DNA of 64,000 nucleotides. It comes from Anaeramoeba ignava BMAN. Lineage: Eukaryota > Protista > Anaeramoebae. Under the pieces are notes generated by a model, which made no database searches, was not told where the DNA came from, and saw only the letters and a program-made list of their open reading frames with translations. The position numbers were made by a program, and so were the translations under genes. Every line of letters starts with the position of its first letter. The first letter of the stretch is position 1. Of the stretch, positions 1 through 64,000 are shown piece by piece. The stretch lies in contig JAPDFW010000033.1 in the NCBI GenBank assembly GCA_028826165.1, positions 710,987 through 774,986 of the forward strand, in the 5' to 3' direction.

Positions 1-1
1 T

Positions 2-76
2 GTTGATCCAAAACCAGTTGAAAACAAAACAACTGATTTAGAAAAAAGATTGGCAGATTTGAAAAACAATAATTAA
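2..76 (+). CDS. 3' end of a probable ESCRT-III (Snf7-family; Vps2/Did2-like) gene, partial
   Basis: The frame reads VDPKPVENKTTDLEKRLADLKNNN*. DLEKRLADLK matches the C-terminal MIM1 motif (D/E-xx-L-xx-RL-xx-L-K/R) of CHMP1/2-type proteins. Only 24 codons are visible. Confidence 0.55.
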   Translation, partial: VDPKPVENKTTDLEKRLADLKNNN

Positions 77-302
77 ACAATTTTATCAATTAATTCCAAA
101 ATGAATATTTTTCATTATTTTTCAAAATCAATTTTTTCTTTTCTTTTAAAACAAAATCAAACAGTTTTTTTTTTAATTCAATGACTAAAAATCAAAGTTT
201 CATTTTTCACAAAATTAAAATCGGAAAAAAAAAAAGGATTAAAACAAATCAAATGAAAGAAAAAAAATATTTTGTTTTTAATCAAAAAAATTAATTAATT
301 AA

Positions 303-1712
303 TTAATTAATATTCATTTCATCATTATCATCAAAAATTTCAGAATTTGAATTAAAAGAAGTTGAAGAATTAGTTAATCTAGATAATTCAATTGAATTTG
401 GATTAAGTTGATAAAAAGAAAAAGCATCAATAATTTCAATAATAGAATCAAAAGAATTAAAAGAATTAAAAGAATCAGTATAAAGAAATTTGATAACATC
501 ATGCAAAGTTTGTGGAGAAAAATCTGAATAATCATGAACAGAATCAGAAGATTTTTCAACAGTTAAAAACATTCCACGAAACATTCCACTTCTTGCTAAG
601 AGAATAGATTTATGAACAGAAATTTGATTAAAATTTGAATTATTTGAATTATTTGAATCATTTGAATTATTTGAATCATCCTTCAAAATAAAAAAATCTT
701 TCGAGTTTTCATCATAAAATAATCTTGTAAAATCTAAAACTAAATCATGCTTTGAATTCTTATAAAATAAATTCGAAACTCCAAGTTGATTCAAAATCAA
801 ACTTACAAAATCAGGATCTTCAATTAATCCAGTATAAATAAACTTTTTCACAATTTTTAAATCTTCAGTTAATTGAGTAGAAAAAATTCGAATAAGAGTT
901 TGAAGTGAAACATCAGGCATTCTTGCCATTAAAACTTGTTTATGAAATCCAATTTCTCCATCAATTGTTTTGAGAAAAAGATCACATAATTCATTTCTTT
1001 TATATAATTTCAACATATCATCTCTAAAGGCCGTATCATCATTGATTCCAAGAAAGATCAAATGTGCAAGAAAAAAAAAGGAGAATTCATCGAAATAATC
1101 AAAATCTTTAACTGAAAAATTTAAGACAAATCCAAATAAATTATTCATCACATTAACCAAAACATCAATGTTGAGATTTTTGGATTTTCGAGAAAAAGCA
1201 GAAAGTGGAACAAGATCAGGCCGATAAGAATGAAGGAGAAGGCAATAAACATATCCATCACCGAAAGAACGTTTATTAAAACTTGTTATGGAAACGTTAG
1301 AAGCATGTCTTTGACACCAATTCAATAAAGCTTGAGAATGTGGAACTTTTTTTGGATCGGGAGATACAGTCATCCAATGCTCCATCATTTGTCTCAATAA
1401 AATGGAAATTGTGTGATAATTTCCGCTTGCAATTTTTATTCGAGTACTACTATCTTGAAGTGGTATCCCCTCTTTTCGTAATTCTTTAATGCAAATGCTG
1501 ACATTGTTTGATCTTTGAACAAATTGATCAGGATTTTCATAAATTTTGGATCGATCATGTGATTTTTCACTTAGAAAATCTATTAAATCCATTAGAAATT
1601 CTCCACTTCTTATTCCTTGATAAATTTTTGATAAATTATCTTGAATTCCATGTTTTTGGAAAATGTATCTAACCCAATTAAGTGAAATTTGTAAAGGAAT
1701 ATTTTTTTCCAT
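303..1712 (-). CDS. Tandem calponin-homology (CH-CH) domains plus C-terminal BTB/POZ protein
   Basis: 469-aa ORF. CH1: NWV...GIRSGEFLMDLIDFLS...NVSICIKEL...IASGN. CH2: LLNWCQ...ITSFNKRSFGDGYVYCLLLHSYRPDLVPL. BTB: FHKQVLMAR and VHKSILLARSGMFRGMF...VIKFLYTD. Confidence 0.8.
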   Translation of the reverse strand: MEKNIPLQISLNWVRYIFQKHGIQDNLSKIYQGIRSGEFLMDLIDFLSEKSHDRSKIYENPDQFVQRSNNVSICIKELRKEGIPLQDSSTRIKIASGNYHTISILLRQMMEHWMTVSPDPKKVPHSQALLNWCQRHASNVSITSFNKRSFGDGYVYCLLLHSYRPDLVPLSAFSRKSKNLNIDVLVNVMNNLFGFVLNFSVKDFDYFDEFSFFFLAHLIFLGINDDTAFRDDMLKLYKRNELCDLFLKTIDGEIGFHKQVLMARMPDVSLQTLIRIFSTQLTEDLKIVKKFIYTGLIEDPDFVSLILNQLGVSNLFYKNSKHDLVLDFTRLFYDENSKDFFILKDDSNNSNDSNNSNNSNFNQISVHKSILLARSGMFRGMFLTVEKSSDSVHDYSDFSPQTLHDVIKFLYTDSFNSFNSFDSIIEIIDAFSFYQLNPNSIELSRLTNSSTSFNSNSEIFDDNDEMNIN

Positions 1713-2053
1713 TTTGTTTTTGTTTTTTAAATAAAAAATTAATAAAAAAAAATTGATAAAAAAAAAGAATGAAATGAAATGGAAAGGAAATTTTATTTCT
1801 TTTTATATTCCCAAAAAGAAATAAAAAAGCAAAAAAAAATGGAATAAAAACTCATAAATGATTAAAAAATGACTAATTTATTAAAAAATTAAGAAAAACA
1901 ACTTTTTATTTTTAATTAAAAAAATTTAGATCAATTAAAAAAAAAAATTAAAAATAACTTTTTCTTGTATTTCCAAAATTAAATTATTATTGATTTCCTT
2001 TACAAAAAAAATTTCCCAAATCTTACTGATCAAAATTGTTTTGGATTAACAAA

Positions 2054-2990
2054 TTTTCTTAATAAAAATTATTATTTAATAAAAATAAATAAAATAGAAT
2101 ATATTTAATTTATTATTTAATTATAAATTATATTTAAAATGATATTTAAAATTAAATTATATGTTTAATATAATATTTTACTTTTTTATATTTTAAAATT
2201 TTCTTAATAAAAATTATTATTTAATAAAAATAAATAAAATAGAATAGATTTAATTTATTATTTAATTATAAATTATATTTAAAATGATATTTAAAATTAA
2301 ATTATATGTTTAAGATAATAATTTACTTTTTTATATTTAAAAATTTTCTTATTAAAATTATTATTTAATAAAAATCAATAAAATAGAATATATTTAATTT
2401 ATTATTTAATTATAAATTATAATTAAAATGATATTTAAAATTAAATTATATGTTTAAGATAATAATTTACTTTTTAGATTTAAAAATTTTCTTATAAAAA
2501 TTATTATTTAATAAAAATAAATAAAATAGAATAGATTTAATTTATTATTTAATTATAAATTATAATTAAAATGATATTTAAAATTAAATTATATGTTTAA
2601 TATAATATTTTACTTTTTAGATTTAAATATTTTCTTATTAAAAATTATTATTTAATAAAAATAAATAAAATAGAATATATTTAATTTATTATTTAATTAT
2701 AAATTATATTTAAAATGATATTTAAAATTAAATTATATGTTTAAGATAATAATTTACTTTTTTATATTTAAATATTTTCTTATTTAAAATATTATTTAAT
2801 AAAAATAAATAGAATAGAATAGATTTAATTTATTATTTAATTATAAATTATATTTAAAATGATATTTAAAATTAAATTATATGTTTAATATAATATTTTA
2901 CTTTTTTATATTTAAAAATTTTCTTATTAAAAATGTGATTTAATAAAAATAAATAGAATAGAATATATTTAATTTATTATTTAATTATAA
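2054..2990. repeat. Intergenic AT-rich tandem array, unit ~143-146 bp, ~6.5 copies
   Basis: The unit TTTTCTTAATAAAAATTATTATTTAATAAAAATAAATAAAATAGAAT... restarts at about 2054, 2199, 2344, 2487, 2630, 2776 and 2919. Confidence 0.9.
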
Positions 2991-3119
2991 AATAACTTAA
3001 ATTTTTCTAAGGAATAAAATAATATTGGAGATTTGAAAAAAAATTTATCAAAAATCGGAAAAAATTCATTTTCATTTTTTTCATTTTTTTCATTTCATTT
3101 TTAAATTTAAATAAAAAAA

Positions 3120-4445
3120 ATGACAGATAATGATCGATTATATAAAAAAATAATACATGAAGTAGAACGAGCCGAATATGAAGGAGAAGAACCTGAGCCC
3201 AGAAGAACAAGCGGACCACGACTTCGACAAGTAGGAAATACAGGACCAAAATCAGTTATAGCTGATTATCATGAATCACAATCTCAAATAAATGAACTAA
3301 AAACAACAATCAAAAGAAATTGAAAAAAAAGCAAAAAATTTGGTTCTTTCAAATGTTCCTAAAAGTGATGATGAATTGGAAGATGAAGATTTGAATAAAA
3401 TTCTCCAAGAATTGGAACAAGATGGTTTTCTTGATGATTATCAACAAAAAAGAATGAATGAAATGAATTTCCATAATTTTAAAACTTTTGGAGTTTTAGG
3501 AAATGTGATTATAAAAACATTTATTCAAAAATATTTAAAAATATTTAAATAAAAATATTTAAAACTATTCAAATAAAAATATTAAATAATATTTAAAACT
3601 GTTTAAATAAAAATATTCAAAAATATTTAAAAATATTTAAAAATATTATCCAAAAATATTCAAATAAAAATATTCAAATAAATATTTAAATAAATATTTA
3701 AATAAAAATATTATCCAAAAATAAAATATTAATAATATTAAAAAATATTAAAATAAAAATATTCAAAAATATTCAAAAATATTTAAAAATATTATCCAAA
3801 AATAAAATATTAATTAAAAAAAATATTAAAATAAAAATATTCAAAAATATTCAAAAATATTAAATAAATATTTAAAAATATTATTTAAAAATATTAATAA
3901 TATTTAAATAAAAATATCCAAATAAATATTTAAATATTTAAATAAAAATATCCAAATAAAAATATTTAAATATTTAAATAAAAATATCCAAATAAAAATA
4001 TTTAAATAAATATTTAAATAAAAATATTTAAATAAATATTTAAACAAAAATATTATTTAAAAATATTAAAAAATATTAAAAAATATTATCCAAAAATATT
4101 AAAAAATATTTAAAGGTAAGCTCAAAAACTTTCCTTAAAGCAATCGAAGAAGAAAACCCAGATGTTTTGATAATTTTACATTTATATTCAAATCGTTTGA
4201 AAATTTGTCAAGAAATTAATCAAATGATGACTGAATTAGCTACAAAATTTCCGAGAATTAAATTTCTTAAAGGTGTTGCAAATGAATTAAGTCAAGGATT
4301 TGATGATTTGGCTCTTCCTTCTTTGGTAATTTATAAAGGAGGAAAACTTATTGATTCTTTGATTAGATTTACTGATAAACTTCCTTCAAATTTTGATATT
4401 GATCATTTCGAACATTTTCTTAAAAAACAAAATTTTCTTTTTTGA
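3120..4445 (+). CDS. Phosducin-like protein (PhLP1-like); 2 exons (intron 3505-4115), apparent +1 frameshift near 3300
   Basis: N-terminal NTGPKSVIADY motif. Splicing GT 3505 to AG 4115 gives FGVLGN|VSSKTFLKAIEEE...IILHLY...LATKFPRIKFLK...DDLALPSLVIYKGGKLI (thioredoxin-like phosducin domain). Removing one A from the run near 3300 joins ORFs 3120 and 3340. Confidence 0.85.
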
Positions 4446-4495
4446 ATTCAACAAAAATAAAAAAGAAATAAAACAAAAATTTATTTTTAATCTTA

Positions 4496-5015
4496 TTCAA
4501 TTTGATTCTATTTTATATATTTTATTAATATTTATTTATTTAAAATAATATAAAATTATTCTCAATAATTTAATAAATTTGATCAAATAATTTAATTAAT
4601 TTATTTCAAAAATGGAATAAAGAATGTTAAATACTTAAATTTCAATTTGATTCTATTTTATATATTTTATTAATATTTATTTATTTAAAATAATATAAAA
4701 TCATTCCCAATAATTTAATAAATTTAATCAAATAATTTAATTAATTTATTTCAAAAATGGAATAAAGAATGTTAAATACTTAAATTTCAATTTGATTCTA
4801 TTTTATATATTTTATCAATATTTATTTATTTAAAATAATATAAAATTATTCCCAATAATTTAATAAATTTGATCAAATAATTTAATTAATTTATTTCAAA
4901 AATGGAATAAAGAATGTTAAATACTTAAATTTCAATTTGATTCTATTTTATATATTTTATTAATATTTATTTATTTAAAATAATATAAAATTATTCCCAA
5001 TATTTTAATAAATTT
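4496..5015. repeat. Intergenic tandem array, unit 145 bp, ~3.5 copies
   Basis: TTTGATTCTATTTTATATATTTT restarts at 4501, 4646, 4791 and 4936 (exact 145-bp spacing). Confidence 0.9.
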
Positions 5016-5358
5016 GAAAAAAAAATTGAAATATTTTAATAAAAATAAATATTTAATTTTAATAATTTTTAATAGTGATTTAATTTAAATTTATTTTTAT
5101 TTTAGTCAATAATAACACAATTTAAATTTAATCATTATTAATTTTTATTCTCAATTTTTATTTTTGTTGATCATCTTCAAAAAACAATTTATAATTTTTT
5201 TTGTTTAAATTTTAATAATTTAAAATTAATTTTAAATGATTTTAATATTTGATTTGTTTTCTTATTTATTAATTCGAAGAATTTAATTTGATTGAAAGTA
5301 AATGAAAATCAATTTGAATTTTGAAAAAAGAATCAAAATAAATTTTTTTAAATGAAAA

Positions 5359-6875
5359 TTAAATGAAAAAAGTTTCAACTTCATCAACTTTCCATTTATC
5401 ATTAGAACCAGCTAAATAAATTTTAGCTTCATTTGTTCCATAAGTAATTCCATTAGGAAGATTATAACTTCTACCAAAATTTGAATAGCCAGGTTGTAAA
5501 TTAGAAGTTAAAACAAAATCAGCTCCTTCACCAAAAACTGGACCAACATCTAAATTAGAATAAATTGCATCACCTTGTTTAATTAGAAATTTCTCTGGTT
5601 TTCTATCATTTTTATCATTTCTTAATGAAAAAATAAATGCATTTGAATCATTAATCCATTCTCCACTTGAATATTTAAATCCAACTTGAGTAAATCCTCC
5701 AAAAATAAAATTATCTTTTGTTTTGATAATAACTAATGTTTTTCCTTTCCCATCAACTGCTTTATGCCAATTTTGGAATCAAATCCATCTTTTTTTGCTG
5801 AAAATCCTTTTTTCATTTTAGAAAAAAAATCATTATCATTTATCCATTCTTTTAATTTTTTAGCATATTCAATATCTTTCACAATTTCTGAATCTGAAAA
5901 AATCTTTTGTAATTCCATTAATTCAAATTTGGATTTCAGTTCCTCGTTCTCTTTCTTCCATTTCTCTTCAATTTCTTTGTTTTTATCCTCAATTTCTTTG
6001 TTTTTATTTTCAATTTCTTTTTGATTATCTTGAATAACTTTGTTTTGAATATCAACTAAAAAAGATTTAGGAAGAAAAATTTGAAATTGTTTTAATTTAT
6101 CAAAATCTTGTTTTGAAATTGAATCTTTATCAAATAATGAAAAAAAAGAATGAAATAATCTTTTCTTTTCAATTTCTTTTTCATTTTCTTTCTTCCCTTT
6201 TAATCTTTGATTTCTTTTTTTAATCCAATTATTTAAAAATTGAAAAAAATCAAATTGAAAAATTTCTTTTTTTTCTTGTTTAAATTGAATAAATTTGATA
6301 ATTTCTTCTTTAGTTAAATTGAATAAATTTTCATTATTTTGAATTTGGGAAAAATTTTGATTTATTAATTCAAAACATTTTATTTCAATTTCATTTGAAT
6401 TTAAATTTCGATTTTGGAAAAAAAATTGGAAAAAATTTGAATAATTAATTGAATTTGAAATTTTTTTTTGAATAAATTCTTTCAATAAATTTAATTTAAA
6501 ATAAATTGAAATTTCCAATAATTGAATAAGATTTTCTTGATTCTCAAAAGAAATATTTCCATAATAAATATAACTCAAAATTGATTCCATTTCTTTTTTA
6601 TTAAATTGATTTAAAGAAATAGAAAGAGATTCTTCTCTTAAAAACTTATTAAAAAAAGGAGATCTTGAAGATAAAATTGATTTATGAACTTTAATTTCAA
6701 AAGGATTTGATTTATTCTCAACAAAAATTGAAAAATCTTTAAATGAATTTCCATTTAAAAGGTTTGAATAATTTTTAATTAAATTTTTTGTTACTTTTTT
6801 TTCTAAATTTTTCTTTTCATTTTGATTTTGATTTTGATTTGCATTTTGAATTTGGTTATTATTATTATTATCCAT
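5359..6875 (-). CDS. BTB/POZ + coiled-coil + TLDc domain protein (frameshift near 5770)
   Basis: BTB: DFSIFV...KVHKSILSSRSPFF...ILSYIYYG. TLDc starts KKGFSAKKDGFDSK and continues in another frame as WHKAVDGKGKTLVIIKTKDNFIFGGFT...AFIFSLRN...GPVFG...WKVDEVETFFI* (stop 5359-5361), paralleling the intact 13283 gene. Confidence 0.85.
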
Positions 6876-7269
6876 TTTGTGTTTTTGTGTTTTTGTGTTT
6901 GTTTTTGTTTTTAAAAAAAAAGGAAAAAAATGAAAAAAAAAATTTAAAAAAAAAAATAAATAAAAAAAGTGGATTTTGAAAATAAATAAAAATATAAAAA
7001 ATAAGAATAAATTTAAATTAATAATTAATTTAATTTTCTTTTTAATTTATTATTTTAAATTAATTTATTAATAAATTATTATTATTTTTTATTAATTTTT
7101 TTTATTAAAAAAAAAGGAAAATTATTTTAATTTAATTTTTAATTTAATTTTTTTTTTTGGAATTTAAAAATTATTAATAAATTTAAATTTTAAAACAAAT
7201 TTCCAAATTAATATTAATTCAATTTAATTCAAAAAAAAAGATAAAATTTTAATTTCAAAAAAATCAATT

Positions 7270-7553
7270 TTCAAAATATTTTTAAATAATAAAATATTTA
7301 AATCTAAAACAATAAATTATTATTTTAATAATAAAATTAAATATTAAATTATATTTTTAAATTAATTTATTAATTAAATATTAAATTAAACTTAATCTTA
7401 TTTTTTATATTTATATGTTTAATATTTAAATAATAAAATATTTAAATCTAAAACAATAAATTATTATTTCAAACATAAAATTAAATATTAAATTATATTT
7501 TTAAATTAATTTATAAATTAAATATTAAATTAAATCTATTCTTATTTTTTATA
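7270..7553. repeat. Intergenic duplication, unit ~144 bp, ~2 copies
   Basis: AAATAATAAAATATTTAAATCTAAAACAATAAATTATTATTT occurs at ~7284 and ~7428. Confidence 0.75.
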
Positions 7554-9332
7554 TTAATTTTGATTATTAAATTTGTTAATTAATAAATCAAATAAATTTG
7601 GATATGTTTGATTTAATTGAAAATAATCAATTCCAATTTGAATTTCATTAATGATTTCTTGTGTAATTTTAATTTCATCTTTAATTTGATTTGAATAAAT
7701 CCAATATTCAAATATTTGAAATGATTTATTACTTAATTCACTATAATCTGTAACTTTATTAGATTTATCATTAGTTACAGATAAAAACATTCCTCGATAT
7801 AATTCACTTCTCATTATTAATATTAATTTGGGAAATTTATATTGTTTTTCTTTTCTTTCAATTATAAAATCTTTTTCATTTTCATTTTCATTTTCATTTA
7901 AATAAATTCTTTTCATTGTTTCTTCTATTTTTTCATTTAAATTTATAATTTCTTTGATTTCAAAATATAATTTTGGATTTATTTTGGAATTGTTTGAATA
8001 AATCATTTCAAATATTTGATTTGATTCTTTAATTGATTTTTTTGAAATAATTTCTTGAAGTTTTTCAATTTCATTTTGATTTTGATTTAATCTATATTTC
8101 AATATTAATTTATGAGCTTCAATTATTTCTCCATTTTCGGTTTTAAATGAAATATCACAAAATTCTTTTCTTTGGAATAATTTTATCAAATCTTCTTCAA
8201 GATTGGAAAAAGAAGGAGGAAAATAATAAAGAAATGTTTTATTATATCCACAAGAAATATGATAATTAGAAATTTCTTCATTAAATCTTAATTTAGGAAG
8301 TTCAATTTGAATTGGAATTAATTGATTATTTGTATTTCCAGTTCCTAATTGACCATATGAATTATATCCAAATCCAATTAATTTCTGCTTGGATGTTAAA
8401 ATCAAAGTATGATTATGCCCAACAGAAAAATCAAGAATATCATCATCATTTCCAAATAAAGATGATTTGATTTCAGTAAATTCATAAGTATTTTCATTTT
8501 TGCCAAGTCCATTATATTGGTACTTTCCACATGAATAAAGTTTTCTTTTTGGATTTTCATCTTCATTTTCATTTTCATTTTCAATCATCATTATTGAATG
8601 AATAAATCCACATTGAATATCAATTATTTTGCCTTTTGGAATATTTTGAATTTTGGTTAATTTTTGGATTTTTGATTCTTTTCTTGATTCTTCTAATCCA
8701 ATTTGTCCGTATTCGTTATTTCCGCATCCAAATAATTCTTGATTTGAATTTAAAAGAAAAACATGATTTGAACAATTTCCTGAAAATATTTTAGAAACAT
8801 TTTTCATCATTAAAATTGGTTTTTCTGTTTCTTCAAGTGTTTCAGAATCAAAACCAAGTTGACCATCTTCATTTGAACCAATTCCATAAACATTTTGATT
8901 TGAAGTTAATAAGTAAATTGAATTGTATCCAGAAACAATATCTTCAATTATTCTATCATTTGTATCTTCAATTAATGATGAAATATTGATAAATTCTTTT
9001 GGATTATTTGGATTAATATATTCTCCTTTGGCAAATACATTTCCTTCTTTTGTTAAAATAGCTCCATTTTCATGACCAACAGTTACTTTTTGGATATTTT
9101 CAATTTGGATTCTTTTTGGATTTTTACTTGAATATTCTATTGCTTTTCCATTTTTAAAAAGGAAAATTGTTGAAAAAAAACTTGTTGAAATTTGTTTAAT
9201 TTGTTTTTCATTTTCGTTTTCATTTTCATTTTCATTTTCAAATTTAAATTGAATTGGTTTTGTTATTTTATTTGGTTTATTTTCGATAAGTTTTGGAAAA
9301 TTATTCTCACCAAAAAATATAATTTCATTCAT
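7554..9332 (-). CDS. RCC1-repeat beta-propeller + tandem BTB protein (array A, copy 1)
   Basis: 592 aa. RCC1 blades (YGIGSNEDGQLG, FGCGNNEYGQIG, VGHNHTLILT...FGYNSYGQLG), then FCDISF...IEAHKLIL and FPKLILIMRSELYRGMFLSV. Confidence 0.9.
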   Translation of the reverse strand: MNEIIFFGENNFPKLIENKPNKITKPIQFKFENENENENENEKQIKQISTSFFSTIFLFKNGKAIEYSSKNPKRIQIENIQKVTVGHENGAILTKEGNVFAKGEYINPNNPKEFINISSLIEDTNDRIIEDIVSGYNSIYLLTSNQNVYGIGSNEDGQLGFDSETLEETEKPILMMKNVSKIFSGNCSNHVFLLNSNQELFGCGNNEYGQIGLEESRKESKIQKLTKIQNIPKGKIIDIQCGFIHSIMMIENENENEDENPKRKLYSCGKYQYNGLGKNENTYEFTEIKSSLFGNDDDILDFSVGHNHTLILTSKQKLIGFGYNSYGQLGTGNTNNQLIPIQIELPKLRFNEEISNYHISCGYNKTFLYYFPPSFSNLEEDLIKLFQRKEFCDISFKTENGEIIEAHKLILKYRLNQNQNEIEKLQEIISKKSIKESNQIFEMIYSNNSKINPKLYFEIKEIINLNEKIEETMKRIYLNENENENEKDFIIERKEKQYKFPKLILIMRSELYRGMFLSVTNDKSNKVTDYSELSNKSFQIFEYWIYSNQIKDEIKITQEIINEIQIGIDYFQLNQTYPNLFDLLINKFNNQN

Positions 9333-9522
9333 TTTTGAAAAGAAAAAAAATGAAAAAAATGATTTTAATTTTAATTTTGAATTTTAATTTTGATTTTGAT
9401 TTTAATTTTGATTTTAATTTTAATTTGGATTTTAATTTTAATTTTGATTTGAATTTTAATTTTGATTTTAATTTTGATTTTAATATTTAATTTTGATTTT
9501 AATTTTAATTTTAATTTTAATT

Positions 9523-11274
9523 TTAATTTTGATTATTAAATTTTTTAATTAATAAATCAAATAAATTTGGATTTGTTTGATTTAATTGAAAATAATCAAT
9601 TCCAATTTGAATTTCATTAATTATTTCTTGTGTAATTTGAATTTCATCTTTAATTTGATTTGAATAAATCCAATATTCAAATATTTGAAATGATTTATTA
9701 CTTAATTCACTATAATCTGTAACTTTATTAGAAGTATCATTTGTTACAGATAAAAACATTCCTCGATATAATTCACTTCTCATTATTAATATTAATTTAG
9801 GGAATTTATATTGTTTTTCTTTTCTTTCAATTATAAAATCTTTTTCATTTTCATTTAAATAAATTCTTTTCATTGTTTCTTCAATTTTTTCATTAGAATT
9901 TATAATTTCTTTAATTTCAAAATATAATTTTGAATTTGTTATTCTGTTTGAATAAATCATTTCAAATATTTGATTTGATTCTTTAATTGATTTTTTTGAA
10001 ATAATTTCTTGAAGTTTTTCAATTTCATTTTGATTTTGATTTAATCTATATTTCAATATTAATTTATGAGCTTCAATTATTTCTCCATTTTTGGTTTTAA
10101 ATGAAATATTACAAAATTCTTTTCTTCTAAATAATTTTATCAAATCTTCTTCAATATTGGAAAAAGAAGGAGGAAAATAATAAAGAAATGATTTATTATA
10201 TCCACAAAGAACATGATAATTAGAAATATCTTCATTAAATCTTAATTTAGGAAGTTCAATTTGAATTGGAATTGGTTTCGTTTTTGTATCTCCATTTCCT
10301 AATTCACCAGAAAAATTATCTCCAAATCCAATTAATTTCCCTTTGGAAGTTAAAACCAAATTATGAAAGAACCCACAAGAAATTTCAAGAATATTATCAT
10401 CATTTTCAAATAAAGATGATTTGATTTCAGTAAATTCATAAGTATCTTCATTTTTGCCAAGTCCATTAAGAAAATATCTTCCACATGAATAAAGTTTTCT
10501 TTTTGGATTTTCATTTTCATTTTCATTTTCATTTTCAATCATCATTATTGAATGAGCAAGTCCACATTTAATATCAATTATTTTACCTTTTGGAATATTT
10601 TGAATTTTGGTTAATTTTTGGATTTTTGATTCTTTTCTTGGTTCTCCTAATCCAATTTGACTATATTGATTCCATCCGCATCCAAATAATTCTTGATTTG
10701 AATTTAAAAGAAAAACATGATTTGAAGAATTTCCTGAAAATATTTTAGAAACATTTTTCATCATTAAAATTGGTTTTTCTGTTTCTTTAAATGTTTCAGA
10801 ATCAAAACCAAGTTGGCCGTAATGATTTGAACCAATTCCATAAGCATTTTGATTTGAAGTTAATAAGTAAACTGAATTGTATCCAGAAACAATATCTTCA
10901 ATTATTCTATCATTTTTATCTTCAATTAATGATGAAATATTGATAAATTGATTTGGATTAATATCTTTTCCTTTTGCAAATACATTTCCTTCTATTGTTA
11001 AAATAGCTTCGTTTTCATAACCAACAGTTACTTTTTGAATATTTTCAATTTCAATTCTTTTTGGATTTGAATTTTTTAAATACTCTATTGCTTTTCCATT
11101 TTTAAAAAGGAAAGTTGTTGAAAAATAACTTGATGAAATTTGTTTAATTTGTTTTTCATTTTCATTTTCATTTTCATTTTCAAATTTAAATTGAATTGGT
11201 TTTGTTATTTGATATGGTTCATTTTCGATAAGTTTTGGATATTGATTTGAACCAAAAAATAAAATTTCATTCAT
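9523..11274 (-). CDS. RCC1-repeat + tandem BTB protein (array A, copy 2)
   Basis: 583-aa intact ORF, a close paralogue of 7554-9332. Confidence 0.9.
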   Translation of the reverse strand: MNEILFFGSNQYPKLIENEPYQITKPIQFKFENENENENEKQIKQISSSYFSTTFLFKNGKAIEYLKNSNPKRIEIENIQKVTVGYENEAILTIEGNVFAKGKDINPNQFINISSLIEDKNDRIIEDIVSGYNSVYLLTSNQNAYGIGSNHYGQLGFDSETFKETEKPILMMKNVSKIFSGNSSNHVFLLNSNQELFGCGWNQYSQIGLGEPRKESKIQKLTKIQNIPKGKIIDIKCGLAHSIMMIENENENENENPKRKLYSCGRYFLNGLGKNEDTYEFTEIKSSLFENDDNILEISCGFFHNLVLTSKGKLIGFGDNFSGELGNGDTKTKPIPIQIELPKLRFNEDISNYHVLCGYNKSFLYYFPPSFSNIEEDLIKLFRRKEFCNISFKTKNGEIIEAHKLILKYRLNQNQNEIEKLQEIISKKSIKESNQIFEMIYSNRITNSKLYFEIKEIINSNEKIEETMKRIYLNENEKDFIIERKEKQYKFPKLILIMRSELYRGMFLSVTNDTSNKVTDYSELSNKSFQIFEYWIYSNQIKDEIQITQEIINEIQIGIDYFQLNQTNPNLFDLLIKKFNNQN

Positions 11275-11450
11275 TTTCTTTATTTAATTTTTTATTTTTT
11301 AATTTTTGAAATGAAAAAAAATGAAAAAAAAAATTTTGGAATTTTGATTTTGATTTGAATTTTTAATTTTAATTTTAATTTTAATTTTAATTAATTTTAA
11401 TTTTAATTTTAATTTTAATTTTAATTTTGATTTGAATTTTAATTTTAATT

Positions 11451-13221
11451 TTAATTTTGATTTTGATTATTAAATTTTTTAATTAATAAATCAAATAAAT
11501 TTGGATATGTTTCATTTAATTGAAAATAATCAATTCCAATTTGAATTTCATTAATTATTTCTTGTGTAATTTGAATTTCATCTTTAATTTGATTTGAATA
11601 AATCCAATATTCTAATATTTGAAATGATTTATTACTTAATTCACTATAATCTGTAACTTTATTAGAAGTATCTTCTGTTACAGATAAAAACATTCCTCGA
11701 TATAATTCACTTCTCATTATTAATATTAATTTTGGAAATTTATATTTCTTTTCTTTTCTTTCAATAATAAAATCTTTTTCATTTTCATTTAAATAAATTC
11801 TTTTCATTGTTTCTTCAATTTTTTCATTTGAATTTATAATTTCTTTAATTTCTGAATATAATTTTGGATTTATATTGGAATTATTTGAATAAATCATTTC
11901 AAATATTTGATTTGATTCTTTAATTGATTTATTTGAAATAATTTCTTGAAGTTTTTCAATTTCATTTTCATTTTGATTTAATCTATATTTTAATATTAAT
12001 TTATGAGCTTCAATTATTTCTCCATTTTTGGTTTTAAATGAAATATCACAAAATTCTTTTCTTCTAAATAATTTTATCAAATCTTCTTCAAGATTGGAAA
12101 AAGAAAAAGGATAATAATAAAGAAATGATTTGTTATATCCACAAGAAATATGATAATTAGAAATATCTTCATTAAATCTTAATTTAGGAAGTTCAATTTG
12201 AATTGGAATTAATTGCCATTTTGTATCTCCATTTCCTAATTGACCATATTCATTATATCCAAATCCAATCAGTTTCCCTTTGGAAGTTAAAATCAAAGTA
12301 TGTTCATATCCAACAGAAATTTCAAGAATATTATCATCATTTTCAAATAAAGATGATTTGATTTCAGTAAATTCATAAGTATCTTCATTTTTGCCAAGTC
12401 CATTAAGAAAATAACTTCCACATGAATAAAGTTTTCTTTTTGGGTTTTGATTTTGATTTTGATTTTCAATCAACATTATTGAATGAGCAAGTCCACATTT
12501 AATATCAATTATTTTACCTTTTGGAATATTTTGAATTTTGGTTAATTTTTGGATTTTTGATTCTTTTCTTGGTTCTCCTAATCCAATTTGACTATATTGA
12601 TTCCATCCGCATCCAAATAATTCTTGATTTGAATTTAAAAGAAAAACATGATTTGAAGAATTTCCTGAAAATATTTTAGAAACATTTTTCATCATTAAAA
12701 TTGGTTTTTCTGTTTTTAAGTGTTTTAGAATCAAAACCAAGTTGACCATAATCATTTGAACCAATTCCATAAGCATTTTGATTTGAAGTTAATAAGTAAA
12801 CTGAATTGTATCCAGAAACAATATCTTGAATTATTCTATCATTTTTATCTTCAATTAATGATGAAATATTGATAAATTCTTTTGAATTTTTTGGATTAAT
12901 ATCTTTTCCTTTTGCAAATACATTTCCTTCTTTTGTTAAAATAGCTTCGTTTTCATAACCAACAGTTACTTTTTGAATATTTTCTTCAATTTGGATTCTT
13001 TTTGGATTTGAATATCTTAAATATTCTATTGCTTTTCCATTTTCAAAAAGGAAAATTGTTGCAAAGCCTCCTGATGCAATTTGTTTAATTTGTTTTTCAT
13101 TTTCATTTTCATTTTCATTTTCATTTTCAAATTTAAATTGAATTGGTTTTGTTATTTGATATAGTTCATTTTCGATAAGTTTTGGATATTGATTTGAACC
13201 AAAAAATAAAATTTCATTCAT
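11451..13221 (-). CDS. RCC1-repeat + tandem BTB protein (array A, copy 3; frameshift near 12715)
   Basis: ORFs 12676-13221 and 11451-12776 join across an A-run (DSKTLK|TEKPILMM) to give a full paralogue. Confidence 0.85.
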
Positions 13222-13282
13222 TTTTAAAAAGAAAAAAATGAATTTTCATTTTTCATTTTTTTTTTCATTTTTTTTATTTAAA

Positions 13283-14704
13283 ATGGAAAATTATTTAAAT
13301 TTAAAAAAACTTTCAAATGATTTAAAAAATTTATTTCAAAATCAAAATCAAGATGAAAATTATTTTGATTTTGAAATAATTTGTGAACAAAATCAAACTT
13401 CATTTAAAACTCATAAATCAATTCTTTCTTCAAGAAGTCATTATTTTAAATCTCTTTTTAATTCAAAAATGAAAGAATATCAAGAAAATAAATTAATTCT
13501 AAAAGATGTTTCAAGTTCAATTCTATTTTCAATTTTGAATTATCTTTATTCAGGAAAAATTGAAATTAATTTAGAAAATGCAATTCAAATTTTAATTTTT
13601 TCATCAAAATATTTAATTGATGAATTAATTGAAATTTCATCAAAATTTATCAAAAAGAATTTACAATTTGAAACTATTGTTGATGTTCTTAAATTATCTG
13701 AATCAATGAATTTTAATGAATTATTAGATTTTTCTTATCAATTTATTTTCAAAAATTTTGAAGAATTTATCAAAACTTCATTTTTTCTTGAACTTGAAGA
13801 AAATCATTTAAATTTAATATTATCAAATGATGAAATTTTAATAAATGAATTTGAACTATTTCAAACAATAATAAAATGGGGAAAACATAAATCAAATATT
13901 AATCAAATTTCAAATGTTATTCAAAAAATAAGATTTATCAATTTTTCAAATAAAAAACTTGAAGATACTTTGAAAGAAGATTTAATTCCAAATCAAATTT
14001 CACAAAAATTAATTCAATTCCAAAAACTTCAAAGAAATAAAAAAGAATTAAAACAATTTATTGAAAAAGAAAATCAAAATTCATTAATTTTCAAATCAAG
14101 ATTTAGATTTAAATTTAAATCCAGAATTATTAAAGAAAATGAATATTTCAAGAAATTAAGAGAATGGATAAATGATGATGAATTCTTTTCCAAAATGAAA
14201 AAAGGATTTTCAGCAAAAAAAGATGGATTTGATTCCAAAATTTTTCATAAAAAAGCTGATAATAAAGGAAAAACATTAGTTATTATCAAAACAAAAGATA
14301 ATTTTATTTTTGGAGGATTTACTTCAGTTGGATTTACAAATGATAAATCAAAATGGAGAAAAGAAGATCAAAGAAGAAAAGTAGATGGATATATTATTGA
14401 TCCAAATGCATTTATTTTTTCATTAAGAAATGATAAAAATGATAGAAAACCAGAGAAATTTCCAATTAAAAAAGATCATGAAGAAAATGCAATTTGGTTT
14501 GATTTAGATCAAGGCCCACATTTTGGATTTATGTATCCTGGAGATTTTTGTTTAGATTCAAATCTAAAAACTGGTCGTTCAAATTTTGGTATTAGTTATC
14601 ATCTTCTTAATGGAATTAAATATGATACAGATGAAGCTAAAAGTTATTTAGCTGGTTCTTATAATAAATGGAAAGTCGATGAACTTGAAACTTTTTTCAT
14701 TTAA
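13283..14704 (+). CDS. BTB-BACK-TLDc domain protein
   Basis: Likely start ATG at 13283 (MENYLN). BTB FKTHKSILSSRSHYFKSLFNSKMKE; BACK region (FLELEENHLNLILSND...EFELFQTIIKWG); TLDc (KDGFDSKIFHKKADNKGKTLVIIKT...IFGGFT...WKVDELETF). Confidence 0.9.
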   Translation: MENYLNLKKLSNDLKNLFQNQNQDENYFDFEIICEQNQTSFKTHKSILSSRSHYFKSLFNSKMKEYQENKLILKDVSSSILFSILNYLYSGKIEINLENAIQILIFSSKYLIDELIEISSKFIKKNLQFETIVDVLKLSESMNFNELLDFSYQFIFKNFEEFIKTSFFLELEENHLNLILSNDEILINEFELFQTIIKWGKHKSNINQISNVIQKIRFINFSNKKLEDTLKEDLIPNQISQKLIQFQKLQRNKKELKQFIEKENQNSLIFKSRFRFKFKSRIIKENEYFKKLREWINDDEFFSKMKKGFSAKKDGFDSKIFHKKADNKGKTLVIIKTKDNFIFGGFTSVGFTNDKSKWRKEDQRRKVDGYIIDPNAFIFSLRNDKNDRKPEKFPIKKDHEENAIWFDLDQGPHFGFMYPGDFCLDSNLKTGRSNFGISYHLLNGIKYDTDEAKSYLAGSYNKWKVDELETFFI

Positions 14705-14848
14705 TTTTCATTTAAAAAAATTTATTTTTGATTTTTTTTTTGATTTTTTAATTATTGGAAGTTTTTTGAAATGAAAAAATGGAAAGAAAAAAAAGAAAAT
14801 CCAATTTTTTCTTTCCATTTAAAAAAGAAATTGTTTGTTTGATTTTGG

Positions 14849-17800
14849 TTAATTCAAATTGATATTTTCTTGAATTGTTTTTCTTTTGAGTTCTTTTTTC
14901 TTGGTTTCCAAAACTAAATCAATTATTGAATTTGGATTTAATTGAAAATAATCTTTTAAATCCTCAAGTTCATGAATAATTTTTTGATTAAGTTCTTTTG
15001 TTTCATCAAATTCATCGTGATAAAGAAAATAGATTAATTGATTCAATGCTTGAAAAGATTTTCCACTTTGATCACGAACTTCTTTTGATTGGTCTTTGAC
15101 ATTCAAGAACATTCCTTTAAATAATCTGCTTCTTATGATTAAAATTAATTTATGAACTTTAATTGCATTTTGATTTTCATTTTGATTTTGATTTTCATCT
15201 TCAATTTGAATTTCATTTTGATTTTCTTGACCAATTATTGTGAAATCCTTTGAATCATTTTCATCTTGGAATAAATGATGAAAATCTTGGAGTATTCCCT
15301 TTCTTCCCTTTTTGGTTTTAATCCAATTTGAGTCTAATCCAGTTTCTTCAAAGATAATTTCCATTCTCTCTTGTTTTTCAATTAAATCAAGAGCTTCCTC
15401 TTCTTTTTTGGTTTTTGAGATTGGATTTTTGAAAATGTATTTTTGTTGGTAAAATTTCTTAAAATCAAGAAATCCAGTGTATAGAAAATTCAAGGCAAAT
15501 TGGACGTCTTCTTGAGGCTTTTCCTTGCAAATATCAATGAATTTTTGCAATTTTTTGCTCTTCGTTATTGAATCTTGTTAAAAGAATCATTTTGTGAGCT
15601 TGAAATTTGGAATCATCTTTGGATTCAATTTCCAAATCGGAAAAAATATGAGATTTTAATAAACGATTCATATCTTGATTGATTGCATAAATTTGAGTGA
15701 ACAAAGGAATGAATTTCTCAATATTTGGATGATTTGAATCAAAAAGATTTGCATCATTCATCAAAAAAAAGTGGATCACTTCTTGATCATATCTTTTTTG
15801 GATCGAAAGTGAAAGAGGAGTTTCTTGTTTTGAATTTTTTGCGTGAATATTTGCGTTTTTGGAAAAAAGAAACTTGATCAACGGAAAAGGTTCTTTTTGT
15901 TGGCAAGCGAAATGCAATGGAGTTTCGTTTTTCTTGTTTTTTGAGTTGATACCGATTCCTTTATCAATGAGAAACTGCGCAATTTCGATTGAGTTGTATT
16001 GATTTTGACAAGCAAAATGCAAAGTTGTATCATTTTCCTTTGTTTTTGAGTTGACATCAGCTTTTTTCTCAATTAAATACTTGACGGAATCAAGTGTGTT
16101 GTATCGGCAAACAAAATGCAATGGCTGGATCTCATCGTTGTTTTGCGCTATTGGATCTGCGCCTTTTTCGATGAGAATTTTCATGGTTTCAAGTGAGTCC
16201 TGATGCTGTGAAGCAAAATGCAATGGTGTTGACTTGAGATTTGTTTTGGAATTAACATTTGCCTTTTTGGATACTAAAAATTTAACAACCTCAAGTGAAT
16301 TTTCCTGTTGACAAGCAAAATGCAAAGGTTGGAATTTGTATTTATCTTTCGCATTGATTTCTGCTCCTTTTTCAATAAGAAATTTCACTACTTCAAGTGG
16401 ATTTTGTTGTTGACAGGCAAAATGAAGAGGTGTTTCTTGGTTTTTTTCTTTTGCGTTAACATTTGCCTTTTTGGATACTAAAAATTTAACAACCTCAAGT
16501 GAGTCCTGATGCTGTGAAGCAAAATGCAAAGGTGTTTGAGCGAGTTTTGTTTTGGGATTAACATTTGCCTTTTTGGATACTAAAAATTTAACAACTTCAA
16601 GTGAGTTTTGGTATTGACAAGCAAAATGCAAAGGTGTTTCTTCTTCTTTTGTTTTGGCGTTAATGTCCGTCTTTTTGGAAACAAGAAACTCAATGATATC
16701 AAGTGCATCTTCCTGTTGGCAGGCAAAATGCAAAGGGGTTTCCAACTTGATATTTTTTGCATTCACATCAGCTCCTTTTGAAACGAGAAATTTGACAATT
16801 TCAAGTGAATTTTGAGGGTTTTGGCAAACAAAATGCAAAGGGGTATCCTGGTTCTTGTTTCTTGAGTTGATGTCTGCTTTTTTCTCAATAAAAAACTTGA
16901 TCAATTCGAGCGGATTCTGTTTTTGGCAAGCAAAATGTAATGGAGTTTCTTCTTCATTAGTTTTTGTGTTCATTTCCGCTCCCTTTTCAACAAGAAACTG
17001 AACAACATCAAACGAATATTGATATTTGCATGCATAATGAAACGGGGTTTCTTTTCTCTTGTTTTGGGCGTTAATGTCTGCTTTTTTCTTAATCAAAAAT
17101 TTTATCACATCAAACGAATTTTTTTGCTGATTTCGACAGGCAAAATGCAAAATGGATTCATCTTCATTTGTTTTTGCCTTCAAATCGGCTCCTTTTCCGA
17201 TTAAGTATTTGATAATCCCGAGCGAATTTTGATACTCACAAGCATAATGCAAAGGTGTTTTTGATTTCAACGCTTTTTCGTTGATTTCAAGTCCGTTTTG
17301 GACGAGAAATTTGACAATTTGGATCGAGTTTTGCTGCTGATTTTGACAAGCAAAATGAAGTGCTGTTTCTTCGTTTTTTGTTTCTGCATTTAAATCGGCT
17401 CCTTTCTCAATGAGATATTGAACAACCTCGAGGGAATTGCACTGGCAAGCGAAATGGAAGGGTTTTTTTTTCCAATAAGTTTCCGGATTGATTTGGAACT
17501 CTTTTTCAATGAAGAATTTAACAACATCAAGTGTGTTTTGATGACAAGCAAAATGGAGAGCTGTTTTCTCCAATTCTGCGCGTGCGTTGATGTCGTGCTT
17601 CTTGCGTATTAAATATTGGATCACTTCCAGGGTATTATTCTGGCACGCCAAATGGAACGGCGTTTCTTCATTTGTAGTTTTCTCATTGATATCAATTCCC
17701 TCTTTTACAACAAATTTAATCACTTCAATCGAGTTTTTCTGGCACGCATAATGCAAGCATGTTTTGTTCTGTTTTGTTGCAATGCGGAGATCGCCTCCTT

Positions 17801-19469
17801 TTGAGACTAAATACTCGATGATCTCCAGCGAATTTGTGTTGCATGCCAGATGCAATGGTGTTTCTCCGATTGAGTTCTTGTCATTTGGATCAAGTCCTTT
17901 TTCCGTTAATAATTTGATAATTTCAATCGAGTTTTTCTGTTTGCATGCATAATGCAGAAGTGTTTCTTCGCTGGTGTTCTTGGTCTTGATGTTTGCTCCT
18001 TTTTCCACAATTAATTGAATCATTTCAAGTGAGTTTTTTTCGCATGCAAAATGAAGAGCGGTTTTTTCTTGGTCGGTTTTTGCATTTATATCGCCTGCGC
18101 TATTGATCAAAAATTGGATCGGATCAAGTGTATTTTGGTGCATGCAAGCAATATGCAAAGGGGTTTGTTTGTGGTGATTTTTCACATTAATATCCGCTCC
18201 TCTCAAAACAAGAAACTTGATCATATCAACCGATTCTTCGTTTTGACAAACAAAATGCAGCGCTGTTTGCCCGAATTTGTTCTGTGCATTCAAATCAATT
18301 CGTTTCTGAATAAGAAGCTGTATTGTCTCAAGCGAATTGTTGTTTTGGCATGCAAAATGAAGCGCTGTTTCCTCAAATTTGTTTTTTGCGTTCAAATCAG
18401 CTTCCTTTTCAATCAGAAACTGAATCACTTCAAGCGAGTTATTTTGGCACGCAAAATGCAAAGGTGTTTTGTTATATTTTGTTCTTGCATTGATTTCTGC
18501 TCCCTTTTCAATTAAAAATCTAATGATTTCAAGCGAATTGTTCCAACAAGCAAAATGCAGAGGTGTTTTTTTATCGCTTGTTTGCGAATTTATATCGAAT
18601 CCTTTTTCAATTAAAAATTGGATCACCTCAATTGAATTATTCGCTTGACAAGCAAAATGCAACGCATCTTTGTTTGTCTTTGTTTTTGCGTTTAAATCAA
18701 GTCCTTTCTCAATCAAGAACTGAAGAACTTCGACCGAATTGCTTTGACAAGCAAAATGTAACGGTGTTTCTTCAAATTTGTTTTTTGCGTTTAAATCAAG
18801 CTCCTTTCCAATTAAAAACCTAATGATTTCAAGCGAATTGCTTTGGCAGGCATAATGCAGAGATGTCTGCTCATATTTATTTTTCTCACTCAAATCAAGT
18901 CCTTTTTCCATCAAAAATTGAATCACTTGAACCGAGTTATTTTGACAAGCAAAATGCAAATTAGTTTTATTCCACTTTGTTTTTGCATTTAAATCAAGTC
19001 CTTTTTCCATCAAAAACTGAATGGTTTCAAGTGTTTTGTATTGACAAGCAAAATGCAACGCTGTTTCATTATCAATTGTTTTTGCATGAATATCGGCTCC
19101 TTTTTCAATCAAAAATTGAATGCAGTGATTTTTGTCTTCTGAATCCAAATAAATCATTGCATAATGAAGAGGTGTTTTGTTTTCTTGATCTTGGGCATTG
19201 ATTTCAACACCGTTTTCAACTAAAATATTCATCACCTCAATTCCTATATTGTTCATAATTGCCACATGCATCGAATTTCTTTTTGATTTATCAACTGAAT
19301 TTGGATTTGCTTTTTTTTTAATAAGAATTTGAATCATTTCTTTTGATACTTTTTTCTCAATTGCAAAATTTAAAATTGGCTTTCCGTTTTTTTTCATGTC
19401 TTTTTCCTTAATTTCCAATTTATTTAGAGACTCAATTTCATTTTTTTCAACAATTTGAAAAAGATCCAT
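14849..19469 (-). CDS. Long ankyrin-repeat (~35 repeats) + tandem BTB protein (frameshift near 15550)
   Basis: Repeated TPLHFACQ...LEVVKFLVxKGADINAK. First BTB FSDLEI...FQAHKMILLTR. The second ORF continues ALNFLYTG...KVHKLILIIRSRLFKGMFLNV, and the two ORFs overlap at an A-run. Confidence 0.88.
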
Positions 19470-19573
19470 TTTAAACTTAAAAATGAAAAAAAATGAAAAA
19501 AAATGAAAAAATTTTTTTTATTCAAAACAAAACAAAAAAAAATAATCAAAATGAATAAATTTTTTTCTTTTTT

Positions 19574-22500
19574 TTAAACCATATCAAGTTCTTCTAAAAC
19601 ATTTGATAAAGCTGTATCCTTAACACATTTAAAAACTCTATCAATATTTTTTGTATTAACAGCACAAGTTTTAAATGCATAAATTTGTCTTGTTGGATGA
19701 GAACTTTGTGAAGAAATTGTATGAAATTTTTCTTCAATAAATTTTGAAGCTTTTTTATAATCTTTTCCTCCTTTTTTAATTTTTCAATTTTAAATTTTTT
19801 CATTTTAAATTTTTTCATTTTAAATTTTTCTTGATTAATTTAATAAAAAACCTTGATAATCTGGAAAAAATATTGATATATCATTTTCTTCAATTTTTTT
19901 CTTGAAAAGATCTTTTTTATTTAAAAATAAAATTACTGAAGCTTTTGCAAACCAAGTACTTGAACAAATTTCAGAAAAAATGTTAAAAGCTTCCTTTTTT
20001 TTTTTCAAAATTTAAATTTTTAAATTCAAAAAATTTTTCAAAATTAAAATTTATAAATTAACCTCCATTCTATTAACAGAAGAATCTTCTCTTAAACTTT
20101 GATCAAATCCTATTAAAGAGCAACAAAAAAGAACAGAAGTAACACCTTCGAATGAATGAATCCTAAATCATCAAATCAAAATTAAATCAAATTAAATCAA
20201 AATTAAAATTAAATCAAAATTAAATTTAAAATTAAATCAATATTAAATATTAAATCAAAATTAAATCAATATTAAATCAAAATTAAATCAAAATTAAATT
20301 AAAATTAAATCAAAATTAAAATTAAAATTAAAATCAATATTAAATCAAAATTAAATCAATATTAAATCAAAATTAAATCAAATTAAATCAAAATTAAAAT
20401 TAAAATTAAATCAATATTTAATCAATATTAAATCAATATTAAATCAATATTAAATCAAAATTAAATCAAAATTAAATCAATATTAAATCAATATTAAATC
20501 AAAATTAAATCAAAATTAAATCAAAATTAAATCAAAATTAAATCAATATTAAATCAATATTAAATCAAAATTAAATCAAAATTAAATCAAAATTAAATCA
20601 AAATTAAATCAAAATTAAATCAATATTAAATCAATATTAAATCAAAATTAAATCAAAATTAAATCAAAATTAAATCAATATTAAATCAAAATTAAATCAA
20701 TATTAAATCAATATTAAATCAATATTAAATCAAAATTAAATTAATATTAAATCAATATTAAATCAAAATCAATATTAAATCAAAATTAAATCAAATCAAT
20801 ATTAAATCAATATTAAATCAAAATTAAATCAAAATTAAATCAAAATTAAATCAATATTAAATCAATATTAAATCAAAATTAAATCAAAATTAAATCAATA
20901 TTAAATCAATATTAAATCAAAATTAAATCAAAATTAAATCAAAATTAAATCAATATTAAATCAATATTAAATCAAAATTAAATCAAAATTAAATCAAAAT
21001 TAAATCAAAATTAAATCAATATTATATCAAAATTAAATCAATATTAAATCAAAATTAAATCAAAATTAAATCAAAATTAAATCAATATTAAATCAAAATT
21101 AAATCAATATTAAATCAATATTAAATTAATATTAAATCAAAATTAAATCAATATTTAATTAAAATTAAATCAATATTTAATCAAATTTAATAACCATTTT
21201 CTTCTTTCATTCCTTTGTCCACCAACATCAACCATAACAAAATGAAGTCCATTAACAGTAAATTCTGCTTCTTCAATTCCTGTTGTTTTAACTCTAACAC
21301 GAAGAATATCTTCTGTATTTGGTTGATAATCTTCTTCACAAAATCTCATTACATTATTGAAAAAACTTTTTATTTCAAGAATTTAATTATTTTTTCATTG
21401 ATTTTTAATTAATAATAATTGTTTTATTATTTTTCTTTTACTATTCAGCTGAATCATTAATTTGAAATTTTTTATCTCTTAATTTATAAACTTGTTGAAT
21501 TCCTGGATCATGCCATAAATCATTTATCATTGATGCAATTTCGTGAGTTAAAGAATCACAATTTAAAATAGATTTAATTTGAGAAGCAAAATCCTTTTTT
21601 TTTTCATTTAAATATTTAGTCCAATATTTAATATTTAATATTTTATATTTAATATTTAATATTTAATCCAATATTTAATATTTAATATTTAATATTTAAT
21701 TTTTATTCCAATATTTAATATTTAATATTTTATATCTAATATTTAATCCAATAATTAATATTTAATATTTAATATTTAATATTTAATATTTAATATTTAA
21801 TATTTAATCCAATATTTAATATTTAATATTTAATATTTAATTTAATATTTAATATTTAATTTAATATTTAATATTTAATTTAATATTTAATATTTAATTT
21901 AATATTTAATATTTAATATTTAATCCAATATTTATTATTTATTATTTAATATTTAATATTTAATATTTAATATTTAATATAATATTTAATATTTAATATT
22001 TAATATTTAATATTTAATATAATATTTAATATTTAATTTAATATTTAATTTAATATTTAATATATTTAATATTTAATTTAATATTTAATATTTAATATTT
22101 AATTTAATATTTAATTTAATATTTAATTTAATATTTAATATTTAATATAACATTTAAATATTTAATCCAATATTTAATATTTAATTTAATATTTAATATT
22201 TAATATAATATTTAATATAATATTTAATATATAATATTTAATATTTAATATTTAATATTTAATCCAATATTTAATATAAGTTTGTATTAAATTTATTAAA
22301 AGGATTCTAATAAAACTACTTCATGTTCAATTGGAATTCCAAGTTTATCTGCTGCTTTTATTAATAATTGCATTTCAGAAACACAATTTCGAGGAATAGA
22401 TATTTTCACTTTTTCTTGATCTTTTGAATCAAATTGACCATCTTGAAGAATTTTCATTTGTTTAAAAATAGTACTTTTTCCTGATTCTCCAGCTCCTAAA

Positions 22501-22769
22501 GAAAATTACAACAAAGAAAATTACAAAAAAGAAAATTTTAAAGAGAAAATTTAAAGAGAAAATTTAAAGAGAAAATTTAAAGAGATAACAAAATAATTTG
22601 AATTTTTTGGTTTATCTCATTCATTCTATTTTTTTTTACCTAATAATAATATTTTGGTTTCTCTTTCAATTTTAACTTTATGTTTTTTTAAAATAAATTC
22701 AATTTCTTTTGTTCTTCTCTTTGCTTCTTTTTCTTCTTTTGTTAATAATGAAGAATTAGCACATCCCAT
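19574..22769 (-). CDS. Heterotrimeric G-protein alpha subunit, 7 exons, 355 aa
   Basis: Exons 22769-22640, 22495-22320, 21593-21442, 21365-21195, 20162-20063, 19993-19852 and 19770-19574 splice in frame through GT-AG introns. Motifs: MGC (myristoyl/palmitoyl), GAGESGKST, RVKTTG, DVGGQR, NKKD, TCA. Confidence 0.95.
20165..21190. repeat. Intronic 11-bp minisatellite (ATTAAATCAAW)n filling a ~1 kb G-alpha intron
   Basis: Alternating ATTAAATCAAA and ATTAAATCAAT units. Confidence 0.9.
21610..22280. repeat. Intronic 7-bp microsatellite (TTTAATA)n in a G-alpha intron
   Basis: Direct reading of the sequence. Confidence 0.85.
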
Positions 22770-23338
22770 TGATTTATTTATTTTATTTATTGATTTTTAA
22801 ATTGAAAAAAATGAGAAAAAAAATGAGAAAAAATGAAAAAAAAAATTTTTCGAATTTTTTATTTTAATTTAAATTTTAATTTTAATTTTAATTTTAATTT
22901 TAATTTTAATTTTAATTTAAATTTTATTTTAAAAAATTTTCAATAAGAAATTTTAATTTTAATTCTAATTCTAATTTTAATTTTAATTTTAATTTTAATT
23001 TTAATTTTAATTTTAATTTCAATTTTAATTTCAATTTTAATTTTAATTTGAATTTTGATTTTAATTTTAATTTTAATTTTAATTTTAATTTTAATTTTAA
23101 TTTTAATTTTAATTTTAATTCTAATTTTAATTTTGGATTTGAAAAGAAAAAAAGAAATTCAACAAACAATAAAAATTTTTTAACAACTCATTATTACAAC
23201 AAACATTCATCTTCCCTTTTGCTTTATCAAAAAGCAAAATAAAAAAGAAAATAAAAAAGGAAAAAAAAACATTTTTCATTTTTCATTTTTTTTAATTATT
23301 ATTTTTATTATTAATAATTTTTAGTTTACAAAATAAAA

Positions 23339-26300
23339 ATGGTTGATTCAATTGGACCATATTTTCTTGGCGAAAGTTTAGGAGAAGGAAATTTTAGCAA
23401 AGTTAGACTTGGAATCCACAAATCAACAAAAGAAAAAGTAGCGATCAAAATCATATCAAAACAATTATGTTTATTAGAAGAAACAACAAGAGAGCAAATA
23501 CAAAAAGAAATATTCATTTTATGTTTATTGAAGAATCCAAATGTGTTGAGACTTTATGATGTTTATGAAACCGAAAAGGAATTGTTTCTTGTTATGGAAT
23601 ATGCTGATAAATCTGATCTATTTGTTCGTTTATCAGAAAAAAAAATGTTTACTCCAAATGAAGCTTTAAGATATTTTCAACAATTGATTTTCGGTTTGGA
23701 ATACTGTCATGCTCATCTTGTTGTTCATCGTGATTTGAAACTTGAAAATCTTCTTTTGAATCAAAAAGGTCAATTAAAAATTGGTGATTTTGGTATGGCT
23801 AGGCTTATGAAATCTAATTCTTTATTGGAGACTTCTTGTGGTTCTCCTCATTATGCTTCTCCTGAAGTTATTGAGGTATATCCCCCTTTTTTTATTGATT
23901 TTTTTTTTTTTGATCTTTTTCTTAATTTTCCCATTTTCATTCACAGATCCAACTTAAAATCAATTAACTTTATAAATTAATTATAATTTTAAATATAATT
24001 CTAATTCTAATTCTAATTCTAATTCTAATTCTAATTTTAATTCTAATTCTAATTTTAATTCTAATTCTAATTCTAATTCTAATTCTAATTCTAATTTTAA
24101 TTTTAATTTAATTCTAATTTTAATTCTAATTCTAATTCTAATTCTAATTCTAATTCTAATTCTAATTCTAATTTTAATTCTAATTCTAATTTTAATTTTA
24201 ATTCTATTTTAATTTTAATTTTAATTTTAATTCTATTTTTAATTCTAATTATAATTTTAATTTTAATTCTAATTTTAATTTTAATTCTAATTTTAATTCT
24301 AATTTTAATTCTAATTCTAATTTTAATTTTAATTAATTATTTAAAAAAAAGGGAAAAAGATATGATGGAACTAAATCAGATGTTTGGAGTTGTGGAGTAA
24401 TTTTATTTACATTATTAACAGGAAGACTACCATTTCATGATAACAATGTTGTACAACTTTTCAAAAAGGTTCGAACACGACAATTCATGCTTCCAAAAAA
24501 TTTATCAAAAGATCAAGTTGATTTAATTTGTCGAATGTTGACAATAGATCCAGATCGAAGAATATCAATTCCAGAAATTAAACAGCATAAATGGTTCCGT
24601 TCTAATTTTCCAGACAATTATGAACCACCTAATGTTATTATTAGAAAATCAATTGCAAATTATTATAGTTTATCAACTTCCAATATGGATCTTATTTCTA
24701 GTTTTAAAACACTTAATATTTCTCAAGCTAAAAATCTCCGAAAAATTCTTACTAATCCACAAATTACTCCAGATCATTCTTTGTTTCAAGAATTTCAAGA
24801 ATTTCCAGAATTACAAAATAGCAATTTATTTAGTAAAAATTTAGTGTCCAATTCTTTTATTTAATTTTAATTTTAATTTTATTTTTATTTTTATTAGTCG
24901 ATGATTCAAGAAATCAAGAATCTGTTGAACCACAAAAAAATGGTATTGAATTAGATGTAGATCAAGATAATGTTGCAAAAAAAGAAAATTCAAATGAAAT
25001 CAAGCACGATGAATGGGTTGAAATTGATTTTAATGAATTTCCAAGTAAATAACATTAATAAATATTTAAATATAAAATAAATATTAAATTCAAAATAATT
25101 AATCCAAAATAAACATCAAAATAAATATTTAATTCAAAATATATATTCAATTCAAAATAAATATTCAATTCAAAATAAATATTTAATTCAAAATAAATAT
25201 TTAAATTTAAAATAAATATTTAATTCAAAAATAAATATTTAATCCAAAATTAATATTAAATTCAAAATAAATATTTAATTCAAAATAAATATTTAATCCA
25301 AAATAAATATTTAATTCAAAATAAATATAAAAATAAATATTTAATCCAAAATAAATATTTAATTCAAAATAAATATTCAATTCAAAATAAATATAAAATA
25401 AATATTTAATTCAAAATAAATATAAAATAAATATTTAAACCAAAATAAATATTTAAATATAAAATAAATATTTAATTCAAAATAAATATTTAATTCAAAA
25501 TAAATATTTAATCCAAAATAAATATTTAATCCAAAATAAATATTTAATACAAAATAAATATTTAATTCAAAATAAATATTCAATTCAAAATAAATATGAG
25601 TGATTTGAGGCTGATGTGAAAAATTTTTTTTTGTTTATTTTTTTTCCCTTTTTTAATTAAAATTGAACAAGAAATCTCGATAAAAGCCTCAAATTTTGGT
25701 GCTTCCTGAGGCACGATAAAGGTTTATTTCTTTGAGAATTAGAAAAATTGAATCAAAAAAAATCAATCAAAAATCAATCAAAAATCAATCAAAAAAAAAG
25801 AAAAATGAATTAGATTCTTGTCAAAGAAAAAAGGAATAGAAAGAGTGATTATTTTTTCTTAATCTTCTCTTGTAAAAATCATCATTGTAAAAGTATCTTC
25901 TGTTCTAAAAGGATTCACGGGAAATATATGAGCATCACTTATTCCAAAAAAATTTGAACTAGTTTCGGTTTCTAAGATTTCAGTCCAATAATGACCTTCA
26001 TTGGCATTTCCAATATGGTGTATTGATCCAAGCAATTTCATTTCAGTTTCTTGATTAGGACAACTCTGAAACATGAAAGATTTGACATTGATCTTTTCTT
26101 CACATTGAATTTTGGTTCCAATTCTTGTTGTAGATTGAGTCAAGGAATCATAATAAGTTCTCTTGAAAAAAATAACCAAATATTTAGGAATAGTCAAAAG
26201 AGACAATTTAATGGATCTTTCTACTTTTTGGTCACAATTTTCACAGTGATAATGTTGAGAGAAATCTAAATCCTTTTCAGCGAAATAATTATCGAGCATT

Positions 26301-29300
26301 GAAGAAATGCTAATTTCTCCGTTCAAAATTGGAAAGCTAATCACAAGACTTGTTTCTTGAGGAAAGGAGTAAGTAAATCTTTTACATTTCTTACATGTCA
26401 CTTTTTGCACAATACGAATGCGGAAATCATTTATTATAGCTCGATTGTGAATATCAAATTCTTGATAAAGAAGATCATATGGAACATTGAAATCTGAAAT
26501 ATTCTCATTTGATATTAAATCCATCAAGGAAACAAAAAATTCATGTATATCTTGTTCATTAGTGTTGGAAAATTGAGTCACATGCTCTCTTATTACCTTT
26601 CTTAGTGGAGTTATATTAATCGATTCTTCTGAAGATTGTAAAATATCGCTCAAAGTTTCAGAAATATCACCTAAACCTAATAGTTCAATTACAGAAGTTC
26701 TTAAAAGCACTTGAATGATGGAAGCTATATAGCATGAATTGTGTGAATTTGGAATCTTTCTTAAATTCTAATCAAAAATTAAAATGAGAAAATCAAAAAG
26801 AAAAAAATAATAAAAGAAGAATTTTCTTACTCCTGTTTTGCAAATGGATATTGATGATGTAAAATTCTTTTGTTTTGGGAGATTATCTTGAAATTTTGAA
26901 ATGCGCAAATTTTTGATTTCTTCTTTTTCTTCAAATTCAATTTTTCTCTTGATTTGTTGATGTTTTCTGGAAGAACTTCGTAGATTTCCATTCATATGAT
27001 TCATTTCTTTCATCTTCTTTTCTCTTTGTGAATGAAATTTTTGTGTTTCATTTGGAATCACCTTTTCATTTTTGGAATTTGTCATTTGAGTATTAAAGAA
27101 AGGAATAGAATAATTCTCCTGAATTAATGCTGAATTTTGTTTAATTCCAAATTCTTTCTCTTGAAAAATTTGTTCAATTATAGGTATTCTTCTTTTTCGA
27201 AAATTGGTGTTTGGCATTCTTGCAGTTTTCAAGTTTCCTTTTAAGAAAATAAAAATGTGTGATTTTTTAATTTTTGCAATTGGATTCTTGTAAAGAAATT
27301 TGAGTGCTCTATTCACATTTAAAATAATTGGTGTTGTGTTACTAAGTTGAGATAAATAATCAAAAAGTGAATTAATAGTTGTAATATCCCCAAAATTTGC
27401 CTTATTCCTTGATATGTTACCAAAATGACGATCAGACATATGTTTAGCATGATTTTTAAGAAAGAAAATTACCTTAATATCTAAAAATTGCGAACTAAAA
27501 GCATCAAAAATCATCCCCAGAACAAAGTTATTTTTAATGTGTCCTCCATTATCAGAAAAAATCCTTAGTTTTGATATGTTTAATAGATTTCTTTTATGTT
27601 GCCATTCATGGAATTTATATCGAAAATCTTGAAAACTTTGAAGAACAAATTGGGAATCCTATAAGAGAAATAGAAAATTAATAGAATCAAAAAGGAATTC
27701 AATTTTTAAACTTACTTTAGTTTGATCCTCTGAAATATAATCGAAATAGAACAACTGTTTTTCAAACTGAATAGTAATATTGAAGATCACCCATGATTTT
27801 TTATGATAGAATTCTTGTGTTTCCCAATTATCTCGATACTCTTGAAAATTGACTGCAAAGTCCAAGAATAAAATAATTTGATCAAGAAGTTGAATTTCCG
27901 ATTTGTATAAATTTCTCATTTCAAGAACTTTTCTTTGGTGATTCTGCCTTTTTTTCATGATTGGATTAGAACATTTTGGACACTGGAAAAAAAAAGCTGT
28001 TGCAGAATGAATTGAAAAATACTTTTGAAGAAGTGAGCAGAAAGTCCCATATTTAAGATCATTTCCTTTATCCTGTATTTGATTAAAAAGTCTTTTCTTT
28101 GTCAAACTTGTGCGGAAAACAGGTATATCTTTTCTGCTGTAAAAATCAATCGTTGTAAATGTTTCTAAATGATCTAAAATTCGAAGGATATTTTTTTCAT
28201 GATTTGTGAAAACCCATTCTTTTGATTTTGTTTGAGATTTTAGGTAAAATGGAATCTTAAAACGATGATGTTCACAATTTAAATGTCTCTTTAGCTTCCA
28301 TGAATTTAAATTTTTCAATTCCTTATCACAAGAAGAACAAAAAACTTTTTGTGTATCTAAATCATATGAAAGAAATGGATCCTGATCGATCATTTTTTGA
28401 GTATTCATTGGCACTTTCTTTCCACTTTTTGAAATAGAGATTTGAACATTCAAAATAGGAATTTCCTCTGAAGTTATTAGAAGAACTTGTTCTTTAACAC
28501 AATTTAGGAAGATTACAAGTTGTGAATTGTTTGAAATACGAACAGTTTTATCTTGAAAGAGATAGGTGAATGCTTGAATCTTTTGTCGAATGTTGAAGTT
28601 ATCTTTCACATCTTTAATTAAGGTTTTAAAGTTTAGGATCTTTTCAGCATCAAACACACAAAAATTTCCTTGAAAACGAATAAAAAAAAGCTTCATTTAA
28701 AAGAAAAAATGAATTGAGATTTTATCAAAAAATTCCTTTTGAAATCCTCAAAAAAGTGGACATTGATTTAATTAAAAAAAAGAAAGAAAAGGAAAAAAAT
28801 CTTCTTGATCTTATTTCAAAAAAAAAAGAAAAAAACTAAAGAAAAAATTGATTCTTTAAACTATTTGAAGAAAAAAAGAAATTGAAAGGAAAAAGTGGAC
28901 ATTGATTTAATTAAAAAAAAGAAAGAAAAGGAAAAAAATCTTCTTGATCTTATTTCAAAAAAAAAGAAAAAAACTAAAGAAAAAATTGATTCTTCAATCA
29001 AAATACAAATGTCTAATATGTAAAGATATTTTGTAATTAAATTATCGATAAAAACAAATTGAAAGGGAGAAGAAAAGCAAAATGAAAAATCTGATCTTTT
29101 TGATTTTGATTGATTAAAATATGATTCAAAAAAAGTTATTTTAAAAAAGAAGTCTAAAATTTCTCTTTTATTTTTTTAAGAGATTTAAAAAAGAAGACAT
29201 ATATGAAATTTAAATTCCTTTTTTAAAAAAATTCCTTTATTAATAAAATCAAAAGTAAATAAATTTGATGAGAATTTTTTGGAACAATATAAAAAAAATC

Positions 29301-30061
29301 ACTCAATAAATTGATTATTTGATATTTTAATTTTGAGGCTCAAGAGGCTTTTTTTTTTATTGATTTTTTTTGCAACAGAATCACTCATATTTAATTCAAA
29401 ATAAATATTTAAATTTAAATTAAAATTCAAAATAAATATTTAATCCAAAATTAATATTTAATTCAAAATAAATATAAAAATAAATATTTAATCCAAAATT
29501 AATATTTAATTCAAATTAAATATTTAAATTCAAAATAAATATTAAATTCAAAATAAATATTTAATTCAAAATAAATATTTAAATTTAAATTCAATTTAAA
29601 ATTCAATTTAAATTTAATAAAAAATAGTCCAAGAAAATCATAAATCAAAACCAATCGAAATTATACAGAAAGTAAAAAAACAACCCAAAAAAATCAAACC
29701 AGAAAGAGAAAAGAAAAAAAGATTAGTAGATTGGTTCGGAAAAACAATAGAAGAAAAAAATGAAAGGAAAAAAAGAAAAAAACCAACTATTATTCCACTT
29801 ATTGTTTTTCAATCACAAAAAAATTTACTTCTTTTTACAAAAGATTTACAATCTTTTTTTAAAAAAAAGAAAATTAGTTGGAAATATCCAAATCTTTATA
29901 ACTTACAAGTTGCAAAAAAAGGTTTAGAATTCAAAATTTTATTAACTGAATTATTTAATGATCCAAATTCAAATCGAATTAAAATTAAAATTATTTATAA
30001 AAAAGGTTCAGAAAAATATTTTAAAAACATTGGAAATCAAATTTTAAAAAAAATTAAATGA
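23339..30061 (+). CDS. AMPK-related Ser/Thr kinase (BRSK/SAD/MARK-like) with C-terminal KA1-like domain; 4 exons, transposon in intron 3
   Basis: Exons 23339-23875, 24352-24832, 24898-25044 and 29628-30061 splice in frame. Motifs: GEGNFS, VAIK, HRDLKLEN, DFG, LETSCGSPHYASPE, DVWSCG. The last exon ends KIIYKKGSEKYFKNIGNQILKKIK*, which is KA1-like. Confidence 0.85.
25859..28696 (-). CDS. Transposase-deubiquitinase fusion, 905 aa, 3 exons: PB1-like? + C2H2/BED-like zinc finger + DDD transposase + USP (peptidase C19)
   Basis: Exons 28696-27716, 27658-26831 and 26767-25859, with phase-0 GT-AG introns of 57 and 63 nt. Zinc finger CSSC...RHLNCEHH. Catalytic-like LDFAVNF, FSDNGGH, HAKHMSDRHFG. USP Cys box IPNSHNSCYIASIIQVL, EQDIHEF, CKKC/CENC, His box IHHIGNANEGHYW, ISD. 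Confidence 0.82.
28750..28995. repeat. ~105-bp direct repeat (2 copies, ~140-bp spacing) upstream of the transposase start
   Basis: AAAAGTGGACATTGATTTAATTAAAA...GAAAAAATTGATTCTT occurs at ~28752 and ~28891. Confidence 0.85.
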
Positions 30062-30264
30062 AATTGAAATTGAAATTGAAATTGAAAAATAAGGAAAAGA
30101 AAAAGAAAAGAAAAAAAATCCATTTTGTTTTAGTTATTTTTTTTTCTTTTTATTTTTTTTCTTTTTATTTTTTTTGTTTTGATAAAAAAAATTTTTTTTC
30201 GTTTTTTTTTTTCATTTTTTTTCTTGTTTGGTTTTTTTTTTTTTTTAATTAAATAAAAAAATAA

Positions 30265-32342
30265 ATGAAAAAAATAGCAAAATTTTTTAAAGATCAAGGA
30301 AATCTTGCATTTGCAACAAAAGATGTAGAAAGAAGTATTATAAAAGGAACCAATAGAGATAAAGTAGCGCCAAAAGAAAAGCATGTATTATTAATACTTC
30401 GCGAAGTGAAAAAAATGGATGCAGAATATGATTTTATGCTTAAAATTTTAACTGGAAGATTAACAAAGAAAAATTATATAATTGTTTTTAAATCACTTAT
30501 TTTTCTTCATCGACTCATGATTGAAGGAGATCGAAGATTTATGAGAGAATTCTCCCTAAAACAACAAAATGCGGGCTTTTTTGGTCTTTCGAGATTCAAG
30601 GATCTTTCTTCTCCTGATTCTTTTGACTATTGTGAATTTATTCGAAATTATTCTTCTTATCTTGAGGAAAAACAAATCAATTTCAGAGAAATTTCCTTCA
30701 GTTTGGATTATGATTTGGAAACTATTTCTGCTAAATCTCCTTATCGCAAATGTGAAATTGCTAGAGTTTTAAAAGAAATTCCAAGTTTTCAGAGCCAACT
30801 TGATTTAGTTTTTCTTTGTGATGTAAAAAAAATTATTTTTAATTTAAATTAAAAAATTTTTATTTTTAATTTTTAATTTTTAAATTTAAATAGCCAAGTA
30901 CTAAGAATACAAGTCCCATTTTTGCTGCTGCTTTAGCTTTATTAATTCGTGATTCGACAAGATTATTTAAAACTATTTATGAAGGAATTTCAAATATTCT
31001 TGGTATTTTTAATTTTATAAATTATTTTTAATTTTATAAATGAATTTTTAATTTTTAAATTTTATTTAATAAAATAAAATAAAAGATGTTTATTTCAAAT
31101 TAAATGAAAATAAAGCAAAAAAAGCACTAGAAATGACTAAAAAATTTAAAGAACAAGTTGAAAAATTATCAGATTTCTCAAATAAATGTGGATCACCAAT
31201 TATTGAAGGAGAAGATGATTTAAAATCAATTACAAACTCACTAAAAAGATTAATTAAATCATTAAGCGCTCAAATCAATAATGGAGAATTTATTGAAGAA
31301 GATATTCCCATTCAAACTTTAAATTTATCAGATAAAGATGATGATGAAGATGAAAAAGAAAGTGATGATGATGATGATGAAAGTAAAAGTAAAGAAAGTG
31401 ATGATGGTGAAAGTGATAGTGGTGAAAGTGATAGTGATGAAAGTGATAGTGATGAACCAAAAAAATCGAAAAAACCAACAAAAAAAAACATAATTGAATT
31501 TAGTCCAAGATGTAAAAATTTTCAAAAACAAGAAAATTAAAAAAAAAATAAAAAAAATTTCCCAAAACATGAAAAGTTGAAAAATTAACATAAATTTTTA
31601 ATTTCATGTTTTATAAAATTTTCAAAATAGCCAAAAACAAAAAGGTTTCTTTAACTGTAACTCCAAAAAAACAACAACAACAACAAGCACAAAAAATAGA
31701 AGAATCCATTATTGATATTCAACCTCAAAGAAAAAATATTCAAAAATCAAACGATGAATTTGACTTCCTCAAAGAGATTGACCAAAAACAACCACCAACA
31801 ACAACAAAATCAAATAATTTTGGAATTGATTCATTTTTTGATTCATTACCAAATTCAAATATGAACACACCTCCCAAAACAAATCAAAGAATTTTTGATA
31901 ATGGATTTGGACAAACACAAAATGATCCATTTTCTACAAATGGATTTGATAATTTCAATTCATTTTCAACACAACAAAATCAGTTTTCGAATTTTAACAC
32001 AACATTTTCATGGGATAATACATCATTCAATTCAAATCAAAATCAAAATCAAAATCAAAATCAAAATCAAAATCAAAATCAAATTCAAAATCAAAATCAA
32101 AATTGGAATTGGAATAATTCAATTCAAAATCAAAATCAAAATCAAAATCAAATTCAAAATTCAAAATTCAAAATCAAAATCAAATTCAATTCAATCAATC
32201 AGCAAAAAATATTGGAAATAAAATTTTCCAAAATTCACATTTATCTCCAAAAAATTGGCAAAATCAACAAAGAACTATTCAAAACAGACAAGAAAAGAAA
32301 AAAGATGATTTTAGTGATTTAATTGATTTTTCTTTAATTTAA
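30265..32342 (+). CDS. ANTH-domain clathrin assembly protein (AP180/CALM-like), ~4 exons, frameshift in the NQ tract
   Basis: ANTH PIP2 motif IKGTNRDKVAPKEKHV, plus VFKSLIFLHRLMIEG and FIRNYSSYLEEK. Introns ~30823-30893, 31003-31085 and ~31512-31630. Disordered tail with DPF and FxDxF-like motifs, ending DDFSDLIDFSLI* (clathrin-box-like). Confidence 0.85.
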
Positions 32343-32506
32343 AAACCAAAAAACCAAAAAACCAAAAAACCAAAAAAACAAACCTTTATTTTAAAAATTA
32401 CAAACAGAACAAATTTTTTAATTCCATTTATTTTTTTTTCATTTTTTCATTTTTTCATTTTTTCATTTTTTCATTTCAAAAAAAATTAAAAAAGAAAAAA
32501 AAGAAA

Positions 32507-34264
32507 ATGAATGAAATTTTATTTTTTGGTTTCAATAATAACCCAATTCTTATTAAAAATAAACCAAATAAAATAACAAAACCAATTCAATTTAAATTTA
32601 AATTTGAAAATGAAAATGAAAATGAAAATGAAAAACAAATTAAACAAATTTCATCAGATTATTTTGGAATAATTTTCCTTTTTAAAAATGGAAAAGCAAT
32701 AAAATATCCAAATAATTCAAAACAAAAACCTCAAAAAATCCAAATTGAAAATATTCAAAAAGTAACTGTTAGATCGGGAAATGAAACTATTTTAACAATA
32801 GAAGGAAATGTATTTAGAAAAGATTATTCAAATCCAAAAAATCCAAATGAATTTATCAATATTTCATCATTAATTGAAGATACAAATGATAGAATAATTC
32901 AAGATGTTGTTTCTGGAGATAGTACAGTTTACTTATTAACTTCAAATCAAAATGTTTATGGAATTGGTTCAAATTATTATGGTCAACTTGGTTTAAAAAA
33001 ACCTAAAAACATAAAAAAACCAATTTTAATGATGAAAAATATTTCTAAAATATTTACAGGAAATTCTACTTATCATGTTTTTCTTTTAAATTCAAATCAA
33101 GAATTATTTTGTTGCGGTAAAAATAATCATGGACAACTTGGATTAGGTCATCACAAAAAAAAAATAATTTCATTAACCAAAATTCAAAATATTCCAAAAG
33201 GCAAAATAATTGATATTCAAACAGAAGATGATTATTCAATAATGTTGATTGAAGAAGAAGATGAAAATCCAAAAAGAAAACTTTATTCATGTGGAAATTA
33301 TCGATATAATGGACTTGGCAAAGATGAAAATACTTATGAATTTACTGAAATTAAATCATCTTTATTTGAAAATGATGATAATATTCTTGAAATTTCTTGT
33401 GCATATCATCATACTTTGATTTTAACATCCAAAGGAAAACTGATTTCATTTGGAAGAAACGATTATGGTGAATTAGGAACTGGAGATACAATAAATCAAT
33501 ATATTCCAATTCAAATTGAACTTCCTAAATTAAGATTTAATGAAGATATTTTCAATTATCATGTTCATTGTGGATATAACAAATCATTTCTTTATTATTC
33601 TCCTTCTCTTTCTTCTTTTTCCAATCTTGAAGAAGATTTGATAAAACTATTTGAAAGAAAAGAATTTTGTAATATTTCATTTAAAACAGAAAATGGAGAA
33701 ATAATTGAAGCTCATAAATTAATATTGAAATATAGATTAAATCAAAATCAAAATCAAATTGAAAAACTTCAAGAAATTATTTCAAATAAATCAATTAAAG
33801 AATCAAATCAAATATTTGAAATGATTTATTCAAACAGAATAATAAATCCAAAATTATATTCTGAAATTAAAGAAATTATAAATTCAAATGAAAAAATAGA
33901 AGAAACAATGAAAAGAATTTATTTAAATGAAAATGAAAATGAAAATGATTTTATAATTGAAAGAAAAGAAAAACAATATAAATTTCCAAAATTAATATTA
34001 ATAATGAGAAGTGAATTATATCGAGGAATGTTTTTATCTGTAACTGAAGATAAATCAAATAAAGTTACAGATTATAGTGAATTAAGTAATAAATCATTTC
34101 AAATATTTGAATATTGGATTTATTCAAATCAAATTAAAGAAGGAATTCAAATTACACAAGAAATGATTGATGAAATTAAAATTGGAATTGATTATTTTCA
34201 ATTAAATCAAACAAATCCAAATTTATTTGATTTATTAATTAACAAATTTAATAATCAAAATTAA
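32507..34264 (+). CDS. RCC1-repeat + tandem BTB protein (array B, copy 1)
   Basis: 585-aa intact paralogue of the array A genes. Confidence 0.9.
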   Translation: MNEILFFGFNNNPILIKNKPNKITKPIQFKFKFENENENENEKQIKQISSDYFGIIFLFKNGKAIKYPNNSKQKPQKIQIENIQKVTVRSGNETILTIEGNVFRKDYSNPKNPNEFINISSLIEDTNDRIIQDVVSGDSTVYLLTSNQNVYGIGSNYYGQLGLKKPKNIKKPILMMKNISKIFTGNSTYHVFLLNSNQELFCCGKNNHGQLGLGHHKKKIISLTKIQNIPKGKIIDIQTEDDYSIMLIEEEDENPKRKLYSCGNYRYNGLGKDENTYEFTEIKSSLFENDDNILEISCAYHHTLILTSKGKLISFGRNDYGELGTGDTINQYIPIQIELPKLRFNEDIFNYHVHCGYNKSFLYYSPSLSSFSNLEEDLIKLFERKEFCNISFKTENGEIIEAHKLILKYRLNQNQNQIEKLQEIISNKSIKESNQIFEMIYSNRIINPKLYSEIKEIINSNEKIEETMKRIYLNENENENDFIIERKEKQYKFPKLILIMRSELYRGMFLSVTEDKSNKVTDYSELSNKSFQIFEYWIYSNQIKEGIQITQEMIDEIKIGIDYFQLNQTNPNLFDLLINKFNNQN

Positions 34265-34569
34265 AATCAAAATTAAAATTAAAATTAAAATTAAAATAAA
34301 ATCAAAATTAAAATTAAAATTAAAATTAAAATTAAAATTAAAATTAAAATTAAAATTAAAATTAAATTTCAAAATCAAAATTAAAATTAAAATTAAAATT
34401 AAAATTAAAATTAAAATTAAATTTCAAATTAAAATTAAAATTAAAAATCAAAATTAAAATTAAAATCAAAATTAAAATTAAAATTAAAATTAAAATTAAA
34501 ATTAAAATTAAAATTAAAAATCAAAATTAAAATTATTTTTTCATTTTTTCATTTTTTTCTTTTTCAAAA

Positions 34570-36334
34570 ATGAATGATTGTTTATTTTTTGGTCACAATA
34601 AATATCCAATTCTTTTCAAAAATGAAAAAGATAAAATAATAAAACCAATTCAATTTAAATTTGAAAATGAAAATGAAAATGAAAATGAAAATGAAAAACA
34701 AATTAAACAAATTTCTTCAGATTATTCAACAATTTTCCTTTTTAAAAATGGAAAAGCAATAGAATATTTAAGAGATTCAAAACAAAATCCTGAAAAAATC
34801 CAAATTGAAGAAAATATTCAAAAAGTAACTGTTGGCGGTGAAAATGAAGCTATTTTAACAATAGAAGGAAATGTATTTGCAAAAGGAGAATATATCAATC
34901 AAGAAAATCCAAATGAATTTATCAATATTTCATCATTAATTGAAGATACAAATGATAGAATAATTCAAGATATTGTTTCTGGATTGTATTCAATTTACTT
35001 ATTAACTTCAAATCAAAATGTTTATGGAATTGGTTCAAATCATTATGGTCAACTTGGTTTTGATTCTAAAACAATTTATCAAACACAAAAACCAATTTTA
35101 ATGATGAAAAATGTTTCTAAAATATTTTCAGGAAGTTCTTCAATTTCTGTTTTTCTTTTGAATTCAAATCAAGAATTATTTGGATGCGGATATAATTTTT
35201 GGAGTCAGCTTGGATTAGGAGAATCGATACAAGAAACAGATGAAGAAGAAAAAATCGAAAAATTAACCAAAATCCAAAATATTCCAAAAGGCAAAATAAT
35301 TGATATTCAATCTGGGAATATCCATTCAATAATGTTGATTGAAGATGAAGATGAAAATCCAAAAAGAAAACTTTATTCATGTGGGCATTCGCTAAATAAT
35401 GGACTTGAAAAAAACAGAAATGAATTTACTGAAATTAAATCACCTTTATTTGAAAATGATGATTATATTCTTGATTTTTCTGTTGGAACTAATCATACTT
35501 TGATTTTAACTTCTAAAGAGAAATTAATAGGATTTGGAGATAATGAATATGGTCAATTAGGAACTGGAGATAGAAAAAATCAATATATTCCAATTCAAAT
35601 TGAACTTCCTAAATTAATATTTAATGAAAATATTTTCAATTATCATGTTTCTTGTGGACTTAGGAAATCATTTCTTTTATTATTCTCATCCTTCTTTTTC
35701 CAATCTTGAAGAAGATTTGATAAAATTATTCCAAAGAAAAGAATTTTGTGATATTTCATTTAAAACCAAAAATGGAGAAATAATTGAAGCTCATAAATTA
35801 ATATTGAAATATAGATTAAAAGATCAAAATCAAAATGAAATTGAAAAACTTCAAGAAATTATTTCAAAAAAATCAATTAAAGAATCAAATCAAATATTTG
35901 AAATGATTTATTCAAACAGAATAATAAATCCAATATTATATTCTGAAATTAAAGAAATTATAAATTCAAATGAAAAAATTGAAGAAACAATGAAAAGAAT
36001 TTATTTAAATGAAAATGAAAAAGATTTTATAATTGAAAGAAAAGAAAAGAAATATAAATTTCCAAAATTAATATTAATAATGAGAAGTGAATTATATCGA
36101 GGAATGTTTTTATCTGTTACAGAAGATAAATCTAATAAAGTTACAGATTATAGTGAATTAAGTAATAAATCATTTCAAATATTTGAATATTGGATTTATT
36201 CAAATCAAATTAAAGATGAAATTCAAATTGCACAACAAATAATTAATGAAATTAAAATTGGAATTGATTATTTTCAATTAAATGAAACAAATCCAAATTT
36301 ATTTGATTTATTAATTAATAAATTTAATAATTAA
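34570..36334 (+). CDS. RCC1-repeat + tandem BTB protein (array B, copy 2; frameshift near 35675)
   Basis: ORFs 34570-35709 and 35624-36334 join at a T-run (KSFL|YYSHPSFSNLEEDL). Confidence 0.85.
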
Positions 36335-36586
36335 AATCAAAATTAAAATTAAAATTAAAATTAAAATTAAAATTAAAATTTAAATTAAAATTAAAATTAA
36401 AATTAAAATTAAAAATCAAAATTAAAATTAAAATCAAAATTAAAATTAAAATTAAAATTAAAATTAAAATCAAAATCAAAATTAAAATCAAAATTTAAAT
36501 TCAAAATTAAAATTAAAATTAAAATCAAAATTAAAATTAAAATTAAAATTAAAAAATCATTTTTTCATTTTTTTTCTTTTCAAAAA

Positions 36587-38393
36587 ATGAATGAAATTAT
36601 ATTTTTTGGTCAAAATTATTATCCAAAACTTATCAAAAATGAACCAGATTCAATTACAAAACCAATTCAATTTAAATTTAAATTTGAAAATGAAAATGAA
36701 AATGAAAATGAAAATGAAAATGAAAATGAAAATGAAAATGAAAATGAAAATGAAAATGAAAATGAAAATGAAAATGAAAAACAAATTAAACAAATTTCAT
36801 CAGATTATTTTGGAATAATTTTCCTTTTTAAAAATGGAAAAGCAATAAAATATCCAAATAATCCAAATCAAAAACCTCAAAAAATCCAAATTGAAAATAT
36901 TCAAAAAGTAACTGTTGGTGGTGATAATGAAACTATTTTAACAATAGAAGGAAATGTATTTAGAAAATATATTAATCCAAAAAATCCAAATGAATTTATC
37001 AATATTTCATCATTAATTGAAGATCCAAATGATAGAATAATTGAAGATATTGTTTCTGGATACAGTTCAGTTTACTTATTAACTTCAAATCAAAATGTTT
37101 ATGGGATTAGTTCAAATTATTATGGTCAACTTGGTTTAAAAAAACCTAAAAACATAAAAAAACCAATTTTAATGATGAAAAATGTTTCTAAAATATTTAC
37201 AGGAAATTCTACTTATCATGTTTTTCTTTTAAATTCAAATCAAGAATTATTTTGTTGCGGTAAAAATAATCATGGTCAACTTGGATTAGGTCATCACAAA
37301 AAAAAAATAATTTCATTAACCAAAATTCAAAATATTCCAAAATGTAAAATAATTGATATTCAAACAGAAGATGATTATTCAATAATGTTGATTGAAGAAG
37401 AAAATGAAAATCCAAAAAGAAAACTTTATTCATGTGGAAATTATCGATATAATGGACTTGGTAAAAATAAGCATACTTATGAATTTACTGAAATTAAATC
37501 ATCTTTATTTGAAAATGATGATAATATTCTTGAAATTTCTGTTAGAAGTTCTCATACTTTGATTTTAACTTCCAAAGGAAAACTGATTTCATTTGGAAGT
37601 AATTTATTTGGTGAATTAGGAACTGGAGATACAATAAATCAATTATATTCCAATTCAAATTGAACTTCCTAAATTAAGATTTAATGAAGATATTTTCAAT
37701 TATCATGTTCATTGCGGATATCAAAAATCATTTCTTTATTATTCTCCTTCTTCTTTTTCCAATCTTGAAGAAGATTTGATAAAATTATTCCAAAGAAAAG
37801 AATTTTGTAATATTTCATTTAAAACCGAAAATGGAGAAATAATCAAAGCTCATAAATTAATATTGAAATATAGATTAAATCAAAATGAAAATCAAATTGA
37901 AAAACTTAAAGAAATTATTTCAAACAAATCAATTAAAGAATCAAATCAAGTATTTGAAATGATTTATTCAAACAGAATAATAAATCCAAAATTATATTCT
38001 GAAATTAAAGAAATTATAAATTCAAATGAAAAAATAGAAGAAACAATGAAAAGAATTTATTTAAATGAAAATGAAAATGAAAATGATTTTATAATTGAAA
38101 GAAAAGAAAAACAATATAAATTTCCAAAATTAATATTAATAATGAGAAGTGAATTATATCGAGGAATGTTTTTATCTGTAACTGAAGATACTTCCAATAA
38201 AGTTACAGATTATAGTGAATTAAGTAATAAATCATTTCAAATATTTGAATATTGGATTTATTCAAATCAAATTAAAAAAGGAATTCAAATTACACAAGAA
38301 ATAATTAATGAAATTAAAATTGGAATTGATTATTTTCAATTAAATCAAACAAATCCAAATTTATTTGATTTATTAATCAAAATTAAAATTTAA
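36587..38393 (+). CDS. RCC1-repeat + tandem BTB protein (array B, copy 3; frameshift near 37643; expanded EN tract)
   Basis: An extra T at INQ|YIPIQIELPK separates ORF 36587-37663 from the BTB part ending at 38393. Confidence 0.85.
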
Positions 38394-38420
38394 ATTTAAA
38401 TTTGAAATTTTTTTTGAAAT

Positions 38421-39948
38421 TTAATGATATTCGTTGAGAAAAATCCATTCCAAAAATAAAGAGGCAATAAAAATTGGAGAAGAAATAATTGTTGCAGATA
38501 AATTAATTATTTTTTCTATTTTCAGAAAAGAAAGTAAAGAAATCAATCCCAAAAAAAATCCAACAAGAGCAGAAACTCCAGAAATCATATAATCACTTCT
38601 ATCCAAATTGTTAAGTCTGAATAAAACGATTAAAATCAATGCTAAAATTGGGTAAAGAGAAAGAATGAAAAGAGGAATAAAAGTTGAAATCCAAGAAGAA
38701 TCTGAATTTTTCGAATCAAAGTGATTAAAAGCAGTTTTGATTGAAATAAAAACAAAAGGGAAAGAAATCATTACATAAGCAAGAAAATTGGTGACTAAAA
38801 CAATATCAGATTTCCCAAGATCTGAAGCTTCTTTTTGATTTTTTTGTTATAATAGTTTTTGAGGATCAAAATGAAAAAAGAAAAAAGAAAAAAAAAATTT
38901 TTTTTTTTGAGAAGAAAATTTTTCCAAATTATTTCCTTACTGAATCGTTGAATCAAAAAAATTATCCAGAAAATAATTAAAGATGAACCAGAAATTGCAA
39001 AAAATGTAAGAATAACTGAATTTGGAATGAATAAATTGTGATCCAATCTTAATGCAAGTAAAAGGAAAAAAATTGTCATAAAACCTGAACCTATTCCAAT
39101 TCCCATCAATAATAATTTTTCAGAATCACTATTTGGATATGAATAGAAATGGAGAATCCACCAAAAAAAAAAGATGAAAAATGAATAAAGCCAAGGAAAT
39201 AAAACCATTTTCCAATTAAGAAAACTATTCTGAAAATCAAATTTCAAAGCAATCAAAATAATTGGGAATATCAATAAAAAAGGGACAATCGACCATTTTA
39301 TCAATTTGGACATTTTGTATTCATTAAATTCATGGATTTTCCTTTTTCTTTCTTCTGTTTTTATCTTTTTTTCATATGATTTCCTTGCTTGAATAATTTT
39401 TTTCATTTGATCAACAACAAACGTTTTTCCGTTTTTATTGATCAAATTGACAAGTTTTGAGGAAATTTGATCTTCTTTTTGATTCTTGAAGTAATATTCG
39501 ATTCCTAAACTTCCTGTAAAAAAATACTCTTCTTGAAATGAATTGTATAAATTTGAACGATCATATTTTTTTGTCACTTTTTCAAAATCAAGAAAAAGAG
39601 GATATTTTCGAACAATATTTTTCCAAAGAAACCAATCATTATGAATTCTATTGAATTGTTTGCATGTTTCAGAACAAATTATTAAGTTATTTGGCTCTAA
39701 ATAAGAAAAAATATCCAAAACAACTTTTTGAAGAAAAAATAAAAATCAAAATCAAAATCAAATTTTTAAGAATTTTGCTTTTTTTCGTAAGATATTTTAC
39801 TTTCATCTGGTAAATCTTGAAAATTTATTTCTTCTTTTTGATTTTCTTTTTGAATTTCTTTTTGTTTTGGTGAATTTATTAAATTTGGAAAAGGTTTCGA
39901 AACGAAAAATAATTGTTTTATTAATTGATTTGTGATGAATTTTTCCAT
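38421..39948 (-). CDS. F-box protein with multi-pass transmembrane C-terminus (TMEM185-like), 3 exons
   Basis: Splicing out 39800-39724 gives the F-box FQDLPDEIVLDIFSYLEPNNLIICSETCKQFNRIHNDWFLWK. A second intron starts at 38940. Repeated TM units: LIALKFD...NWKMVLFPWL, LLALRLD, SWISTFIPLF. Confidence 0.75.
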
Positions 39949-40015
39949 TTAGAAAAAAAGAACAAAAAGAGAAGAAAAAAAATGAAATTTGAAACTTAAA
40001 AAAATTAAAAATAAA

Positions 40016-42152
40016 TTATTGTTTGTCTTCCATGCAACTCCATTTTGGTTTTTTTTGTTTTTTTTGAATAAATTGATTTGGAATAAATCCAGTTGTTTTA
40101 TTATCAATATCAGCAACAAAACTTCTTCCATTAATTTGAACAATAACTTTGAAAATTTGACCTTTTTTGATAGTTAAAACTTCATTTGTAGGATCTTCAA
40201 AATTCTTTAAACTTTCAAATGTTAAGAAATCTTTGTTTTCATAAATAGGATCATAAGGGAAAAAATGTGTTAAAATTCCAGAAGTATTAACAACTTTTGA
40301 AACTCCCATTTGATAACAAGTAAAATGAGAAATTGGATGAGATAGAGTATAATCTGAATAAATCCAAATAGGAATATCTTTATTGATTTGTCTAATAGAT
40401 TGAGTAAGTGATAATCCTGCAGTTGTATATTCTTGTTTTTTCTTAGGATGTTCAGTTCTAACTTCAATTCTTTTCATATCACTAATAATTAAAAACCATT
40501 CTTCTTGATTTTTTTGAAATTCTAAAATTGCTTTTTCAGTATCAATAACTGTTGTGATTTTTAATCCTACTTTTCTTGCAGCTTCAATTATAGGTTTATT
40601 ATTTTTTGGTTCATCATCAACCCAAAGAATTTTCTTTTTTTTCTTTTTTGGTGCTTCTTTATTCAAATTAATTGCTTTTTCAGTTTCTTTTGGGTTTGTT
40701 TTGTTACTCCAATTTTGTTTTTCTGATCTTTCTTTTTTGATTTTTTCAAAAATATCATAAGGATTTTCTTCATCAAATTTAATTAATAATCCATAAGGAA
40801 CAATTTGATCTGGAAAAAGAATAATCCATTCAAGTGAATCATTTGGAACTTGAAGATCAATAGGAACATTATTTGGCCATCCTATTGTCTGTTCTTGAAT
40901 TACATTCACTTTTTCAATTCTTATTTGAAACATTACTCGAACAAAATATGATTTATTATTATAGTTAAAATGAACTGGTAAAGCATAAGCTGGATGAGAA
41001 GCATAAAGATAAGATTGAGAAGCATAAATATGTTTTTGATTTTGAATATGTCCTTTTGGAATTTCAACAATTTTTCCATCTTGTGTTTTATTTCCTGGAA
41101 TAACTAATCCATTTTTAACAATTGATTTTGTATTTTCATATTTTGTTCCATGATATCCATATGACCATTTACTTACATCTTTATTTCCTTGATTCTTCAT
41201 TTTCAATCTTATCCATCCAACAGGTGGATAATAACGTGTTTTATTGATTATAAATCCAATATCTTTTTCTGTATAAATATGAAAATCATCCATTTCAAAA
41301 TCTTTTTCAAGTTCAATTTCATTATAATCACATCCTTGTTTTAAAAATTCAATTGTCATATTTTTTAATTCATTTTCTTCAGATTTTTTTGAACATGAAA
41401 TTTGAACTGAAGTTTTAAAATCTTCATTTTTTTCAAAAACAAAACTTGTTCCATTTTGGAAATTAAAATGATCATTAGTTATTTCAACTATTTCATCTCC
41501 AGTAAATATATATTTTTGTTTTGATTGAGGAAGAAACCAATTTGTAATTATTTTAAGATTTTCACCTAAAATTCTTGCTTGAGCAATTATTCCTTGTTCA
41601 TTATCAAAATATTTTCCTTTCATTGAATCAGTTAAAATAATATTATTGTTTTCTGAATCGATATTTGCAAATTTGATCAAATTGTCTTTTTTTTCATCTT
41701 TCAAATCTTCGATTTCATTATAAAATGATTTAGCACGAAAATAATCATCAAATTTAATTCTAAATTTTTCATTTTCATCTTTCCATTCAACATAAGAAGG
41801 TTGATTTGAATATCTTTCTCCATTTAATTTATGAATAGTTCCACTTTTAATTAAAAAAATTAATGGATTTTTTCCCTTTTATTTTTAAATTAAAAAAAAA
41901 GGAAAAATAAATTTAATCAAAATTAAAATTAAAATTAAAATTAAAAATTCAAAATTTAATTACATTTTCTGATTTACATTCAATTTTCATTTCATTGTTT
42001 TGTATTAGAAGTTTAATTTGAGCATTTTCAAAACCTTTATATGTTTTCCAATTTGAATGAAGTGAATTATAAAATTGAACTTCTTGATAACCTAAATTTT
42101 TAATTCTAACTTGTGTATTTTGTGGAATTTGTTTTTTTTTTCGAGATTTCAT
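40016..42152 (-). CDS. PH/EVH1-like + NEURL4-type ADP-ribosyltransferase + receiver (REC) + SH3 protein, copy 1 (682 aa; intron 41963-41876)
   Basis: ART: YYPPVGW, WSYGYHGT, HIYASQSYLYASHPAYA, VMFQIRI, LEWII, IVPYGLLIK. REC: KILWVDDEPKNN...FLIISDMKR...AGLSL...IPIWIYS. SH3: FESLKNF...LTIKKGQIFKV...TGFIPNQFI. Confidence 0.85.
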
Positions 42153-42269
42153 TTCTCTTTTTAAAAATAAAATCAAATTAAAAATGAATAAAAAAATGAA
42201 AAATAAAAATAAATAAAAATGTGTCCACTTTTATTTCTTTTTTATTTCTTTTTTATTTCTTTTTATTTC

Positions 42270-42795
42270 TTTTTATTTTGATTTTGATTTTGATTTTGAT
42301 TTTGATTTTGATTTTGATTTTGATTTTGATTTTGATTTTGATTTTGATTTTGATTTTTGATTTTGATTTTGATTTTGATTTTGATTTTGATTTTGATTTT
42401 GATTTTGATTTTGATTTTGATTTTGATTTTGATTTTGATTTTGATTTTGATTTTGATTTTTTGATTTTGATTTTGATTTTGATTTTGATTTTGATTTTGA
42501 TTTTGATTTTGATTTTGATTTTTTATTTTTTGATTTTTGATTTTGATTTTAATTTTATTTTGATTTTGATTTTATATTTTGATTTTGATTTTGATTTTGA
42601 TTTTGATTTTAATTTTGATTTTGATTTTGATTTTGATTTTGATTTTGATTTTGATTTTGATTTTGATTTTGATTTTGATTTTGATTTTGATTTTGATTTT
42701 GATTTTGATTTTGATTTTGATTTTGATTTATTTTGATTTTGATTTTGATTTTGATTTTAATTTTAATTTTAATTTTGATTTTGATTTTGATTTTG
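42270..42795. repeat. (GATTTT)n hexamer microsatellite between ART-REC-SH3 copies 1 and 2
   Basis: Direct reading; it produces spurious (IL)n, (DF)n and (NQ)n ORFs. Confidence 0.9.
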
Positions 42796-42814
42796 CCTTT
42801 TAGAAAAAAAAGTT

Positions 42815-45018
42815 TCAAAATTTAAAAAAACTAAAAAAATTATTTGTTTGATTTTGATTTTGATTTTTGATTTTTTCTTCTTTCGGTTTTTGGGGTTTTG
42901 ATTTTTTAATCAAATTATTTGGAATAAATCCAGTTGTTTTATTATCAATATCAGCAACAAAACTTCTTCCTTTAAATAGAACAATAACTTTGAAAATTTG
43001 ACCTTTTTTGATATTTAAAAATACATTTGAAGAATCTTCAAAATCCTTTAAACCTTCAAATGTTAAGAAATCATTGTTTTCATAAATAGGATCATAAGGG
43101 AAAAAATGTGTTAAAATTCTAGAAATATTAACAACTTCTGAAACTCCCATTTGATAACAAATAGAATAAGAAATTGGATGAGTTCGAGTATATTGTGAAT
43201 AAATCCAAATAGGAATATCTTTATTGATTTGCCTAATAGATTGAGTAAGTGATAATCCTGCAGTTGGATATTCTTTTTTTTCCTTAGGATGTTCAGTTCT
43301 AACTTCAATTCTTTTCATATCACTAATAATTAAAAACCATTCTTCTGGATTTTTTTGATATTCTAAAATTGCTTTTTCAGTATCAATAACTGTTGTGATT
43401 TTTAATCCTACTTTTCTTGCAACTTCAATTATAGGTTTATTATTTTCTGGTTCATCATCAACCCAAAGAATTTTCTTTTTTTTCTCTTTTGATGCTTCTT
43501 TATTCAAATGAATTGCTTTTTCAATTTCTTTTGGAGTTGTTCTATGACTCCAATTTGGATTTTCTAATCTTTCTTTTTTGATTTTTTCAAAAATATCATA
43601 AGGATCTTCTTCATCAAATTTAATTAATAATCCATAAGGAACAATTTGATCTGAAGAGAAAATAATCCATTCAAGTAATTCATTTGGAACTTGAAGATCA
43701 ATAGGAGCATTATCTGGCCATCTTATTGTGTGTTCTTGAGTTACATCCACTTTATCAACTCTTATTTGAAACATTACTCGAACAAAATATGATTTATTAT
43801 TATAGTTAAAATGAACTGGTAAAGCATAAATTGGATGAGAAGCATAAATATAAGATTGAGAAGAATAAATATGGTTTTGATTTGGGATATGTCCTTTTCG
43901 AATTTCAACAATTTTTCCATCTTGTGTTTTATTTCCTGGAATAACTAATCCATTTTTAACAATTGATTTTATATTTTCATATTTTGTTCCATGATATCCA
44001 TATGACCATTTACTTACATCTTTATTTCCTTGATTCTTCATTTTCAATCTTATCCATCCAACAGGTGGATAATAACGTGTTTTATTGATTATAAATCCAG
44101 TATCTTTTTCTGTATAAATATGAAAAGAATCCATTTCAAAATCTTTTTCAAGTTCAATTCCATTATAATCACATCCTTGTTTTAAAAATTCAATTGTCAT
44201 ATTTTTTAATTCATTTTCTTCAGATTTTTTTGAACATGAATTTTGAACTGAAGTTTTAAAATCTTCATTTTTTTCAAAAGTAAAACTTGTTCCATCTTGG
44301 AAATTAAAATGATCATTAGCTACTTCAACTATTTCATCTCCAGTAAATATATATTTTTTTTGTTTTGATGGAGGAAGAAGCCAATTTGTAACTATTTTAA
44401 GTTTTTCACCTAAAATTCTTGCTTGAGCAATTATTCCTTGTTCATTATCAAAATATTTTCCTTTCATTGAATCAATTAAATTATTATTATTATTATTATT
44501 AATATTATTGTTTTCTGAATCGATATTTGCAAATTTGATCAAATTGTCTTCTTTTTCATCTTTCAAATCTTCGATTTCATTATCAAATGATTTAGCACGA
44601 ACATAATCATCAAATTTAATTCTAAATTTATCATTTCCATCTTTCCATTCAACATAAGAAGGTTTTTTTGAATATTTTTCTCCATTTAATTTATGAATAG
44701 TTCCACTTTTAATTGGAAAAATTAATGGATTTTTTCCCTTTTATTTTTAAATTAAAAAAAAAGGAAAATTAAATTTGATCAAAATCAAAATCAAAATTAA
44801 AATTAAAAATTAAAAAATTAAAATTTAATTACATTTTCTGATTTACATTCAATTTCCATTTCATTTTTTGTAAATTGAACGTTAATTTGAGCATTTTCAA
44901 AACCTTTATATGTTTCCCAATTTGAATGAAGTGAATCATAAAATTGAACTTCTTGATAACCAAAATTTTTAATTCTAACTTGTGTATTTTGTGGAATTTG
45001 TTTTTTTTGAGATTTCAT
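42815..45018 (-). CDS. PH/EVH1-like + ART + REC + SH3 protein, copy 2 (702 aa; intron 44832-44738)
   Basis: Same motifs and intron position as copy 1; intact ORF. Confidence 0.85.
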
Positions 45019-45099
45019 TTCTCTTTTTAAAAATAAAATCAAATTAAAAATGAATAATAAAATGAAAAAAAAAAAATTTTTTTCCACTTTTTTTAATTT

Positions 45100-45560
45100 T
45101 AATTTTTATTTTGATTTTGATTTTAATTTTAATTTTAATTTTAATTTTGATTTTGATTTTGATTTTGATTTTTATTTCTTTTATTTTGATTTTGATTTTG
45201 ATTTTGATTTTGATTTTGATTTTGATTTTGATTTTTGATTTTGATTTTAATTTTAATTTTAATTTTAATTTTGATTTTGATTTTGATTTTGATTTTAATT
45301 TTAATTTTAATTTTGATTTTGATTTTGATTTTGATTTTGATTTTGATTTTGATTTTGATTTTGATTTTGATTTTGATTTTGATTTTGATTTTGATTTTGA
45401 TTTTGATTTTGATTTTGATTTTGAATTTGATTTTGATTTTTATTTTGATTTTGATTTTGATTTTAATTTTTATTTTGATTTTGATTTTTATTTTGATTTT
45501 GATTTTGATTTTGATTTTGATTTTGATTTTGATTTTGATTTTGATTTTGATTTTTGATTT
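45100..45560. repeat. (GATTTT/AATTTT)n microsatellite between copies 2 and 3, overlapping the copy 3 C-terminus
   Basis: Direct reading of the sequence. Confidence 0.9.
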
Positions 45561-47673
45561 TTTCTTCTTTCGGTTTTTGGGGTTTTGATTTTTGAATAAA
45601 TTGATTTGGAATAAATCCAGTTGTTTTATTATCAATATCAGCAACAAAACAAGAATCTTTAAATAGAACAATAACTTTGAAAATTTGACCTTTTTTGATA
45701 TTTAAAAATACATTTGAAGAATCTTCAAAATCCTTTAAACCTTCAAATGTTAAGAAATCATTGTTTTCATAAATAGGATCATAAGGGAAAAAATGTATTA
45801 AAATTCTAGAAATATCAACAACTTCTGAAACTCCCATTTGATAACAAATAGAATGAGAAATTGGATGAGTTCGAGTATATTGTGAATAAATCCAAATAGG
45901 AATATCTTTATTGATTTTTCTGATTAATTGAGTAAGTGATAATCCTGCAGTTGGATATTCTTTTTTTTCCTTAGGATGTTCAGTTCTAACTTCAATTCTT
46001 TTCATATCACTAATAATTAAAAACCATTCTTCTTGATTTTTTTGAAATTCTGAAATTGCTTTTTCAGTATCAATAACTGTTGTGATTTTTAATCCTACTT
46101 TTCTTGCAACTTCAATTATAGGTTTATTATTTTCTGGTTCATCATCAACCCAAAGAATTTTCTTTTTTTTCTCTTTTGATGCTTCTTTATTCAAATTAAT
46201 TGCTTTTTCAGTTTCTTTTGGAGTTGTTCTATGAATCCAATTTTGTTTTTCTAATCTTTCTTTTTTGATTTTTTCAAAAATATCATAAGGATTTTCTTCA
46301 TCAAATTTAATTAATAATCCATAAGGAACAATTTGATCTGAAGAGAAAATAATCCATTCAAGTGATTCATTTGGAACTTGAAGATCAATAGGAACATTAT
46401 TTGGCCATCTTATTGTGTGTTCTTGAGTTACATTCACTTTATCAACTCTTATTTGAAACATTACTCGAACAAAATATAATTTATTATTATAGTTAAAATG
46501 AACTGGTAAAGCATAAATTGGATGAGAAGCATAAAGATAAGATTGAGAAGCATAAATATGTTTTTGATTTGGAATATGTCCTTTTGGAATTTCAACAATT
46601 TTTCCATCTTGTGTTTTATTTCCTGGAATAACTAATCCATTTTTAACAATTGATTTTGTATTTTCATATTTTGTTCCATGATATCCATATGACCATTTAC
46701 TTACATCTTTATTTCCTTGATTCTTCATTTTCAATCTTATCCATCCAACAGGTGGATAATAACGTGTTTTATTGATTCTAAATCCAATATCTTTTTCTGT
46801 ATAAATATGAAAAGAATACATTTCAAAATTTTCTTCAAGTTCAATTCCATTATAATCACATCCTTGTTTTAAAAATTCAATTGTCATATTTTTTAATTCA
46901 TTTTCTTCAGATTTTTTTGAACATGAATTTTGAACTGAAGTTTTAAAATCTTCATTTTTTTCAAAAACAAAACTTGTTCCATTTTGAAAAATAATATAAT
47001 CATTAGCTACTTCAACTATTTCATCTCCAGTAAATATATATTTTTTTTGTTTTGATGGAGGAAGAAGCCAATTTGTAATTATTTTAAGATTTTCACCTAA
47101 AATTCTTGCTTGAGCATTTATTCCTTGTTCATTATCAAAATATTTTCCTTTCATTGAATCAAGTAAAATAATATTTTTTAACTCAATTCTTCCAATTCCA
47201 ATTGTTTGTCTTTTTTTTTCATTTCCTAAATTTCCAATTTCATCATCAAATGATTTAGCATAAAAATAATCAAGAAATTTAATTCTAAATTTATCATTTC
47301 CATCTTTCCATTCAACATAAGAAGGTTTTTTTGAATATTTTTCTCCATTTAATTTATGAATAGTTCCACTTTTAATTAAAAAAATTAATGGATTTTTTCC
47401 CTTTTATTTTTAAATTAAAAAAAAGGAAAAATAAATTTAATCAAATTTAAAATCAAAATTAAAATTAAAAAATTAAAATTTAATTACATTTTCTGATTTA
47501 CATTCAATTTCCATTTCATTTTTTGTAAATTGAACGTTAATTTGAGCATTTTCAAAACCTGTATATGTTTCCCAATTTGAATGAAGTGAATCATAAAATT
47601 GAACTTCTTGATAACCAAAATTTTGTGTTCTTTTTTTTTGATAAAAAGAAGGTGCTCTTCTTCTTCGTGCCAT
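45463..47673 (-). CDS. PH/EVH1-like + ART + REC + SH3 protein, copy 3 (707 aa; intron 47487-47401)
   Basis: Same motifs and intron. Distinct N-terminus MARRRRAPSFYQKKRTQ. The C-terminus runs into (NQ)n. Confidence 0.85.
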
Positions 47674-47765
47674 TTTATTTTTAAAAATAAATAATTCAAA
47701 ATAGGAAAATAAAAAAATGAAAAATAAGATTTTCCACTTTTTTTAATTTTAATTTTAATTTTTAT

Positions 47766-50700
47766 TTAATTTTGATTTTGATTTTGATTTAGATTTTGAT
47801 TTTGATTTTTATTTCGGAAGATTTTATGCGAAATTCTGGGTTTAGGAACTGGAATTGAATTTGGATCAAAAAATTTCCAATACTTACCATTGTTATCATA
47901 AGGATTTTTAGGGACTTGTCTAGAATCAATATCTGAATCGATATATGGATCATTTAAATTTTCGTTTTCTTTTTCAATTTGATTTTGATTTTGATTATTA
48001 TTATTTTCCAAATAAAATTCAACTTCATAAGCAAATTCTATGAGATCTTCTAAATCAATTTTGATATTTTTTGGATCAACAAAATATAAATCTATTTTTG
48101 GGTGTTGAATTTTGATATCATTTGGATCTTTTCCTGTTTCAAGAAATTTTTGAAACTCATTCTGATTTTGATTTTGATTTTGATTTTGATTTTTTGATTT
48201 AAATTCTTTTTGAAAAATTATTTCCTTTTTTGGTAAATTTTTAATTTTTTCTTGAATTATTGAGAATATTTTTGATTCAATATCTGCTAATAATTTTGAA
48301 TTAATAGAATTAATAATTTTTTGTTTAATTTTTTCGGAATTAATATTTAAAATTGGAATTGATTGAATTTGTTCCATTTTAATTGGAAAAGAAATAATGA
48401 ATTGATTTTCAATTTGATTTTGATTTTTATTTTGATTTTGATTTTGATTTTTATTTTGATTTTGATTTTGATTTTGATTTTGATTTTGATTTTGATTTTG
48501 ATTTTGATTTTGATTTTCGATTTGAAATATTTGAAAAGCTTTTTTAAGTAATTGATTTTGTAAATGAATTGTATAATCAATCATATTTTCAATTAACATA
48601 AAAATTTGGAAATTTTGATCTAATTTTTTAGAAGTTAAAATTTTAATTCTTTTTAAGCAAATATCCCAAAATATTTTGAAATGATAATAATTTTTATGAG
48701 AGTTAATATTTTTTGAATAAATACATTCAATAAAGTTTTCAATTTCATTTTGATTTTCATTTTGATTTTGATTTTTTAAATTATCAAAAATTATACTTGA
48801 AATTTCAAGAAATTGTGGAAATAAATTCAAAAATTTCAATTCTTCTAAATTTTCAAAAAAGAAATCAAGTGCAAAAGTTTCTTTCTTTTCTTGATTTTTT
48901 TTGAAATTAATCAAATCAAAAATTTGAAACAATTCTTTTGATCCAAAATTTTGAAAAATCCATTTTTTTTCGATCTCTGGTTTTGTTATTTCTTGAATTA
49001 AATCAACTTGATAAATTGGATTTGTTTGAATTAAATTTAAGATATCTTGATGATTTTTTTTACGAATTTCTTCTATATTCTTGTGAAATGAATTTTTGTT
49101 ATATTTTTCTTGTTTTTGAGTCTCTTCTGAAAATTTAACCAAAATTTGATTATAATAAGCAAATGAATCTTTTAAAAGGAATGTTTAATAAATTTGCTAA
49201 TATTTCATTATCATTATTAATATGTTTTAAAAATATACTGTAAGTTTCATCTGATGAAAATTGATTTGAAACAAAATAATTTTTAAAATTAATAGAAGGA
49301 TGATAATAAGTATCAAAATTAATTAAACAAGATAAAAAGAATGAAGTGATCATCAATCGAATAATTCTAAAATCAATAGGATCAATTCCAGAAATAGTAA
49401 CAAATGGATTTCTTTTTGGATATTCATTTATTATTGGATAAATTGTATTTGAAAATAGTGAAACTATCAATTCTTTTTTTTCTTGTGATATTTTCAAATC
49501 ATCTTTAATTGATTCAAATCCATTCCAATAAGTTTTTATTAAATCTTCTAAATCTTTAATTTCTTTAATTTCTTCATTTTTTGTTAACATTTCAAAAATT
49601 CCATTTAAATGAATAAAAGGTTTTATTTTCTTTTGAAGTATAATCTTATGTGTTTCCAAAATAATTTGTTTAATTTGAGGTGAAATTATTTCCATATTTG
49701 ATATTTTTTTCGAAATGAATTGAACTTCTTCTTTTTCTTCATTATTAATAAGTAATTTAAAATGTGAATCTATGAAATTTTTTATAGACTTGGTTTGTTT
49801 AAATTGATTTTCTTTTATGAATTTTAAGAGATATCCAGAACCTTCCTTTTGATAAATTATTCCAAAAAGATAAATAAGAAAATCTTTTCCTTCATTTTGT
49901 AATGAAAATATTCTAATTTCTGGAAATTGTTGAATTAATAATGATGGATCTTCAAAAATTTGATTTCTTATATTGAATAATTGATTCATCTTTTCAAGAT
50001 TAAATGGTGGGTTTGTAAATTGAATTAATCTTGAATTATTAATAATTCTTTTTTCTTCTTCTTCTTTCTTTTCTTTTTCTTCTTTCTTTTCTTTTTCTAT
50101 TTGTTGAAGATTTTCTTCTGTGATCAAATTAATTTGGAATTTTGTTTTATATATCAATTTTTTTGCAATTATTTCTTCTAATTGTTTATCTTCCCAATCT
50201 GAATCAAAAATATATTCATTATTTTCCATTTCGATTTTGATTTCATTTTCATTTTCAATTTCATTTTGATTTTCATTTTCAATTTCATTTTCATTTTCAT
50301 TTTCATTTTCAATTTGATTTTCATTTTCAATTTCATTTTCATTTTGATTTTGATTTTGATTTTCAATTTCATTTTGATTTTGATTTTCAATTTCATTTTC
50401 ATTTTGATTTTGATTTTCATTTTCAATTTCATTTTCATTTTCCTTTTCATTTTCATTTTCATTTTGATTTTGATTTTGATTTTGATTTTCATTTTCATTT
50501 TCATTTTGATTTTGATTTTGATTTTGATTTTCATTTTCCTTTTCCTTTTCATTTTGATTTTGATTTTGATTTTGATTTTCATTTTGATTTTGATTTTGAT
50601 TTTCATTTTGATCTTGATTTTCTTTTTTAATTTTAAAATATTTAAAACCTGAATCGAAAATATATTCTTGATTTTCCATTTTCATTTCCATTTCCTTTTC

Positions 50701-53700
50701 ATTTTGATTTTCATTTTCAATTTCAAATGGTATGAATTCATCATCTTCTTCTTGATTTTCTTTTTTAATTTTAAAATATTTAAAACCTGAATCCAAAATA
50801 TATTCTTGATTTTGATTTTGATTTTGATTTTGATTTTGATTTTGATTTTGATTTTCATTTTGATTTTCATCTTCTTCTCCAAATTCATCTGATATGAATT
50901 CATCATCTACATTTTCATTTTCATTTTCATTTTCATTTTCATCTTCAATTTCAATTTCATATTTTACAAATTCATCATTTTCATTTTCCTTTTCCTTTTC
51001 ATTTTCAAATTCATCTGATATGAATTCATCATCTACATCTTGATTTTCCTTTTCAATTTCATTTTCCTCTTCAATTTCAATTTGATATTTTACAAATTCA
51101 TCATTTTCATTTTCCTTTTCCTCTTCAATTTCCATTTCCTTTTCATTTTTATCTCCAATTTCAAGTGGTATGAATTCATCATCTTCTTCTTGATTTTCTT
51201 TTTTAATTTTAAAATATTTAAAACTTGAATCGAAAATATATTCTTGATTTTGATTTTGATTTTGATTTTGATTTTGATTTTGATTTTCCATTTCCATTTC
51301 ATTTTCCATTTCCATTTCCATTTCCATTTCCTTTTGATTTTGATTTTTGAAATTTGGTATGAATTCATTTTCTTTTTTTTGATTTTCTTTTTTAATTTTA
51401 AAATATTTAAAACCTGAATCCAAAATATATTCTTGATTTTGATTTTGATTTTCCTTTTGATTTTGATTTTCATTTTCAATTTGATTTATGATATAAATTT
51501 CTTCTTCTTGAATATCAATAGTATTGGATAAAAATCTAATTTTTTTATAAATATCTTCATTCAATTCAAGACTTTTATCATGTTTAATTTGTTTCATCTC
51601 TTCTTTTTTAATTCCAAATTTTTTTTGTAAATTCTCATCTTTTAAAACAATTGTAAAAATAATAGATGAAAATCTATTATATTCATTTTCACTAATTGTA
51701 TTATTATCCGTTTTCTTAAATAAATCTTCAATAATTTTTATTATTCCTTCATTGAATTGATCTCCAAAATTTTGATTGAATAATTTTGTAAAAAAATATT
51801 CAAAAATAGAATTATATATGAAAATATTCTTTCTGGAAATTTCATATAAATACTTAATATCTGAATTTTTAATGATTAAATTAATAAATCTAGAAACTAA
51901 TTTCAAAACATTTCCTTTTTCATTTTGATTTTGATTTTGATTTTGATTTTGATTTTGATTTTGATTTTGATTTTCTTTTTGATTTTCATTTTGATTTTCA
52001 ATAATTAATCGATTTATTATAACTTTTTCAAAAGTATTTTATAAATTTGGTAATTTCATTCAATTTTGTTCTCATGAATTTAGTTCGTTTTGATATTTCT
52101 TTATCTATTTTTATTAAATTGAAATGTTTTTTGATATCACATTTTTTCCCACAAATCGAACATTTCTTTTCATTTTTCGTTTTCTCATAATCAATTTTTG
52201 AAATTATTCTATCTTTTATCAATTTATTTTGATTTTTTGTAGAACAAATGTAAATATCTTGTTTTAAATCTATTATTTTTTTCATTTCATTCATATCACC
52301 AAAATTTTTGGAAATCCATTCCTTTATTTTCAAAGTTTGTGATTTGAATTCTTTCAAAACCTTTTCTATTTCTTCAAATTGTTTATCATTAATGATATTT
52401 GTGTTGATAAGAGAATCATTGATTATATTCATTTTTTCAATAGAAGAAATTGCTTTTTGTAAAGATGAAGATGAAGATGAAAAAAGATCATCTTGATTTT
52501 TCAATAAAATATTCTTCTTATTTGTTTGATATCTTGTTTTAATCATAATCTCTTTTTGATCTTTTTCTTCTAATTTTATCATTTCAATTATTTCATTAAA
52601 TTTTGTATTAAAGAAATTAAGAAAAGTTTTGAAAGTAGAAATTTCGTTTTGAGTTTTTTTCTCTTTCAATTTTAAAAACATTCTCAAACAACAATCAATA
52701 AAATAATAAATTGAAAAGTTATTCTGATATACTTCTAAAAAATATTTTCTTATTGGTTTCATTTCTGTCCAAATCTCTAAAATAAGCTTTAATTTTGAAT
52801 GAAAAGATGGAAAATCAACTTTATATATTTCCACTAAAATGCTTTGATATGTTCTATTTTCTTGAGAAACTTTTTTGAGAAAATCAAAAATATCAATTTT
52901 TAATGCTTTAATCATTTCTTGTTCTTCATTTTTCAAAGTAATTGATTGTAAATCTTTTATATATAAAATAATAATCTCAGAATTATAAATATCTTTTTTG
53001 TTAGAAATTGTTTCTTCAATATATTCAAGTAATGATTTATTTTCTTCTAATTCAAATTGATCTTCTTTAATTATTGTGTAAATATTATCAAAAAATGGTA
53101 ATTTTGTATTTTCATATGTAACTTTTGTTTTTTGTATCATAGATAAGCTCATTTTTGAAATTAATCTCTTCCAAAAATCAAAAATTTGTTTGTTTGAAGA
53201 TAAATTTCTAGATGGTAAATCTTGAACTGTATTGTTTAAAAATCGAGAAAATATTTCAATAATCTTTAATTTGAATTGTAAATAAAGAAAAGAATTTAAA
53301 TTTTGGAATTTATTTTCTGATTTTGGTTCATTCTTTATCATTTCAATTAAATTCCATTGATAAAATTCCTCATTTTTGTTTTTAATTCCACTTTTTATCA
53401 TTTGAATGAAAAAGTTTATAATAATTTCCTTAAATTTATCAATATCTAAAATTGATTTGATATTTTTTAAAGCAATCTCGAAATGATCATCTTTAATTTT
53501 TAAAATTTTAGAAAGGGAATGTTTCAAATTATCTTGAATAATTGAATAAGTTTTATCTTTGTTGTTGTGAATAACACTTTCTAATGATTCATTCATATTT
53601 GATTCTTGATATAAATCCAAAATAATTTTTGGAGAAAGTTGATCCAAATGATAATATTCCCAAAATTGTTCAAAACAATAAGATATTTTTGGTGAATTTG

Positions 53701-56700
53701 TATCTTTTGAAGTATAGATAATAAATATAACATAAAATTTCTGTTCTTCAACTTCATTAATCTTTTCATTATTACTTTCTTTAAGAAAATCAAATATCAT
53801 TTCTTCAATTATAAATTTGGATTGATGGAAAATACTTGTATTAACTTGATTTGAATCAACATATATCAATAAAACTTGATTTTCATCATTCAATTTTACA
53901 TTTTCTTGTTGTTTTTGATTAAAGAATTCTTTTTCTAATTTATTTCTCAATGCTTGTTCTATATCAGTAGAAAGAATTTCAATTGAATTAATAATGTAAT
54001 TTTGAGGAATTGTTTTAATTTTTTCATCACTTGAAGAATATGTAAAAATTATTGAGTTATGAATATGATTTTTCAGAATTTCATTTTCAAATAAAGAAAT
54101 AAAATTTTGATGTGATTGTAAAATTGATGTTGAACAATCTTTCAAATACAAAGATTTTTTATTTGTTAAGTTTTTTGATATTAAATAATTATTTAATTCA
54201 ATAAGTTTGCCAATTTGTAAAAGCCTAATCCAATATTTAAGTTGTGTAATAAAAATAATATTGTAATCTTTATCATTTTTTTTGTTGTTTTCATTATTAT
54301 TTTCAATAATTTGTGGTTGATTTTTGTTTAAATCTTGAAATTTAATTGCTAATGTTAGAAATAAATCATCGTTATAATTTATTATTAAATTGTTATTATC
54401 AATATTTTCCTTTGTTATTGATTTAATTCCATCTAGAATTGTAGAGTGAGAGTCAATAAATTTGGTAATAAATTCATTTTGATTAAAATTAATTAAATCA
54501 AAATTTTCAAATTTGATAAATTTAGAACAACTTGATTGATCAACATTTTCAATTATTGAAACATCTTGTATTGAATATAATTTAAAATTTGAATGAATTT
54601 GAATAAATTTTGAATATAATCCAAATGTTACTTGTGCAAATTTATTATCACCAATTTGAATATAATTTTCTGTTAAAAGATTACATAAACCTTCCAAAAA
54701 TTCATTTCCATTGCATAAAATAACAGATCTTCCTAATGAAGCATAAAGTTCTATTTTTTTTAAAATTTTCCAATTCAAATATTCTTTCATTTCATCAGGA
54801 AATTGAGAAGAAAATAATATATTCATTCTTGTTGGAAATTGTTTCAAAAATATAGGAAGAAATGATAAATTTTTAAGTAAATAAATTGTTGAAATTTTTG
54901 GAATATCTAATTCATTATTATCATTATTATCATTATCTTCTTCTTTTTTTGTATCAGGAATTAAAATATCACTAATTTCATTTTCTTTTAATTGAGATTC
55001 TTGATTATCTGAAATATTTAATTCAATACCATTAAAAGTAGAAATGAATTTAAGTTGAGAATCTGAAATTATAAGAATAGGTATTTTCTCTTTTCTTTTT
55101 TCTTCATTGCTCAATATCTCAAAATCACTTTCATAAATTTGATTTAAATTTAAATAGAAATTCAAAATTTTATATGCTTCATTTGAATTATTTTCCAAAA
55201 ATTGAGTATTAGAAAGAGTAACAACAGGAAGAATATTGTTCTGATTCTCTTGAATACTTTTGAAATTTGATTTAAATAAATTTTGAATATCTTTTTTTGT
55301 TGTTTTAGTTGAACAAATAATATTAAAAAATTTGAGTGATGGAAGTTCTAATTTTTGAAAAATTTGATTTCCTGATTTTGAATCAATTTCTTTTAAAATT
55401 TTAATAGCAATATATTGAGATAAACCTATTTTTTATTTATATTATTTTATTTTATTTTTTTAAATAAATAAAAAGAGAATAAATTTAAAAAAAAATATTA
55501 TTTACCTGATTTTCCATAAAGAAAAAGTGTAGAATGTGAAAAATAACAAATGAAAATTATTAATAAATTTTGTTTTAATTCTTCAGTAATTTGAATTTGA
55601 GGGAAATAATGATCAAGTTCTAAAAAATTAATTAATTTGTTTTGAATATCAGAAATTATAGATTTAATTGTAGTTTTCTTATTTGAATTTAAATTGGGAT
55701 TGATTTCTTTTTCAATGTCAGATTCTAATTTATTTCTTTCTGTTTGAGATAATTTTAAAATATAATTGATAAACAATGAAACAACCATTCCATAAAAAAT
55801 TCTCACACTTTCTTCTTTTTCGCAAAATAAAATTTGTGAAATTTTTGAGTTTAATAACCAATTAAATATTGTTAAAGTTCTTGATATATCTTTTAAAGAA
55901 CAAGTTTGATTTAGGTTTTTTTGGATAAATTTATGAGAATTGATAATATTTTTTGTGAAAATTGTTTTAATTAATGTAATTTTATTATTGTTTGTTTTTG
56001 GAAATTTTAAATTTGTAAATGCTTGAGAAACCATTGAATAAATGAAATTATTTTCTATTTTTTCATTAAAAGTACCAAAATCTTCAAATTCATTTATAAA
56101 AGAATCTAAATATGGAAATTCTTGTTTTTCATTAAAATTAGAATAAGAAACAATAAAACGAATTTTATCAGATATTAAACTTCTATTTGAAATTCGATCA
56201 AAAATAATTTGTTTTAATAAAGCAATGCAATTTATTGGAATTGAATTTAATCCTTCAAATAAAATATTGAACGAGGTTTGTATGTTGTTTTTGTATATAA
56301 AATGTTCTGCTTCTGTAATAGTTTGAATAATTTCTTTTGTGTTTGATTTATCATTTAAATGATAAATTATCAAATGTTGATTCAAAAAATTTTCAATTAA
56401 AAATTGAATAAATTCAGAATTTAAATTTTCATTTGTAGTTTTGATAATTATTGGAATATTTGTTAATAATTTATATAATATTAAAATCATTCTCAAAAAG
56501 TTATCTAATGTAAAAAATTTCTTGAAATATTCATTTTCGAAAATAATAAACTTTTTATGAATTTCTATTAAATTTGGAGATAAATAACTTAATATTTCTA
56601 AAGCTTTAAAATTATCCATTTCAATTTTTCGTAAATTTTTTAAATGTTCATTAAATTTAAATCCATATTTTGAAACATTATTTTGAATTTCTCTATGAAA

Positions 56701-59700
56701 AAATCTATTATTTGATTTTCTTGAAATAAAATTAACATTCTTAATAAAATTTTTGTTCTCTTCCAAAGAAAAAATAAGTAAAGAAATATCTTTTTTTTCC
56801 CATTCAATATTTTTTGAAACTAAAATTGCAGCACTTTTTTGATAATTTTCAACAAATAATTTTGGAAATGTTGAAGAAATTTTATCATCTGCAAAAGCTA
56901 TTTTAGATTTATAAGGATTAATATAACGATATTGAATTAATGGATATATATAATATTTCAAAATATTCCAAAAATTAGATAATAAACGAAAAGTGATTGG
57001 TTGATTTTGATTAACTTGGGAAATTATCTTTTTTGAACTTTCGAAAAAATTTTCTTTATTTGGAATATCAACAAGAAAGGCAAATACATCAACTTCACTT
57101 TCAAAATCTTGAGGATGTTGATAAATTTCAAAAAATTTTGCAAGTATTTTTAAATCACCATTCTCTTGTCTTTTAATTGTTGAAGATTCATCAATTTTAT
57201 ATGAAAAGAAAGAAAAAGTTTTTTTATCAACTTGACATATTTTTTCTTCTAAATAATTAAAAGGAGCCAAATTGTTCAATTTAAATTCATTATTTGATAT
57301 ACCAACACTTGGAATTTCAATATATAAATGAAAAGATTCATCAAAAACCCATGAATTATAATTTATATTCGATTTATTCTTTGTAATTTCAATTGATCCC
57401 CATATTAATATTTGCCAAATTAAATATGATGTTTCTTGGATAGAGGAAAGTGATAATTCAACATGTAAATATGTATTTTCTTGATCAGTTAAATTAGTAG
57501 ATTTTAAGAATTGAATTTTTTTAAGAAATTCAGAAGATTTTCCTGATGTAATTAAAATTTTGAAATAACGATAATTTTTAGTTTCATTATTTTCATTTCT
57601 TTCATAACAATCTTTGAATATTTGATATGTTTTCCCATAACCTGATTTTTCAGATGAGTAAATTTTCATTCTTTTATATTGAGGAGAGTATTTGCAAAAT
57701 ATTTTTTCCAATTCTTTTTTAGAAAGTGAAGGAATTTGTTTTTCAATTAAAGTTGCTGAAGATTTGTTTAATTTAAGAGATTTTTCATTTTGTTCAGAAA
57801 AGAAAATAACTAAAGGAATTTTGGTTTTATATGAAATTGATTCAATTTTTTCTTTTAATAAATCTAAGTATTTTTGAGATAATTTTTCAGGATGAAGAAC
57901 TATGAATAAATGATTAATAGATTTGACTTGTTTTTTGATATTGTAATCACTATAAGTTTTAAAGAAAGAATCAATAATATTTTCATCAATATCTTGAGAA
58001 TCACAAAATAAAACATTTTCTTTAAGAGGGAAATGTTGACAAAAAATAAAATATAAAGATGTGATAATATCATAAAGATTTGATTCTTGATTAATTTTAT
58101 AAAGGAATATTAATTTCTTTTTTGAAGATTTTTCCAAAGTAAAAATTTTGGAAAATTGTTGATAAATTTGATTATAAGGAGTTGTATATTTAGTAGAAAT
58201 GGAAATTATTTGTTCTTCTTTTTCTTTTTGTTTTTGTTCTTTTATTTGTTCTAATTCTTTTATTTGTAATTCTTCTTTTTCTTTTTGTTTTTGTTCTTTT
58301 ATTTGTTCTAATTCTTCTTTTTTTTCTAATATTTGAATTTTGAAAGAATCAATTCCATTTTTTGGATTATATTTTATTATAATTTTATTATCTTCATTTT
58401 CTTTTTCAGGGATTTTTTTCAAATAATTTTGTAAATTTGAACACATTTTATTCATTAATTCAATTATTATAAAAATGTGTTGAATTGTTTGAAGTTTAGT
58501 TTCATTCATTTTCAAATTGTTTTTTAAATCAGTATTTTCAGATTGAATTAAAGTATGATCAAAAATTTGTTCAAATGGATCAAAATCTGAGAAAACAAAT
58601 GTATCTTTTTCAGTTTTACAAGAAAATATCTCTTTTGAATTACTTGAATAATCAAAAATGAAAACAGTTTTTTCATTTCCAAAAATTTTTAAAGTATTAT
58701 CAAAAATGGATTGAATTTTTGAAGATTTTGAGAGAGATTGAGTATTTATTATTTTTGAAGTATTTGGAAGATTTAGAATTTCTTCAATAACATTTAAATA
58801 TTCATCATTAATTTGAAAAGATTCATTGTTCATTTGAGATTCAGATTGTTTAATAAGATTTATTAAATTATCAAATGATTCAAAAGGTTCAGATTTACAT
58901 ATATATGTTTTAGTCTGTTTTCTTAATTTTTCGAAATGATTAATTGAATCAACTATTTTATTATTTCTTTGTTTCTTAAGTGAATTGGAAAAAATTGTAA
59001 ATTGATTATCATCTTCTTGTTTTTGAATTAAATTAGATAATCTATCAAATGATTTGATGTTATTATCATTGTTGAAAATGAATTTTTTTGGGATTTGGTT
59101 TAAACAATCAAGAATTGTTTTAAGAGTTGGAATTTCTTTAATTTTTTGAGAATTTTGCCAAGTTTTATCAAAGAATTTGGAATTATTTTCATTTATAAAT
59201 TTAAATTTTTCGGGAAAAATATCTTTATATTTAAATCAATTTTAGAAAATTCATTTTGAAATTCTCTATATTTTTGGATTAATAATAATAATTCATTAAC
59301 ATTTTCTTCTGAATATTCCTTTTTTTCTTTTTCTTTTTCTTTTGATTTAATATTAAAATCTTGATTTCGTAAAAAATTAAGTTCTTTTTTAATGAAAGAT
59401 TCATCATTTTCAATTGGAAAAATTTTATCAATTTTTGAAAGAATAATTTCTTTATCAAAAATATCTTTTGCTAATTTATTCCATTTTTTGTTTACTGAAG
59501 GTATAATTGTATCTCTAAAACTTGTAAAACTAATAATTTCTTCTTTTTCTTTTTCTTGTAATTCTTTTAATTCGAGAATCAATAAAATTTTTATAATATT
59601 TTGAAAAATTTGGCTTTCATTCAATTCAATAAATCTTCTTAATCCTAAACGTGATATATTTATTTTTCTTTGTTTTTATCATTTCAGCGATTGTTTTAGT

Positions 59701-61719
59701 TTTTGTCAAACTGTTTTAAGAAATTTTCAATTTTCGCAATATGAACTTTATTTTCAAATAATTGTTTGAATGTATCTAAAAATTTTTGATAAGCTTCTTT
59801 AATTTTTTCTCTAAAATGTTGTTTTTATTTCTTTTAAGGATTTTTAAAAATTTGGAAAATCTGTTTTGGGAATAACATTTTGAAAATTGAATATAATCTT
59901 CTTTCTTGGATAAAAATGTAATAATTCTTCGAAAGTACATTTTTGTTGTTGAAATGATTAAAATGTTCAAAGAATTTCTTTATCATATTTTTGTAAATTT
60001 TCCAAGAATTTGGGATTTTCATTTTCCTTTTCTTTTTGAATTTAATAATTTTTAAACCAAGATAATGTTAAAACCCATATTGTTTGTATTTTTCTATCTT
60101 TAGATTCATAAAATTCAATAAATTTACTTGGATTTTCTCCAACAAATTTTTTCCCAAGAATTAATTTGAATTAATAAAGGTATATTTTTGATAATATTAC
60201 CATCTGTTATAATTTTTTCTTTTTCTGTATTATCATAGTAATATTGTGACCTTTCTGTTAAAATATCCAAAATAACATTTTCAAATTTTTCTTTTTCTTT
60301 TTCTTTTTCTTTCTCTTTTTCTTTTTCTTTCTCTTTTTCTTTTTCTTTCTCTTTTTCTTTTTCTGATTCAATAATCAATTCTAAAGATTTTTTTGGATCT
60401 TTTTGCCAGAAATTTTGATTTTCAACATTTTTAATTGATTCTTCTAATGATTTAATAAATTTTTTATTTTCTTCATTTTCTTCTTTATTCCATGAGTTAA
60501 TTTTTTTCCAAAATTGATTCCATAAATTAAAACATTGTAAAACACCTATAAATTGAATTTTTTGAAATAATTCTTTGAGGAAATCTAGGAAATGTTTATT
60601 GAAAAAATTTATAATGTATCCATGATCAATTAAATGAACAATCAACTTAAATCCCTTCAAAATATTTAGGGAGAAAAAATCCAGAAAATCAATACAATAT
60701 TGTTCTTTTATATAATCATCTAAAATTGAATCATAAAATTTTTGTTTAACCAATTTTTCTGAATATTTTTTTTTATCAAATTCATCAAAAAAATTGAAGG
60801 ATAATCTTTTAAAAACTGGATAATATTGAAGTATAATAGGCTCTGGAGTTTTAATTTCCAATTGAAAAAGTAAAGTATTTTTGAGAGAATTTTTTAAGAA
60901 AACTGAATTTGGATCTTTTTCTGTATTTTCAAAAAATGTAATTATCAAATCAATTAGTTGAAAAATTAAGGATTGAGGTTTATATAATAAACGAGTAAAA
61001 AAGTAATTATCTCTCATTGTGTGTTGATTTAAGCAAAGTAAAGCAAATTTTTCTTTGATTGAAATGGGATTTGTTTCTGAAAAATTTGAGATGAAAGGAA
61101 ATAAAAGCCATTCATAAATTTCTGATTTGCAAACATGGGAAATAATTTGAAGACTTTCTCCAAAAATAAGTAAATCATTTTTAGTATCAGCATTGCTATT
61201 AATATTGTTGTTATTATTATTTGAATCATTTTGATAAAAAAGGGATATAAAAAGAAAATTAAGAAAATCAGAAATAACATCGTTTGTATTAATTTTTGAA
61301 TTATTCTGTTTGTTTTGATTCTCAAAAATAGTAAAATGGAAATTGGATTTTAAATTGATTTTTTCAGAAAGAATTTTCTCTTCCATTTCTTTTTCTTTTT
61401 CTTTTTCTTCTTGTTTTTCTTTTTCTTTTTCTTTTTCTTTTTCTTTTTCTTTTTCTTTTTCTTTAATAAAAGAAAAAATAATTTCTTTTTCTTTTTCTTT
61501 TTCTTTTTCTTTGAAATATTTAGAAACATCAAAATCTGAAAACAAAATATTTGTAAATGGAAAATGTTTCATTTCTTGTTTTTCAACAACTGTTTTTGTT
61601 ATTACTTTATGTTTTCTGTTTCTTTGTTTGGTTTGAATTTTAAAATAAAATTGAATAAGATTCAAATCTGTAATTAAAAGTTTGGTTATTTCAGGATCAA
61701 AATAAACCACAATTTTCAT
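47766..61719 (-). CDS. Giant RNF213/mysterin-like AAA+ protein (~4,600 aa if frameshifts are corrected); one intron near 55427-55505
   Basis: RNF213-type landmarks in order: VLFC, KIYSSEKSGYGKTYQI, YLHVELS, LYIEIP, FTLDNFLRMILI...NIPIII, CSLKDISR, ELKQNLLIIFIC...LFLYGKSG, GRSVILCN...LCNLLTENYIQIG...AQVTFG...IHSNFK, WEYYHLDQL. The ORF breaks examined at 49150 and 52028 are bridged by single-base shifts in A-runs; further breaks cluster at 59190-60130. Confidence 0.72.
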
Positions 61720-62680
61720 TTTAAATTTAAAAAAAAAAAACTTTTTTTATATCTTTCTTTTTAATTTTAAATTTAAAAAAAAAAATAAAAAAATGAAAAA
61801 AAAAAAGGAAAAAAATAAAAATAAAAATAAAAAGAAAAAGTGGAATTTTAATTAAATTTTTAAATTAATTTAATTATTTACATATTTTTATACTTAACTT
61901 TTATATTTAAATTTAAAACAAAACAAAACAATTTTATTTTTTTTAATTTATTTTTTTTATTTAAAAAAAAAAAAAGTGGAATGAAAATGAAAAACAATTT
62001 TCTTTCTATTTTCTTTTCCAAATTTTAATTTAATTTTGATTTTGATTTTTTAATTTTAATTTTTCATTTTGATTTTTAATTTTTGATTTTAATTTTAATT
62101 TTGATTTTTGATTTTGATTTTTTTTGATTTAAATTTTAATTTTGATTTTGATTTTTGATTTGATTTTTAATTTTGATTTTTGATTTTTTTAATTTTAATT
62201 TTAATTTTAATTTTGATTTTGATTTTAATTTTAATTTGATTTTGATTTTAATTTTAATTTTGATTTTGACATTTTTAATTTTAATTTAAATTTTGATTTT
62301 GATTTTAATTTTGATTTTGTTTTAATTTTGATTTTGAGTTTTTAATTTTTTTAATTTTGATTTTTGATTTTAATTTTGATTTTGATTTTAATTTTGATTT
62401 TGATTTTAATTTTAATTTTGATTTTAATTTTAATTTTAATTTCAATTTGATTTTGATTTTTGATTTTGATTTTGATTTTGATTTTGATTTTGATTTTTTT
62501 GATTTTAATTTTAATTTTTGATTTTGATTTTAATTTTGATTTTTTTGATTTTTAATTTTAATTTTGATTTTAATTTTGATTTTGATTTTGATTTTGATTT
62601 TTAATTTTGATTTTGATTTTGATTTTTGATTTTTGATTTTAAAAATTTTGATTTTAATTTTTTGATTTTTTAATTTCATT

Positions 62681-64000
62681 TTAAAAATTGATAAAATTTT
62701 TAGCATTTTCAACTAAAGTGGAATAAACTTTTTCTTTTTGAATTTTTAACTGAAACAATTTTATCAATAATTTTGGAATCATTCCTGGATGAGCAATTTT
62801 TCCTCTATAAGGAACAGGAGCCATATAAGGACCATCAGTTCTGATAAAAATTCTATCAAGAGGAACTTTTTCGACAACTTTAAGTAAATTTTTAGCAGTT
62901 TTAAAGTAATTACACCAGTAAATCAAAATAAGCATTTGGCCATTCTTTCATTATATTTTCTGCAAATTCTAAAGAAGTATAACAATGAACATGAAATTTC
63001 CATTCTTTTTGGAATAAATTCTTTGAATATTTTAATGTATCTTCTTCTGCTTCTCTTGTGTGAATAACAAGTGGTTTTTGTAATTCAATTGCTTTTTAAT
63101 TGTTTTTTTGTGAAAGCATTTCTAATTTTGATTTTAATTTTGATTTTATTTTTATTTTAATTTTGATTTTGATTTTCATTTTCATTTTTTTGATTTTAAT
63201 TTTGATTTTGATTTTTTTAATTTTTAATTTTTAATTTTTGATTTTTATTTTGATTTTAATTTTGATTTTAATTTTGATTTTTGAATTTTGATTTTGATTT
63301 TCATTTAATTTTGATTGTTTTGATTTTAATTTTAATTTTGATTTTTGATTTTGATTTTGATTTTAATTTTGATTTTAATTTTAATTTTAATTTTAATTTT
63401 GATTTTGATTTTGATTTTTGATTTTCATTTTGATTTTGATTTTTGATTTTGATTTTGATTTAATTTTAATTTTAATTTTTGATTTTGATTTTAATTTTGA
63501 TTTTTGATTTTTTTTTAATTTTGATTTTGATTTTAATTTTAATTTTGATTTTAATTTTGATTTTTTGATTTTGATATTGATTTTATTCATTTTGATTTTT
63601 GAATTTTCATTTGAATTTGGTTTTGAATTTGATTTTCACATTTGATCTTCTTTTGGGAGAAAAATTATAATGATAAAATCCAAGACCCCCATTACACAAG
63701 CTTTAATTTTAAGTTTTTCCATAAATTCAACAAGTTTATTTTCAATATCTTGATTAAATTTTTAAATCATGAGGATGTAAATAAAAGCCATAAACGGGTT
63801 CTGTATTTTGAAACAATATCAAAAACTGTATCAAAATTTATTGGATCTAAAAGCAATTGTTACTGCATTTAAATTCCCTTCTTCAAATTTTAATTCTTGT
63901 TGAATTTCTGTCAACCCTTTTTAGAATAATTTAATTTTACCCTTTTCAAAAATCATATCAAGATGTATTATCCAATATAAAGGAAATATTGTTTTTCAAT
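62681..64000 (-). CDS. tatD: TatD-family DNase, partial, with several apparent frameshifts; repeat-filled intron ~63120-63640
   Basis: Fragments KPLVIHTREAEEDTL, FHVHCYT and VPLDRIFIRTDGPYMAPVPYRGKIAHPGMIP; HLDMIF near the window end. Confidence 0.8.

Follow-up and report, generated by a model that had tools for sequence, protein, structure and literature searches.

What is the role of a predicted protist enzyme in which an ADP-ribosyltransferase (ART) is joined to a bacterial-style receiver (REC) and an SH3 fold, and is it the output of a classic two-component system? The question is raised by three neighbouring genes of Anaeramoeba ignava, here A, B and C, at 40016..47673 of the window (the whole 64-kb stretch of DNA analysed). 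The direct receiver-ART fusion would offer a one-protein readout of what switches kinase-less pseudo-receivers, in a candidate effector from a protist that houses bacterial symbionts.

A tandem gene triplet in Anaeramoeba ignava

The three co-oriented minus-strand open frames are 84-85% identical over exon 2. All are interrupted at one shared position by a phase-0 GT-AG intron (88, 95 and 87 nt in A, B and C), and the spliced products of 682, 702 and 707 amino acids contain no internal stops. Frames, shared intron and coordinates all agree with the initial annotation, which had described three intact paralogues with one conserved intron, and the domain motifs it quoted are present in all three frames. 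The locus is laid out as follows:

40016..42152, minus strand: gene A (database entry M0811_04488), 682 aa; exon 1 42152-41964, intron 41963-41876, exon 2 41875-40016
42270..42795, unstranded: (TTTTGA)n array lying between A and B (87 copies)
42815..45018, minus strand: gene B (M0811_04489), a mosaic gene, A-like at the 5' side and C-like at the 3' side; 702 aa; intron 44832-44738
45091..45561, unstranded: (TTTTGA)n array lying between B and C (79 copies)
45463..47673, minus strand: gene C, 707 aa; intron 47487-47401

The 3' end of gene C runs into the adjoining array, which gives its product an NQ tail, and the gene C protein was absent among nine database matches. A fourth paralogue, named neuralized-like by NCBI, lies on a different A. 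ignava contig and has a complete-ORF record in EukProt. As to expression, one sequencing run yielded short matching contigs and no splice joint.

The copies share 90-93% DNA identity (7-10% divergence) and B has private changes, which rules out an assembly artefact. The recent triplication proposed earlier is supported. Copy B is a recombinant of its neighbours A and C. Many tandem gene families occupy the 64-kb window, so triplication by itself says little.

Domains of the encoded proteins

Within gene A, the following regions were delimited:

41705..42089, minus strand: EVH1/WH1-type PH-fold lead, residues 22-120, across the intron
41375..41647, minus strand: strand-rich region, residues 140-230; no usable Atlas match, low model confidence
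40769..41332, minus strand: predicted NEURL4-type ART domain, residues 245-432, with H305, Y347 and E412
40637..40768, minus strand: two-helix linker between ART and REC, residues 433-476, its helices spanning 197-214 and 220-232 in the numbering of the model
40256..40636, minus strand: predicted pseudo-receiver, residues 477-603, with D483-D484, D529, R532 and S570 and without the Lys after β5
40064..40231, minus strand: SH3 fold, residues 612-667; ligand surface degenerate (K620, S648)

The NEURL4-type ART domain is reportedly attributed to de Souza and Aravind 2012. Structure modelling of the gene A ART-REC portion (pLDDT 92.7, pTM 0.77) predicts a PARP-like ART fold. Foldseek placed the PARP4 ART first (E 5.3e-6) and also returned PARP16, PARP14 and PARP10, although the structural match is distant (TM 0.26-0.36, 0.36 to target; rmsd 6.9); fold searches gave the ART no Z score, as receivers took up the match lists. 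H305, Y347 and E412 map to core strands of the model (63-69, 108-111 and 174-177). Among 143 ART domains of the family, the His is kept in 141, a Tyr or Phe in 139 and the Glu in 141; copies A, B and C all retain the catalytic His and Glu, within HG[ST] and LEW motifs. Homologues bearing a Neuralized domain (P0052, P0065, P0068, P0082 and P0135) matched with E values of 1e-21 to 6e-16, a comparison set of Neuralized-bearing ART proteins with human NEURL4 itself outside it. Model fold, top Foldseek match, triad and this homology all favour the earlier assignment to the NEURL4 type. Neuralized (PF07177) was found in 5 of 26 scanned ART relatives and had no Pfam match in the proteins of genes A-C, which do not have the architecture of a NEURL4 orthologue (Neuralized repeats followed by a C-terminal ART), and their ART forms its own tree branch apart from the Neuralized-bearing group. 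The HGS and ELEW motifs of NEURL4 are required for in vitro activity (PMC8932523). By analogy with the human protein, and given the triad, the ART of genes A-C likely transfers ADP-ribose from NAD+.

At the C terminus, SH3_2 (PF07653) scored 23.1, 15.5 and 19.4 bits in A, B and C; only A passes the cut-off of 21.8, and this match upholds the SH3 fold. Src SH3 matched at E 0.02. K620 and S648 align with the ALYDY Tyr and the first Trp of WW in Src, residues that bind its ligands; with two ligand-binding aromatics lost, the aromatic PxxP-binding surface is, judged from the alignment, absent, and the decay is greater in the fourth paralogue. For the proposed PH/EVH1-like N terminus, one Atlas lead survives (score 0.81, under the 0.9 lead line, with 10 of the 10 best named matches from the same family or clan), but neither Pfam nor PDB profile searches found EVH1 or PH in this region, and its pLDDT is below 40 in the full-length model, which is usable for the receiver only (pLDDT 43 overall). 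The EVH1 identity is thus a lead only. Targeting through proline-rich ligands, as the initial annotation had it, loses its footing, with Lys and Ser opposite the Src Tyr and Trp and EVH1 unproven.

A receiver subfamily without the conserved lysine

The predicted REC fold was recovered by the model and by fold searches (Z 15.2-15.9, rmsd 1.8 Å, 112-113 residues aligned, five-stranded), and DD, D529 and S570 are present. PF00072 scored 15.8 bits, under the Pfam cut-off of 30.2. The Lys after β5 is missing: the KP of RcsC aligns to sp of the profile, and the four paralogues have T, I, I and V. Because this conserved Lys is missing, we class the domain as a pseudo-receiver, fitting the definition in PMC12632262, according to which pseudo-receivers that retain the Asp may still be phosphorylated. 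Among 121 relatives the receiver Asp is kept in 120 and an Arg three residues later in all 121; among 80 receivers from named genomes the Asp and the Arg are each kept in 79 and a Lys occurs at the usual site in one. The invariant Arg may replace the missing Lys.

The receiver of genes A-C belongs to a subfamily with the motif WVDDxPxNN...DMxR, including the near-invariant Arg, and appears to be of bacterial origin. For the subfamily there were 1,610 protein matches and, in a separate estimate, ~1,100 genome stretches; we found no curated NCBIfam or PADLOC family for it, and no PADLOC model matching either the receiver or the proteins of genes A-C. In 23 of 30 scanned bacterial hosts the receiver was the sole Pfam family. 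The other seven carried fused domains (TIR twice, SIR2, DUF4062, caspase with LRR, protein kinase, and WD40 with GUN4), with no HisKA or DNA-binding output among the fusions of these 30. P0010 combines two subfamily receivers with TIR, TPR and EAD11, and 84 of 117 short members carry only a membrane-like segment ahead of the receiver. A histidine kinase lay within 6 kb at 2 of 80 bacterial loci, in a single-seed search of limited reach, and one kinase was counted among 120 adjacent ORFs.

The receiver had been read as part of a His-Asp relay, switched by phosphorylation of its Asp, a reading that the missing Lys and the scarcity of kinases near bacterial relatives speak against. The corresponding alternative is a true phosphorelay output, in which D529 receives its phosphoryl group from a hybrid histidine kinase or HPt protein of the host, the Arg takes over from the Lys, and the ART is thereby switched. 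Intact DD, D529 and S570 would suit it, as would the closest structural matches, PorX and CheY, both phosphorylatable receivers, and the seven hybrid kinases of the fellow metamonad Trichomonas vaginalis (PMC6324907); given the absent Lys and the rarity of neighbouring kinases within the reach of that search, we regard it as unlikely. Kinase-independent receivers in conflict systems have been proposed (PMC8195603), and the proteins of genes A-C likely act as sensor-enzymes that change fast and need no kinase, not as the last step of a classic two-component system.

Could the receiver itself be an enzyme? A cRec-like domain would hydrolyse a cyclic phosphate or ADP-ribose product of the adjoining ART, forming a make-and-erase toggle, and fusion of the subfamily to TIR, SIR2 and ART is compatible with this. 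Pfam contains a cRec model, but none appeared among the Pfam matches of the genes A-C proteins or their relatives, and members with a caspase, a protein kinase or only a membrane anchor fit poorly. Even though cRec, too, keeps its aspartates and sits kinase-free beside NAD+ enzymes (PMC7824862, PMC9503650), this toggle seems improbable.

We tentatively prefer, as possible rather than probable, one joint reading: a ligand-gated ADP-ribosyltransferase with a Lys-less receiver that serves host-microbe conflict. The proteins would be soluble, and the predicted PARP-like domain would transfer ADP-ribose from NAD+. The fused receiver would gate the ART once a small phosphorylated signal or a partner binds to it, with no histidine kinase involved, and the enzyme would probably act in dealings with bacteria or viruses, a role that is plausible. 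The SH3 and N-terminal domains may set location or partners, likely not by canonical PxxP binding. A broader proposal, which we hold to be doubtful, is that WVDD/DMxR Lys-less receivers form an undescribed kinase-independent sensor class arming NAD+-consuming effectors (TIR, SIR2, ART), one of which a eukaryote captured and fused to a NEURL4-type ART that Anaeramoeba now diversifies as an enzyme of immunity or symbiont control, complete in itself. If true, bacterial-style immunity logic would have been rebuilt in a protist. The locus also draws attention to a subfamily of bacterial receivers that is so far unstudied.

Divergence of the copies and comparison with known systems

Strong positive selection was rejected: naive dN/dS values of 1.7-3.8 are inflated by codon bias (GC3 6.5-8%). 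Codon models gave ω of 0.69-1.5 for genes A-C; in the comparison with neighbouring control paralogues, ω was 0.77-1.8 for genes A-C and 0.13-0.57 for the controls. The difference of ω in genes A-C from 1 was not significant (2ΔlnL 1.8 and 0.6). Of the A/T-only sites, none of the 188 synonymous ones varies, against 22 of the 865 replacement ones (p 0.02), and three RCC1-BTB control sets had N/S of 0.11-0.48. Changes affected 5 of 98 conserved positions versus 56 of 261 others (p 1e-4), and around the catalytic Glu 13 of 36 residues vary (window-corrected p 0.011). Replacements are relatively commoner in genes A-C than in neighbouring paralogues and spare the conserved core. Relaxed constraint also fits, because ω near 1 was not rejected and the selection tests are post hoc and confounded by recombination.

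An ω near 1 would likewise be expected of three redundant or silent copies drifting to pseudogenes. Such drift is very improbable, as the copies, though 7-10% diverged in DNA, have kept every frame and splice site, conserved positions are spared and the fourth paralogue has its complete-ORF record. Somewhat unlikely, by comparison, is an active ART in ordinary signalling, in which the pseudo-receiver serves constitutively as a scaffold or as a module that binds partners, and the recently duplicated genes diverge under relaxed constraint. An ω indistinguishable from 1, the decaying SH3, further decayed in the fourth paralogue, the numerous tandem families nearby and the housekeeping mitochondrial role of human NEURL4 (PMC8932523) favour it; a mere scaffold, however, has no need of the DD, D and Arg pocket kept across bacteria and the clade, and the A/T changes (0 synonymous versus 22 replacement) also count against it.

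The initial annotation knew of no protein described with this architecture, and we found no published description either, although de Souza and Aravind 2012, Burroughs and Aravind 2020 or Aravind 2015 may show it. Literature searches returned nothing joining NEURL4, ADP-ribosyltransferase and receiver, nothing combining four or more of PARP-like, ADP-ribosyltransferase, receiver domain, SH3 and protist, and irrelevant matches only for the LWVDD motif. The main text of the A. ignava genome paper is without ADP-ribosyl, response regulator or neuralized, and none of 11 supplements names the gene. No relatives were found in viral contigs, plasmids or metagenome contigs (the last by alignment A4). 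The ART-REC core is not unique and also occurs in four environmental proteins; the SH3-bearing form was found in A. ignava only, and the catalytic His is missing in two of three metagenome relatives.

Genes A-C share the HG[ST] and LEW motifs with the human NEURL4 type but lack a Neuralized repeat, and their ART lies mid-protein, before the receiver and SH3. Their triad is H-Y-E, in contrast to the H-L-E listed for human NEURL4 (PMC7955679). A reverse-order REC-ART group (P0005-P0008, P0034 and P0063) also joins a receiver-like domain to a NEURL4-type ART, but in the opposite order, with Ser in place of the second Asp of the DD and the phospho-Asp motif lost. Because it forms a separate ART branch (SH-aLRT 99), this group likely represents an independent fusion. 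Like the conflict-system receivers and cRec (PMC8195603, PMC7159879, PMC7824862), the receivers of the WVDD/DMxR subfamily retain their aspartates without a linked kinase and occur in TIR and SIR2 fusions, a likeness by description between what may not be the same subfamily; no eukaryotic ART fusion was seen among the published conflict-system receivers in the available text of these sources. With canonical receivers (PF00072) the domain of genes A-C shares the five-stranded fold and the DD, D and S residues, but the Lys is gone and an invariant Arg stands three residues past the Asp, with an insertion after it.

Tandem genes for predicted ADP-ribosyltransferases and their divergence

The window is strongly AT-rich and its encoded proteins match Anaeramoeba ignava records in a protein database search. 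Three open frames lie in tandem:

40016-41878, minus strand, gene A (M0811_04488)
42815-44740, minus strand, gene B (M0811_04489)
45463-47403, minus strand, gene C

These frames are 84-85% identical to one another. Each is completed by a first exon of 62-63 codons, from which a GT-AG intron (phase 0, 87-95 nt) separates it, bearing out the initial annotation of three co-oriented paralogues with a common intron. All motifs it listed were found in A, B and C; the architecture is real and intact. A and B are present as database proteins, and gene C was absent among the nine protein matches listed. A fourth paralogue (68% identical, on a different contig) has a EukProt complete-ORF record, a format we take to be transcript-derived.

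(TTTTGA)n arrays stand between the copies. Over the 5' part of B, which is A-like, C differs from the other two at 91 of 126 informative sites; over its 3' part, which is C-like, it is A that stands apart, at 70 of 86. The switch falls close to the ADP-ribosyltransferase (ART) start; the informative sites are clustered, hence the permutation p is overstated. This mosaic is what unequal crossover between A and C would be expected to produce.

A naive dN/dS above 1 was rejected as evidence of positive selection, being inflated by codon bias. In post hoc tests, codon models gave omega values of 0.69-1.8 for A/B/C, with no difference from 1, and 0.13-0.57 for three mutually overlapping RCC1-BTB paralogue control sets in the window, where 1 was rejected. 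At A/T-only sites, 0/188 synonymous versus 22/865 replacement sites varied (p 0.02), a test without power when split by domain. Replacements are depleted at conserved positions (p 1e-4) and concentrated at residues 383-418, the stretch surrounding the catalytic Glu (p 0.011), presumably the part that sets substrate choice in ARTs. The pattern suggests, but does not establish, that the copies diversify on a conserved core.

Elsewhere in the window we observed:

7554-12788 (minus strand) and 32327-38393 (plus strand), two RCC1-BTB paralogue clusters, 65-95% identical, under purifying selection, which served as controls
15534-19517, minus strand, ankyrin-repeat frame of 1,327 aa in a stretch with GC up to 36% versus about 20%
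25859-28696, minus strand, three adjoining frames, each divided from the next by one stop (UCH peptidase, weak zf-BED match), possibly a decayed mobile element or broken gene
38795-39745, minus strand, F-box protein whose C-terminal half is hydrophobic, immediately downstream of gene A
47766-61746, minus strand, series of long frames of low complexity, 472-1,245 aa in length, without a Pfam match, directly upstream of gene C

ART and flanking domains

No Pfam family names the ART domain in a scan of A, B and C. An ART-REC (receiver) profile search with an E cut-off of 0.001 returned 1,997 representatives; Neuralized domains occur in 5 of 26 scanned matches, other scanned relatives carrying LRR, SPRY, ubiquitin, WWE, SH3 or GT4-conflict domains. 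The predicted ART-REC structure (pLDDT 92.7, pTM 0.77; 89-sequence alignment) placed the PARP4 ART first in Foldseek (E 5.3e-6; TM scores low), ahead of PARP16, PARP14 and PARP10, and H305, Y347 and E412 (gene A numbering) are conserved across the family. The YHGT region holds up as a predicted NEURL4-type ART. Since HGS and ELEW mutations of human NEURL4 abolish its in vitro ADP-ribosylation (excerpts of PMC8932523), such activity is a reasonable expectation for the predicted ART. Sections of PMC10450202 class NEURL4-type ARTs as PARP-like, and sections of PMC3417536 hold that they are thought to stem from bacterial effectors.

The SH3 exceeds the Pfam cut-off in copy A only, and the domain is decaying. 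When aligned with Src, Lys and Ser occupy two positions of ligand-binding aromatics, which makes PxxP binding doubtful; the SH3 assignment stands through copy A, and the proposed proline-ligand binding finds no support in that form. The suggested PH/EVH1-like N-terminus resembles EVH1/WH1 by language-model features only (score 0.81), with no match in Pfam or PDB profile searches. Residues 138-240 gave no usable domain match in an Atlas search, and no membrane segment is apparent in the A. ignava proteins.

A receiver lacking the conserved Lys

The receiver fold is clear (Z 15.2-15.9 versus PorX in structure searches with the predicted model). DD, D529 and S570 are kept and the conserved Lys is missing, so the receiver claim survives for the fold and these residues, not for the full canonical set. 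Because the Lys is missing, the domain is a pseudo-receiver as defined in the relevant passages of PMC12632262, which note that such domains may yet be phosphorylated. Trichomonas vaginalis has seven histidine kinases, according to part of PMC6324907.

Relatives of the receiver make up a prokaryotic subfamily, and a bacterial origin is likely. Of 121 protein matches, 120 keep the Asp and all 121 have an Arg three residues later, a conservation partly circular given selection by profile. Across 80 titled-genome loci, selected via the WVDDxPxN pattern, Asp and Arg each occur in 79, and a single locus has a Lys at the customary position. A kinase lies within 6 kb at 2/80 loci (single-seed search); 120 adjoining ORFs include one histidine kinase and one LytTR regulator, with 54 lacking a Pfam match and some possibly in wrong frames. 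In a Pfam scan of 30 host proteins, the longer ones among 79, seven carry added domains (TIR, SIR2, DUF4062, caspase, protein kinase or WD40-GUN4); the other 23 gave no further match. A membrane-like segment precedes the receiver in 84 of 117 short members.

Bacterial TIR-REC, SIR2-REC and caspase-LRR-REC fusions with the same Lys-less receiver (loci L036:5422-6375, L056:4810-6372, L077:4258-6351 and L037:3475-6375) are candidate undescribed defence genes. The L036 gene adjoins an HNH gene, and that of L056 sits between TPR-S and patatin genes.

Distribution of the fusion and a predicted mechanism

The ART-REC core of the architecture is not confined to A. ignava, as four environmental proteins (P0004, P0011, P0012, P0013) and two fragments share the order. 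An SH3 match was found in none of the four. In a further relative, P0017, an SH3 precedes a related ART and the receiver is absent. The SH3-bearing form was seen in A. ignava only, in a length-limited protein search and the top 150 of the 1,997 profile matches. Because the ART and REC domains of the group each cluster together (0.94 and 0.93), the sequences fit a single fusion; in a quick ART tree (45/143 rows) the group received an SH-aLRT of 84, with one long unrelated branch inside. Reverse-order proteins with a degenerate receiver and the same ART family (P0005-P0008, P0034, P0063) form a separate branch in that tree (SH-aLRT 99), likely an independent fusion.

P0012 also has relatives on three metagenome contigs, all of them short, and in two the catalytic His is missing. 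These two ART-REC relatives (L082:554-1675 and L083:1-924) keep the WVDD receiver motif, L082 also its Asp and Arg, and are likely pseudo-enzyme paralogues.

Literature searches, covering the A. ignava genome paper's main text and most supplements, found no description of the architecture. The combination of NEURL4-type ART, Lys-less receiver and SH3 is apparently undescribed, though its parts are known. As the most likely mechanism we tentatively predict a kinase-independent, ligand-gated ADP-ribosyltransferase: the receiver would gate the predicted ART by ligand, without a kinase, and the gated enzyme would serve host-microbe conflict. Receivers working without a kinase have been proposed in conflict systems (passages of PMC8195603 and PMC7159879), and cRec domains are treated in parts of PMC7824862 and PMC9503650.
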